A stretch of 38,050 bases of DNA from an uncultured Methanosarcinales archaeon. GTDB taxonomy: Archaea; Nanobdellota; Nanobdellia; Woesearchaeales; GW2011-AR4. The stretch is taken from contig CAZGEW010000001.1 of NCBI GenBank assembly GCA_964524225.1, positions 1-38,050 of the forward strand. Direction: 5' to 3'. Numbering within the stretch: the first letter of the stretch is position 1; the number at the start of each line of letters is the position of its first letter. The position numbers and the translations under genes are program-made. Under the pieces are notes generated by a model. That model saw only the letters and a list, made by a program, of their open reading frames with translations. It made no database searches and was not told where the DNA came from. Shown piece after piece: positions 1 to 38,050 of this stretch.

Positions 1-236
1 TAGATTTTATAACCTTTTTTAATGTTTCAAATGATTGGGCAAATTAAGAAGGAAAGGATTTGTAGAAGGAGTTAATATCAATTGATAATAGTAACGAAAA
101 TTTGGCACAGCAATTTCCAAAAGCATCTTTTGGCATAGAGGGATTACTGGTTGGGTAGAAAAAGGAGGCATTATTAAACCAGGTTATACTGTATGGTTGA
201 TGTATTCTACTGGACAAGATTAAGTACACTTTCAAA

Positions 237-1682
237 TTAAGAAAGGAATTTTTTCACTATTTCCATCACTTTCTTCCCATCAACCTTGCCCCTGTACTTT
301 ACCATCACTAAGCCCATGTAAGCACTAACGCTTAACCCAGGTTTTTCTTCAATGATTTTCTTTATCTCTTTTTCCAAATCTTTTTCAGAAATAGCTTCAA
401 AATGTTTTAAATCAATATTCACCCCTCTTACTTTCTTAACCAATAAATCGATTATTGCCTCTTTTGCTACTTTTCCTTCATTTAAATAAGAAAGAACCTC
501 TTCAAAATCTTCATTTTTTAATTTTGAAGAATCTAAACTAAATCTTGTCTTGATTTCCTTTGGGATGTTAACTAGAGTGTGAGCTATTGTTAGTGGCTCA
601 ATCTTATTGAATTTTTTCACTAATTGTTCAAAATTATAATACTCAATGACCTCTTTAGCTATTTGTTTTGGTAAATTGTATTTTTTTTTAAATTCTTCAA
701 CTTTTTCCATCAATAATTTTGGCAAAGATTTTTTTAATTCTTTAAGGTATTTTTTATCTACCTTAACTGGCAAAACATCAGTTTCAGGGTAGAGCCTAGC
801 AGCTCCTGGCAATGGTCTTAAAAAAGATGTTGTAAAATCAGGCTCTGCTTTTCTTACTTCTCTCTCAAGCTTTTTTCCTTGATTTATTGCATCAAGCTGC
901 CTTTTTACTTCATAATCTATCACTTTTGGAATGCTTCTTAAATCTTGAAAGCCCTTTATTTCAGTTCTTGCTCCTTTTGCAATTGAAATATTAACATCCT
1001 GCCTTATAGTTCCTAAGCCGCGCTTGACACCTTCAACACTTCTTAAAACCATGCCAATATGGCTAGCAACTTCTTTTGCGTGCTCTTGACTTTTAATGTC
1101 AGCACTAGTTGCTATCTCAATCAATGGGATACCTAGTCTGTCAAGTCTGTATCTAACAAAATCCTTTCCTTCTTCTATTTTTTGAGCTGCCTCTTCTTCT
1201 AAGCATATAGTTGGAATGCTTACTTTACCAAGTGATGTGTTAATGAAACCGTCCATTGCCACTAATGCAGTTCTCTGAAACCCGCTTACATTGCTACCAT
1301 CAACAACTGTCTTACGCATTACTTGGATTTCATCTATAATTTTTGCATTCAAGAGTAAAGCAACTTTAAGCACAATTTCTAAGGCTTCTTTATCCATTGA
1401 ATAAGGTGGGGTTTCGTCAAGCTCAACAAGACACGTATTTGCACTATGTCCTTCGTATAAAAAATACTTACCCTTTTCAGTTTCAAATTTAGCAGCAATA
1501 TCTAACTCTCCTGTCTCTCCTACAACTCCCCTTAAACGTCTTTTAATTTGATAATCAGAAGGATCTTCAATATTTATGGTAGGGCATCTACAGAATAACT
1601 TATGATATCCTATTTGTTGATGTATTTCAAGCCCACAACGAAATCCAATTTTTTCATAGTTTATTCCAAATTCTGATGCCAT
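237..1682 (-). CDS. gatE: Glu-tRNA(Gln) amidotransferase subunit E (GatE), short 481-aa form
   Basis: GatB/E-family blocks GLEIHQQ..KLFCRCPT, TCLVELDETPP, DRLGIPLIEIATS, GLGTIRQDVNISI, RLYPETD and a YqeY-like tail (GLVMVKYRGKVDGKKV). The VVDGSNVSGFQRTALVA block is GatE-type. Length is GatB-like. Confidence 0.85.
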   Translation of the reverse strand: MASEFGINYEKIGFRCGLEIHQQIGYHKLFCRCPTINIEDPSDYQIKRRLRGVVGETGELDIAAKFETEKGKYFLYEGHSANTCLVELDETPPYSMDKEALEIVLKVALLLNAKIIDEIQVMRKTVVDGSNVSGFQRTALVAMDGFINTSLGKVSIPTICLEEEAAQKIEEGKDFVRYRLDRLGIPLIEIATSADIKSQEHAKEVASHIGMVLRSVEGVKRGLGTIRQDVNISIAKGARTEIKGFQDLRSIPKVIDYEVKRQLDAINQGKKLEREVRKAEPDFTTSFLRPLPGAARLYPETDVLPVKVDKKYLKELKKSLPKLLMEKVEEFKKKYNLPKQIAKEVIEYYNFEQLVKKFNKIEPLTIAHTLVNIPKEIKTRFSLDSSKLKNEDFEEVLSYLNEGKVAKEAIIDLLVKKVRGVNIDLKHFEAISEKDLEKEIKKIIEEKPGLSVSAYMGLVMVKYRGKVDGKKVMEIVKKFLS

Positions 1683-2872
1683 TTTGGTAATAATACTAGT
1701 TTTTTTCCCTCGCTTTTTATTATTTTCGAAAAAAATATTTCCAATACACCGCTACAGAATATAGGTTCTCCTCTGCACGTGTACTTAGGTTTAATATCAA
1801 ATATTTGTTCAAACTTCCTTATTATTTCGTAAGGATATAAATTAAAAGATTCAATGTAATTTCTTGATACTGTAATACCTCCGTCTCTTAATCGAACAAA
1901 TCTCGCTATATCTAATATATCTTTATTAAAATATAAAGGCATTTTAACAGAATTTGTTGAACCTTTTCCCATTTTCCATCTATATTTTGATAATAGATTA
2001 AATAAATCAACTTTCAGAATTTTCTTTGAATTAGATTTTTGTAAAATCTCATCAAATTTTCTATTAGTAATTCCCTTATGTTTTAATCCATATTCCTTTA
2101 TTAAATCTTTTCCACTTACAATCATTGCAGTACTTGAACTGAATATTTTTTCATAGTTAATAATTTTGTTTTTTAAAACATAACCATTAATATTAACTAT
2201 ATTATTTTTGTAAAAGTCATTCATTTCTAAGTGTTTTAACAACCATAATTTCTTTCTTGGGTGAGAAAATCCTATTTCAGAACAAAATTTCTTAAAAAAA
2301 TTACTTTTGATATTTACTCTATAAAATTTGTTTTCTCTTAATATTCTTTCTCTATATTTGAACATTATATCTTTTCTCTCTAAAAAATCTTTAAAAGCTT
2401 CAATTAATTTTTTACTTCCGCTTTCTAAAGAGATTTTCCTATTTTTCCTAGCGACCATGCCATCACCATTTAAAACTCCTAACCAGAAATATTTTTCTAA
2501 ATTTGTATTCATATAAAAACTTGGAATAGTTATAGAAAATGACTTTTCTCCAAAAGCTAGATTAAAGCAGTTTTTGAATATGTTATGTAATTTTTCTGAC
2601 CTAAAATTTAAGACATATCTATTTCCTCTTTTTCTTAATTCAGGCAATTTCTTTTGTAAAGCATTTTCTATAATAGATTTTATTTTATTCATAAACTTGG
2701 AAGAGTATTCCAATTCCTCTTTTACAGATGTCCCATCGGAGAATTCAAATCTCACATTTCTCCCATCTTTATAATAACAACCATCAGCTACAAAATAGCC
2801 ATATAAATAAGCAAACTTGGGACTATTTACTAATTGTAAACTTTCCATTTTTTGATTATTATTTAAATTCAT
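1661..2872 (-). CDS. Free-standing double-motif LAGLIDADG homing-endonuclease-like protein with a ~200-aa C-terminal extension
   Basis: Two LAGLIDADG motifs about 105 aa apart: LYGYFVADGCYY (aa ~23-34) and WLGVLNGDGMVA (aa ~130-141). No Hint/intein splicing blocks. The 3' end overlaps the gatE start by 22 nt. Confidence 0.7.
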   Translation of the reverse strand: MNLNNNQKMESLQLVNSPKFAYLYGYFVADGCYYKDGRNVRFEFSDGTSVKEELEYSSKFMNKIKSIIENALQKKLPELRKRGNRYVLNFRSEKLHNIFKNCFNLAFGEKSFSITIPSFYMNTNLEKYFWLGVLNGDGMVARKNRKISLESGSKKLIEAFKDFLERKDIMFKYRERILRENKFYRVNIKSNFFKKFCSEIGFSHPRKKLWLLKHLEMNDFYKNNIVNINGYVLKNKIINYEKIFSSSTAMIVSGKDLIKEYGLKHKGITNRKFDEILQKSNSKKILKVDLFNLLSKYRWKMGKGSTNSVKMPLYFNKDILDIARFVRLRDGGITVSRNYIESFNLYPYEIIRKFEQIFDIKPKYTCRGEPIFCSGVLEIFFSKIIKSEGKKLVLLPKWHQNLE

Positions 2873-3083
2873 TTTAAATCACTGAATTTTTTACTCGGTT
2901 GAGACTGCGTAAAAGGATTTTGCTGTTAAGTAAAAGACTTAATTTGGCAGTCGAAATATTGTTTGATGTGATTTAAATGAAGCATAATCAAAAAATGGGT
3001 AGAATTAGTTTATAAATTATACGTGAGCATGTCCAGTGGTTGTTTGCCATATATATTTAATGTTTTAAATCGGAGGAAAAGTT

Positions 3084-3093
3084 TTTTATAAAT
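3084..3093 (+). promoter_or_regulatory. Putative archaeal TATA box (TTTTATAAAT) about 27 nt upstream of the ATG at 3116; implies a leaderless mRNA
   Basis: Motif and spacing only. Confidence 0.4.
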
Positions 3094-3115
3094 ATATTAA
3101 AGATAGTTATATTCA

Positions 3116-5014
3116 ATGGTATTATGTCACTATTGCAACCGTAAATTAGATTGGCTTCCAAGACCATGTAAATTTTGTAGGTATTACTTTTGTTCTAAAT
3201 GTTTTTTACCTGAAAAACACGAATGTGTTGGACTTGAACCTTATTTTAGCGAAGAAAAGAAGAAATTTCAATCTAAAATGGTTGATTTAGCTTCTCAGCA
3301 TGCAAAAGTTCATTACAAAGGATATGAGGATATTGTAGATGTGGAAAGAAAACCATTTTTCTCAAGCAAGCATAAGAAACTAAGCCATACTAAAAGACAT
3401 TATTATGAAGTAGATGAAAAGTATAGAAGAGAATATGTAGGAAGACCATCAACCCATCTTTACAATAAAAAGAACCATAAAATTACATTTGAACAAAAGC
3501 AAATTTTTAAGGTTCCAATGTTTCTTTTGGTTTTAATTATTTTTATTATAGCTATTCTTACTCTGGTAATTCTAGCTAATATAAACGCAACTGAAAAAAT
3601 AATAGAAGAGAGAAAATCTTTCAAAACAATAGAATATAATGAGACAGTTTCTAATGAAATAACCTTTAAAGAATATTTAGAAAATATTTACAGTATTGAA
3701 GGGACTGAAGCCAATATAAAAGGGTTCCTTAGAAGGTATGTAAAATATACAGATGATAAAAATAATGTTGGTGTTTATCTTGAAGCCATTGCTGACGACA
3801 ACAATAATACTCTACAAATTATTAGTATGAATCAAGAACTTAGAAAGTTCTTTCCAAAAAAGGGTACCTCAACAGAAATTTATCAGATTAAAGTGAAATT
3901 TAGAAGAAATTATAAAACCTTACTCTTGGACATTTCTGATATAACCTTAAGTCAAAGAGATCCTATAAGAGTTGTCAAAAAAGAAAGAATAGTGGAATAT
4001 ACAGAAAATGTTACAAAAGAAATAAAAAAACCAAAATTTCCTTTGATAAGAAGAGTTGTATTTGGAACTGTAGGAAAAGAAGTAATATGCGAGGACAATA
4101 CTAAATTAAATAATTGTTCAACAAACAAAACCTATTTCTGCTCCTTTAGTGGTCTTGTAAGAAAGCCCGACCTATGTGGATGTCCAGCAGGTCAAAGATT
4201 TTATTATAGTGACTGTATACCAGAAGTTAAATGTTCTGATGGTACGTTAGAACCTGATTGTTCTACTTACAAACCAAAACAATGCGTGGATGGTGAACTT
4301 ATAGATAATGCAGAGTTGTGTGGTTGTCCAGAAGATCATAAAAAAATTGGAAGAAATTGTCAAAAAATATTCAGATGCGAAGACGGTACAATATACGGCG
4401 AATGTTCTAAAAATAAACCTTATTTTTGTTCTGCTGGTGCTTTAATAAAAGATTCAAACTTGTGTGGATGTGATTGGGGGTACAAATCATATAAAGGAGA
4501 ATGTATAGAGAGTAACAAGGCTGAGGCGATGGAAGCACTTGATTATTTAAACAAAATCAGAAAACAATATGGAAGAAGTGAATTAAAATGGGACGATGGT
4601 TTACATAACCTTGGGATATTCAGAGCTAAAGATATGTATGAAAGGCAATATTTTGACCATGTAACACCAGAAGGAAAATGTGTCAAAGATTTTAAAGCCG
4701 ATTATGGTCTGGCAGAGTATAATATTGCAGAAAATGGAGGGGCTGTAACTTATGGTAGCTATGATGGAAAAATAGATTATGCTTCTTATGCCGATCCTAT
4801 GGCTCAGATTGATGGATGGATGGAAAGTAGAGGGCATAGATATAACCTTCTTTACCCAAGCCATATACTCGGAGTCGTTGCGTGCTATAGAGGAGCATGT
4901 GTATTTTTAGGAGCGAATAAAGAGTATTATGGCTTAGGCTTTGGTCCTTGCACAACTGGAGAGGAAGGTCTTGCGTACTGGCAAACAGTTGAAAAACAGC
5001 AAGACGAGATTTAA
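3116..5014 (+). CDS. Membrane-anchored protein: N-terminal AN1-like zinc finger, one TM helix, three Cys-rich repeats, C-terminal CAP/SCP (YkwD-like) domain
   Basis: CHYC-x10-CKFC-x4-C-x2-C-x5-H-x-C matches the AN1 spacing, with Cys in place of the first His. Hydrophobic helix FLLVLIIFIIAILTLVILA (aa ~136-154). CAP-like region ALDYLNKIRKQYG...LKWDD...AKDM...FDHV...AENGG...GWMESRGHRYNLL. Confidence 0.75.
   Translation: MVLCHYCNRKLDWLPRPCKFCRYYFCSKCFLPEKHECVGLEPYFSEEKKKFQSKMVDLASQHAKVHYKGYEDIVDVERKPFFSSKHKKLSHTKRHYYEVDEKYRREYVGRPSTHLYNKKNHKITFEQKQIFKVPMFLLVLIIFIIAILTLVILANINATEKIIEERKSFKTIEYNETVSNEITFKEYLENIYSIEGTEANIKGFLRRYVKYTDDKNNVGVYLEAIADDNNNTLQIISMNQELRKFFPKKGTSTEIYQIKVKFRRNYKTLLLDISDITLSQRDPIRVVKKERIVEYTENVTKEIKKPKFPLIRRVVFGTVGKEVICEDNTKLNNCSTNKTYFCSFSGLVRKPDLCGCPAGQRFYYSDCIPEVKCSDGTLEPDCSTYKPKQCVDGELIDNAELCGCPEDHKKIGRNCQKIFRCEDGTIYGECSKNKPYFCSAGALIKDSNLCGCDWGYKSYKGECIESNKAEAMEALDYLNKIRKQYGRSELKWDDGLHNLGIFRAKDMYERQYFDHVTPEGKCVKDFKADYGLAEYNIAENGGAVTYGSYDGKIDYASYADPMAQIDGWMESRGHRYNLLYPSHILGVVACYRGACVFLGANKEYYGLGFGPCTTGEEGLAYWQTVEKQQDEI
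4088..4504 (+). repeat. Three tandem ~45-aa six-cysteine modules within CDS 3116..5014
   Basis: CEDNTKLNNCSTNKTYFCSFSGLVRKPDLCGCPAGQRFYYSDC / CSDGTLEPDCSTYKPKQCVDGELIDNAELCGCPEDHKKIGRNC / CEDGTIYGECSKNKPYFCSAGALIKDSNLCGCDWGYKSYKGEC. Shared pattern: C-x-D-G/N-T..C-S..K..C..G-x-L-x5-LCGC-x10-11-C. Confidence 0.65.
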
Positions 5015-5021
5015 TTGTTTC

Positions 5022-5261
5022 TCATTTCCTTTCCCAAACAACAATATTATTTTTCATAACTTTTTTAATTCTGTGCAATGGTATATTAGATTCTTCTTCA
5101 TTATTCAGAACCATAAAAGAACCTTCTAGTTTTTTAATTTTTGTATAAGGAATTTTTATTAGTCTATTTAAAATTCTGTCATAGTAAAAAATTGAATATT
5201 GCTTAGGATTTTCCCTTTTGTCCCACTTTATTTTATTGAGCAAGTCTTTGATTGGAATCAT
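5022..5261 (-). CDS. Small UPF0248/DUF504-like protein (79 aa)
   Basis: The size plus an N-terminal LLNKIKWD and a C-terminal IPLHRIKKV..N..VVWER resemble the archaeal DUF504 family as I recall it. TATA-like TAAAATTTAT lies ~25 nt upstream on the minus strand. Confidence 0.5.
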   Translation of the reverse strand: MIPIKDLLNKIKWDKRENPKQYSIFYYDRILNRLIKIPYTKIKKLEGSFMVLNNEEESNIPLHRIKKVMKNNIVVWERK

Positions 5262-5343
5262 TTAATACTAGTTATACCATTAAAATTTATTCTCTTTATA
5301 AGTTTTTAGGAAATAAGTTATATTTTCTGATTTTGTAAATTTA

Positions 5344-5961
5344 TTATGTTTTTGCCTTTATTCTCTTCATCCTAAAAGTATTCTCTCTTTCAATCTCTTC
5401 CAATCTTAACTGAATAAACGCCCTTATCTTGTCTAAATTTGGAATAACAACAAACTCAAGCGCATTAACCCTTCTTTTTGTTTTTTCAATCTCGTTAAGC
5501 AATTTCCTCATTGATGTTTCAACTTCAGCAGCCAGAATTATCTTCTCAACAACCTTTTCATAAGCTGCAGCCGCTTCATCAACAGCAGATGAATTGTAAA
5601 TACCGTAACCTCGTTCCATAAAAGCTTTTTTAATTTCAGATGATTCTATTTTCGGAACTTTAATGCCCATTATATTTTTTGTAGTTAGCTTTACATCTGG
5701 AATATTTTTTATTGACATTGCAATTGACTTTACTTTTAAGTCACCCTCCAATGTTCTTGCTATGTTTATCTTTTCTAAAGCAATTTTGTATTCATTAACT
5801 AATTCCTCTCTTAATGTTTTTGCTTTTTTTAGAACATCAAAAAACTCAAGAATTAAGCCATCTCTTTTTCTCTTTAGTAAATTATAACCAGATTTAGCTA
5901 GCTTGATTTGTTTTTTTAATTTTAATAATTCACTTCTTGTGGGTTTAATGTCTTGTGACAT
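5344..5961 (-). CDS. atpD: A-type ATP synthase subunit D
   Basis: N-terminus KPTRSELLKLKKQIKLAKSGYNLLKRKRDGLILEF and C-terminal RRVNALE..VIP are typical A/V-ATPase D subunit. Last gene of the atp cluster. Confidence 0.9.
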   Translation of the reverse strand: MSQDIKPTRSELLKLKKQIKLAKSGYNLLKRKRDGLILEFFDVLKKAKTLREELVNEYKIALEKINIARTLEGDLKVKSIAMSIKNIPDVKLTTKNIMGIKVPKIESSEIKKAFMERGYGIYNSSAVDEAAAAYEKVVEKIILAAEVETSMRKLLNEIEKTKRRVNALEFVVIPNLDKIRAFIQLRLEEIERENTFRMKRIKAKT

Positions 5962-5969
5962 TTGATAAT

Positions 5970-6002
5970 AAAAAATTCATTTGCTTTGCAAATGAATTTT
6001 TT
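5970..6002. terminator. Perfect 15-bp hairpin flanked by A6/T6 tracts: AAAAAATTCATTTGC-ttt-GCAAATGAATTTTTT
   Basis: Read directly. Overlaps the last codons and stop of ORF 5977..6588 and ends 9 nt before the atpD start. Confidence 0.5.
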
Positions 6003-6588
6003 TCTGATGTTTTACATCTGCAAAATTTTTAATTACAATTTTTTGATCTATTATTTCGCGCCAAATAACTTCTGCCTTATACTTTGTAGCATGTTCTAAA
6101 TTTTCTACAATTCCAGCAAAAACTTCAATTTGACCATGTACTGCACCTTTTAATGTTCTTTGCTTCTCTCCCACTAATTCTATCAATTCTCGAAACTGTT
6201 GTTCTGTCCAAGCTAGAACATTACCTCTTAAATCCTTATTAATTCTATACGTAAATTTCTCTGCGATTCTTTGAATTACTTTTTCAAGCTCTGGCCCATA
6301 GTGGCTATAATTTCCTTCCAACGCTTTAATAGCTGCACAAACCTCATTTCCGTGAATAAGCCCATAATGTCCAAAAATACCAAATGAGTTTATATGTTTA
6401 AACTGAAGGGCTAATTCAATTGAAGCAGGCTTAATACGCGAACCTATTTCTGTCATTAAGTGTACATACTGTGGGTTAATTGTTAATACATCATGATGAA
6501 AGAGAGAATTGTAAGGATCTTCGCATGAGATTATACCAACATTTTTACCCTTACTAATCAATTGTGTTATATAGGGTATTGCTTCCAT
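5977..6588 (-). CDS. Hypothetical protein (203 aa) inserted between atpB and atpD
   Basis: Long ORF on the operon strand with short spacers to atpB and atpD. No family signature that I can name confidently. Confidence 0.65.
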   Translation of the reverse strand: MEAIPYITQLISKGKNVGIISCEDPYNSLFHHDVLTINPQYVHLMTEIGSRIKPASIELALQFKHINSFGIFGHYGLIHGNEVCAAIKALEGNYSHYGPELEKVIQRIAEKFTYRINKDLRGNVLAWTEQQFRELIELVGEKQRTLKGAVHGQIEVFAGIVENLEHATKYKAEVIWREIIDQKIVIKNFADVKHQKKIHLQSK

Positions 6589-6614
6589 TTAATTTACCTT
6601 TGAAATTAAAAATT

Positions 6615-7979
6615 TTAAGCTTTGTAATACTTCTTCTTTAACTCAGGACTTATCCTTGTTAGCTCATTTTCTGGAAGTAAGCCGAGTAATTTCCATCCTA
6701 AGTCAAGTGTATCTGAAATGCTTCTATCTTCATCTCTTTTTTGTCTTACAAACTTGTCCTCAAACTCAGCTGCAAACTTCAAAAATTTCTTGTCACGCTC
6801 ACTTAATGCCTCCTCTCCTACAATTGCAACTAATCCTCTTAGATCCCTGCCTTCAGCATAAGTAGCATAAAGCTGATCACTGACTTGCTTATGGTCCTCT
6901 CTTGTTCTAGTCGGTCCAATACCTAAATTCATCAATCGCGAAAGAGAAGGTAGAACATCAATGCTAGGATATACACCCTTCCTATGCAATTCCCTTGATA
7001 GAACAATCTGACCTTCTGTTATGTAACCAGTCAAATCAGGAATAGGATGGGTTATGTCATCACCTACCATTGTTAGTATAGGTATTTGAGTTATGCTGCC
7101 TTTCTTTCCTTTAATAACACCTGCTCGCTCGTAAATGGTAGCAAGATCAGTATACATATACCCTGGATAGCCTCTTCTTCCTGGGATTTCTTCTCTTGCA
7201 GAACCTACCTCCCTGAGCGATTCTGCATAATTAGTCATATCAGTTAATATAACCAAAACATGAGCTTCCTGCTCATAAGCAAAATATTCAGCTGCAGTTA
7301 ATGCCATTCTTGGTGTAACAAGCCTCTCAACAGCAGGGTCATTTGCAAGGTTCAAAAAAACAACACTCCTTTCCAATGCACCAGTCTGCTCAAAATCATT
7401 GATGAAGTATTGCGCTTCTTCATTTGTAATGCCCATAGCTGCGAAAATGACAACAAAATTTTCCTGCTTGCCCACAACTTTTGCTTGCCTTGCAATCTGT
7501 AAAGCAATCTCATTATGGGGTAATCCACTTCCAGAGAATAAAGGCAGTTTTTGCCCTCTCACAAGAGTATTCATCACATCAATTGTTGATAACCCAGTTT
7601 GGATGAAATCATGTGGAGAAGCCCGTGCATACGGGTTTATAGCAACGCCAATAATATCAAGCCTTTTTTCCGGAATTATTTCTGGACCATTGTCAATTGA
7701 CTTGCCGCTGCCACTTAGAATCCTGCCAAGCATGTCTCTAGAGACATTAAGCTTCAAAGTGCCACCTAAAAATTTAACTCTTGTATCAACATCAATCCCG
7801 GCAGTACCCTCAAAAACCTGCACAACAACAATATCGTCACTTGTGTCAAGCACCTGCCCATTTTTTATTTCTCCATTTGGCAATGCTATTCTTACTATGT
7901 CAGCGTATCCAACTGGCTCTGTTTTCTCAACAAAAATTAAAGGGCCTGCTACTTTTGTTATTGTTTTGTATTCTTTCAT
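6615..7979 (-). CDS. atpB: A-type ATP synthase subunit B
   Basis: [87 protein letters not shown] are canonical non-catalytic A/V-ATPase B subunit blocks. Confidence 0.95.
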
Positions 7980-7986
7980 TTTTAAA

Positions 7987-8023
7987 GCAAAAAATTCAAC
8001 GGCTTTTCCGTTGAATTTTTTGC
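7987..8023. terminator. Perfect 16-bp hairpin: GCAAAAAATTCAACGG-ctttt-CCGTTGAATTTTTTGC
   Basis: Read directly. Lies 8 nt upstream of the atpB ATG and downstream of the nucleotidyltransferase gene. Confidence 0.5.
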
Positions 8024-8042
8024 TATTTAATTTTACTTTATG

Positions 8043-8071
8043 AAAATTTTTATCATTTGGATAAAAATTTT
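8043..8071. terminator. Perfect 12-bp AT-only hairpin: AAAATTTTTATC-atttg-GATAAAAATTTT
   Basis: Read directly. Lies downstream of the stop of gene 8104..8538. AT-only stems arise by chance more easily in this genome. Confidence 0.35.
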
Positions 8072-8103
8072 TGTATAAAATTATTTAAAATTCTTCTTCC
8101 TAT

Positions 8104-8538
8104 TCATTTCGCCTCAATCCAATTCACACTTTGGTCATTCCATATTTTTCTGAAATGATAAAAGAGATAGTACAACTCTTGAAGATTTTTTGAATAAATT
8201 ATTTTATGTGCATTTATAATATCCATTTTTATATAAAGCGGCAATTCTTCAAAAATTCTGACGTCATATTTATTTGCATTTATGTTCTGCCATATTTCCC
8301 CAAGAAGTTTTGAAAATTGTTCTGGAGTTTTTAATTTTGGGGCTACAATGCAAATATCTATGTCGCTTCTTGCAGTTTGCTCATTTCTTGAATAAGAACC
8401 ATAAAGTAATACGGAATGTATTAGTCCTTTCTCTATTTTATCTTTTAAGAAGCTAAAATCATTTTTTATATTGTTTATTAAATTAGTATCTTTCATTTTT
8501 TTCAATTTTTTTTGTCTGTATGTAACTTCTTCTTTCAT
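8104..8538 (-). CDS. Minimal nucleotidyltransferase (MNT/KNTase-like, Pol-beta superfamily), 144 aa
   Basis: LLYGSYSRNEQTARSDIDICIV matches the G-S-x9-12-D-x-D nucleotidyltransferase signature. Inserted between atpA and atpB. Confidence 0.8.
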   Translation of the reverse strand: MKEEVTYRQKKLKKMKDTNLINNIKNDFSFLKDKIEKGLIHSVLLYGSYSRNEQTARSDIDICIVAPKLKTPEQFSKLLGEIWQNINANKYDVRIFEELPLYIKMDIINAHKIIYSKNLQELYYLFYHFRKIWNDQSVNWIEAK

Positions 8539-8546
8539 TTTTAATT

Positions 8547-8579
8547 AAAAAAATTTCAGTCAAAGATTGAAATTTTTTT
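8547..8579. terminator. 12-bp hairpin flanked by A7/T7: AAAAAAATTTCA-gtcaaagat-TGAAATTTTTTT
   Basis: Read directly. Lies between the GATase gene stop and the nucleotidyltransferase start. Confidence 0.4.
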
Positions 8580-8629
8580 CTAATGGTTTACATAAATTTT
8601 TGTTATCTTTAATTTAATTTTGATTCATT

Positions 8630-9355
8630 TCACGCAATTAAACCTGCTAGTTCTAAAAAATTGTTAATTATTATACGTCCATTTCTTTGATACCCGGGTT
8701 TCAAAATTTGATAATCTTGTAATATTGTTGCTTTATCATATCCTAAAAACATTGTATCAGATCTTAACCAATTCCTGAGCATTGCAGACGTAATCTCAAG
8801 ATGCCCTTGTATACCATATGCTCTTTGCCCAACTTTAACCACTTGTGATTCTATTTGATATTCTCCATGACCTTTACCAAGTAAGGTTACCCCTTCTTTG
8901 AGGACTACAGTTTCTCCGTGCAGTTGAAAAATTGGAAATGGGCTGTTAACTCCTTTTAACAAATTCTCGTTTATTCCTTGCTCTGTGACTTCAACCTGGA
9001 AATAATTTCCATTTTTATCTCTACAACCAACCTCTTTAAAGTCTGCTTTTTGTACTAAACCACCAGCTACTTTGACTAATACCTGCTTTCCAAGACAAAT
9101 ACCAAGATATGCAACATTTTCTTCTAGGGTTTGCTCAACAAATTCCACTTCATTTTTCATTTCTTTATCATTTGCACTTTGAGGACCACCTAAAACTATA
9201 ACAGCAGAATACTCATTAGGATTTGGAAATCTCATACTACGAGAATGTGGATTATATGGTCTAATAGGAATCTTATACCCATCTAAAATAGTCTTTATCA
9301 AACCTGGACCTTCTCGATGTATATTTTTTATAACTAAAACTTCTCCTAAAGCCAT
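8630..9355 (-). CDS. Stand-alone class I glutamine amidotransferase-fold protein (241 aa)
   Basis: Nucleophile elbow YLGICLGKQV and a His-x-Glu pair in GIQGHLE. The start lies 1 nt after the atpA stop. Confidence 0.8.
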   Translation of the reverse strand: MALGEVLVIKNIHREGPGLIKTILDGYKIPIRPYNPHSRSMRFPNPNEYSAVIVLGGPQSANDKEMKNEVEFVEQTLEENVAYLGICLGKQVLVKVAGGLVQKADFKEVGCRDKNGNYFQVEVTEQGINENLLKGVNSPFPIFQLHGETVVLKEGVTLLGKGHGEYQIESQVVKVGQRAYGIQGHLEITSAMLRNWLRSDTMFLGYDKATILQDYQILKPGYQRNGRIIINNFLELAGLIA

Positions 9356-9356
9356 A

Positions 9357-12300
9357 TCAAACCCTCAACTCTTTTTCCATCTGCTTTGTGATTTCATCAA
9401 GCAACTTTTCATAATCCTCTATGAACTTCACCTCACTTAACTTGTCTTTTGCCTTTGTTGCGAGTATTTGATGCACTCTCATTCCACTGTCTAGTGCAGC
9501 ATTTGCCAACTTTGAAAAGTGAAGTATTGCTTTCATAATTGAATACGTTTTCTTTAAATCACAATATGTATCAACATCGTGATACGCATTCTGTTGTAAC
9601 AAAACCTCTCTGACCAACCTTGCAACTAGTAGCACTAACTGTTGCCTTTCTGGTAGTGCATCAGAACCAACCAACTGTACTATCTCAAGCAATTTATCCT
9701 CTTCTTGTAGTATACTCATTGTCTCTGTAACTAATTTGCGCCAGTCTAGTGCAACATTTTTTGCATACCATGGCTCGAGGGTATTTAGGTATAAAGAATA
9801 GGAAGTAAGCCAGTTTATAGCTGGAAAGTGCCTTCTTTGAGCTAACTTTGCGTCTAGAGCCCAGAAAACTTTTGTAACCCTTAAGGTGCCTTGAGTAACA
9901 GGCTCAGAAAAATCTCCGCCTGGAGGGCTAACAGCTCCGATAATGCTCACACTACCTACTTTTTTTATATCAAGCGGAATAACCCTGCCAGCTCTTTCAT
10001 AAAACTGTGCCAATCTTGTTGAAAGGTAAGCAGGATAGCCTTCTTCACCTGGCATTTCCTCCAACCTTGATGAAATCTCTCTCATTGCTTCTGCCCATCT
10101 TGAGGTGGAATCTGCCATTAATGCAACAGAATAACCCATGTCTCTAAAATATTCAGCGATTGTAACTCCTGTGTAAATACTAGCTTCTCTTGCCGCAACA
10201 GGCATATTGCTTGTATTTGCGATCAACACAGTTCTATTCATCAACGGTTCACCAGTTCTTGGGTCAGTTAATTCTGGGAATTCTGTAAGCACTTCTGTCA
10301 TTTCATTTCCTCTTTCGCCACAGCCGACATAAACTATGATATCAGCATCACTCCATTTTGCAAGTTGCTGCTGGCTTACAGTATTATGAAGAATCATTGG
10401 GGAATTACCACCAACAAAATTGTGCGTATTTGGAACGGTGATATCATATACATCTGTTTCACAATCCACAATATCAATACTTATAATTTCATCGCAGAAA
10501 ACATACTCAAGGGCATTTCTAAAATCTTGTAGATATTCGACATTGAGTAAATCAACAACTTTGGAAAAAGTCTGAACTGTTTGTTTACTGTTATGATAAT
10601 ATGTTGTTGTAGAAACTCCTTCTTTTTCAAGTAAATAAGGTTTTCTTTGCTCTAATATTTTTTTAAGCAGTCCAGAAGTTATTGGGACAATATCATTGCT
10701 GTTATAATAAAACTCCTTATCATAATAAGGCGCAAGCTTTATAGCCTCTCTTGGCGATATAAATAATCTGTAATATGTTCTGTTGTCTATTATTCTCTGG
10801 CTTAATCTATGCAATATGCCGAGTCTTAATAGCAGATAAGATAATCCATATTGCATCACTTTGCTTGCTGTGGTTACTTCTACCTCTTTTTTACCTATGT
10901 ATCCATCACAACTTATATACGCAATCAAAAAGCTATTAATTACAGAATCAGGTGACTTCATCAATATTGAAGGAACTTTAATAGTTCTTGATTTTTTATT
11001 TAATGGGTAGTCAACACTTTCTAAAATCTTGACTAATGCTTTGCTGCTTACTGCAACTGCTTCTACAGTTCTTGCATAATATTCCTTGGTTCTTAGTCCA
11101 AATAACTTTTGTGTTAAATAGGATACTCTGTCTCGTAATTGCTTTTTTTGATTAAAGAAATGCACTGACGAACCACCTTTTATCATACCATCAGACATTA
11201 AATAGCCAAGCAGCTCTGAAAAGTTTTCTGAGAAAGATTGAGGGATATTTACTATTGTAGAGTCTCTCTCAACTTTTATTTTTGTAATTTTTAAATCCTG
11301 ATTACTTAATTTATATAAGGATTGCACAAAGCTAAGAGTAGGGTGGTTTCTATTGTAATAAAAGTTCTGCAGCGTATGTTCAGGCACTCCAATATGCTCT
11401 GCCAACCTCTTTTTTGTGATACGAGTTTTTTCACAATGAGCATCTATTATATTAGGGATATTCCTTAAAATATCTTCATCACAAACCCTGCAAGCAAAAT
11501 TAATTGGAAAATTTTGGTATTCTGCCTCAACTCCGATTTCTCTTGGGGCTATTATAAAATCGCCTTCATTTAAGTTTTTAGCTTCTGTCTCCACAATATT
11601 TAAATTTTCATCAATTTTAAACAGCTTATGGATTGGTGTTACTTTTACTTTTCTTCCTGAGCTTGTTTTTATCTCAACTAATTGACTTGTTTTTCCTTTA
11701 TATACATGTGTTGCAACACTTTCTTCAATCTTATTTTTATTAAAAGTATATATGTTCAAGGGATATGTTAGCTCAATTAAGGTTTCGTATTCATTTGGTT
11801 TTATTATCTTATTTGTTTTGTTCACAGCACACGTCTCATACAGTTTCTTAATTTCTATTAACTCGTCATTTACAAAAATTAGCGTGTCTCCTGAAACACA
11901 TTTTCCCGCTCCAAACGGACCAGGAATTGCAGCAACCCCTCCTTTTGCTAAGGGGAACAGAGCATCAAAAATTCTCTGTCCTGTTATCAAAGGTGCTTCT
12001 GGTTTTAGCTTTGAACTTACTGGTCTTGCTACCCTTACAGGCCAATTGTGCTTTAGCTTAAGCTCGAACCCATTATCAAGTTTCCCAATAATATCGTTAA
12101 CAGTAAATTTTCCTGACTTTATTTCTGTAATTTTCCCTTTTTGATTTGGTGGAACAAGAACTTTGTGGATAATTCCTGGGTTTTCTTCAATTTCACCAAT
12201 AATTTGTCCAGAAACTACATTTTCACCGACTTTCACCGTCGCTTTAAAGTCCCATTTCTTAGTGTAATCTAGGCCAGGAGCATCAACACCTCTTTTGATG

Positions 12301-12599
12301 AAGTCACCCATCTGCTTAACTAAAACAGGCAATGGTCTTTGTATGCCATCATAAATGCTGCCAAGCATCCCAGGTCCAAGCTCAACTTTTAATGGCTCAC
12401 CTGTATTAATAACAGGCTCCCCTGGCTTTATTCCAGAAGTATCCTCATAAACTTGAATAATTGATTTCTTACCCTCAATCTGTATTACTTCTCCCATTAA
12501 ATTTTCATTCCCGACTCTACAAACATCGTACATCCTTGGCTTTATACCTTTAGCCACTACAACAGGACCTGCAATTCTATATAAAACTCCTATTTCCAT
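9357..12599 (-). CDS. atpA: A-type ATP synthase catalytic subunit A, interrupted by an intein (1080-aa precursor; 574-aa spliced extein)
   Basis: N-extein ends IPGPFGAGK. C-extein starts TVSQQQLAKWSDADIIVYVGCGERGNEM and continues with SRWAEAMREISSRLEEMPGEEGYPAYL and AVSPPGGDFSEPVTQ. All are canonical A-subunit blocks. Confidence 0.95.
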   Translation of the reverse strand: MEIGVLYRIAGPVVVAKGIKPRMYDVCRVGNENLMGEVIQIEGKKSIIQVYEDTSGIKPGEPVINTGEPLKVELGPGMLGSIYDGIQRPLPVLVKQMGDFIKRGVDAPGLDYTKKWDFKATVKVGENVVSGQIIGEIEENPGIIHKVLVPPNQKGKITEIKSGKFTVNDIIGKLDNGFELKLKHNWPVRVARPVSSKLKPEAPLITGQRIFDALFPLAKGGVAAIPGPFGAGKCVSGDTLIFVNDELIEIKKLYETCAVNKTNKIIKPNEYETLIELTYPLNIYTFNKNKIEESVATHVYKGKTSQLVEIKTSSGRKVKVTPIHKLFKIDENLNIVETEAKNLNEGDFIIAPREIGVEAEYQNFPINFACRVCDEDILRNIPNIIDAHCEKTRITKKRLAEHIGVPEHTLQNFYYNRNHPTLSFVQSLYKLSNQDLKITKIKVERDSTIVNIPQSFSENFSELLGYLMSDGMIKGGSSVHFFNQKKQLRDRVSYLTQKLFGLRTKEYYARTVEAVAVSSKALVKILESVDYPLNKKSRTIKVPSILMKSPDSVINSFLIAYISCDGYIGKKEVEVTTASKVMQYGLSYLLLRLGILHRLSQRIIDNRTYYRLFISPREAIKLAPYYDKEFYYNSNDIVPITSGLLKKILEQRKPYLLEKEGVSTTTYYHNSKQTVQTFSKVVDLLNVEYLQDFRNALEYVFCDEIISIDIVDCETDVYDITVPNTHNFVGGNSPMILHNTVSQQQLAKWSDADIIVYVGCGERGNEMTEVLTEFPELTDPRTGEPLMNRTVLIANTSNMPVAAREASIYTGVTIAEYFRDMGYSVALMADSTSRWAEAMREISSRLEEMPGEEGYPAYLSTRLAQFYERAGRVIPLDIKKVGSVSIIGAVSPPGGDFSEPVTQGTLRVTKVFWALDAKLAQRRHFPAINWLTSYSLYLNTLEPWYAKNVALDWRKLVTETMSILQEEDKLLEIVQLVGSDALPERQQLVLLVARLVREVLLQQNAYHDVDTYCDLKKTYSIMKAILHFSKLANAALDSGMRVHQILATKAKDKLSEVKFIEDYEKLLDEITKQMEKELRV
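10383..11900 (-). mobile_element. 506-aa intein with LAGLIDADG homing-endonuclease domain, inserted in the Walker A motif (GAGK|intein|T)
   Basis: Starts with Cys (CVSGDTLIFV, block A); TPIHKLF (block B, TxxH); LLGYLMSDGMIKGG and FLIAYISCDGYIGK (two LAGLIDADG motifs); VYDITVPNTHNFVGG (block F); ends MILHN followed by Thr +1. Codon check: 11898-11900 = TGT (Cys1), 10383-10385 = AAT (terminal Asn), 10380-10382 = ACT (Thr+1). Confidence 0.9.
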
Positions 12600-12889
12600 A
12601 AGTCAACTCCAATTGATTTTTTAATTAGCCTTTTCAAGCTATCTTGCTCATCTTTAGTTGAGAGTGGAATAAATACAGGCTCAACCGAAGCCTCAATAGC
12701 AGTTTTTTGATATATATCAAGACTGTCCATTATTTTTTCATCAACAACCACAATGCCAATATCTTTTTGGTTTTTTAATCGGTCGAGTTCGTTAAAGTAA
12801 TCGCCTGTAACTTCAATGACATCTCTGACACCAGCTAACTGAAATCCTACAACAAATTCACTTCCTCCAAGTACAGCTATTTTAACCAT
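12590..12889 (-). CDS. atpF: A-type ATP synthase subunit F
   Basis: MVKIAVLGGSEFVVGFQLAGV...IGIVVVDE is typical of subunit F. The track ORF starts at 12928, but those 13 extra codons are encoded by the 12899..12933 hairpin, so the ATG at 12889 is preferred. Confidence 0.85.
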   Translation of the reverse strand: MVKIAVLGGSEFVVGFQLAGVRDVIEVTGDYFNELDRLKNQKDIGIVVVDEKIMDSLDIYQKTAIEASVEPVFIPLSTKDEQDSLKRLIKKSIGVDLWK

Positions 12890-12898
12890 GTTGAAAAT

Positions 12899-12933
12899 AA
12901 AAAATGTCAATTGCTCTGCAATTGACATTTTTT
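12899..12933. terminator. Perfect 16-bp hairpin flanked by A6/T6: AAAAAATGTCAATTGC-tct-GCAATTGACATTTTTT
   Basis: Read directly. Lies between the atpC stop (12937) and the atpF start (12889). Confidence 0.5.
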
Positions 12934-12936
12934 ATA

Positions 12937-14025
12937 TTAATATACAAGTTGATTTTCTGTGAAATCTTCACTTAATCCGAGCTGTTTCCCTTTCACGATA
13001 ACCTTTAAGTTCCTTACTTCTATATCTTTTGCGAACATATAACCTAGTATAGTATCAATTGATAAAGGATGCTGATGCATAAACAAAATCGATTGCTTGA
13101 GAAGGTGCTTGTACATCTCTGTCTCTAATGCTATTAAAGAGCCTGTTCTTTTGAATTCTGTTATGCCCTCTAAAATAAGATTTTTGTACTCGGTTTTCTC
13201 AAATGCCTTAGAAAGTTGCTCTAAATCATCATGGGTTGCAAGATTCATAATCATGTTGTCTTTTATATTGTTGCCAGTGGTTATAACAAAATTCTTTATA
13301 ATGTCTTTACCGAACTTTGCTTTTTTCAGCCTCAACAACGTCAATATGTTCAGTATCTCAACTTCTTTCAGCAAGAAGTCCTTGAAAAGCTTCCCTTCTT
13401 TTGGCAAAATGCTTGAGAATTTGATTAGGTTAGTGTAATAATATTTATCTAATGTATTTTCAATCCCAACCAAACTGTTTTTCTCTGCTAATTCCTTCAG
13501 CCCATCTCTGAAGTAAGAAAAATCAATCATGTAATTATTTTTTAAAACCTCTTCTATGGATTCTTTTTTTAAAAGAGAAATTAAAAACTCGTAGCTTAAA
13601 GTACCTGCCGCTGTTAGTGAGTTAATTATCTGCCTTTCATCACTGTTTGTGAATTTCCCTCTTAAGATTGTCTTTATGTCTTCTATGTCTTTTCTTTTGG
13701 CATATTCACTTACCAATAATCCAAGTTCATAAGAGGATATCCTAATCAGCTTCTTGAAAGACTCTGCAAGATTTTTGTTTAATGCGAGCTCTAGCAGATC
13801 TGCTCCAGAGTAGCGAGTGGCAAGCTCATTAATTTCTTTTTTGTAATGTGACTCCTGCAAGAATCTTGCAATCTCGCTAAAACCCATCTTTAGCATTTTG
13901 GCATAATCTTCTTTCTTAAAGAGCAAAGCCCTCATCACCACAGTCCTTACATACGTGTAAGGGTAAAATCCAAGCTTGATTTTCTGTTCTGTTGATGGCT
14001 CTTTTAACTTTAGCATATTAACCAA
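12937..14025 (-). CDS. atpC: A-type ATP synthase subunit C
   Basis: 362-aa helical protein in the canonical position between atpE and atpF. N-terminal YPYTYVRTVVMRALL and C-terminal EVRNLKVIVKGK resemble the A/V-ATPase C(d) family. Overlaps atpE by 8 nt. Confidence 0.85.
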   Translation of the reverse strand: MVNMLKLKEPSTEQKIKLGFYPYTYVRTVVMRALLFKKEDYAKMLKMGFSEIARFLQESHYKKEINELATRYSGADLLELALNKNLAESFKKLIRISSYELGLLVSEYAKRKDIEDIKTILRGKFTNSDERQIINSLTAAGTLSYEFLISLLKKESIEEVLKNNYMIDFSYFRDGLKELAEKNSLVGIENTLDKYYYTNLIKFSSILPKEGKLFKDFLLKEVEILNILTLLRLKKAKFGKDIIKNFVITTGNNIKDNMIMNLATHDDLEQLSKAFEKTEYKNLILEGITEFKRTGSLIALETEMYKHLLKQSILFMHQHPLSIDTILGYMFAKDIEVRNLKVIVKGKQLGLSEDFTENQLVY

Positions 14026-14563
14026 ACAGTAACTTGTTTATATTTTGCAGCTCGCTTTCTTTTATGCTTTCTAGCAATGTATCAAAGCTGTAATCAACCC
14101 TTATTGTTCTTTCATTATTTTCAGCAATTAAGCCGCCGCTTATGTTAACTGTTTCTATTTTAAAGTCTTTAATGAATTTTGCATCTCTCTCGTTGCAGTT
14201 AACATAAGTTAAGTTGATATCCTCTTTTGCTTTTTCTAATAGTTTTTTTATGTAAACTTCCCTTTTCTTGTCTTCCAAAGCTTCAAGTTTTTTTCTTGCA
14301 GTTGCAAACACTGCTTCTATGAGCTGTTTTTTCGCTTCCAAAACCATTTTTTTGTTTTCAAGCTCTGCACTTGCTAATTCTTGCCTTTTGATAGTTTCTA
14401 TCATTCTTTTTGTCTCTGCTTCACTTATTTCTTTCATATCCTCAATCTTTTTTTCTGTTTCTCTTAGTATTTTATTTGCTTCTTTTCTGGCTTCTGCCAG
14501 TAAAGCAGATTCCTGCTCCCTAGCAGTTCTAATTACTTCTTCCTTTACTGCTTCCAGTTCCAT
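14018..14563 (-). CDS. atpE: A-type ATP synthase subunit E
   Basis: 181 aa with an N-terminal charged coiled coil (EEVIRTAREQESALLAEARKEANKIL) and a globular C-terminus, in the canonical operon position. Confidence 0.8.
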   Translation of the reverse strand: MELEAVKEEVIRTAREQESALLAEARKEANKILRETEKKIEDMKEISEAETKRMIETIKRQELASAELENKKMVLEAKKQLIEAVFATARKKLEALEDKKREVYIKKLLEKAKEDINLTYVNCNERDAKFIKDFKIETVNISGGLIAENNERTIRVDYSFDTLLESIKESELQNINKLLFG

Positions 14564-14569
14564 TTGTTC

Positions 14570-14800
14570 TTAGCCAGCTAATCTGATGATGAGAAATGCA
14601 ACCAACAGCCCAAATATTACAATTGTTTCGGGAATAACTGTTAGTATTAAGCCTCTACCAAACAGCTCTTCCTTTTCAGCCATTGCACCAACTGCAGCAA
14701 CACCAATTTCCTTTTCAGCCCAAGCTGCTGCAATTGCACTTGCACCAATAGCTGCTCCAGCAGCAAGCGCCACTAATCCCGTTCCTAAGTCAACTACCAT
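14570..14800 (-). CDS. atpK: A-type ATP synthase proteolipid subunit K (c), single hairpin, 76 aa
   Basis: Two Gly/Ala-rich TM helices (GLVALAAGAAIGASAIAAAWA ... LILTVIPETIVIFGLLVAFLI) with the conserved carboxylate (PET) in helix 2. Confidence 0.85.
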   Translation of the reverse strand: MVVDLGTGLVALAAGAAIGASAIAAAWAEKEIGVAAVGAMAEKEELFGRGLILTVIPETIVIFGLLVAFLIIRLAG

Positions 14801-14807
14801 TTTTCAA

Positions 14808-14813
14808 CCTCCT
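14808..14813 (-). promoter_or_regulatory. Shine-Dalgarno-like AGGAGG 7 nt upstream of the atpK ATG
   Basis: Plus strand reads cctcct at 14808-14813; the minus-strand mRNA reads AGGAGGUUGAAAAAUG. Confidence 0.45.
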
Positions 14814-14865
14814 ATTATTTTATTATTTTGATTTTGTTTTTATTATTTTTTATCGGTTCTATTTC

Positions 14866-16704
14866 TTAATCCTCTTTTAATCCAAACGGCTTGTACTTTT
14901 TAGCACCGCCATGGAAAAATTTTGAAAAAAACTCGACATAGTGTAGTCGTAAAGAGTGCAAGAAGCTTCCAAGCCATCCAATTAGGATATTAACTATGTG
15001 TCCAGTAACCAAAATAAGCACCCCAATTAATACAAAGACCCCTCCTTTGTGGAAGAACTCTTTTACAAATTCGTTGACTATCAAAGCCAGAATAACAGAG
15101 GACAAGCCAATAGCCGCTAATCTTACATAGGATAAAATGTTTGTAAATATAGTTGGAATCTCAATAAGTCCTCTAAAGCCCTCGCCTTTGAGCAGCATCA
15201 AAATAGATGCTACAAAAAATACTACCCCTATAATAGGGGAGATTGTAATTTTCTTAAGATAAGCCAAAGCAAGCATTGCAATTCCTAGTTCTAATAAAAT
15301 CCAGCTTGCTTTTGCATAAATCGCATGCATTAACCCATGACTCCTTAACTCGTTTACAAATCCAAGTATAAGCCCAAGATTTACATGTATTAGTCCTATA
15401 GCAATTGTTATAACCATTAGTTTTTCTGCACCATGCTCTCTGCTTACATAAGGATGATAAATCTCAAACCCTAAAAATTCTGCAAACACAAATCCAAACA
15501 ACATAGAGATAAAAGAAGCAAGCATTAGAATGTTAAAGAGGTTTTTTGCTTTAGGCATTTTTTTCTTTAGCAACCAGAAGAAAGCAAAGCTTATAAGTCC
15601 ATAGCCAATGTCACCAAGCATTATGCCGAAGAAGATAGGGAATGTGAGGAAAACGAAGAATGTAGGGTCAATCTCTTTGTAGGCTGGAACGCTGTAAATG
15701 TCAAGAAAAAACTCAAATGGCTTGATAAGTTTTGCATTTTTTAATTTTACAGGGACGTTATCCTTTTTCTTTGCAGGCTCGAAGTGCACAAACACCTTAT
15801 CTTTGCTTGCTTTGTTTAATCGTACTATTAATTTGCTCAAGTCATTATTTGGAACCCATCCTTTTACTAGGAAGCTACTCTGAGTTGATGCAAACTTCAA
15901 TGGCGCCTCTGCTTTTTCAAGCTGTTCTGTTAGGAAATAATCAGAGGCTATCAAAAATCCTGTATAGTCTTTTGCAAGCCTTTGGAGCTTGTTTTTCAGT
16001 TCCTCCTTTTTTACTTGAATTTTGCTGCTTTCTTCCTGAGCTTTCTTCAAGTTTTCAGATGCAGTTCCTTTAAGGTTAGCTATGTTAGTAAAATTAAATT
16101 GCATAAAGCCACTTTTTTGCAGTGCCTGAATTGCTTTTTCCTTAAGCTTTGCATCAACAAACAAGATAATGAAGTTTCTTTTTTTGGATTCAGAAGAGAA
16201 AAGCATAAAGTCCTTTATGGTTCTTGAGAGTTCATCTCTCAAAACATCAAAACTTGTTTTGATGTAGCCAGTGAAGTATTCTAGTGACTTGTAAGAGGTT
16301 AGATTTTCAAGAGGTAGATTAATGCCGTTTAAAATTTCAAGTTCCTGCATTAAAGCCCTGTTCCTTGAGAGCACTTCTTCTATTTTCTTCAATTCCTCTA
16401 ACGTTAATGTCACTTCTTTGCTTAATTTATTTACAGTTGGTTCAATCTCCAGTAAGCCCTTTTTCAGCTCAAACTTGGCTTCTTCTTTCTTTATGTTTAA
16501 TGCCGACATCAAGGCTCTTACCTTTACAAGAATCTCTGAAAATTTTGACGCACTTTCCAATGGAGTCCCTATGTCTGCCGTATCATTTTTTGTATGCTCC
16601 ACAATGTGGAGTACCTTTAAGTCATGCAATTCTTTTATTGTAGGCTCCTGCAAGCCTTTTGCTCCTGTTATAATCACGCTTGACATCTCATAAGGATTGA
16701 ACAT
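14866..16704 (-). CDS. atpI: A-type ATP synthase subunit I (a)
   Basis: 612 aa. Soluble N-terminal coiled-coil half and polytopic C-terminal half with SYVRLAAIGLSS (essential Arg helix) and LRLHYVEFFSKFF. Confidence 0.9.
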   Translation of the reverse strand: MFNPYEMSSVIITGAKGLQEPTIKELHDLKVLHIVEHTKNDTADIGTPLESASKFSEILVKVRALMSALNIKKEEAKFELKKGLLEIEPTVNKLSKEVTLTLEELKKIEEVLSRNRALMQELEILNGINLPLENLTSYKSLEYFTGYIKTSFDVLRDELSRTIKDFMLFSSESKKRNFIILFVDAKLKEKAIQALQKSGFMQFNFTNIANLKGTASENLKKAQEESSKIQVKKEELKNKLQRLAKDYTGFLIASDYFLTEQLEKAEAPLKFASTQSSFLVKGWVPNNDLSKLIVRLNKASKDKVFVHFEPAKKKDNVPVKLKNAKLIKPFEFFLDIYSVPAYKEIDPTFFVFLTFPIFFGIMLGDIGYGLISFAFFWLLKKKMPKAKNLFNILMLASFISMLFGFVFAEFLGFEIYHPYVSREHGAEKLMVITIAIGLIHVNLGLILGFVNELRSHGLMHAIYAKASWILLELGIAMLALAYLKKITISPIIGVVFFVASILMLLKGEGFRGLIEIPTIFTNILSYVRLAAIGLSSVILALIVNEFVKEFFHKGGVFVLIGVLILVTGHIVNILIGWLGSFLHSLRLHYVEFFSKFFHGGAKKYKPFGLKED

Positions 16705-17046
16705 CTAAACCATCTCTTCAAACTTCTTCATCACAAATTCTACTGATTTTGCTATGTTCTTTTCTGATTTTGCCTTTATCTGCTTTGCAATTAATCTTCC
16801 TTCTGCCAGCTTTTCTTCTTTTAGGAGTCTTGCCTTGTCCCTGAATTCAATCAGTTTTTTCTCCTGTGATTTTCTTATCTCTTCCTCCTTTATAGCTAAA
16901 AGCTTTGAAGAATTCCTTACTGCCTCACGGATTATTGCTTCTTTTTCGCTTTTTGCCATTTCTAGAATCTCTTCCGCCTTTTTTTCAGCTTCCTTAATCT
17001 CTCTTAAAATTTCAATTTCTTTTACATAAGTTTGGGTTACATCCAT
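16705..17046 (-). CDS. atpH: A-type ATP synthase subunit H
   Basis: 113-aa highly charged coiled coil. First gene of the cluster and abuts atpI with no spacer. Confidence 0.7.
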   Translation of the reverse strand: MDVTQTYVKEIEILREIKEAEKKAEEILEMAKSEKEAIIREAVRNSSKLLAIKEEEIRKSQEKKLIEFRDKARLLKEEKLAEGRLIAKQIKAKSEKNIAKSVEFVMKKFEEMV

Positions 17047-17070
17047 TTTGTCTCAAAAGAATCTAATAGG

Positions 17071-17083
17071 TATTTATAAATTT
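17071..17083 (-). promoter_or_regulatory. Putative TATA box (AAATTTATAAATA on the minus strand) about 27-30 nt upstream of the atpH ATG; candidate atp operon promoter
   Basis: Motif and spacing only. Confidence 0.4.
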
Positions 17084-17194
17084 GTTGTTAACCTTTATTA
17101 AATAAAAATTTAAATAAAAATTTTTAAAATAAACTACTTTCTCATTTGATTGTGTATTGATTGGGCTCGTAGCTCAGCTTGGAATTAGAGCGAT

Positions 17195-17219
17195 ATGTGT
17201 ACTATGTTAAACACGCTAA
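17195..17219 (+). other. Putative tRNA intron 1 (~25 nt) between the D-arm and the 5' strand of the anticodon stem (around positions 26-29)
   Basis: Removing ATGTGTACTATGTTAAACACGCTAA joins ..GAGC-G-AT to AGC-CTCCTAA-GCTGT, giving a 5-bp anticodon stem (AUAGC/GCUGU with one G-U). Exact junctions are ambiguous by 1-3 nt. Confidence 0.5.
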
Positions 17220-17250
17220 AGCCTCCTAAGCTGTAGGTCCTGGGTTCGAA

Positions 17251-17291
17251 ACAACTGCGAAATTCACTTCGTTCGCAAACATTGACGAAAA
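17251..17291 (+). other. Putative tRNA intron 2 (~41 nt) inside the T-loop (around positions 59/60)
   Basis: CTGGG-TTCGAA and T-CCCAG are separated by ACAACTGCGAAATTCACTTCGTTCGCAAACATTGACGAAAA. That insert contains a 6-bp stem, TGCGAA/TTCGCA. Removal restores a 7-nt TTCGAAT loop. Confidence 0.5.
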
Positions 17292-17349
17292 TCCCAGCGG
17301 GCCCGTTTTAATTGAAAAAGATAATAGTCTACTAAAGAACTAGCATACC

Positions 17350-19038
17350 TTACTCATGAGTAAACCAAAAAACAAGCTTGTTTTCTTTCTTGCTATCAAG
17401 GCGACAGAAGCCAAACCTGAGAAACTGCACTATATCACCTATTTTCAAATTCTTAACCATTGGCTCAGCTAAACCCTTCTTTACTTCTTTGTCAGGCATT
17501 AAAACCTCAATCTTTGGTAAATCTCTATGCACAGGAAGCCAATGAATTATTACTGTGCCATGTTTTTTATATTTTTCATACTCCAATGAATCAAAAAAAA
17601 GGCTACGCTTTTTTTTTGTGAAATTAAGGCAGTCCATTAATCTAATTAATTCTTTATCCTGAAATTCTTTAAAATCTTTTTCTGTAATGTAAAATTCACC
17701 TTTTGTTTTGAATATTCTGGTACCTCTTTCCTCAAACTCTGGATGAAGTTTTAACTTTACTGTTTGCTCAGGCGCATTTTCAATCATTATTTCTTTTGGA
17801 TTTTCAATGAAAAAATAACGATTGCATCGTGAATCAAGGAGTCTTCTGTTATGAGCTATTAAATCGTCCCATGTAAGAATTGCTTCTGTTTTTGTTAATC
17901 CTGTTGAAAGTACAAAATTTTTTATAGCTTCTGGCAAAAATCCCCTTCTTCTTAGTGCAACTATTGTAGTCAATGAAGGATCATCCCATCCAATAAGTTC
18001 TTTTTTCTTTACCTTTTCTCTTATAATTCTTCCAGAGCTTTCAACTCCTTCGAGATTAAATCTTGCGAACTCGTATATTTTTGTCTCTCTAAAGCCAGCT
18101 AATGTCTGAATTAACCTTTGTAATTCGTTCCTTAGCTCGAATTCTTTGCTTCTTAAGCGGTGTGTAACTCCTTCTAAGCCATCCATTATTGCGCTTTCAA
18201 AGTCATAATTTGGCCATACTCTGTATTTTTTCTTTTTTCTTGTATGTGGTTTGTCAACAATCCTAAAAATAATTGGGTCCCTCAAAGTTGTATTTGGGCT
18301 TTGCATATGACCTTTAAGTCGTAATACATATTTACCCGGCTTAGCCTTAAACATTTCATGCCATAAAGCTGTATTCTTGTCAATTTGGTTGTATCGACAT
18401 TGGCATTCAATGCCATTTTTTCTGTTTTCCCTTATTTTTTCTTGGTTACAAGAGCAAACATAAGCATGATGTTCATTTGTTATTTTTTCAGCATATTTGT
18501 AAAATTCTTCCATGGAATCTGATGCGTAATCAATTTTATCAGGCTTAATACCAAGCCATTGGTAGTTATTAAGATGTATCTTATAGAATTCTTCTTCAAT
18601 AAGCTCTGGATTTGTGTCTTCAAATCTTAAGTAGAAAGTTCCATTATAGCGTTTAGCAAGCTCATAATTAACAATTATTGCCTTTGCGTGACCTATATGG
18701 GGGTATTTGCTTGGCTCTGGTGGAAATGCTGTAATTACCTTTTGGCCTTCTCTTACACCAAGAAACTCAAAAATACCTTTTTCTTTTGCTTCTATCCTTT
18801 TCTCTAGCAGTTCTGGGGCTATTTCCTGCAATCTTTTTTCTTGTTTTTCTAATGAAAGATTGTTAACCTCTTTGATTATTTTTCCAATTTCTTTGCTTAT
18901 TTCCTTTGCTTTTTCCTTTAAATCTGGATTTTCAGCAAAAACTTTTCCAATAACGGCGCCTGGATTTGCTTTGCCTTTATACTTAATTGCATTTTGCAAG
19001 GCATATTTCAAAATTATTTGTTTGAGCTTACCTTCCAT
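17350..19038 (-). CDS. gltX: Glutamyl-tRNA synthetase (archaeal type, presumably non-discriminating)
   Basis: Class I HIGH motif (PSKYPHIGHAKA), RFEDTNPE, THRLRSKEF, GWDDPSLTTIVALRRRGFLPEAI are GlxRS blocks. An archaeal context with gatE argues for GluRS. Confidence 0.9.
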   Translation of the reverse strand: MEGKLKQIILKYALQNAIKYKGKANPGAVIGKVFAENPDLKEKAKEISKEIGKIIKEVNNLSLEKQEKRLQEIAPELLEKRIEAKEKGIFEFLGVREGQKVITAFPPEPSKYPHIGHAKAIIVNYELAKRYNGTFYLRFEDTNPELIEEEFYKIHLNNYQWLGIKPDKIDYASDSMEEFYKYAEKITNEHHAYVCSCNQEKIRENRKNGIECQCRYNQIDKNTALWHEMFKAKPGKYVLRLKGHMQSPNTTLRDPIIFRIVDKPHTRKKKKYRVWPNYDFESAIMDGLEGVTHRLRSKEFELRNELQRLIQTLAGFRETKIYEFARFNLEGVESSGRIIREKVKKKELIGWDDPSLTTIVALRRRGFLPEAIKNFVLSTGLTKTEAILTWDDLIAHNRRLLDSRCNRYFFIENPKEIMIENAPEQTVKLKLHPEFEERGTRIFKTKGEFYITEKDFKEFQDKELIRLMDCLNFTKKKRSLFFDSLEYEKYKKHGTVIIHWLPVHRDLPKIEVLMPDKEVKKGLAEPMVKNLKIGDIVQFLRFGFCRLDSKKENKLVFWFTHE

Positions 19039-19056
19039 ATTTCTTATAAAATCGAA

Positions 19057-19074
19057 AGTTATTTAAATAACTTG
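19057..19074 (-). promoter_or_regulatory. 18-bp perfect palindrome AAGTTATTTAAATAACTT containing a TATA-like core, centred ~27 nt upstream of the gltX ATG
   Basis: Read directly. The promoter role is inferred from spacing. Confidence 0.35.
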
Positions 19075-19182
19075 TTCTATAGAAAATCAATCACAAGGAC
19101 TAAAGGGGTTATTTTTGGTTTTCTCCCAACCTTTTTATTTCATAAAAAATTTGTAAAAACAAATTAAAAATAAGTGGATTTT

Positions 19183-19395
19183 ATGAGAAGGCAAATTTCT
19201 ACAATACCAAAGGCTTCTGTTGCAAGAATTTTAATGAATGCTGGAGCCAAAAGAGTATCTGCTGACGGAGTAGATGCTTTCACCGATGTTCTTACAGATA
19301 TTGCAATTAAGATATCTACAAAAGCAGCTCAGATTGCAAAACATGCTGGTAGAAAGACAGTGCACGAAGGAGATATTAGATTAGCCGCAAAATAA
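19183..19395 (+). CDS. Archaeal histone (HMf family)
   Basis: IPKASVARILMNAGAKRVSADGVDAFTDVLTDIAIKISTKAAQIAKHAGRKTVHEGDIRLAA is a complete histone fold with the RKT loop. The track ORF starts at GTG 19174; ATG 19183 gives a typical 70 aa. Confidence 0.9.
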   Translation: MRRQISTIPKASVARILMNAGAKRVSADGVDAFTDVLTDIAIKISTKAAQIAKHAGRKTVHEGDIRLAAK

Positions 19396-19410
19396 GTGAA
19401 TAAATAAAAT

Positions 19411-19635
19411 TTAAGACTTAATTAATTTCCTACCATATTCAGAAATCCTTTTAGTTGTTCCAAAAAAATCATTAATTATAGCAACTTCCTCTGGATTGGA
19501 AACTAGAGCTTTATCAACATTATCACCAAATCTATTTATAAGTCTTTCAACTTCTGGTAGTTTTTGTCGAATAAGTTTTGAATCTTTTTTCAAATCTCGC
19601 ATTGTATATTGTCCAAACATTTGAATCAATCTCAA
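19411..19635 (-). CDS. Hypothetical small protein (74 aa)
   Basis: ORF only; it fills the gap between the histone gene and the AAA+ gene. No recognisable motif. Confidence 0.35.
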   Translation of the reverse strand: MRLIQMFGQYTMRDLKKDSKLIRQKLPEVERLINRFGDNVDKALVSNPEEVAIINDFFGTTKRISEYGRKLIKS

Positions 19636-19750
19636 TAAATTTTAAAACTTAATTCTTATAGAAGTCTTTAATATTCTATATTTAAATCTTTCCAATACTT
19701 TTATAAATAATTCTAATATATAAGAAAAAAATTTCACCAGTCGAATGCGA

Positions 19751-19783
19751 GTGAGCGAGTTCTTAACGAGCGAACTCGCTCAC
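19751..19783. promoter_or_regulatory. GC-rich perfect 12-bp hairpin GTGAGCGAGTTC-ttaacgagc-GAACTCGCTCAC just upstream of (or within the 5' end of) the AAA+ ATPase gene
   Basis: Read directly. Stands out against the AT-rich background. Confidence 0.5.
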
Positions 19784-19813
19784 ATGTCACAGGCGAAATT
19801 TTTTTATGTCAAA

Positions 19814-20749
19814 ATGCTAAGCGAGCAATTAAAGGAAGTATTGTTAAAAAACACAGACCCTTTTACAGATATACTTGGGCAAGATAAGGCAAAGCAAGGT
19901 ATTAAATCTGCATTGCTTATGAACAGGCATATCATCATTATAGGCGCACCAGGCACAGGAAAGACAACATTAGCAAAAAACATAGCAAAACTATTAGGTG
20001 TAAAAAGATTTGTCAGGATTCAAGGCTCTCCAGATTTAACTGTGGAAGATTTACTTGGTGACATAGACCCGATTAAAGCTTTAAAATTTGGACCTTTGAG
20101 CTTGGAGGCTTTCACCCCTGGCAAAATATTCAAAGCCAATAACGGAATTTTATTTTTTGATGAGCTAAATAGATGTCCTGAAAAAATGCAAAATTCATTA
20201 CTGCAAGTTTTGGAGGAGAGAAAGGCGACTATTGGCTCTTACGATGTTGATTTTGATACAGACTTTATATTTATTGGCACAATGAATCCAGAAGACACAT
20301 CAACTGAAAAGCTGAGTGATGTGTTGCTTGACAGATTTGATATTATCTACATGAATTACCCTGAAAGTGTTGAAATTGAAAAAGAGATTGTAGTTAGCAA
20401 GGGCAAAAAATTAGCTACTGTAAGTGACGAGCTTCTAACAATTATGATTTACTTCATAAGATCATTAAGAAGTGACGAAAGGCTTGAAAAAAAGCCGAGT
20501 GTAAGAGCCTCAATTGGTTTGTACGAGAGATGCCAGTCAAATGCTTTAATCAACGGAAGAAGAATAGTAGAATTTGAAGACATAAAAGAGGTTTTAGTTT
20601 CTGTTTTATCACATAGAATAAGGCTTAAACCTTCTGTTAGATATTTAGAAAGTGTGGAAGATTATATTATTGAGCAATTCCACAAGAACGTTGAATTAAG
20701 CAAATGGCAGAACAATTTAGAAAAGGAAAAAGCAGGTGATTATCGGTAG
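19814..20749 (+). CDS. ChlI/MoxR-like AAA+ ATPase
   Basis: PFTDILGQDKAK..., Walker A GAPGTGKTT, Walker B ILFFDELNR, and sensor/helix-2-insert-like NSLLQVLEERKATI..FIGTMNP. In-frame ATGs also occur at 19745 and 19784. 19814 gives the N-terminal length typical of the family. Confidence 0.8.
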   Translation: MLSEQLKEVLLKNTDPFTDILGQDKAKQGIKSALLMNRHIIIIGAPGTGKTTLAKNIAKLLGVKRFVRIQGSPDLTVEDLLGDIDPIKALKFGPLSLEAFTPGKIFKANNGILFFDELNRCPEKMQNSLLQVLEERKATIGSYDVDFDTDFIFIGTMNPEDTSTEKLSDVLLDRFDIIYMNYPESVEIEKEIVVSKGKKLATVSDELLTIMIYFIRSLRSDERLEKKPSVRASIGLYERCQSNALINGRRIVEFEDIKEVLVSVLSHRIRLKPSVRYLESVEDYIIEQFHKNVELSKWQNNLEKEKAGDYR

Positions 20750-21920
20750 CGTAAAATTGACATTTAAGGAAATTAGTAAAGTAGAAGAATTAAGTGGAAA
20801 GCTGGCATTTCAAGAGCTTGAAAACAAGTTTATGCATTCTGTTATAGAAAATGATAAACAAACAATAGACAATGGTAAATTAATAAATGGCATGATAAAT
20901 CAAGGTATGAGTTCTTTCACTCCTGATTTAATGTTTGAGCAACTTATAAAAAACTATTCCATTGCAAAACAAATCTATGGCGATTCTGTTATAAAACTTG
21001 TATTTGGGTACGAGCCTGATTATATTAGAAGAAATATAGGGTTTCCTGAATTTCAGAAAGAGCTTAAAGAAAGGTTAAGTAATAAGGTTGAGGAGCTTAA
21101 GGAAGAGGGTTTTTTGGATAATGACTACTCTTTGACAGAAAAGGGCTTTGAGTTTGCATCCCTTATTTTATATTTTGAGGAACTTGATAAAATAATTACT
21201 AAAGATGTTATAGGAGAAAAAATAAGTAAAAAGCCTTTTATTTATGGTGAAAAATATAGCTCCAGATTATACAAAAAAGGCGATAGGTACAGAGACATCG
21301 CATTAAAAAAATCTGTTAAACTTGCAATCAGAAGAGGCCATGATAATTTATGTGAAAAAGATTTAATGGTTTATGAAAAGCAAAGGAAAGGTCAAGCATA
21401 CATTGTTTATGCACTTGATGCATCTGGCTCAATGAGGGGCAAGAAGATTGAGGCATGCAAGAAAGCCGGAATAGCACTCGCATATAAAGCGATTAATGAA
21501 AAAGACAAAGTTGGGTTGATAGTTTTTGGCTCAGAGATAAAAAATGTTATCGAGCCGACGCTAGATTTCACACGATTGCTAAAAGGAATAACTAAAGTAA
21601 GAGCTTCTAAAGAAACAAATATTATCTCAACATTACAGAAAGCAATTGAGCTGTTTCCAAGTGAAAACATAACAAAGCATTTAATTCTTATAACAGATGC
21701 AATGCCAACAAAAGGCGAAACTCCTGAAAAGTCAACACTTGAAGAAGCTTCAATAGCCAGAAGCAAAGGAATTACTATATCATTAATTGGCATCAATCTT
21801 AATGAGAAAGGGAAAAAATTTGCAGAGAAAATAGTAGAGATTGGAGAAGGTAGGCTATATATTGTCAGAAACATAGAAAATATAGATAAGATTATTTTAG
21901 AAGATTATTATAGTTTTTGA
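20736..21920 (+). CDS. von Willebrand factor A (vWA) domain protein, partner of the AAA+ ATPase
   Basis: MIDAS motif YALDASGSM, then GLIVFGSE and LILITDAMPTKG in the C-terminal half. GTG start overlaps the upstream stop by 14 nt; the start is uncertain. Confidence 0.8.
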   Translation: MIIGSVKLTFKEISKVEELSGKLAFQELENKFMHSVIENDKQTIDNGKLINGMINQGMSSFTPDLMFEQLIKNYSIAKQIYGDSVIKLVFGYEPDYIRRNIGFPEFQKELKERLSNKVEELKEEGFLDNDYSLTEKGFEFASLILYFEELDKIITKDVIGEKISKKPFIYGEKYSSRLYKKGDRYRDIALKKSVKLAIRRGHDNLCEKDLMVYEKQRKGQAYIVYALDASGSMRGKKIEACKKAGIALAYKAINEKDKVGLIVFGSEIKNVIEPTLDFTRLLKGITKVRASKETNIISTLQKAIELFPSENITKHLILITDAMPTKGETPEKSTLEEASIARSKGITISLIGINLNEKGKKFAEKIVEIGEGRLYIVRNIENIDKIILEDYYSF

Positions 21921-21943
21921 CAAATTATAGATATTTAATGCAA

Positions 21944-21958
21944 ATATTTTTATATATT
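21944..21958 (+). promoter_or_regulatory. Putative TATA box (ATATTTTTATATATT) ~26 nt upstream of the ATG at 21977
   Basis: Motif and spacing only. Confidence 0.4.
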
Positions 21959-21976
21959 CATAGTTAGATTCCTAAC

Positions 21977-23395
21977 ATGAAAACAGCACGTAGAATAACA
22001 AGCAATTTTATAAGTCTTGCTCTATCAGAACTTATATCAAAAATAATACAGATTATCATCTTTATTTATTTAGCAAGAATATTTGGCAAATTAGAATTTG
22101 GAAAATTTGGTTTTGGGTTTGCATTTGCTACCATAATTGCCGTAATTGCAGATTTTGGGATTAACACTCTGTTGATAAGGGAGATAAGCAGAGATAAAAA
22201 GAATGTAGGCAAATATGTGTCTAATGCATTAACGATAAAATGCTTTTTATCACTAATCACATTTTTTATAGCTAGTATCTTCCTTATTATAGGAAAATAT
22301 TCTAAGGATACCGTTGCAATTGCATACATAATGCTTGTGTTTATGGTTTTGCAAACATTTACTGATTTATTCTATTCTGTTTTCAGAGCGTTTGAGAAAA
22401 TGTATTACGACGCATTACTGAAGGTTGTAAGGGTTGTTATTTTATTGTTGTTGGTTTCTCTTTCAATGAAGGTAGACTATACATTAACTCAACTAACAGT
22501 TATATTTCCACTTTCAGAGATTATTGTGCTTATTATGTCCATAGCAATCTACATGAAAAATTTTGCTAAAATTTCCTTTGGTTTCGACTTAAACTTTGAT
22601 AAAAAGCTTATGAAAGAATCATTCTTTTTCTGTTTGTCAATCTTATTTGGGAATATATTGCTGTATATTGACACCGTAATACTTGAAAATATTAAGCCTA
22701 ACGAAGTAGGTCTTTATGCCGCTGCATACAATTTACTATTGGGCATGACTTTTATTCCACTTATGTTCTCAAACGCAGTTTATCCAGTTTTTTCTAGATA
22801 CTTTATAAACAACAAGGAATTACTTAAGTTTGCATACAAAAAATCGTACCAGTATATGCTAATGTTAGGACTGCCGATAACCTTAGGCATTTTTATATAC
22901 GCTAGGAATATTGTACTTTTGGCTTATGGAGTTGAATACTCAAGGTCTATCATTGCAGTAAAGATACTCTGCTGGTTTATACTTCTAAGATTTGTAAACA
23001 TAACATCCGGCACATTGTTGTCGTCAATCAATAAGCAAAGAGCTCGTGTAATTGGACAAGGAATTGTGGCTACTGTAAATTTAGTACTTAACTTAATGTT
23101 AATCCCAAAATATGGATTTATTGGAGCTGCTATTGCAACTATTGCATCAGAGAGCCTTTTCCTAGTTACATACAATTACTTTATATATAAAGAAAGGCTT
23201 AATTTCAAACTGAAAGAAATTTTTATAAAGCCATTAATTGCATCTGTCATTATGACAATAGTTATATTATTAATTCCAAATTTGCTTGCTGGATTTTTTT
23301 TAGGTGCACTATCTTATTTTGGTGTGATGTTAATACTCAGGGCATTTAAACAAGAAGACAAACAGCTAATAATAAAGGTACTAAGCAATAGGTAA
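21977..23395 (+). CDS. Wzx-like oligo/polysaccharide flippase (MOP superfamily)
   Basis: 472 aa and about 12-14 predicted TM helices. An N-terminal ..ALSELISKIIQIIIFIYLARIFG..FGKF and a C-terminal PKYGFIGAAIATIASE are typical of polysaccharide-biosynthesis (Wzx/RfbX) proteins. Confidence 0.8.
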   Translation: MKTARRITSNFISLALSELISKIIQIIIFIYLARIFGKLEFGKFGFGFAFATIIAVIADFGINTLLIREISRDKKNVGKYVSNALTIKCFLSLITFFIASIFLIIGKYSKDTVAIAYIMLVFMVLQTFTDLFYSVFRAFEKMYYDALLKVVRVVILLLLVSLSMKVDYTLTQLTVIFPLSEIIVLIMSIAIYMKNFAKISFGFDLNFDKKLMKESFFFCLSILFGNILLYIDTVILENIKPNEVGLYAAAYNLLLGMTFIPLMFSNAVYPVFSRYFINNKELLKFAYKKSYQYMLMLGLPITLGIFIYARNIVLLAYGVEYSRSIIAVKILCWFILLRFVNITSGTLLSSINKQRARVIGQGIVATVNLVLNLMLIPKYGFIGAAIATIASESLFLVTYNYFIYKERLNFKLKEIFIKPLIASVIMTIVILLIPNLLAGFFLGALSYFGVMLILRAFKQEDKQLIIKVLSNR

Positions 23396-24172
23396 AACAG
23401 ATTTTAAATTTTTGTCTAGTTCTTTGGCATACTGATTAATAAGGGATTTATCTCCATAAATGCACTCATAAGTTGCTTTATTTTTGTCTGTATTTTGTAT
23501 CCTGTCAGATGGCCTTAATACCAATTCCTTATTCCTTTCATTTAGGTATTTTTTGCACTTTTCTAAGCTTAAGAAAGTAACAGATTTGCCAGTCCCAACA
23601 AAATCTTTTATCGAATCATTCAATGAGAATGTGTAGTCAAATACAGAAATATCTGCATTCTTTAAAATACTGGAAAAAAGCTTTTCATCTTTAAATGCAT
23701 AAAGCAATGAAACACCCTTTGCAAAAAATAAGTTGCATTTGATAATTTTTATTTTTTTGTATAATTTTAACTTATATCTTTCGTGAGTATAAGAAGCAAC
23801 AAAATTCATCATATCAGAATTGTCAACGCCTACAAATAATAGGTCTTTAACATTTAGTAGACCTAATTTTTTGTTGATGTATTCTAACGAGTCAATAACG
23901 CCCATAAGAGATGAGCCAACTTCGTAATAAATCAATTGCTTTGAAAATTTCCTACAAACTTGCAAAGCTGTGTACTTTTTTATATTGTCTTCTAAATCTT
24001 CTTTGTGATAGACATTTTTTATGTTTCTAGTTCTATAAGCTATCATATCTTTCAAATACCTCGCTACCATTAAGAAGTCGTATGCTTCTTGTCCCTCTCT
24101 TGTATCATATACAATTCTTTTTTTGCCTTCTAATTTGCCAAATTCAAGATATGGTTTTGTGCTTTTCATCAT
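23381..24172 (-). CDS. Hypothetical protein (263 aa); possibly a Rossmann-fold, methyltransferase-like protein
   Basis: IYYEVGSSLMGVIDSL followed by LLFVGVDNSDMM loosely resembles class-I/FkbM-type SAM-binding motifs I and post-I. A GTGKS peptide occurs at aa ~196 but not in Walker A context. Overlaps the upstream gene by 29 nt. Confidence 0.5.
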   Translation of the reverse strand: MMKSTKPYLEFGKLEGKKRIVYDTREGQEAYDFLMVARYLKDMIAYRTRNIKNVYHKEDLEDNIKKYTALQVCRKFSKQLIYYEVGSSLMGVIDSLEYINKKLGLLNVKDLLFVGVDNSDMMNFVASYTHERYKLKLYKKIKIIKCNLFFAKGVSLLYAFKDEKLFSSILKNADISVFDYTFSLNDSIKDFVGTGKSVTFLSLEKCKKYLNERNKELVLRPSDRIQNTDKNKATYECIYGDKSLINQYAKELDKNLKSVLPIA

Positions 24173-24872
24173 TGGTACAGCTTAAAATAGCAAGATGTTT
24201 CAAAACAGGATGAATTATAAAATAGGTTTCACCTTCATTTAAATTTTGCTTTTTTGATGGCAACCTTCCATATTTTTTTAGTCTCTTAATTACATCAACT
24301 AAAAGTTCTGATCTCATGTAAGGGTCAAATATATTATCTAAATCAATTAAGTTAGGTTTTTTAAAGCTCTTTTGCATTATTATCCTTCCTGTGTCTACGC
24401 CTTCTTCCATAAAAAATGCTGTAGCACCACAATTATCGTCAATTAAGATGCTATAATAAAAGCAAGTGCTACCTCTATACTTAGGTATTATACCCGGGTG
24501 TATGTGTATAAATTTCTTACCTGTTTTTAGTGTGTCTTTTTTTAATATACCTCCTCCTGTATAGATATAATATTTTTCTTTTCTTCTTAAGAGCTCTTCT
24601 ATAACCCCTTTTTCATTTGGAGTTTTTGCATCTATTATCTTAAATGGAATTCCATTTTTTTTTATTGTAGTCAATGCATCCTCAAATAAATCAAAATACT
24701 TTTTTGCATGATCAATTGAAAATATTGAATTAAATTCGTTGTGATAAATAACATTTTTTCCATCTATTATTATAGCAAATTCTGGAAGGAGTTTATTTTT
24801 TACCAAATTCTGCAAGTAAGCTTTACATCTAAACCCAGGCGTTACTAATATACCAAGATTTTTGACTATCAT
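24144..24872 (-). CDS. Formyltransferase N-terminal-domain-fold protein (242 aa), atypical active site
   Basis: FIHIHPGIIPKYRGSTCFYYSIL...FFMEEGVDTGRII aligns with the Fmt/PurN core (xxNxHxSLLPxYRG ... D-x-G-x-D-T-G). The Asn two residues before the catalytic His is His here. Confidence 0.7.
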   Translation of the reverse strand: MIVKNLGILVTPGFRCKAYLQNLVKNKLLPEFAIIIDGKNVIYHNEFNSIFSIDHAKKYFDLFEDALTTIKKNGIPFKIIDAKTPNEKGVIEELLRRKEKYYIYTGGGILKKDTLKTGKKFIHIHPGIIPKYRGSTCFYYSILIDDNCGATAFFMEEGVDTGRIIMQKSFKKPNLIDLDNIFDPYMRSELLVDVIKRLKKYGRLPSKKQNLNEGETYFIIHPVLKHLAILSCTNDEKHKTIS

Positions 24873-25477
24873 ATTGTTATCTCTTTTATTTCAGACAGGC
24901 TTTTTATTTCTTCTAATTCAATAGCAAAGGCTTGATAAGCCAAAAACAAATCATGCCTTTTAATCTTATTTAATATGGTAGTTATAGCATCATTTAGCTT
25001 TAATGTAGTATTAAGGAATTTTAAATTCCCTGATATTTTGTAATAAAGTAAAGAGTTTAATGATAATAATACATAATTCTCTGTATTTTTGTAATTATTA
25101 GACAATTTTCTGAATTCTTTATCATATACTTCATATAATCTTTTACTTACTTCGTATTTCTTAATAAACTTATTAAGCCAATTATAAATTTCTTTTTTAT
25201 GTCCCTTATTAAGAACTAATAGCATCAAAATATTTTTTAATATTTCATTTGTTCTGAAATTTTTATTAGGTTTTATACGAGCACTATAAACTTTAGATTT
25301 TAGAAAATCTCTTAGTGTTAGATTTTTTTGCTCTTTAATATTTATCTCTAGATTTTTAATAATTTGTAATCTGGTTTTTTTATAAGACTCTAAAAAAGGA
25401 TAACCTTCAAATTTAGAAAATTGATAACTCTGCTGGTATTCGAAAAAATCCTTTTTTATATATTTTTCATAACTCAT
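24869..25477 (-). CDS. Hypothetical, predicted all-helical protein (~202 aa)
   Basis: ORF overlaps the downstream gene by 4 nt (ATGA). The track start at 25504 is TTG. ATG 25477 sits ~29 nt downstream of a TATA-like TTTTTATTTTGA (minus strand, ~25500-25512). Confidence 0.55.
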   Translation of the reverse strand: MSYEKYIKKDFFEYQQSYQFSKFEGYPFLESYKKTRLQIIKNLEINIKEQKNLTLRDFLKSKVYSARIKPNKNFRTNEILKNILMLLVLNKGHKKEIYNWLNKFIKKYEVSKRLYEVYDKEFRKLSNNYKNTENYVLLSLNSLLYYKISGNLKFLNTTLKLNDAITTILNKIKRHDLFLAYQAFAIELEEIKSLSEIKEITI

Positions 25478-25590
25478 TTTAGAAACATAAGTTAAACTAA
25501 TCAAAATAAAAACTTTATGGAAATAAAAGTGTTACGTAAAATTAATAAATAGGCTAATGTCCATAGAGACTATTGTACAACAGTTAACCT

Positions 25591-28500
25591 ATGCTCAATA
25601 GTAAAAATATCAAAAAAATTGTATATACTCCACTTGTAGGAGACCTTTTTCATTACGGTCATTTACAGTTGCTTAAATTTGCAAACTCTCTGGCCGACTA
25701 CCACATATGTAGTGTTCTAACCGACAAAGCTGTCGAATCTTATAGAAAAAAAGCTGTCTGTTCTTTTGAAGAAAGAAGAGCTATAATATCGGAGCTTAAG
25801 TTTGTTGACAGGATAATTGAGCAAGACGAGCTTGATCCAACTGAAAATCTTAAGGAGATTAATAAGGAGTTTAGAGGTTGCAAAATCTTTATTGTTTTTG
25901 GAAGTAATTGGGAGAAGGTGCCTGGTGAAGATTATATTACATCAGCAGGTATTGAGGTTATTAAACACCCATATTATGATAGATTATCGGAATTTAATAT
26001 AGTAAATAGACTTATGCAAGGTCGTAAAGAGTTAATTACAAGCTTTGAAGACTTTAGTAACTATTTTTCAATAAATAACTTTGTGGAGTTTGAAAGTAAC
26101 ATATTTAAAAAACATATAGTATCAACCAAAGCTAATACCTTAAGGACACTTCAGCCATTAGTGAAAAAATCTAGAATTGAAAAATCCTTTGTTTTTACTA
26201 TTTCTGATTGGCACAATAAAGAAGATGAGATTTATAAGCATATTAAAGAAGAATTTGATTCTGAAAGGATAGTTATCAGAAGCTCAGCAATAAATGAAGA
26301 TACCTTTCATTCTTCAATGGCAGGGTGCTTTTATAGTGAGCTCAATGTACCAGCCAATGATAGAAAACGAATAGGAAATTGTGTGAATAGAATAATAAAA
26401 TCTTATAAGGAAAAAGAAATGAACGAACTAGCTAATCAAATCTTGGTACAGAAACAAACAACTGGAATCAAGTTAAGTGGTGTTTTATTAACAAGAACTT
26501 TAGAGAATTACTCTCCTTACTATGTTATAAACTATGACGATAAAACTCAAGCTACAGATAGTGTAACAAAAGGCATCGAAGGTAAAGTTATATACATCAA
26601 TAGGTTCTCTAATCCAGAGTATTATCCAAGTGAAATGAAATCATTAATGGAAGCGGTTAAGGAAATAGAGATAATAATACCTAATATTGCTCTTGATATA
26701 GAATTTGCGATTGACAAAAATGACAATGTCATAATATTTCAAGTTAGACCTATTGCCACAAATAATTATGCTAGTTATATAGAAGATAATGTCTTCCACA
26801 ACAAATTAAATGAAATTAAAGCATTTTTCAGAAGGTTATCGCAAATAAAAAAACATCTGGGTGGCAGCACCACTTACTTTGGTGATATGCCTGACTGGAA
26901 CCCTGCAGAAATTATTGGAGACAACCCAAATTATCTTGACTATTCCCTTTATGACTACATAATAACCGATTCTGTATGGCATCAAGCTAGAACATCGCAA
27001 TATTACTATAATGTAAATCCAGCAAAATTGGTTATCAGATTTGGAAATAAACCATATATCGACTGCAGAAATACATTCAATTCTTTCATACCTAAAAACA
27101 TAAGCATAAAGCTTCGACATAAGTTAGTAAACTTTTATCTTGAGAAGTTAAAGAGAAATCCTCATTTACAAGATAAGGTTGAGTTTGATATAGTTTTCAC
27201 ATGTTATGATTTTTATATAGAAGAAAGACTTAAAGAACTCTTGAGTTATGGATTTAAAAAAAGTGATATACGTAAGCTGAAGAATGAGTTGTTAGAATTA
27301 ACCAATAAACTTATCAAAGAGTCTAAAGAGTCTATCAAAAAAGATATAGATGGCATTAAAAGATTAAAAGACATAAGGATTGAAGTAAAAAAAATTATAA
27401 CATCAACAAAACCTTCGCCAAAAGAGTATGTAAGAAATGCAAAAAAGTTATTAGATAGTTGCAAAGAGCATGGCACTTTACAATTTTCTCGCTTAGCAAG
27501 ATTGGCTTTTATCGGTAAAATTTTGCTAAAAAGCCTTGTCAAAAAGAAAGTTATAAGTGAAATTTTTTACCATTCATTTCTGGAATCAATAAGTACAGTT
27601 GCTACACAGCTAAACTATGACTTCAATAATTTTATAAGTGGGAAAATGTCCAAAAAGAGTTTCTTGGAAAAATACGGACATCTTAGGCCCGGTACTTATG
27701 ACATAAATAGCCAAAGATATGATTTAAACCCTAATATACTTCATGCAAACATTAGCACACATTCTCTCAAAAATAATAAGAAATACTTTAACGTAAATAA
27801 GAAAATCTATGATGATATAAAAAATGTGCTTAAAGAGCATAAAATGGATTTTAGCTCAGAGTATTTTCTTGATTTTGTGAAGGAAGCTATAGAAAAAAGA
27901 GAATTTTCAAAATTTGAATTTACAAAAAATTTAAGTGATGCAATTGAGCTGATAGCTCAGGCAGGAATTCTGCTGGGATTTACAAGAGAAGAGATGTCTC
28001 AGCTTAGTTTTGAGACTATATTTAAGGCTTTAAAATTAAATGAAGACGAAACAAAAAAATTATGGAAACAAAAGATTCAATCTAATTTACAAGAAAGAAA
28101 AATAAACAACAAATTGAAGTTGCCACCTATAATATTTTCTGAAAGGGACTTTGATATAGTAACGTATTATGATGCAAGGCCTAACTTCATAACTCAAAAA
28201 AAGGTAAAAGGGGCTGTGATAAATCTTGATAATGTTTCCAGTAGTAATGTCCCTCAACTTGATGGTAGGGTAGTTATTCTTGAAAAAGGGGATCCTGGGT
28301 ATGATTGGATATTTACAAAAAACCCTCTTGCGCTTATAACAAAATATGGTGGCGTAGCATCCCATATGTCTATTAGATGCGCTGAATTTGGTATACCAGC
28401 TGCAATTGGCTGTGGCAATATTATTTTTGATATGGCAAAAAATGCCAAAATGCTTTATATGGACTGCGCATTAGGCAAAATCATGCCACTGGATAACTAA
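25591..28500 (+). CDS. Fusion protein: N-terminal cytidylyltransferase + PPDK/PEP-synthase-like ATP-grasp + C-terminal phosphohistidine swivel domain; candidate Cj1416+Cj1418-like phosphoramidate pathway enzyme
   Basis: HxGH motif GDLFHYGH (aa 17-24) with a TagD-like N-terminal ~140 aa. IVIRSSAINEDTFHSSMAGCFYSELNV is a PPDK_N signature. KYGGVASHMSIRCAEFGIPAAIGCG is a PEP-utilizer mobile-domain signature (His925, nt 28363-28365). Confidence 0.8.
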   Translation: MLNSKNIKKIVYTPLVGDLFHYGHLQLLKFANSLADYHICSVLTDKAVESYRKKAVCSFEERRAIISELKFVDRIIEQDELDPTENLKEINKEFRGCKIFIVFGSNWEKVPGEDYITSAGIEVIKHPYYDRLSEFNIVNRLMQGRKELITSFEDFSNYFSINNFVEFESNIFKKHIVSTKANTLRTLQPLVKKSRIEKSFVFTISDWHNKEDEIYKHIKEEFDSERIVIRSSAINEDTFHSSMAGCFYSELNVPANDRKRIGNCVNRIIKSYKEKEMNELANQILVQKQTTGIKLSGVLLTRTLENYSPYYVINYDDKTQATDSVTKGIEGKVIYINRFSNPEYYPSEMKSLMEAVKEIEIIIPNIALDIEFAIDKNDNVIIFQVRPIATNNYASYIEDNVFHNKLNEIKAFFRRLSQIKKHLGGSTTYFGDMPDWNPAEIIGDNPNYLDYSLYDYIITDSVWHQARTSQYYYNVNPAKLVIRFGNKPYIDCRNTFNSFIPKNISIKLRHKLVNFYLEKLKRNPHLQDKVEFDIVFTCYDFYIEERLKELLSYGFKKSDIRKLKNELLELTNKLIKESKESIKKDIDGIKRLKDIRIEVKKIITSTKPSPKEYVRNAKKLLDSCKEHGTLQFSRLARLAFIGKILLKSLVKKKVISEIFYHSFLESISTVATQLNYDFNNFISGKMSKKSFLEKYGHLRPGTYDINSQRYDLNPNILHANISTHSLKNNKKYFNVNKKIYDDIKNVLKEHKMDFSSEYFLDFVKEAIEKREFSKFEFTKNLSDAIELIAQAGILLGFTREEMSQLSFETIFKALKLNEDETKKLWKQKIQSNLQERKINNKLKLPPIIFSERDFDIVTYYDARPNFITQKKVKGAVINLDNVSSSNVPQLDGRVVILEKGDPGYDWIFTKNPLALITKYGGVASHMSIRCAEFGIPAAIGCGNIIFDMAKNAKMLYMDCALGKIMPLDN

Positions 28501-28501
28501 A

Positions 28502-29188
28502 ATGTTTGTTGCAATATCACAAAGAAACATGAAAATTGAAAATGGCAATAGAGATGCACTTGAAAATACATATGTAAGATATTTTGAAAAATTTGGAGTT
28601 ACGCTTTTGCCTATACCAAATGTATCAGAAAATTTAGATAATTATTTTGACAAGATTCCAATAAAAGCAATTATCTTGTCTAGTGGTAATGATGTAAACC
28701 CGCAATTATACAATGCACGATTAAAAAATGAAGATTTCTCAATAGAGAGGGATAAAACAGAAAAAAGGCTTATTGAGCTTTCTATTAAAAGAAAGCTGCC
28801 TTTACTTGGTATCTGTAGAGGTATGCAATTTATAAACGTATATTTTGGAGGGAGCCTTATTCAAAATGTAAAAGATAAGACTGGCATAAGCCATGTTGCT
28901 ATAACTCATTCAATAAGAATAACAGACAATAGAACAACTGAATTTATGAATATAAAATCTGCCATAGTTAATTCTTACCACAACCAAGGCATTGATGAAA
29001 ATTCTTTATCACCTAAATTAAAATATTTTACAATAACAAATGATGGAATTATCGAAGGCCTTTATCATCCAAAATATCCAATTGCAGGAATACTTTGGCA
29101 TCCTGAAAGAGCAAATTCTGATAAAAAATTTGATAAAAAAATAGTTAAGGCATTTTTGAACAAGAAATTATTTTGGGGTGAAAAATAG
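28502..29188 (+). CDS. Peptidase C26 / class I glutamine-amidotransferase-like hydrolase (Cj1417-like candidate)
   Basis: PLLGICRGMQFINVYFGG (Cys105 nucleophile) and GILWHPE (His/Glu) are gamma-glutamyl hydrolase (PuuD/C26) signatures. The ATG lies 1 nt after the upstream stop. Confidence 0.8.
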   Translation: MFVAISQRNMKIENGNRDALENTYVRYFEKFGVTLLPIPNVSENLDNYFDKIPIKAIILSSGNDVNPQLYNARLKNEDFSIERDKTEKRLIELSIKRKLPLLGICRGMQFINVYFGGSLIQNVKDKTGISHVAITHSIRITDNRTTEFMNIKSAIVNSYHNQGIDENSLSPKLKYFTITNDGIIEGLYHPKYPIAGILWHPERANSDKKFDKKIVKAFLNKKLFWGEK

Positions 29189-29206
29189 TCAAAGATAGTT
29201 ATTAGA

Positions 29207-29220
29207 ATATATATTTAAAT
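29207..29220 (+). promoter_or_regulatory. Putative TATA box (ATATATATTTAAAT) ~28 nt upstream of the ATG at 29242
   Basis: Motif and spacing only. Confidence 0.4.
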
Positions 29221-29241
29221 GTTAAATGAGTTCTGAAACAT

Positions 29242-30348
29242 ATGATAGCTATAATTGGTGCAGGGCCTGCTGGGAGCTACTTAGCTTACTTACTTGCAAA
29301 GCAAGGACAAGATGTTGCTATATTTGAAGAGCATGATGTTGTTGGATTGCCGATTCAATGTACTGGCATTGTAACTCACTCAATTGAAAAGTTCTTTAAG
29401 TTGAAAAATGAGATAATTGCGAATAGACTTGACAAGGTTATTGTTATTAGCAAAAATAATAGAGTAACAGTTAATGTTGATGAAATCGTGATGTGGCGTG
29501 ATAAATTTGATAGGTTTGTTGCTGAAATGGCGCAAGACGTCGGCGCAAAAATCTCGCTTAATCATAAATTTGTTGGATTAAGTGGAAAAAACTTAATTAA
29601 AGTAAAAGACAAAAAAATCGATAGGATAAAAGAAATAAAAGCAGATGTCATAGTTGGAGCAGATGGTCCATATTCAGCTGTTGCAAAGGCTGCAGGCTTA
29701 AGCGTAAGTTCTAAGAACTATGTTGGAATGCAAGCAAAGGTAAAGCTAAGCATTGACACAAAAGCTTTTGAAACTTATTTTGGCAGCGATTTTCCAAACT
29801 TCTTTGGGTGGTGCGTACCTGAATCAGAAGATACTGTAAGGCTAGGTATTGGTTGCTTTGAAAATACACAAGAATATTTTTACAGATTTTTAAAAAATAG
29901 AGCTGGTAAAAAAGAGATATTGTGCTGGGAAAGCGGTTTGATTCCATTGTATAACCCTAGAAAAATTATACACAAAGAAAATGTGTATCTGATAGGAGAT
30001 GCTGCTACGCAGCTAAAAGCAACGACAGGTGGCGGGATTATACCGTCACTTAAAGCTGCACATACATTATGTGATTGTATTGTAAACAAGAAAGACTATA
30101 ACAAGGAATTCAGAAGACACTCCGGAAGAGAACTTCTTTTACATCTCACAATAAGGAATTTATTAAATAAATTTTCTGATAAAGATTATGACAAACTACT
30201 TAGTTTAATGGAGCAAGAAAAGGTTAAAAAAATATTGAAAAAATATGATAGAGATACACCAATACCTCTTGTCGCTAATCTTCTGCTTAAAGAACCAAGA
30301 TTTTTGTACTTTACAAAAAAATTAATTTATCTTACAAAACCTTTTTAA
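29242..30348 (+). CDS. Geranylgeranyl reductase family flavoprotein
   Basis: N-terminal FAD dinucleotide fold IAIIGAGPAGSYLAYLLAKQGQDVAIFEE, then GADGPYSAVAK and YLIGDAA. These are typical of archaeal GGR / digeranylgeranylglycerophospholipid reductase homologs. Confidence 0.85.
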   Translation: MIAIIGAGPAGSYLAYLLAKQGQDVAIFEEHDVVGLPIQCTGIVTHSIEKFFKLKNEIIANRLDKVIVISKNNRVTVNVDEIVMWRDKFDRFVAEMAQDVGAKISLNHKFVGLSGKNLIKVKDKKIDRIKEIKADVIVGADGPYSAVAKAAGLSVSSKNYVGMQAKVKLSIDTKAFETYFGSDFPNFFGWCVPESEDTVRLGIGCFENTQEYFYRFLKNRAGKKEILCWESGLIPLYNPRKIIHKENVYLIGDAATQLKATTGGGIIPSLKAAHTLCDCIVNKKDYNKEFRRHSGRELLLHLTIRNLLNKFSDKDYDKLLSLMEQEKVKKILKKYDRDTPIPLVANLLLKEPRFLYFTKKLIYLTKPF

Positions 30349-30385
30349 AACAAGCTCTTTATCTTTTGGTGGGTGTGTACAATTT

Positions 30386-33300
30386 ATGGATTCAAAAGAA
30401 GATGATGATATACCTATAGACTTTAGTAAAATAAAGAATTTCTTTAAAAGGAATAAAGAAGAAAAAAAATTAGAAGAGGCAAAAGAGCCTATTAAAGAAG
30501 ATGAAATAATAATAGATTTTAGTAAGATAAAAAAGTTCTTCAAAAGCGATGAAATAGAAAAAGTTAAAACTGAGCACAAAGAGGAAAAAGTTAGCGATGA
30601 CGAGCTTTCTTTCGATTTCACTAAAATAAAAAAATTTTTTAAGTCTGACGAAAAGCAATATACAGCTGAAGATGAAGTACAAATAAATTGGTCCAAAATA
30701 ATTGATTTCTTTAAAAAATATGGCATAGTATTTATTGCTTTAATGCCAATAATACTCTCAATTTATGTTAGAATGCAGGCAGGCTTCTTACCAATAGTTG
30801 ATGATTGGGCAACAAATAGCGTAATAAATTCTATAAAATCCCAGATAAGCGCTTCTATAAATCAGCAGTATCCTAATTTGCCAGATGCAAACAAAAATGC
30901 ATTAGTTGATACAGAACTGCAAAAATTCATAAGTCAAAACAAGCAAAGGATTGACCAGCAGATAAGAGATACATCAAACTATTTTAAATCATTTTTTCTA
31001 GATGAAAATGGAAAAAACTATATGCCTGACATCGATCCATATTATTGGTATAGATATGCAAAAAATATAGTTGAGCATGGACATCCAGGCGACACATTAA
31101 AGGATAATAAACCTTATGACGATCATCAATTAGCGCCTGTAGGCAGATTTGTAACTCCAGATGTATTCCATGCCTATTCCTTAGCTTATTTTTATAAAGT
31201 AATGCATATTTTTGCTCCAAATTTAACCTTAATGCGCTCGATGTTCTATTATCCTATATTTGTTTCGGCATTAGCTGTTTTGCTTGTTTTTTTAATTGCA
31301 AGAAAAATCTCTGGAAATTTAGGCGGTTTCTTTGCAGGGCTAATAATGGCTGTCAATTCAGCCTTTTTGGGCAGAACTCTTTTCGGACATGCAGATAGCG
31401 ACGCATGGGTTGTATTCTTTCCTTTGCTCATAACATGGTTATTTGTTATTATTATAGAAACCAAAAGTAATCTCAAAATGATAATTCTAACTATAATCGC
31501 AGGTTTTTTAACTGGGCTATATACAGTTGCTTGGACTGGATGGTGGTACGTGTTTGACTTTTTGTTGGTAACTATTGCCATAGAGTTTATCTATTTGTCA
31601 CTTGTACATTTATATAGGGCAAAATTTAATATACGTTCGATTTTTTTTGATAGAGCAATAAGAAATGTTATCCTTATAGGGCTTATTTATTTTTTGTCAA
31701 CAACAATATGTGTAACATTAATATCAGGTTGGGATATGTTTAGGGGCAGTTTTCTTGGTCCACTAAATTTCCCATCGATTAAGGCTCCTGTAAGCCCTTC
31801 ATTATGGCCCAATGTCTTGACAACTGTAGCAGAGCTTAATGAAGGTTCTATTAATAGCATAATCAACTCTATTGGCGGCCAATTCCTTTTCTTAATTAGT
31901 CTTTTTGGATTGATTTTTGCTATCACAAGAAGTGAGGACTTTAAAAGATTTGATTTTGTTTATATAGCAAGTACTGCATTATTCTATATAATTTTGTTTA
32001 TAAGATTTGGAAGCAGAGCACCGCTGTATCAATCAATGCAGCTAACAAGCCTATTAATTTGGATTCTTCTGCCAATATTTGTTAGAATAGTTATAGCAAT
32101 ATACAAAAAAGATATAACATATGATTTTAAGCTTTCAATATTATTATCTTTATGGATAGCCTCAACTATATTTGCAAGCATCAAGGGCATTAGATTTACA
32201 CTATTGATGGCTCCGGCCTTTAGTGTTGCATTTGGTGTTGCGCTAGGGAAATCTTATGTTTATCTTTCTAGATGGTTTACAAAAGAGCTTAAGATTCACA
32301 AGGCTATAGGCTCAAGCATACTAATAATTTTATTTCTTTTAATTTATGTCAGTCCAATCAGAGGAGCAATAGCTTCTGCAGGCTCAGACATTCCAATAGT
32401 CAATGACGCGTGGTATAATGCGTTAATTAACATAAAAAATGACTCAAAAGAAGATGCAATCATAACATCTTGGTGGGATTTTGGTCATCATTTCAAGGCA
32501 ATTGCTGATAGAAGGGTAACATTTGATGGCACAACACAGACCCATCCTGCAGCACATTGGGTAGGAAGATTATTCATGACTGATAATGAGCAAGAAGCTA
32601 TAGGAATTTTAAGGATGCTGGATTGTGGGAGCAATAATGCCTACAAGGAGTTATATAGCATAAACAATGATACCCATTTAACATTAAGAATAATAAAAAA
32701 GATAATTTTATTGGATAAAAAAGATGCGCAAAGGACATTGAGAGATTTAGGATATGAGGATATTCAAATTGAAAAGATATTATTATTGACTCATTGTGAG
32801 CCACCAGAGGCTTATTTAATATCGTCAGAGGATATGATTGGCAAAAGTGGTGTATGGAGCCATTTTGGGAGCTGGAGTTTTGAGAGGGCTGATATATGGC
32901 AAAATGCTAGGAAAATGCCTAAGGAGAAAGCAGTTGAATATATGATAAATAAGTTTAATTATACACAAGAAAGAGCAGAAAACATTTATTTTGATATACA
33001 AACAATTACAAGTGACGGTGATGCAAATACTTGGATTGCTCCATGGCCAGGATATGGTGGCACAATGAGCTGCTATAAAAATAATGAGGGTTTTTATCAA
33101 TGCAGCAACGGTTTTCAAATAAATCTAAGCAATTATGACATTTTTGCTGTTGCTCAGCAAGGAATTGTAAGACCAAGAAAGGCTGCTTTCCCAACATTTG
33201 ATGGGCTTTTGTTTAAGGATTATGATGGAAACACAGCCGATATAGGGTTTACTATAGTGCCAAAGAATGAAAATGAGTTAATGGCAGTTATATCAAGCAA

Positions 33301-33478
33301 AGAACTTACAGGGAGCATATTCACAAGAACTTTCTACATGCAAGGCCATGGTCTTAAATACTTCAAGCTATTTGATCATCAGCGTGGATTAACAGGAACA
33401 GATATATATACTTATAAAGTTGATTGGCAGGGTAAAAATACAACAATAATAGATGTTTATAAGTTAAATACTTCATAA
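30386..33478 (+). CDS. aglB: Archaeal oligosaccharyltransferase AglB (STT3 family) with a repeat-bearing N-terminal extension
   Basis: About 13 TM helices followed by the catalytic-site motif WWDFGHH (WWDYG motif) and a large C-terminal soluble domain. 1030 aa. Confidence 0.9.
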   Translation: MDSKEDDDIPIDFSKIKNFFKRNKEEKKLEEAKEPIKEDEIIIDFSKIKKFFKSDEIEKVKTEHKEEKVSDDELSFDFTKIKKFFKSDEKQYTAEDEVQINWSKIIDFFKKYGIVFIALMPIILSIYVRMQAGFLPIVDDWATNSVINSIKSQISASINQQYPNLPDANKNALVDTELQKFISQNKQRIDQQIRDTSNYFKSFFLDENGKNYMPDIDPYYWYRYAKNIVEHGHPGDTLKDNKPYDDHQLAPVGRFVTPDVFHAYSLAYFYKVMHIFAPNLTLMRSMFYYPIFVSALAVLLVFLIARKISGNLGGFFAGLIMAVNSAFLGRTLFGHADSDAWVVFFPLLITWLFVIIIETKSNLKMIILTIIAGFLTGLYTVAWTGWWYVFDFLLVTIAIEFIYLSLVHLYRAKFNIRSIFFDRAIRNVILIGLIYFLSTTICVTLISGWDMFRGSFLGPLNFPSIKAPVSPSLWPNVLTTVAELNEGSINSIINSIGGQFLFLISLFGLIFAITRSEDFKRFDFVYIASTALFYIILFIRFGSRAPLYQSMQLTSLLIWILLPIFVRIVIAIYKKDITYDFKLSILLSLWIASTIFASIKGIRFTLLMAPAFSVAFGVALGKSYVYLSRWFTKELKIHKAIGSSILIILFLLIYVSPIRGAIASAGSDIPIVNDAWYNALINIKNDSKEDAIITSWWDFGHHFKAIADRRVTFDGTTQTHPAAHWVGRLFMTDNEQEAIGILRMLDCGSNNAYKELYSINNDTHLTLRIIKKIILLDKKDAQRTLRDLGYEDIQIEKILLLTHCEPPEAYLISSEDMIGKSGVWSHFGSWSFERADIWQNARKMPKEKAVEYMINKFNYTQERAENIYFDIQTITSDGDANTWIAPWPGYGGTMSCYKNNEGFYQCSNGFQINLSNYDIFAVAQQGIVRPRKAAFPTFDGLLFKDYDGNTADIGFTIVPKNENELMAVISSKELTGSIFTRTFYMQGHGLKYFKLFDHQRGLTGTDIYTYKVDWQGKNTTIIDVYKLNTS
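30416..30715 (+). repeat. Four copies of an 11-aa motif D-F-S/T-K-I-K-x-F-F-K in the AglB N-terminus, separated by acidic/lysine-rich spacers
   Basis: IDFSKIKNFFK (aa 11-21), IDFSKIKKFFK (43-53), FDFTKIKKFFK (76-86), INWSKIIDFFK (100-110). The last copy ends 2-3 aa before the first TM helix. Confidence 0.75.
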
Positions 33479-34210
33479 ATGGAAAAAAGCAATGTTTGGG
33501 CTGTGATTCCAGCATATAATGAAGAAAGTAATATAGCTAAGATTGTTAAAAAAACAAAAAAATATTTAGCAAATGTTATAGTTGTTGATGATGGAAGCAA
33601 AGATAAAACAAAGGAAGTGGCAGAAAAGGCAGGAGCATTTGTATTAAGTCATGTAGTGAACTTAGGCAAAGGCTCTTCATTAAAAACAGGGTGTGATTAT
33701 GCCTTTGAAAAGGGTGCAAAATTCGTCGTTGTGCTTGATGCTGATGCTCAGCATAACCCTGACGACATACCAAGATTTATTGAAAAATTAAAAAAGTATG
33801 ATATAGTATTTGGCTATAGAAAAGCTAGCAGCAAGATGCCTTTGGTGCTTAGATTTGGAAACTGGTTTATATCAAGTATAGTAAGGGTTCTTTACGGGGT
33901 AGAGCTCAATGATACACAATGTGGGTATCGCGCTTTTACAAGAGACGCTTATATAAAGATTAGGTGGAATGCATTAGACTATTCTATGGAGTCGGAAATG
34001 ATAGCGAGGGCTGGAAAGCAAAGATTAAAATATATCCAAATTCCAATACAAACAATTTACGCTGACAAATATAAAGGTACAACTGTTATTGACGGAGTAA
34101 AGATTGTTTTGAATATGATTTGGTGGAAATTATTTGGCAATGAAAAAATTTCAAGGCAAAACCTTGAAATTTTTTCCAGAAGTCACAGCATACAGAAAAT
34201 AAGAAAATAA
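33479..34210 (+). CDS. GT2 glycosyltransferase (dolichyl-phosphate hexose synthase-like)
   Basis: AVIPAYNEESNI...VIVVDDGSKDKT...VLDADAQH..D...QCGYRAF are classic GT-A / DPM1-like motifs. The ATG immediately follows the aglB stop. Confidence 0.85.
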   Translation: MEKSNVWAVIPAYNEESNIAKIVKKTKKYLANVIVVDDGSKDKTKEVAEKAGAFVLSHVVNLGKGSSLKTGCDYAFEKGAKFVVVLDADAQHNPDDIPRFIEKLKKYDIVFGYRKASSKMPLVLRFGNWFISSIVRVLYGVELNDTQCGYRAFTRDAYIKIRWNALDYSMESEMIARAGKQRLKYIQIPIQTIYADKYKGTTVIDGVKIVLNMIWWKLFGNEKISRQNLEIFSRSHSIQKIRK

Positions 34211-34237
34211 ATTTTTACAGCTAAATACGATAAAAGG

Positions 34238-34272
34238 AAAAACCTCACTTTGCAAAGCAAAGTGAGGTTTTT
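34238..34272. terminator. Perfect 16-bp hairpin flanked by A5/T5: AAAAACCTCACTTTGC-aaa-GCAAAGTGAGGTTTTT
   Basis: Read directly. Lies between the GT2 stop and the ATG at 34280. The track ORF start at 34250 lies inside the hairpin. Confidence 0.5.
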
Positions 34273-34279
34273 AATCAAA

Positions 34280-34609
34280 ATGGTGCTTGGAATTCAAATT
34301 GCGGGATTGTTGTTCGGAGTATTTATGATTTACTACTCTTTTCTTCACTATAAAAGAAAGGAATTTACAATCAAAGAATTTATTTTTTGGCTTATGCTTT
34401 GGACATTATTCGCTATTATTGCAATATTTCCATATGTGCTAGATCCAATAGTGAAGTCTTTGAACATAGCAAGAACTTTAGATTTGCTTATAATTGCAGG
34501 CTTCCTTTTTTTGATAATAATAATTTTTTATATCTATACGATTAGTAGAAAAAACCAACAACAATTAGAAGTAATAGTAAGGGAAATAACAATAAAGAAG
34601 AATAAATAA
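34280..34609 (+). CDS. Small multi-pass membrane protein (DUF2304-like, GT2-associated)
   Basis: 109 aa with 3-4 hydrophobic helices, directly downstream of a GT2 gene, as is common for the DUF2304 family (assignment from memory). Start moved to 34280 because 34250-34279 is hairpin sequence. Confidence 0.5.
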   Translation: MVLGIQIAGLLFGVFMIYYSFLHYKRKEFTIKEFIFWLMLWTLFAIIAIFPYVLDPIVKSLNIARTLDLLIIAGFLFLIIIIFYIYTISRKNQQQLEVIVREITIKKNK

Positions 34610-34656
34610 TGTCATTATTCTAAATATTTAAATAACCTATAACGTTACTTGACAAT

Positions 34657-35814
34657 ATGGTATTTTTAATAAAATTTATTGATAAGTACATTGGCAATTT
34701 AATATGTAATTTTCTAGCTCTATTTAACAAAAAGAAAACTATAAAAACTATAGATAATAAAGAGATTATAAAAAAAATATTAATAGTCCAACTTTGGGGC
34801 ATTGGCGAAACAATTTTAACCTTGCCTTCAATTGAAGCTGTAAGGCAGAATTTTGAAGATGCTGAGCTTAATGTCTTAGTGACATTACGAAATAAAGACG
34901 TATTTTTTAATAATAAGAACATTGACAGGGTTTTGACTATAAAATTAAATCCTATACCAATTATTATTTTTATTTTAAAAAACATAAAAAAATACGACTT
35001 AGTTATAGATATGGAAGAGTACCTTAACATTTCAGCAATCCTATCATTTTGTGTTGGAAAATACATAATTGGGTATTCTCATGGAACTAGGGCAAGACTA
35101 TACACACGTAAAGTAAAATATAATGACAAGCAGCATGTGCTACAAACATTCTTGGATTTGGTGAGGGAGATAGGAATTAATTATAACACAGAAAAATTAC
35201 CAAAATTAAATTATTCAAAAAATGACATGAATGTTGTGAATAGATATCTTAAAAATAATAAGATAAAAAAAGATGATTTTATTGTTTGTATTGCTCCAGG
35301 TGTTGCAGAATCTGCTAAATCAAGAATCTGGCTCAATGACAGCTACGCAGAACTTTGTGACGAGATAATAATAAAATATGATGCAAGGATAATATTTGTC
35401 GGAGTTCTAAGTGAATATGGATTGATAAAAACAATACAAGATAAGATGGAAAGTAAACATAGAACAATAAATGCAGCTGGACAAGTGACATTGAACCAAT
35501 TATTCTACTTAACTAGCAAATCAAGGTTATTTATTGGCAGTGACTCAGGCAGTATGCATATTGCAGCTGCTCAAGGAGTAAAAACAATAGGCTTATTTGG
35601 ACCTAATTTACCCGTGAGATTTGGACCGTATGGAAAAGCTAATATCGGATTGTATAAGGGTTATAATTGTGAATTTAGTCCATGCATTAATGTCCATAAA
35701 GGTGAGGTGCCTGATTGCTTGTACCCAAGAAATAGCAATGACTATCAAAAGTGCATGAAGAACATTAGTGTTAACGATGTTTTGAAAGAGGTTGAAAGGT
35801 TAGTTAAGATATAG
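34657..35814 (+). CDS. GT9-family glycosyltransferase (heptosyltransferase-like)
   Basis: ILIVQLWGIGETILTLPSIEAV (N-terminal GT9 motif), IAPGVAESAKSRIW, LFIGSDSGSMHIAAAQGVKTIGLFGP, and C-terminal C..PC....C....KCMKNISVNDV. Confidence 0.75.
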   Translation: MVFLIKFIDKYIGNLICNFLALFNKKKTIKTIDNKEIIKKILIVQLWGIGETILTLPSIEAVRQNFEDAELNVLVTLRNKDVFFNNKNIDRVLTIKLNPIPIIIFILKNIKKYDLVIDMEEYLNISAILSFCVGKYIIGYSHGTRARLYTRKVKYNDKQHVLQTFLDLVREIGINYNTEKLPKLNYSKNDMNVVNRYLKNNKIKKDDFIVCIAPGVAESAKSRIWLNDSYAELCDEIIIKYDARIIFVGVLSEYGLIKTIQDKMESKHRTINAAGQVTLNQLFYLTSKSRLFIGSDSGSMHIAAAQGVKTIGLFGPNLPVRFGPYGKANIGLYKGYNCEFSPCINVHKGEVPDCLYPRNSNDYQKCMKNISVNDVLKEVERLVKI

Positions 35815-35827
35815 TAACTTTACAAAA

Positions 35828-37095
<1,268 letters not shown>

Positions 37096-37116
37096 TAAAT
37101 ATTTATCATTTTTTTC

Positions 37117-37512
37117 TTAATATTTTTCATCCCAAGGATGTGGAAGTAAATCTTTAAGTTTAACTACTTTGTTGTTTCCAATTATAATCTCTGTATTCAG
37201 ATTTTCTTCATGGATTTGATGCATAAATTCTCGACATCTTCCGCAAGGAGGTCCAGCGATTCCATTTTCAAAAACTGCCACAATTCTTTTAATTATATAC
37301 TCACCATGTGTAACCATTGCTGCAATAGCGCTGTGTTCGGCACAAAATCCCATGCCTGAACAAGTATCAATACAAACACCAAGGTAAACATTACCTTTAT
37401 CGGTAACTAATGCACAACCAACATCCCCCACTATAAACCCATGTTTAATTTTTCTTAATTTTACTACAGATTTTGCCTTTTCAATTAATTCCTTGTTCGT
37501 GATTTGTTTCAT
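37117..37512 (-). CDS. cdd: Cytidine deaminase (homotetrameric type)
   Basis: Zinc-binding motifs CAEHSAI and PCGRCREFM; 131 aa. Confidence 0.9.
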   Translation of the reverse strand: MKQITNKELIEKAKSVVKLRKIKHGFIVGDVGCALVTDKGNVYLGVCIDTCSGMGFCAEHSAIAAMVTHGEYIIKRIVAVFENGIAGPPCGRCREFMHQIHEENLNTEIIIGNNKVVKLKDLLPHPWDEKY

Positions 37513-37542
37513 GATATAAAAATTATATATGTTAAGAAATTT

Positions 37543-38050
37543 CTAAATCCTCTCCACACTCAACTTCCCTTTCTCAACCTTCAGGACAACCTCATCTTTT
37601 TCTCCAAACTGCGCAATGTCAGTCACAATCTTCGGCAATAAAATCCTTGAAGCCCTGAAATCAAGATTGGTTATAATCTGTTGTGCAATTTCTCCGCTTA
37701 AGCCAAGGTCTTCAAAAATTTTTAAAGTTGCTTCATCCCTATCTCTTGCAGAAAATATTTCAGATTTTTCAAATAGAAATTTTGCAATTTTATCAGCAAT
37801 ATTTATACTTGTAGCTTTGGTTATACCCTGTAATCCAGGTGATAAATTTGCCTCAATGACCATTGGCCCCTTTGCACTTTCAAGCATGTCAACAGCACAT
37901 ATCTCTGCTCCTATTGAAATGGCTGTATCAATTGCTATGCTTTTAGTCTTTTGGTCTAAGGTGCAAGCTTCTCCTGTACCACCTGCATGTATGTTGGCTC
38001 TCATTTCACCTCTTATAGCTTTTCTTTTCATTGAAGCAACAACTCTGTCG
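37543..38050 (-). CDS. RimK/LysX-type ATP-grasp ligase, C-terminal part (gene continues past the window end)
   Basis: RANIHAGG, ICAVDMLES..GPMVIEANLSPGLQGI are RimK-family blocks. The frame stays open to position 38050. About 75 aa of C-terminal sequence beyond the ATP-grasp core is unassigned. Confidence 0.75.
   Translation of the reverse strand, partial: DRVVASMKRKAIRGEMRANIHAGGTGEACTLDQKTKSIAIDTAISIGAEICAVDMLESAKGPMVIEANLSPGLQGITKATSINIADKIAKFLFEKSEIFSARDRDEATLKIFEDLGLSGEIAQQIITNLDFRASRILLPKIVTDIAQFGEKDEVVLKVEKGKLSVERI

Follow-up and report, generated by a model that had tools for sequence, protein, structure and literature searches.

In animal acid-secreting cells, carbonic anhydrase (CA) converts CO2 to H+ and HCO3-, after which the H+ is exported by the V-ATPase (PMC7052238). 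The archaeal locus described here resembles this cytosolic CA II/V-ATPase system in that a CA-type gene is paired with a rotary V/A-type ATPase. However, animal CA II is an alpha-class, eukaryotic enzyme in a physiological pairing, whereas the archaeal link consists of gene adjacency in an operon only. At the level of fold, the closest described proteins are the beta-CAs (Pro_CA, PF00484) and the LCIB/LCIC type (PF18599). Other genes of the locus resemble stand-alone type 1 amidotransferases, HepT-MntA type VII toxin-antitoxin modules and archaeal A/V-ATPase A-subunit inteins.

The window, meaning the whole stretch of 38,050 nucleotides that was analysed, contained the complete A1Ao ATPase operon of a tiny groundwater archaeon of the Woesearchaeota type (DPANN), interrupted by extra genes. 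Pfam assignments gave the minus-strand gene order atpH-I-K-E-C-F-A-[GATase]-[NTase]-atpB-[203 aa]-atpD, with a glutamine amidotransferase (GATase) and a nucleotidyltransferase (NTase) between atpA and atpB. This order and the interruption had been claimed in the first-pass annotation and were confirmed. Its estimate of about 1.4 kb between the A and B genes corresponded to a measured 1377 nt. The further gene that it placed between B and D was the 203-aa ORF, and all three inserts lay on the operon strand, as it had stated. The features are listed in operon order.

16705..17046, minus strand: atpH, 113 aa, assigned by position and sub-cut-off matches to NCBIfam AhaH (E 1.2e-3) and PRK08404 (E 5.6e-4)
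14866..16704, minus strand: atpI, 612 aa, Pfam V_ATPase_I (E 1.1e-33)
14570..14800, minus strand: atpK, c subunit, 76 aa, Pfam ATP-synt_C (E 5.8e-16)
14018..14563, minus strand: atpE, 181 aa, Pfam vATP-synt_E (E 7.7e-15)
12937..14025, minus strand: atpC, 362 aa, Pfam vATP-synt_AC39 (E 1.2e-65)
12590..12928, minus strand: atpF, 112 aa, Pfam ATP-synt_F (E 2e-12)
9357..12599, minus strand: atpA precursor, 1080 aa (574 aa spliced), Pfam ATP-synt_ab_N, Xtn, ATP-synt_ab and VA_C
10383..11900, minus strand: atpA intein with LAGLIDADG homing endonuclease, residues 234-739, 506 aa, Intein_splicing (E 2.1e-25) and LAGLIDADG_3 (E 1e-16)
8630..9355, minus strand: stand-alone class-I GATase, 241 aa, Pfam GATase (E 1.3e-17)
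8104..8538, minus strand: MntA-type minimal nucleotidyltransferase, probable orphan antitoxin, 144 aa, Pfam Polbeta (E 4.4e-13) and NTP_transf_2 (E 3.2e-10)
7986..8024, unstranded: hairpin with 17-bp stem, A-run/T-run, stopping 6 nt short of the atpB ATG
6615..7979, minus strand: atpB, 454 aa, Pfam ATP-synt_ab (E 1.1e-81) plus N and C domains
5977..6588, minus strand: predicted divergent beta-carbonic-anhydrase-fold protein, family A1, 203 aa, fold from an AF2 model
5970..6002, unstranded: hairpin with 15-bp stem, A-run/T-run, which covers the final codons of the CA-like gene and stops 8 nt short of the atpD ATG
5344..5961, minus strand: atpD, 205 aa, Pfam ATP-synt_D (E 1.5e-54)

The position of atpH directly upstream of atpI was conserved in relatives, with 44-72% identity. 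A chimeric assembly, which the first-pass annotation had considered as a cause of the interruption, was ruled out because separately assembled Logan contigs from four DNA runs, all from one study and possibly including the source sample, spanned the atpD/203-aa, 203-aa/atpB, atpB/NTase, NTase/GATase and GATase/atpA junctions. The hairpin before atpB belonged to a genome-wide class of A-run/T-run hairpins. Since both atpB and atpD have a terminator-like hairpin 6-8 nt ahead of the start codon, the operon may not be a single transcript in this genome. A search of RNA runs found none that contained the locus.

The 506-aa intein in atpA had been overlooked in the first-pass annotation. It split the nucleotide-binding domain after the P-loop Lys (GAGK/C...HN/T). 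As in archaeal A/V-ATPase A-subunit inteins, insertion was in the P-loop after GxxGxGK, with Cys at +1, a His-Asn end, Thr opening the C-extein and a LAGLIDADG endonuclease. The site is presumably 'vma-1b' of the Thermococcales A-subunit inteins, although the host here is a DPANN archaeon. In relatives, atpA frames measured about 580 aa without and 1070-1088 aa with the intein, and empty, mini (about 185 aa; G058, L064) and full-length alleles were present in the genus. Inteins were also present in atpB of relatives.

The 203-aa protein, formerly listed as unknown, is an unannotated, divergent protein with a predicted beta-carbonic-anhydrase fold, a predicted homodimer and a putative metal site. 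Pfam and NCBIfam searches returned no match, and the Pfam family LCIB_C_CA (PF18599) had no sequence-level match in it. The AF2 model (pLDDT 86, pTM 0.82) obtained 96 PDB matches at E<=1e-3 in Foldseek; among the matches listed, all were beta-CA or LCIB/LCIC. The best 18 VIA rows were all beta-CA, LCIB or COS/CS2 hydrolases with Z 14.6 to 9.6, and the next had 6.8. Beta-CAs with the same fold, including Cab of Methanobacterium thermoautotrophicum (1G5C), yeast Nce103 (3EYX) and Can2 (2W3N), scored Z 10.9-14.6. The longest structural overlap was found with LCIB/LCIC (5K5W, 5B5Y), covering 171-173 residues within model residues 1-183 at Z 13.1-13.9. However, the protein was about 50 residues shorter than the LCIB/LCIC type, and its hhalign match to the LCIB of G001 was weak (E 0.012) and restricted to the C-terminal part. 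An hhalign comparison with the Pro_CAs found in the atpB-atpD slot gave E 1.1e-4.

The A1 family comprised 30 proteins at E<=1e-3 and only six clusters among 1.84 billion representatives. Weak Pro_CA matches were obtained for 3 of 28 members (best E 0.013). C22, D24, H74 and C84 were invariant in 28/28 members, and each kept at least one of H79 and H81. As in beta-CAs, the invariant Cys, Asp and Cys matched their canonical metal-site counterparts, with hhalign aligning C22-x-D24 to the canonical C-S-D and C84 to the canonical Cys of HxxC. Unlike beta-CAs, the window protein had Tyr26 for the Arg of CxDxR, and Asn81 in the column equated by hhalign with the zinc His. A 7-residue insert between FGH and the second Cys (H-x9-C vs H-x2-C), the missing Pfam match, the very small family and the encoding in an ATPase operon also set it apart. 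The predicted homodimer scored 0.85 against 0.01 for the best control; runs shared at least 91% of contacts, with a partner pLDDT of at least 87. Its interface included residues 23-25, 31-32 and 81, so that active-site residues would lie at the dimer interface as in beta-CAs. Among solved structures, 20 of 30 homo-pairs and 1 of 23 single chains attained the homodimer mark, and since solved beta-CA dimers exist, the pass may reflect mere likeness.

Genes of the CA type recurred at this junction in related archaea. Within the genus, they occupied the atpB-atpD slot in 4 of 19 loci with both genes on one contig, with a different lineage in each genome: A1 in the window, Pro_CA in G018, LCIB in G001 and a CsoSCA/duplicated type in G014, whose model (pLDDT 96) matched CAs with Z 10.9, 10.1 and 8.8. 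The slot of G001 held one extra c-subunit ORF. An order sample of 401 genomes, 155 of which had atpD, contained 23 beta-CA-superfamily matches, and 18 of these adjoined atpD, representing 13 GTDB families. Twelve Pro_CA matches exceeded the cut-off; ten were just upstream of atpD, one just downstream and one elsewhere, and the atpB flank was confirmed for five of them. The nine LCIB_C_CA matches were distributed as four upstream, one downstream and four elsewhere. A true LCIB-type gene occupied the atpB-atpD slot in G001 and four order-sample genomes. Both A1 matches of the sample were upstream of atpD. The conserved atpB and atpD flanks could spread slot cargo by homologous recombination, and the 18 cases are thus not 18 independent events. 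Across 18 loci, the window included, the A1 gene adjoined atpB and/or atpD in 13. A second arrangement, common to four loci, placed it between purE-like and purC-like ORFs; in L067, the two neighbours were identified by Pfam as AIR carboxylase (PurE) and SAICAR synthetase (PurC). This second, independent setting is compatible with CA chemistry. A literature search found no paper on CA genes in the atpB-atpD slot.

Eleven of 43 genus genomes carried a single GATase copy each, always between atpA and atpB; the search gave no match in the other 32 and no copy outside this slot. The first-pass annotation had the gene starting 1 nt after the atpA stop, and this held true: in the four genomes measured, the spacer was 1 nt for the window, G015 and G006, and the two genes of G048 had 0 nt between them. 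Together with a Shine-Dalgarno-like GAGG 9-12 nt upstream of the ATG, the tight junction makes translational coupling to atpA plausible. The catalytic triad C87, H185 and E187 was invariant in 12/12 aligned sequences. The Pfam GATase domain, the Cys-His-Glu triad and a length of about 236-241 aa are shared with stand-alone type 1 amidotransferases ('GMP synthase-like', NCBIfam PRK06490/PRK07053-like), and the protein belongs to the same family as those of Methanolobus, Chlorobium and others. All its NCBIfam scores fell far under the cut-off (101.8 vs 339), and unlike other stand-alone amidotransferases it is fixed between the genes of the ATPase catalytic head, with no known acceptor or synthase partner. 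CA and GATase were not paired, each occurring independently of the other. The first-pass annotation had also envisaged the same genes elsewhere in relatives, beside an uninterrupted operon. This was not observed, as none of the 42 other genus genomes yielded the A1 family and no GATase copy turned up off its slot. The patchy distribution (A1 0/42, GATase not found in 32/43, a detectable CA beside atpD in only about 18 of 155 atpD-bearing order-sample genomes) means that neither can be a required pump component.

The NTase was of a different character. NCBIfam MntA_antitoxin scored 46.2 bits, under its cut-off of 60. Homologues in G003, G021 and L071 directly followed a HEPN ORF of about 150 aa with an R-x4-H motif, as in HepT-MntA modules, whereas the window gene was without a HEPN partner, and three HepT queries did not find hepT in the genome. 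HepT-MntA and HEPN-NT pairs filled the A-B slot of these three relatives; G003 and L071 had as many as two or three toxin-antitoxin pairs there. The first approximately 13 codons of the NTase and the DNA upstream resembled the 5' ends of the relatives' hepT (83% over 35 nt; 8/17 aa at the protein level, E 0.029). Judged from these similarities, an in-frame deletion seems to have removed the toxin body and fused the first approximately 13 hepT codons to the antitoxin, and the NTase looks like an orphan MntA-type antitoxin from a decayed HepT-MntA module. Among the three inserts, only this gene resembles a true mobile passenger. The description of the inserts as three unrelated foreign genes is thus apt for the NTase and not for the CA-like gene and the GATase, which are recurrent slot occupants.

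A tentative alternative is a housekeeping CA that provides HCO3-/CO2 for anabolic carboxylations, like E. coli Can and yeast Nce103, and uses the atp operon for steady expression, next to an ordinary GATase unrelated to the pump. The carboxylations served might be those of carbamoyl-phosphate synthetase, a biotin-type carboxylase and purine AIR carboxylation. Genome G000 has bicarbonate-using enzymes, namely CarB (two CPSase_L_D2 domains, 1089-aa frame) and a further ATP-grasp carboxylase, and a housekeeping role suffices to explain retention of the gene. It also encodes a protein of the AIRC family. The lineage with A1 between purE and purC, outside the atp operon, agrees with this, as does the wide occurrence of the GATase family off atp operons, of which Methanolobus, Chlorobium and Omnitrophica give examples (42-45% identity). 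However, this explanation does not account for at least four CA lineages in one junction of one operon, for the concentration of order-sample matches beside atpD or for the single junction of all genus GATases, and other highly expressed operons would offer equally good expression. That the A-B and B-D junctions are merely tolerant spacers that collect mobile or dispensable genes, their cargo swapped via conserved atp flanks with no ATPase-tied role, is improbable: the selfish DNA in the operon (the atpA intein, the relatives' atpB inteins, the toxin-antitoxin pairs of G003 and L071), slot content that varies among close relatives whose atpB is about 90% identical, the generic intergenic hairpin closing both inserted blocks and an atpB tree that does not settle the grouping of carriers into clades are in its favour, but the B-D cargo is non-random, with the CA superfamily in 4/4 genus slots holding a family-assignable gene, and the GATase has the 0-1 nt spacers of a native operon gene, its triad kept and no second copy elsewhere.

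We favour, with moderate confidence, a reading of CA and GATase as recurrent accessory genes made with the pump, and of NTase and intein as selfish passengers. The latter two would be an orphan MntA antitoxin left after hepT deletion from its module and a homing-endonuclease element in atpA. The recurrence of the CA-like gene and the GATase in the same slots of related archaea hints at work with the ion pump. From their fixed operon junctions we infer that both enzymes are most likely produced together with it and may be co-transcribed: a putative zinc-type beta-carbonic-anhydrase-fold homodimer encoded between atpB and atpD, and a presumably catalytically intact class-I GATase with plausible translational coupling to atpA. 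The CA would interconvert CO2 + H2O and HCO3- + H+ beside the proton-moving machine, and the GATase, acting as a glutaminase, would free NH3, which takes up H+. Jointly, and comparably to the proton supply of the V-ATPase by cytosolic CA II in animals, the two may supply or absorb protons and so buffer the cytoplasmic pH of this archaeon while the ATPase pumps or admits ions.

The A-type ATPase operon on the minus strand of the window encoded subunits H, I, K, E, C, F, A, B and D, in this order and on one strand, as expected for an A1Ao ATPase. The gene order given in the first-pass annotation, atp(H)-I-K-E-C-F-A-GATase-NTase-atpB-203-aa gene-atpD, was borne out by Pfam, with atpH being assigned from its position and weak matches. 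The same subunit order was present in at least 20 relatives. The reported separation of atpA and atpB (1377 nt) and the tight junction between atpA and the first insert, whose ATG lies 1 nt past the atpA stop with a GAGG 9–12 nt upstream, also held. The inserted elements were as follows.

5977–6588, minus strand: 203-aa gene between atpB and atpD (B–D slot), carbonic anhydrase (CA)-like, family A1
8104–8538, minus strand: nucleotidyltransferase (NTase, 144 aa) between atpA and atpB (A–B slot)
8630–9355, minus strand: glutamine amidotransferase (GATase, 241 aa) in the A–B slot
10383–11900, minus strand: intein within atpA

The genome of the window, G000, comprised 1.31 Mb on 107 contigs and was 90.7% complete; its relatives carry the label Candidatus Woesearchaeota in public records. 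A chimeric assembly, raised earlier as a possible refutation of the interrupted operon, was excluded because each of the five insert junctions was bridged with 0–1 differences by Logan contigs. These came from a single groundwater study (four DNA runs), with the source sample possibly included. A joint that ‘skips 398’ (5963–6362) in two runs was set aside, its shorter side being only 20 nt. The 303-nt spacer between GluRS and atpH (17047–17349) held a fairly GC-rich stretch resembling structured RNA, and neither ARAGORN nor Rfam (gathering threshold and E ≤ 1) detected a tRNA or Rfam RNA there. A TTTATAAATA box was located about 30 nt upstream of the atpH ATG. The 632-aa product of a plus-strand gene (3116–5014) just past atpD and the following MJ1316-domain gene combines an AN1 zinc finger at the N-terminus and a CAP (cysteine-rich secretory protein) domain at the C-terminus with a membrane segment and Cys-rich repeats.

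The 203-aa gene was identified by structure prediction as coding for a hidden protein of the carbonic anhydrase fold. The AF2 model, calculated from 28 sequences, had a pLDDT of 86 and a pTM of 0.82 and showed the alpha/beta fold of beta-CA. Foldseek returned 96 PDB matches at E ≤ 1e-3 (best E 2e-6), and among the matches listed all were beta-CA or LCIB/LCIC. A structural aligner that is not dependent on Foldseek placed beta-CA, LCIB, COS hydrolase and CS2 hydrolase on VIA-wide ranks 1–18 with Z 14.6–9.6 and 127–173 aligned residues; the next row dropped to Z 6.8. The protein had no Pfam family at E ≤ 0.01 and no NCBIfam match, and the gathering score of Pro_CA (PF00484) was not reached. Weak Pro_CA matches were obtained for three of 28 A1 members (best E 0.013). 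Profile–profile comparison of A1 with six canonical Pro_CA proteins encoded in the B–D slot of relatives gave a probability of 57% and E 1.1e-4, while profile comparisons with the single LCIB protein of the relative G001 (E 0.012, C-terminal 52 columns only) and the single 277-aa protein of the relative G014 (E 0.33) were not informative. The nearest ESM Atlas clusters (0.86–0.89) included two with Pro_CA on 24–39% of their members, which serves as a lead only. Nothing meaningful was found by a PDB sequence search with the A1 profile (best match an aminotransferase, E 0.02), and PADLOC gave just two weak, non-significant matches (best E 0.0035). The A1 family itself was small, with 30 homologues at E ≤ 1e-3, mostly of 177–196 aa and none of them annotated, and its profile retrieved only six clusters from 1.84 billion representatives.

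The canonical beta-CA site has Cys/His/Cys zinc ligands and an Asp(-Arg) dyad (CxDxR ... HxxC). Residues C22, D24, H74 and C84 were invariant in all 28 A1 members, and profile–profile alignment placed C22-x-D24 on the canonical C-S-D and C84 on the Cys of HxxC. Two differences from the canonical arrangement were apparent: Tyr26 replaces the dyad Arg, and seven extra residues precede C84. Opposite the canonical His, the alignment shows Asn81 in the window protein and His in 20 of 28 members, and every member keeps a His at 79 or 81. Judged from this alignment, the metal site is putative and not canonical. A homodimer was predicted with a score of 0.85 against 0.01 for the best control (contact agreement at least 91%, pLDDT at least 87), a mark that was reached by 20 of 30 solved homo-pairs and one of 23 solved single chains. 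As in beta-CAs, motif residues lie at the predicted dimer interface, which takes in residues 23–25, 31–32, 81 and 85. Solved beta-CA dimers exist, so the high score could reflect mere resemblance to them. With its unusual His-to-Cys spacing, the 203-aa protein defines a compact branch of the beta-CA superfamily that carries no annotation and is missed by annotation pipelines.

The A1 gene adjoined atpB and/or atpD in 13 of 18 loci, including the window; this count leaves out locus L076 (partial match, 32% identity) and treats L061 and the G146 contig as one. The remaining five loci shared an arrangement with a 255–258-aa ORF just upstream of the A1 gene, and four of them continued with 322-aa and 410-aa ORFs. 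Neighbouring ORFs were scanned with Pfam in L067 only, where they were AIR carboxylase, SAICAR synthetase and phosphofructokinase; in L075 the sequence stops within the A1 gene, and neighbour identities come from the L067 scan. A CO2-using enzyme beside the A1 gene fits carbonic anhydrase chemistry. The L061 contig (also L086, contig C118 of G146, 4.4 kb) is publicly labelled ‘uncultured Methanosarcinales archaeon’. The G146 genome was placed in the order of the window, and its atpB and atpD were 63–70% identical to those of the window. The public label probably stems from a binning or naming error.

The A1 family was not found in the 42 other genomes of the genus. Proteins of other CA lineages occupied the B–D slot in relatives.

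Proteins encoded in the B–D slot of relatives (genome; protein; score)
G018; Pro_CA; 60.8 bits
G001; LCIB_C_CA; 180 bits
G014; 277-aa protein, no Pfam match; model pLDDT 96

The best matches of the G014 model were the duplicated Porphyridium beta-CA (Z 10.9), carboxysomal CsoSCA (Z 10.1) and a cadmium zeta-CA (Z 8.8). CA-type genes were thus present in four of the 19 genus loci with atpB and atpD on one contig, each from a different lineage. What is conserved is the slot, not just the gene. The same was examined in an order sample of 401 genomes, 155 of which had atpD; the tally takes in the unpublished genomes G357, G250, G174 and G252, which bear on this tally alone.

CA-superfamily matches in the order sample (profile; matches; just upstream of atpD; just downstream; elsewhere)
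Pro_CA, over cut-off; 12; 10; 1 (G416); 1 (G209)
LCIB_C_CA; 9; 4; 1; 4
A1 family; 2; 2; 0; 0

Altogether, 18 of 23 matches lay beside atpD, in 13 GTDB families. For Pro_CA upstream of atpD, atpB was confirmed on the other side in five cases. By rough arithmetic, assuming about 1,300 genes for a genome of this size, the odds of one gene landing next to atpD by chance would be about one in several hundred. The 18 cases are not independent events because the genomes are related and cargo may have spread by recombination at conserved flanks. A CA gene lay beside atpD in only about one in nine of the atpD-bearing genomes (three profiles), which makes it an accessory and not a core subunit. A phylum-level Pro_CA search of 141 genomes matched five genomes of the same order only, all of them already known, and was uninformative on other orders. 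Gains could not be told from losses in an atpB tree of 26 sequences, built to see if carriers of GATase or CA group into clades, in which 16 of 23 inner branches were unresolved and the bootstrap had not settled.

Several relatives showed further variation at the operon. In L079 (G072, 629–1420), the B–D slot holds Pro_CA and a 263-aa ORF without a Pfam match, and the same spacing was seen in G264 and G195 (one genus). L036 (G001, 3512–3763) has an 83-aa c-subunit gene between atpB and the LCIB-type CA (Pfam ATP-synt_C, E 3.5e-18), additional to the normal atpK. Tandem c-subunit (atpK) genes or repeats were present in two other genera, in L051 (G033, 3262–5793) and L052 (G027, 9065–10234); the array in G033 comprised at least nine matches, and the window has a single 76-aa gene instead. 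L071 (4500–8525) and L045 (G003, 1–4490) both carried large toxin–antitoxin and GATase inserts, and in neither was an atpD detected over the roughly 4 kb that follow atpB; a 299-aa ORF takes its place after the CA-like gene of L071.

The first insert of the A–B slot was identified as a GATase by PF00117 (64.6 bits, cut-off 22.8). Its Cys-His-Glu triad was intact: all 12 aligned sequences share C87 (in G-I-C-L-G-x-Q), H185 and E187. All NCBIfam equivalog models remained below cut-off and PADLOC made no defence-system assignment. Apart from the neighbouring atpA and atpB, there was no fused or adjacent candidate for a synthase domain or subunit that accepts the ammonia; its kin are widespread stand-alone ‘type 1 glutamine amidotransferases’ of about 236 aa with no known acceptor. 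In the genus, GATase was detected in 11 of 43 genomes as a single copy and in all 11 between atpA and atpB; no copy outside this slot was found in the 43 genomes at E ≤ 1e-8. Between the atpA stop and the GATase start lay 1 nt in the window, G015 and G006 and 0 nt in G048. Two subtypes occupied the slot: the type of the window, 50–59% identical to G011, G020 and some metagenome proteins, and another at 41–47%. The window, G001 and L071 had both GATase and CA, and each was also found without the other.

The second insert appears to be a toxin–antitoxin remnant. It matched Polbeta (49.7 bits, cut-off 26.9) and NTP_transf_2 (40.7 bits, cut-off 21) and carries the G-S ... D-x-D motif of a minimal nucleotidyltransferase as GS...SDIDI. 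The NCBIfam model MntA_antitoxin scored 46.2 bits, below its cut-off of 60, and PADLOC matched only candidate PDC-S09/M05A nucleotidyltransferase models. In the A–B slot of G003, G021 and L071, NTase homologues follow a HEPN ORF of about 150 aa with an R-x4-H motif, and G003 and L071 hold a second HEPN–NT pair inside the slot. Residues 15–106 of the window NTase were 74% identical to the start of the G003 MntA. The first 13 or so codons and the upstream DNA matched hepT 5′ ends (83% over 35 nt), and the N-terminus MKKEISYREKRYKEKID aligned to MKEEVTYRQKKLKKMKD of hepT with E 0.029. Just the 5′ end of hepT is present at this locus: the 91-nt spacer between GATase and NTase contains no HEPN ORF, and tblastn with three HepT proteins of relatives found no hepT in the 90.7% complete G000. 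The sequence suggests that the toxin body was lost in frame from a HepT–MntA module.

A further element had been overlooked in the first-pass annotation. The atpA gene of the window encodes a 1080-aa precursor with a 506-aa intein and LAGLIDADG endonuclease in the P-loop (Intein_splicing E 2.1e-25; LAGLIDADG_3 E 1e-16 in two stretches). The junctions GAGK|CVSG and ILHN|TVSQ provide the N-terminal Cys and the C-terminal His-Asn plus nucleophile, completing the features of an intein. The intein was polymorphic in the genus. Most genomes were without it, with atpA frames of about 580 aa; G016, G015, G003 and the window had the full-length form (frames of 1070–1088 aa); and in G058 and L064 only the two intein ends aligned, the atpA span of G058 implying an insert of about 185 aa. 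The three forms resemble a homing cycle caught in its empty, full and decayed states. The gene for the non-catalytic B subunit was split at residues 252–301 by insertions of about 1.0–1.6 kb with continuous open frames in three relatives, L055 (G019, 546–1567), L056 (G008, 298–1304) and L065 (1778–3351), and these insertions are probably inteins. With intein alleles at three stages and decaying toxin–antitoxin modules, the operon is a small museum of selfish DNA.

Two long hairpins of the form A-run/stem/T-run precede the start codons of atpB (17-bp stem, ending 6 nt ahead) and atpD (15-bp stem, ending 8 nt ahead). The second extends over the final codons of the CA-like gene, whose product exceeds its A1 relatives in length by about 20 aa. 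Hairpins in the window were located as follows.

5970–6002: hairpin
7986–8024: hairpin
8043–8071: hairpin
34238–34272: hairpin

Insertion scars peculiar to the atp inserts were ruled out, as G000 contained 93 perfect hairpins with stems of at least 12 bp, an A-run start and a T-run end. TTCA...TGAA arms with covarying inner stems were shared by 23 of the 93 and by none in a reversed-pattern control. For 84 hairpins an ORF was called on either side; 67 of these lay between same-strand ORFs, often 0–15 nt before the next start. Another 12 separated divergent ORFs, an arrangement that termination alone does not account for. The hairpins may serve in partial termination, or in processing or stabilisation. 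The gap between each of the two atp hairpins and the following start codon is too short for a promoter, and transcription of atpB and atpD must therefore pass through or across them. A sigma-70 promoter scan gave a count below that of shuffles, this model not being applicable to archaea.

Taken as a whole, the chances are about even that the CA-like protein and GATase are accessory genes typical of the lineage and co-produced with the pump, and that the NTase and intein are selfish passengers. Interconversion of CO2, HCO3- and H+ together with NH3 release would then provide or take up protons near the proton-moving ATPase of a fermentative cell. PMC7052238 describes CA II as supplying H+ to the V-ATPase in renal intercalated cells. 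This renal pairing is an analogue of the mechanism proposed for the CA-like protein and the A-type ATPase. A bolder and rather doubtful extension is a prokaryotic CA/rotary-ATPase metabolon in woesearchaeal archaea. CA, plus GATase in the genus, would be dedicated acid–base partners that feed or absorb the protons moved by the pump, in fixed ratio with head and stalk subunits and perhaps docked on the A1 head, and the value of this partnership would have led to the recruitment of at least four CA lineages into the atpB–atpD slot. It is comparably unlikely, if conceivable, that the CA-like gene serves housekeeping bicarbonate supply and merely uses a strong operon, for which the presence of CarB and another ATP-grasp carboxylase in G000 speaks. 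A permissive hotspot for dispensable cargo appears improbable.

A full-text search, with topic judged from title and abstract, found no literature on CA in an archaeal ATPase operon. New here are the compact further CA lineage, the order-level counts and the four CA lineages in one genus, as well as GATase as a second recurrent slot occupant and the toxin–antitoxin decay. In the c subunit of the window, helix 2 carries a P-E-T motif and helix 1 lacks Gln. Such c-subunit motifs decide the coupling ion, H+ or Na+, and Na+ coupling of the pump would weaken the proton-supply model. DPANN archaea lack respiratory chains, and their A-type ATPase could pump, make ATP or control pH. If CA and an ammonia-releasing GATase are indeed built into the operon as partners of the pump, this would offer a testable answer, namely a pump working with CO2/HCO3-/NH3 acid–base chemistry, and would be the first prokaryotic genetic counterpart of the CA/V-ATPase pairing of animal acid-secreting cells.

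Follow-up and report, generated by a model that had tools for sequence, protein, structure and literature searches.

The locus described here raises the question of whether two adjacent archaeal genes encode the core of a route to a phosphoramidate (P-N) group for surface glycans. The window, i.e., the whole 38,050-nt stretch that was analysed, contains a first gene (25591-28500, plus strand) for a 969-aa protein in which an HxGH cytidylyltransferase domain is joined to a PPDK-like kinase with a phosphohistidine, His925. Residues 1 to ~172 (25591..26106, plus strand) form a nucleotidyltransferase domain of the TagD/ECT/Fom1-CyTase type (PF01467) with GDLFHYGH at residues 17-24. Residues 174-969 (26110..28500, plus strand) form an L-glutamine-kinase-like domain, which consists of an ATP-grasp region (motif IVIRSSAINEDTFHSSMAGCFYSELNV, residues 227-253), a central domain and a swivelling phosphohistidine domain (motif KYGGVASHMSIRCAEFGIPAAIGCG, residues 918-942, containing His925). 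The stop codon TAA (28498-28500) is separated by one base from the ATG of the second gene (28502..29188, plus strand). Its 228-aa product is a Cj1417-like class-I amidotransferase/peptidase-C26 hydrolase, a predicted gamma-glutamyl-CDP-amidate hydrolase, with GICRGMQ at residues 103-109 (Cys105) and GILWHPE at residues 196-202 (His200 and Glu202).

An earlier note, made from the sequence alone, had reported these two reading frames, the one-nucleotide gap and the motif positions, all of which proved exact against the ORF list and on rereading the sequence. The four Pfam domains that it named scored above their gathering cutoffs: CTP_transf_like (38.1 bits, cutoff 21), PPDK_N (42.2 bits, cutoff 27) and PEP-utilizers (39.7 bits, cutoff 23.1) in the 969-aa protein, and Peptidase_C26 (133.5 bits, cutoff 20.5; E 1.2e-38) in the 228-aa protein.

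The kinase, the hydrolase and the proposed pathway

The kinase domain was matched over its full length by the NCBIfam model NF004508 (PRK05849) with 856.8 bits (cutoff 501), whereas PEP-synthase and PPDK models gave at most 46.5 bits and the rifampicin phosphotransferase model 19.8 bits. These scores bear out the glutamine-kinase-like assignment that the PPDK-like part had received in the earlier note. Kinases from complete bacterial cassettes scored 839-946 bits with NF004508, and the identity to the cassette kinases of Vibrio, Azospirillum and Smac51 is 33-34% over ~800 aa. The alignment to the family model runs end to end, many residues of the central, acceptor-side domain are invariant, as is the histidine of the SHM-x-IR motif (alignment A1), and some close homologs carry the JGI/IMG label 'glutamine kinase'.

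The best NCBIfam model for the C26 protein was NF045546 (GCDPHdlase, Cj1417-type) at 106.8 bits, which is below the curated cutoff of 250 but inside the range of 75-127 bits for C26 proteins of complete bacterial cassettes; the PuuD model gave 57.4 bits. The catalytic triad Cys105/His200/Glu202 is intact, and the identity to bacterial cassette C26 proteins is 26-34%. Every archaeal locus examined has a C26 gene after the kinase gene, as do 54 of the 61 bacterial loci, and the coupling of the two genes is kept among the relatives as an overlap or a 1-nt gap. Together with the two model scores, this synteny across archaea and bacteria upholds the Cj1417-like reading proposed before.

In bacteria, NF004508 kinases are found in a near-invariant cassette with APS-kinase-like, C26, LicC-type cytidylyltransferase and methyltransferase genes. 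Among the 61 bacterial loci that spanned 15 kb or more, the kinase was accompanied by a LicC-type nucleotidyltransferase (NT) in 58, an APS-kinase-like gene in 58, a C26 gene in 54 and a SAM methyltransferase gene in 52. This gene content is that of Campylobacter jejuni Cj1415-Cj1418 as described in PMC11800397, and the order kinase, C26, LicC is the same in archaea and bacteria. The sequence comparisons support homology to MeOPN-pathway enzymes for both the kinase part and the C26 protein.

Because of the NF004508 membership, the cassette gene content resembling Cj1415-Cj1418 and the Cj1417-type best model of the C26 protein, a pathway to a phosphoramidate donor is well supported; at this level, which concerns steps 1 and 3, the homologies make it quite likely. 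In the established C. jejuni order, as paraphrased in bioRxiv 10.1101/2024.11.05.622173, Cj1418 forms glutamine phosphate, Cj1416 CDP-L-glutamine and Cj1417 CDP-amidate and glutamate, with Cj1415 acting last. The NCBIfam name 'gamma-glutamyl-CDP-amidate hydrolase' likewise implies the order kinase, cytidylyltransferase, hydrolase. The earlier note had placed the hydrolase second and spoken of a fusion of steps 1 and 3; that order is outdated, and the fused activities would be the consecutive steps 1 and 2. In step 1, strong homology suggests that the kinase would yield L-glutamine phosphate, AMP and Pi. In step 3, the translationally coupled hydrolase (Cys105-His200-Glu202) would, by homology and synteny, cut the gamma-glutamyl amide bond to give L-glutamate and cytidine diphosphoramidate. 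The full proposal, in which the two genes form the core of a glutamine-dependent pathway to a nucleotide-activated phosphoramidate donor for the decoration of DPANN-type surface glycans and the HxGH domain carries out step 2, is favoured only tentatively, with somewhat less than even confidence.

The HxGH domain and the cytidylyltransferase step

Step 2 is the weakest link. The HxGH domain would condense glutamine phosphate with CTP to CDP-L-glutamine. It would take the place of the LicC-type Cj1416 enzyme, to which it is not homologous and which is absent from the locus. The best PDB match of the domain is the cytidylyltransferase domain of Fom1 (5x3d, 46.9 bits), followed by TagD (1coz). The HxGH-kinase fusion occurs widely among DPANN archaea. 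Relatives of the 969-aa protein number 2665 at E <= 1e-5; of the 120 that were listed, almost every one has the complete three-domain set and 115 contain H-x-G-H. A second motif, YY-x-[RK]-L-S-x-F, is conserved in place of the RTEGISTT of TagD. The persistence of the fusion and the conservation of both motifs argue for the assignment of step 2 to this domain, as does the combination of a window devoid of a LicC-type gene with an intact C26 protein that would need a CDP-glutamine-type substrate.

It had been claimed in the earlier note that the same three folds occur here as in C. jejuni. However, Cj1416 belongs to COG1213 (LicC/IMPCT type), which is not homologous to the HxGH enzymes of the TagD type (PMC12275187); the fused domain and Cj1416 differ in fold. 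The position of Cj1416 is occupied in the bacterial cassettes by an NTP_transf_3 protein. At its N-terminus, the Vibrio kinase independently bears a nucleotidyltransferase-like domain, there of the LicC fold, and this too argues for step 2 by the fused domain.

No LicC-type gene was found by HMM search in the 38-kb window, itself part of a 50.6-kb contig, even at permissive thresholds. All 14 distinct related archaeal loci, including the closest relatives L108, L107, L112 and L106, have such a gene after C26, the window being the single exception among 15 archaeal loci. In the archaeal locus L099, the kinase is unfused and has no HxGH domain, and the LicC-type gene is kept. Since all 14 loci encode a LicC-type enzyme, the HxGH domain is not simply the Cj1416 step, nor does its presence as a rule allow the LicC-type enzyme to be dispensed with. 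Its role may therefore be other than the LicC-type step. Also against the main proposal, an HxGH domain is joined to the methyltransferase w263 (see below) in the locus L113, with no kinase within 10 kb.

Such a role is specified in a different reading of the same pathway, in which step 2 falls to a LicC-type enzyme whose gene lies outside the window, and a second nucleotidyl transfer to the HxGH domain. This transfer could place a cytidylyl group on a P-N intermediate that has been methylated or tailored in some other way, in the manner of the transient cytidylylation that the Fom1 CyTase performs in fosfomycin synthesis, or it could activate another phospho-alcohol destined for the same glycan. 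This reading, a possibility of some weight that is nevertheless doubtful, is favoured by the gene content of the 14 loci, L099 with its unfused kinase among them, and by the Fom1 match. Over their full length, the archaeal LicC-type proteins also share 29-38% identity with those of bacterial cassettes, and P0273 and P0281 are fusions of an HxGH domain with w263. Moreover, relatives differ in where the LicC gene stands with respect to C26, with intervening genes, for example, in L009, L107 and L100. On the other hand, the gene lies within ~1.5 kb of C26 in all relatives, whereas none was found in the 38 kb searched here; a second cytidylylation is without precedent in the characterised pathway, and the HxGH domain, being joined to the kinase, seems to work on the product of that enzyme. 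The LicC-type gene, together with a 3'-kinase and a transferase, may be located elsewhere in the genome, outside these 38 kb of the contig.

Neighbouring genes and further explanations

A divergent operon (23381-25504) was missed in the first note. An AT-rich intergenic region of 86 bp (25505..25590) separates it from the fusion gene and is presumed, from reading the sequence only, to be a shared promoter region. The first gene of the operon (24869..25504, minus strand) encodes w211, an all-helical protein without a Pfam or PDB match, whose single-sequence AF2 model (pLDDT 34) is too low for use. It is a conserved partner of the fmt-like protein described next: w211 is 40% identical to L001:16239-16970, and homologs adjoin the fmt-like gene in L001, L002, L011, L108 and L112, and weakly in the bacterial loci L014, L016 and L063. 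The second gene (24144..24872, minus strand) encodes a protein of the Formyl_trans_N fold (Pfam 4.7e-10), a candidate tailoring enzyme of a distinct H-x-H subfamily with a conserved sequence signature. It aligns to the catalytic core of FDH/PurN/Fmt with the His and Asp retained, is 48% identical to L001:16967-17668, and its gene stands in for the usual methyltransferase inside the bacterial cassettes L014, L016, L063 and L083. The third protein, w263 (23381..24172, minus strand), was modelled with AF2 from a 38-sequence alignment (pLDDT 92.9), and all top Foldseek PDB matches, including NNMT, EvdMO1 and DhpI (3ou2), are SAM methyltransferases. The model suggests a novel class-I SAM-methyltransferase-fold protein and a candidate O-methyltransferase of the pathway. 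Its family is small and DPANN-specific (49 members, two of them the HxGH fusions already mentioned); several members are on contigs equal in length to contigs of the fusion family, and in L112 a homolog follows the fmt-like gene, convergent with fusion-C26-LicC. The divergent operon belongs to the system and supplies w263 as its candidate methyltransferase.

Convergent with w263 is a Wzx-type polysaccharide flippase gene (Polysacc_synt, Pfam 3.7e-40; 21977..23395, plus strand), and in L001, L002, L009, L011 and L112 the fusion gene likewise has a flippase of this family no more than 10 kb away. An AglB/STT3 oligosaccharyltransferase gene (30386..33478, plus strand; Pfam STT3 6.6e-35) is followed by a GT2 gene (33479-34210; Pfam Glycos_transf_2) and by DUF2304 and GT9 genes (Pfam Glyco_transf_9). 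The archaeal AglB/flippase glycosylation locus seen earlier is therefore real, and an A-type ATPase operon is also present in the window. A permissive HMM search of the 38 kb found neither an APS-kinase-like gene nor a recognisable MeOPN-type transferase, as the earlier note had stated, and the window has no Cj1419/1420-type methyltransferase. Since no 3'-kinase is present, the donor is probably CDP-amidate itself and not its 3'-phosphate. A step 4 is suggested by context, namely by the methyltransferase-fold protein in the adjacent operon and the surrounding glycosylation genes: the divergent operon would tailor the group, w263 adding an O-methyl, and a transferase would move it onto glycans handled by the neighbouring flippase and AglB.

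It is improbable that the two enzymes perform related but different chemistry, with the kinase acting on another amide, amine or hydroxyl acceptor, C26 on a different conjugate, and a product other than a phosphoramidate donor. The modest kinase identity and the C26 score under its curated cutoff would fit this explanation, as would the extra HxGH domain of the archaeal loci, their different methyltransferases and usual lack of an APS-kinase-like gene, and the sulfate-activation genes that recur near them. However, the kinase fits its family model end to end with an acceptor-side domain rich in invariant residues, the kinase, C26, LicC trio has the same order in both domains of life, and a C26 gamma-glutamyl hydrolase is chemically sensible only with glutamine as the nitrogen carrier. 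There is even less to suggest a decaying remnant, non-functional in this organism after loss of the LicC-type gene. The unique lack of that gene among the 15 archaeal loci and the rearrangement of the tailoring genes onto the opposite strand relative to L001, L002 and L011 are opposed by two full-length ORFs with every catalytic motif kept, family-typical HMM scores (HxGH 277, kinase 1263, C26 342) and an intact tailoring operon, which makes decay very unlikely. Identities as ordinary enzymes of metabolism or resistance (PEP synthase, PPDK or rifampicin-type phosphotransferase, with a PuuD-type gamma-glutamyl-GABA hydrolase) are effectively refuted by the ratios of the model scores given above and by synteny with cassette genes, despite the shared Pfam domains (PPDK_N, PEP-utilizers and Peptidase_C26) and the NCBI name 'gamma-glutamyl-gamma-aminobutyrate hydrolase family protein' of C26 homologs.

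Comparison with known systems

The proposed phosphoramidate pathway can be compared with five systems. The DPANN fusion family consists of Woesearchaeota/Nanoarchaeota MAG proteins (e.g., P0079, P0096 and P0114) that are annotated generically or as 'glutamine kinase'. They share the three-domain architecture, are 46-57% identical to the window protein and precede a coupled C26 gene, and many of their loci have the fmt-like and w211-like partners and a flippase neighbour. Apart from the LicC-type NT, they differ in an N-terminal APS-kinase domain added in P0031, P0054 and L096 and in Sat/HIT or sulfotransferase genes in many loci, none of which occur in the window. The bacterial five-gene cassette APSK-GlnK-C26-LicC-MTase (e.g., on plasmid p2 of Azospirillum sp. 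TSA2s, in Pseudomonas taiwanensis and in many Acidobacteriota) has the same kinase-then-C26 order. However, its kinases lack the HxGH fusion, and it almost always includes the LicC-type NT, APS-kinase-like and MT_bact genes, all three missing from the window.

The MeOPN donor enzymes of C. jejuni are an L-glutamine kinase (Cj1418), a phosphoglutamine cytidylyltransferase (Cj1416), a gamma-glutamyl-CDP-amidate hydrolase (Cj1417) and a cytidine diphosphoramidate kinase (Cj1415).

The window resembles this system, as compared via models and not via the Cj sequences, in two enzymes: a kinase of the PEP-utilizer type, which has a swivel histidine and matches the same family model, and a C26 hydrolase for which the Cj1417 equivalog is the best model. 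Further parallels are glutamine as the logical nitrogen carrier and the location in a surface-glycan locus. In contrast, Cj1416 is a free-standing enzyme of the COG1213/LicC type, whereas the HxGH/TagD-type domain of the window is fused to the kinase; the APS-kinase-like 3'-kinase, the Cj1419/1420-type methyltransferase and a recognisable transferase are lacking, and the host is an archaeon.

Fom1 of Streptomyces wedmorensis (PDB 5x3d), the closest solved relative of the HxGH domain, also carries an HxGH CT domain fused to an enzyme that initiates an unusual phosphorus-bond pathway. Its partner is a PEP mutase, which forms a C-P bond, whereas the partner in the window is a kinase predicted to form a P-N bond. 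The substrate of the Fom1 CT domain is 2-hydroxyethylphosphonate.

Finally, a MeOPN gene cluster was predicted in silico on Borg elements of Methanoperedens (bioRxiv 10.1101/2024.11.05.622173). The earlier note's view that phosphoramidate decoration in archaea had not been described was overstated, given this prediction of 2024, the 2665 relatives and the JGI name 'glutamine kinase' of some of them. The Borg cluster resembles the window in its predicted glutamine kinase, cytidylyltransferase and hydrolase genes, its archaeal context and its glycan-decoration regions. However, that cluster has its genes separate and is carried by an extrachromosomal element of a methanotroph; its CT is of the LicC type, with one copy joined to PEP mutase. 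The window, in contrast, belongs to a DPANN-like cellular genome and encodes an HxGH-CT::kinase fusion.

The kinase, the hydrolase and their setting

The earlier note had described two coupled genes, and both were found as it had drawn them: the fusion gene at 25591-28500 (plus strand, 969 aa) and the C26 gene at 28502-29188 (plus strand, 228 aa), with a single base between the stop of the first and the ATG of the second. The motifs that it quoted are also in place, namely HxGH at residues 17-24, the ATP-grasp stretch at 227-253 and His925 in GGVASHMSIR of the fusion protein, and Cys105, His200 and Glu202 of the C26 protein. When the Pfam check that it had proposed was run, CTP_transf_like, PPDK_N, PEP-utilizers and Peptidase_C26 all scored above their gathering scores.

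The kinase part of the fusion protein (residues 174-967) matches the model NF004508/PRK05849 almost from end to end (profile positions 8-788 of 789), with 856.8 bits against a cutoff of 501. The kinases of complete bacterial cassettes, which combine APS-kinase-like, kinase, C26, LicC-type nucleotidyltransferase and methyltransferase genes, score 839-946 bits on the same model. Presumably, Cj1418, the glutamine kinase of the Campylobacter jejuni pathway to the MeOPN donor, is itself a PRK05849 member, and the JGI label "glutamine kinase" on several close archaeal homologs of the fusion kinase is consistent with this. All other families stay at or below 47.6 bits; the models of PEP synthase, PPDK and rifampicin phosphotransferase do not exceed 46.5 bits, and these three identities were rejected on their scores. 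A PEP-utilizers domain (891-961) and PPDK_N were recognized by Pfam. The His925 of the swivel domain is invariant in our alignment A1 and was present in about 116 of 120 homologs among the matches listed. When archaeal and bacterial kinase domains were aligned, invariant residues appeared all along the length, the swivel His included, and full-length homologs with 33-34% identity are encoded on bacterial plasmids as well as in numerous bacterial genomes. The earlier note had allowed for a kinase that groups with PEP synthases or rifampicin phosphotransferases; within the reach of profile scores and synteny, the MeOPN-type assignment is favoured instead. By homology and gene context, the predicted activity is the conversion of ATP and L-glutamine to L-glutamine phosphate, AMP and Pi. 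The link to the C. jejuni enzymes runs via NCBIfam model names, JGI names, secondary literature and the gene content of the cassettes.

The best model for the C26 protein is NF045546, "gamma-glutamyl-CDP-amidate hydrolase" (the type of Cj1417, the C26 hydrolase of C. jejuni). The score of 106.8 bits (aligned positions 1-195 of 198) does not reach the curated equivalog cutoff of 250 bits. However, the C26 proteins of complete bacterial cassettes score just 75-127 bits, which indicates that the functional family extends beyond the cutoff rather than that the match is poor. The triad of class-I amidotransferases is intact, with Cys105 in GICRGMQ and His200/Glu202 in GILWHPE. PuuD, the other identity considered in the earlier note, was rejected at 57.4 bits, so that profile scores and synteny, as far as they reach, again favour the Cj1417-type assignment. 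All archaeal loci and 54 of 61 bacterial loci have a C26 gene with the kinase, in nearly every case immediately after it. No C26 gene was detected in the other seven (loci of at least 15 kb); in four of these seven, L027, L046, L049 and L051, a LicC-type gene follows the kinase directly, which suggests that they may obtain the hydrolase step in another way.

The characterised order of the pathway is glutamine kinase, cytidylyltransferase (yielding CDP-L-glutamine), hydrolase (yielding CDP-amidate and glutamate) and 3'-kinase (Borg preprint, bioRxiv 10.1101/2024.11.05.622173). The NCBIfam name of NF045546 implies the same order, with the hydrolase after the cytidylyltransferase. Both sources contradict the order given in the earlier note, in which the hydrolase preceded the cytidylyltransferase and the fusion joined steps 1 and 3. 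Free phosphoramidate is not an intermediate, and since the cytidylyltransferase follows the kinase, their fusion would join consecutive steps.

The setting of both genes is archaeal and related to glycans. The window carries an A-type ATPase operon with an intein in subunit A, a Wzx-type flippase, AglB/STT3, GT2 and GT9; a geranylgeranyl reductase gene starts 54 bp past the C26 gene. The closest database relatives with a named source are Woesearchaeota/Nanoarchaeota-type MAG proteins.

Several further features of the region were recorded. Subunit A of the ATPase (9357-12599, minus strand) is a 1080-aa ORF split by a LAGLIDADG homing-endonuclease intein (Intein_splicing 285-739, LAGLIDADG_3 553-620), and a separate 403-aa LAGLIDADG_3 ORF (1661-2872, minus strand) adjoins a GatB/E-like gene. 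The N-terminus of AglB/STT3 (30386-30730, plus strand) has a charged extension of about 110 residues preceding the first membrane helix, in which the peptide motif [ID]FSKIK-x-FFK occurs in four copies; TRF detected no tandem repeat at the DNA level in this region. An antisense serine-rich ORF of 134 aa (30322-30726) that overlaps the AglB N-terminus is probably spurious. Between the ATPase subunit genes (8104-9355, minus strand) lie a second class-I glutamine amidotransferase (241 aa) and a Pol-beta-type nucleotidyltransferase (144 aa), and a MoxR-type AAA ATPase and a VWA-domain protein are encoded upstream of the flippase (19745-21920, plus strand). Neither pair has an evident link to the fusion-C26 module.

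Two types of cytidylyltransferase

The N-terminal domain of the fusion protein belongs to PF01467, the HxGH family (38.1 bits, gathering score 21). The window protein reads FHYGH at residues 20-24, and H-x-G-H was found in 115 of 120 homologs among the matches listed, the H, G and H columns being invariant in those 115. At the position of the TagD/CCT motif RTxGISTT (RTEGISTT in TagD), the fusion protein has YYDRLSEF, in which only the Leu/Ile and Ser positions correspond to the TagD reference sequence, whose residues 5-96 agree with the PDB match. A family-specific motif, YY-x-[RK]-L-S-x-F, takes this place and is almost invariant among the homologs. Judged by these two conserved motifs, the domain is evidently under selection. 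The nearest solved structures are the cytidylyltransferase domain of Fom1, the substrate of which is 2-hydroxyethylphosphonate, and TagD.

The cytidylyltransferase of C. jejuni, Cj1416, is of a different kind. It belongs to COG1213 (LicC/IMPCT type), to which TagD-type enzymes have no homology (PMC12275187). The cytidylyltransferase gene of the bacterial cassettes likewise encodes an NTP_transf_3 protein, named "phosphocholine cytidylyltransferase family" by PGAP. The window domain, being PF01467, does not have this COG1213/NTP_transf_3 fold and lies outside the Cj1416 family. It may work like Cj1416, but as an analog at best and without common descent, and the claim that the same three folds as in Cj1416-Cj1418 are present here does not hold for the cytidylyltransferase.

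A search for LicC-type sequences (COG1213/NTP_transf_3) in the 38-kb window returned none, even at E = 10. In the related archaeal loci, a LicC-type gene follows the C26 gene wherever there is enough downstream sequence, which is the case for 14 of 14 distinct loci (L001, L002, L003, L009, L011, L093, L097, L098, L099, L100, L106, L107, L108 and L112). Over the full length, these archaeal proteins share 29-38% identity with those of the bacterial cassettes. In one of these loci, L099, the kinase is unfused and still stands with C26 and LicC genes. This indicates that kinase, C26 and LicC-type nucleotidyltransferase form the constant core, and that DPANN archaea have added the HxGH domain to it. 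The window alone departs from the 14 distinct archaeal loci on which the comparison is based. A metagenome scan with the single protein gave 9 useful relatives.

What, then, does the fused domain do? The HxGH-kinase fusion was found in nearly all of 120 relatives among the matches listed. A kinase of this family on the Vibrio alfacsensis plasmid pYa108 (L006:8443-11343, 966 aa) carries an N-terminal extension of about 190 aa, which is the remnant of a LicC-like nucleotidyltransferase without its N-terminal nucleotide-binding part. Since this remnant is independent of the HxGH fusion, a nucleotidyltransferase-type domain has been joined to this kinase at least twice, with different folds. Both the fusion itself and the Vibrio parallel favour an HxGH domain that acts on the product of the kinase. 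The genes adjoining the Vibrio kinase are a complete LicC-type gene, a TagF-like gene of the glycerophosphotransferase family and cysDN.

Other observations point the opposite way. A w263-type methyltransferase-fold domain (w263 is a neighbour of the fusion gene, see below) is joined to a C-terminal HxGH cytidylyltransferase domain in two members of its family (P0273, P0281; L113:10001-11284), with a HIT gene after the fusion. The L113 locus is of the phosphonate type, with a PEP mutase::NTP_transf_3 fusion, a nucleotidyltransferase::aminotransferase fusion, LicD and a sulfotransferase, and looks like a locus for phosphonate glycan decoration. No glutamine-kinase gene was found within 10 kb of the w263-HxGH fusion, which counts against an action of HxGH on the kinase product. 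That every other archaeal locus has kept its LicC-type gene also argues that the HxGH domain does something that the LicC-type enzyme does not. Both points would suit a LicC-type gene located outside the window in this organism, with the HxGH domain performing a second, Fom1-like cytidylylation. Against this, the C26 enzyme needs a CDP-glutamine-type substrate, and the window locus holds no other enzyme to make it. For this reason, the HxGH domain is proposed to supply the phosphoglutamine cytidylyltransferase step in this organism, a choice placed only slightly ahead of the alternative with an outside LicC-type gene.

Candidate tailoring genes and absent steps

Divergent from the fusion gene lies an operon of w211 (24869-25504), a gene for a formyltransferase-fold protein (fmt-like, 24144-24872) and w263 (23381-24172). 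This operon belongs to the system. As conserved partners, genes similar to fmt-like (36-48% protein identity) and to w211 stand with the module in L001, L002, L011, L108 and L112. In addition, an fmt-like gene is found within the APSK-kinase-C26-LicC cassette of four bacterial loci, L014, L016 (Chitinilyticum litopenaei DSM 21440), L063 (Yoonia sp.) and L083, from all of which the usual SAM methyltransferase is absent. A w211-like gene was detected in three of the four (L014, L016 and L063). In L083, the fmt-like domain makes up the C-terminal end of a stop-to-stop frame of 400 codons, possibly a fusion with its partner. The location inside cassettes that lack the usual methyltransferase points to the fmt-like/w211 pair as a tailoring unit, either in place of that enzyme or in addition, and suggests that cultured bacteria have a phosphoramidate variant that differs from MeOPN.

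In the fmt-like family, the catalytic His and Asp known from folate-dependent formyltransferases are retained. Its signature is H-x-H...GST...D-x-G, with an invariant H-x-H where the canonical enzymes have N-x-H. The w211 protein is predicted to be all-helical; it gave no Pfam or PDB match, and its single-sequence AF2 model has a pLDDT of 34.

Profile searches gave no annotation for w263 at the sequence level. Its AF2 model (pLDDT 92.9) has a class-I SAM-methyltransferase fold, and the top PDB matches are all SAM methyltransferases, among them DhpI (3ou2), a phosphonate O-methyltransferase. On the strength of this fold, a replacement nucleotidyltransferase or kinase was rejected as the identity of w263. 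The family counts 49 members, several of them on contigs that are size-matched to contigs of the fusion family, and in L112 the gene stands directly after the fmt-like gene, beside fusion, C26 and LicC. The window thus does encode a candidate O-methyltransferase, from another family than that of the bacterial cassettes.

The MeOPN-type cassette of the window is nevertheless incomplete: two of its parts are homologs (kinase and hydrolase) and two are analogs (the HxGH cytidylyltransferase and the methyltransferase fold of w263), and neither a 3'-kinase nor an identifiable transferase was found within the 38 kb covered of a 50.6-kb contig. The earlier note had reported both absences, and they stand. 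The best APS-kinase-like match has an E of 0.011 and falls on the MoxR ATPase. The profile search of the 38-kb window for TagF/Glyphos_transf, LicD, sulfatase-type and CDP-alcohol transferases found none, various of which are present in relatives. Most simply, the donor made here would be CDP-amidate itself.

In two related proteins (P0031 and P0054) and at locus L096, the HxGH::kinase protein carries an additional APS-kinase domain at its N-terminus. As a "Rosetta stone" proving a step of the type of Cj1415, the C. jejuni 3'-kinase, this arrangement was downgraded to suggestive evidence. The argument is not decisive because generic APS-kinase models score best on the fused domain, above the cassette subtype PRK05541, and because genuine sulfate-activation genes stand immediately beside the kinase/C26/LicC module in L001, L002, L009/L010, L011/L012, L098, L100 and the Vibrio plasmid locus L006. 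ATP sulfurylase, CysD/CysN-like proteins, an APS kinase::CysQ-like phosphatase fusion and sulfotransferases recur among them, as does a HIT protein, and in L002, L011 and L012 the order fmt-like, HIT, ATP sulfurylase is fixed. The sulfate-activation genes may serve a sulfation that is merely encoded nearby, or they may be tied to the module biochemically. HIT enzymes are known as phosphoramidases and as APS:ammonia adenylyltransferases.

Distribution and comparison with known systems

A scan of species-representative genomes confirmed at least 585 kinase relatives (of at least 600 pattern matches). The best 80 of these loci are all bacterial, and Campylobacter is not among them. The five-gene cassette (L013-L092) is very widespread among bacteria, being found in Pseudomonas, Acidobacteriota, Bryobacterales, Alphaproteobacteria, Paenibacillus/Cohnella, Clostridium, Planctomycetota and others. 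Among the 61 bacterial loci that reach 15 kb or more, annotated with HMMs built for this analysis, 58 have a LicC-type nucleotidyltransferase gene together with the kinase, 58 an APS-kinase-like gene and 52 a SAM methyltransferase gene. A search with the fusion protein gave 2665 relatives; those with a named source among the matches listed are DPANN archaea.

Taken together, homology and gene context indicate that the enzymatic core for a P-N donor is far more widespread than Campylobacter. In Campylobacter, the MeOPN modification affects phage recognition and immune evasion. The archaea concerned are mostly uncultured and attached to host cells; if their S-layer or N-glycans bear P-N groups, archaea would have a new class of glycan modification. 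The window is a credible lead to such chemistry, resting wholly on homology and context. For new enzymology, the non-homologous HxGH fusion and the fmt-like tailoring pair offer testable starting points.

A more far-reaching reading is that the surface glycans of DPANN archaea carry a phosphoramidate-type group unlike plain MeOPN, made by a route with two cytidylyltransferases; as a whole, we regard this as unlikely. CDP-glutamine would come from the LicC-type enzyme, or in the window from HxGH alone, and the HxGH domain, w263 and the fmt-like/w211 pair would act on a cytidylylated P-N intermediate. An example of the product would be an N-acylated or N-formylated and/or O-methylated phosphoramidate. 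If true, Chitinilyticum litopenaei and Yoonia sp., whose cassettes have the fmt-like pair instead of the methyltransferase, would share this undescribed modification.

According to a 2019 review, MeOPN sugars are known solely from Campylobacter, and P-N decoration of sugars has been chemically shown solely in Campylobacter capsules. The conversion of glutamine, ATP and CTP to 3'-phospho-CDP-amidate was shown for Cj1415-Cj1418 (PMC11800397), and the gene content of the bacterial cassettes equals these four genes plus methyltransferases. The chemistry is thus already known from C. jejuni, and the archaeal fusion family, a large one, already stands in databases under generic or "glutamine kinase" names. 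The literature searched gave one statement linking MeOPN genes to archaea, that of the Borg preprint. With the fusion family and the Borg prediction already on record, the novelty claimed in the earlier note was overstated. What is new is the HxGH::kinase fusion as a DPANN-wide variant and its non-homology to Cj1416, the coexistence of HxGH with a LicC-type enzyme in all relatives though not in the window, the fmt-like/w211 pair and the w263 methyltransferase. The MeOPN genes of the Borg preprint are separate and lie on extrachromosomal elements (bioRxiv 10.1101/2024.11.05.622173), whereas the window has the HxGH domain and the kinase fused in one protein.
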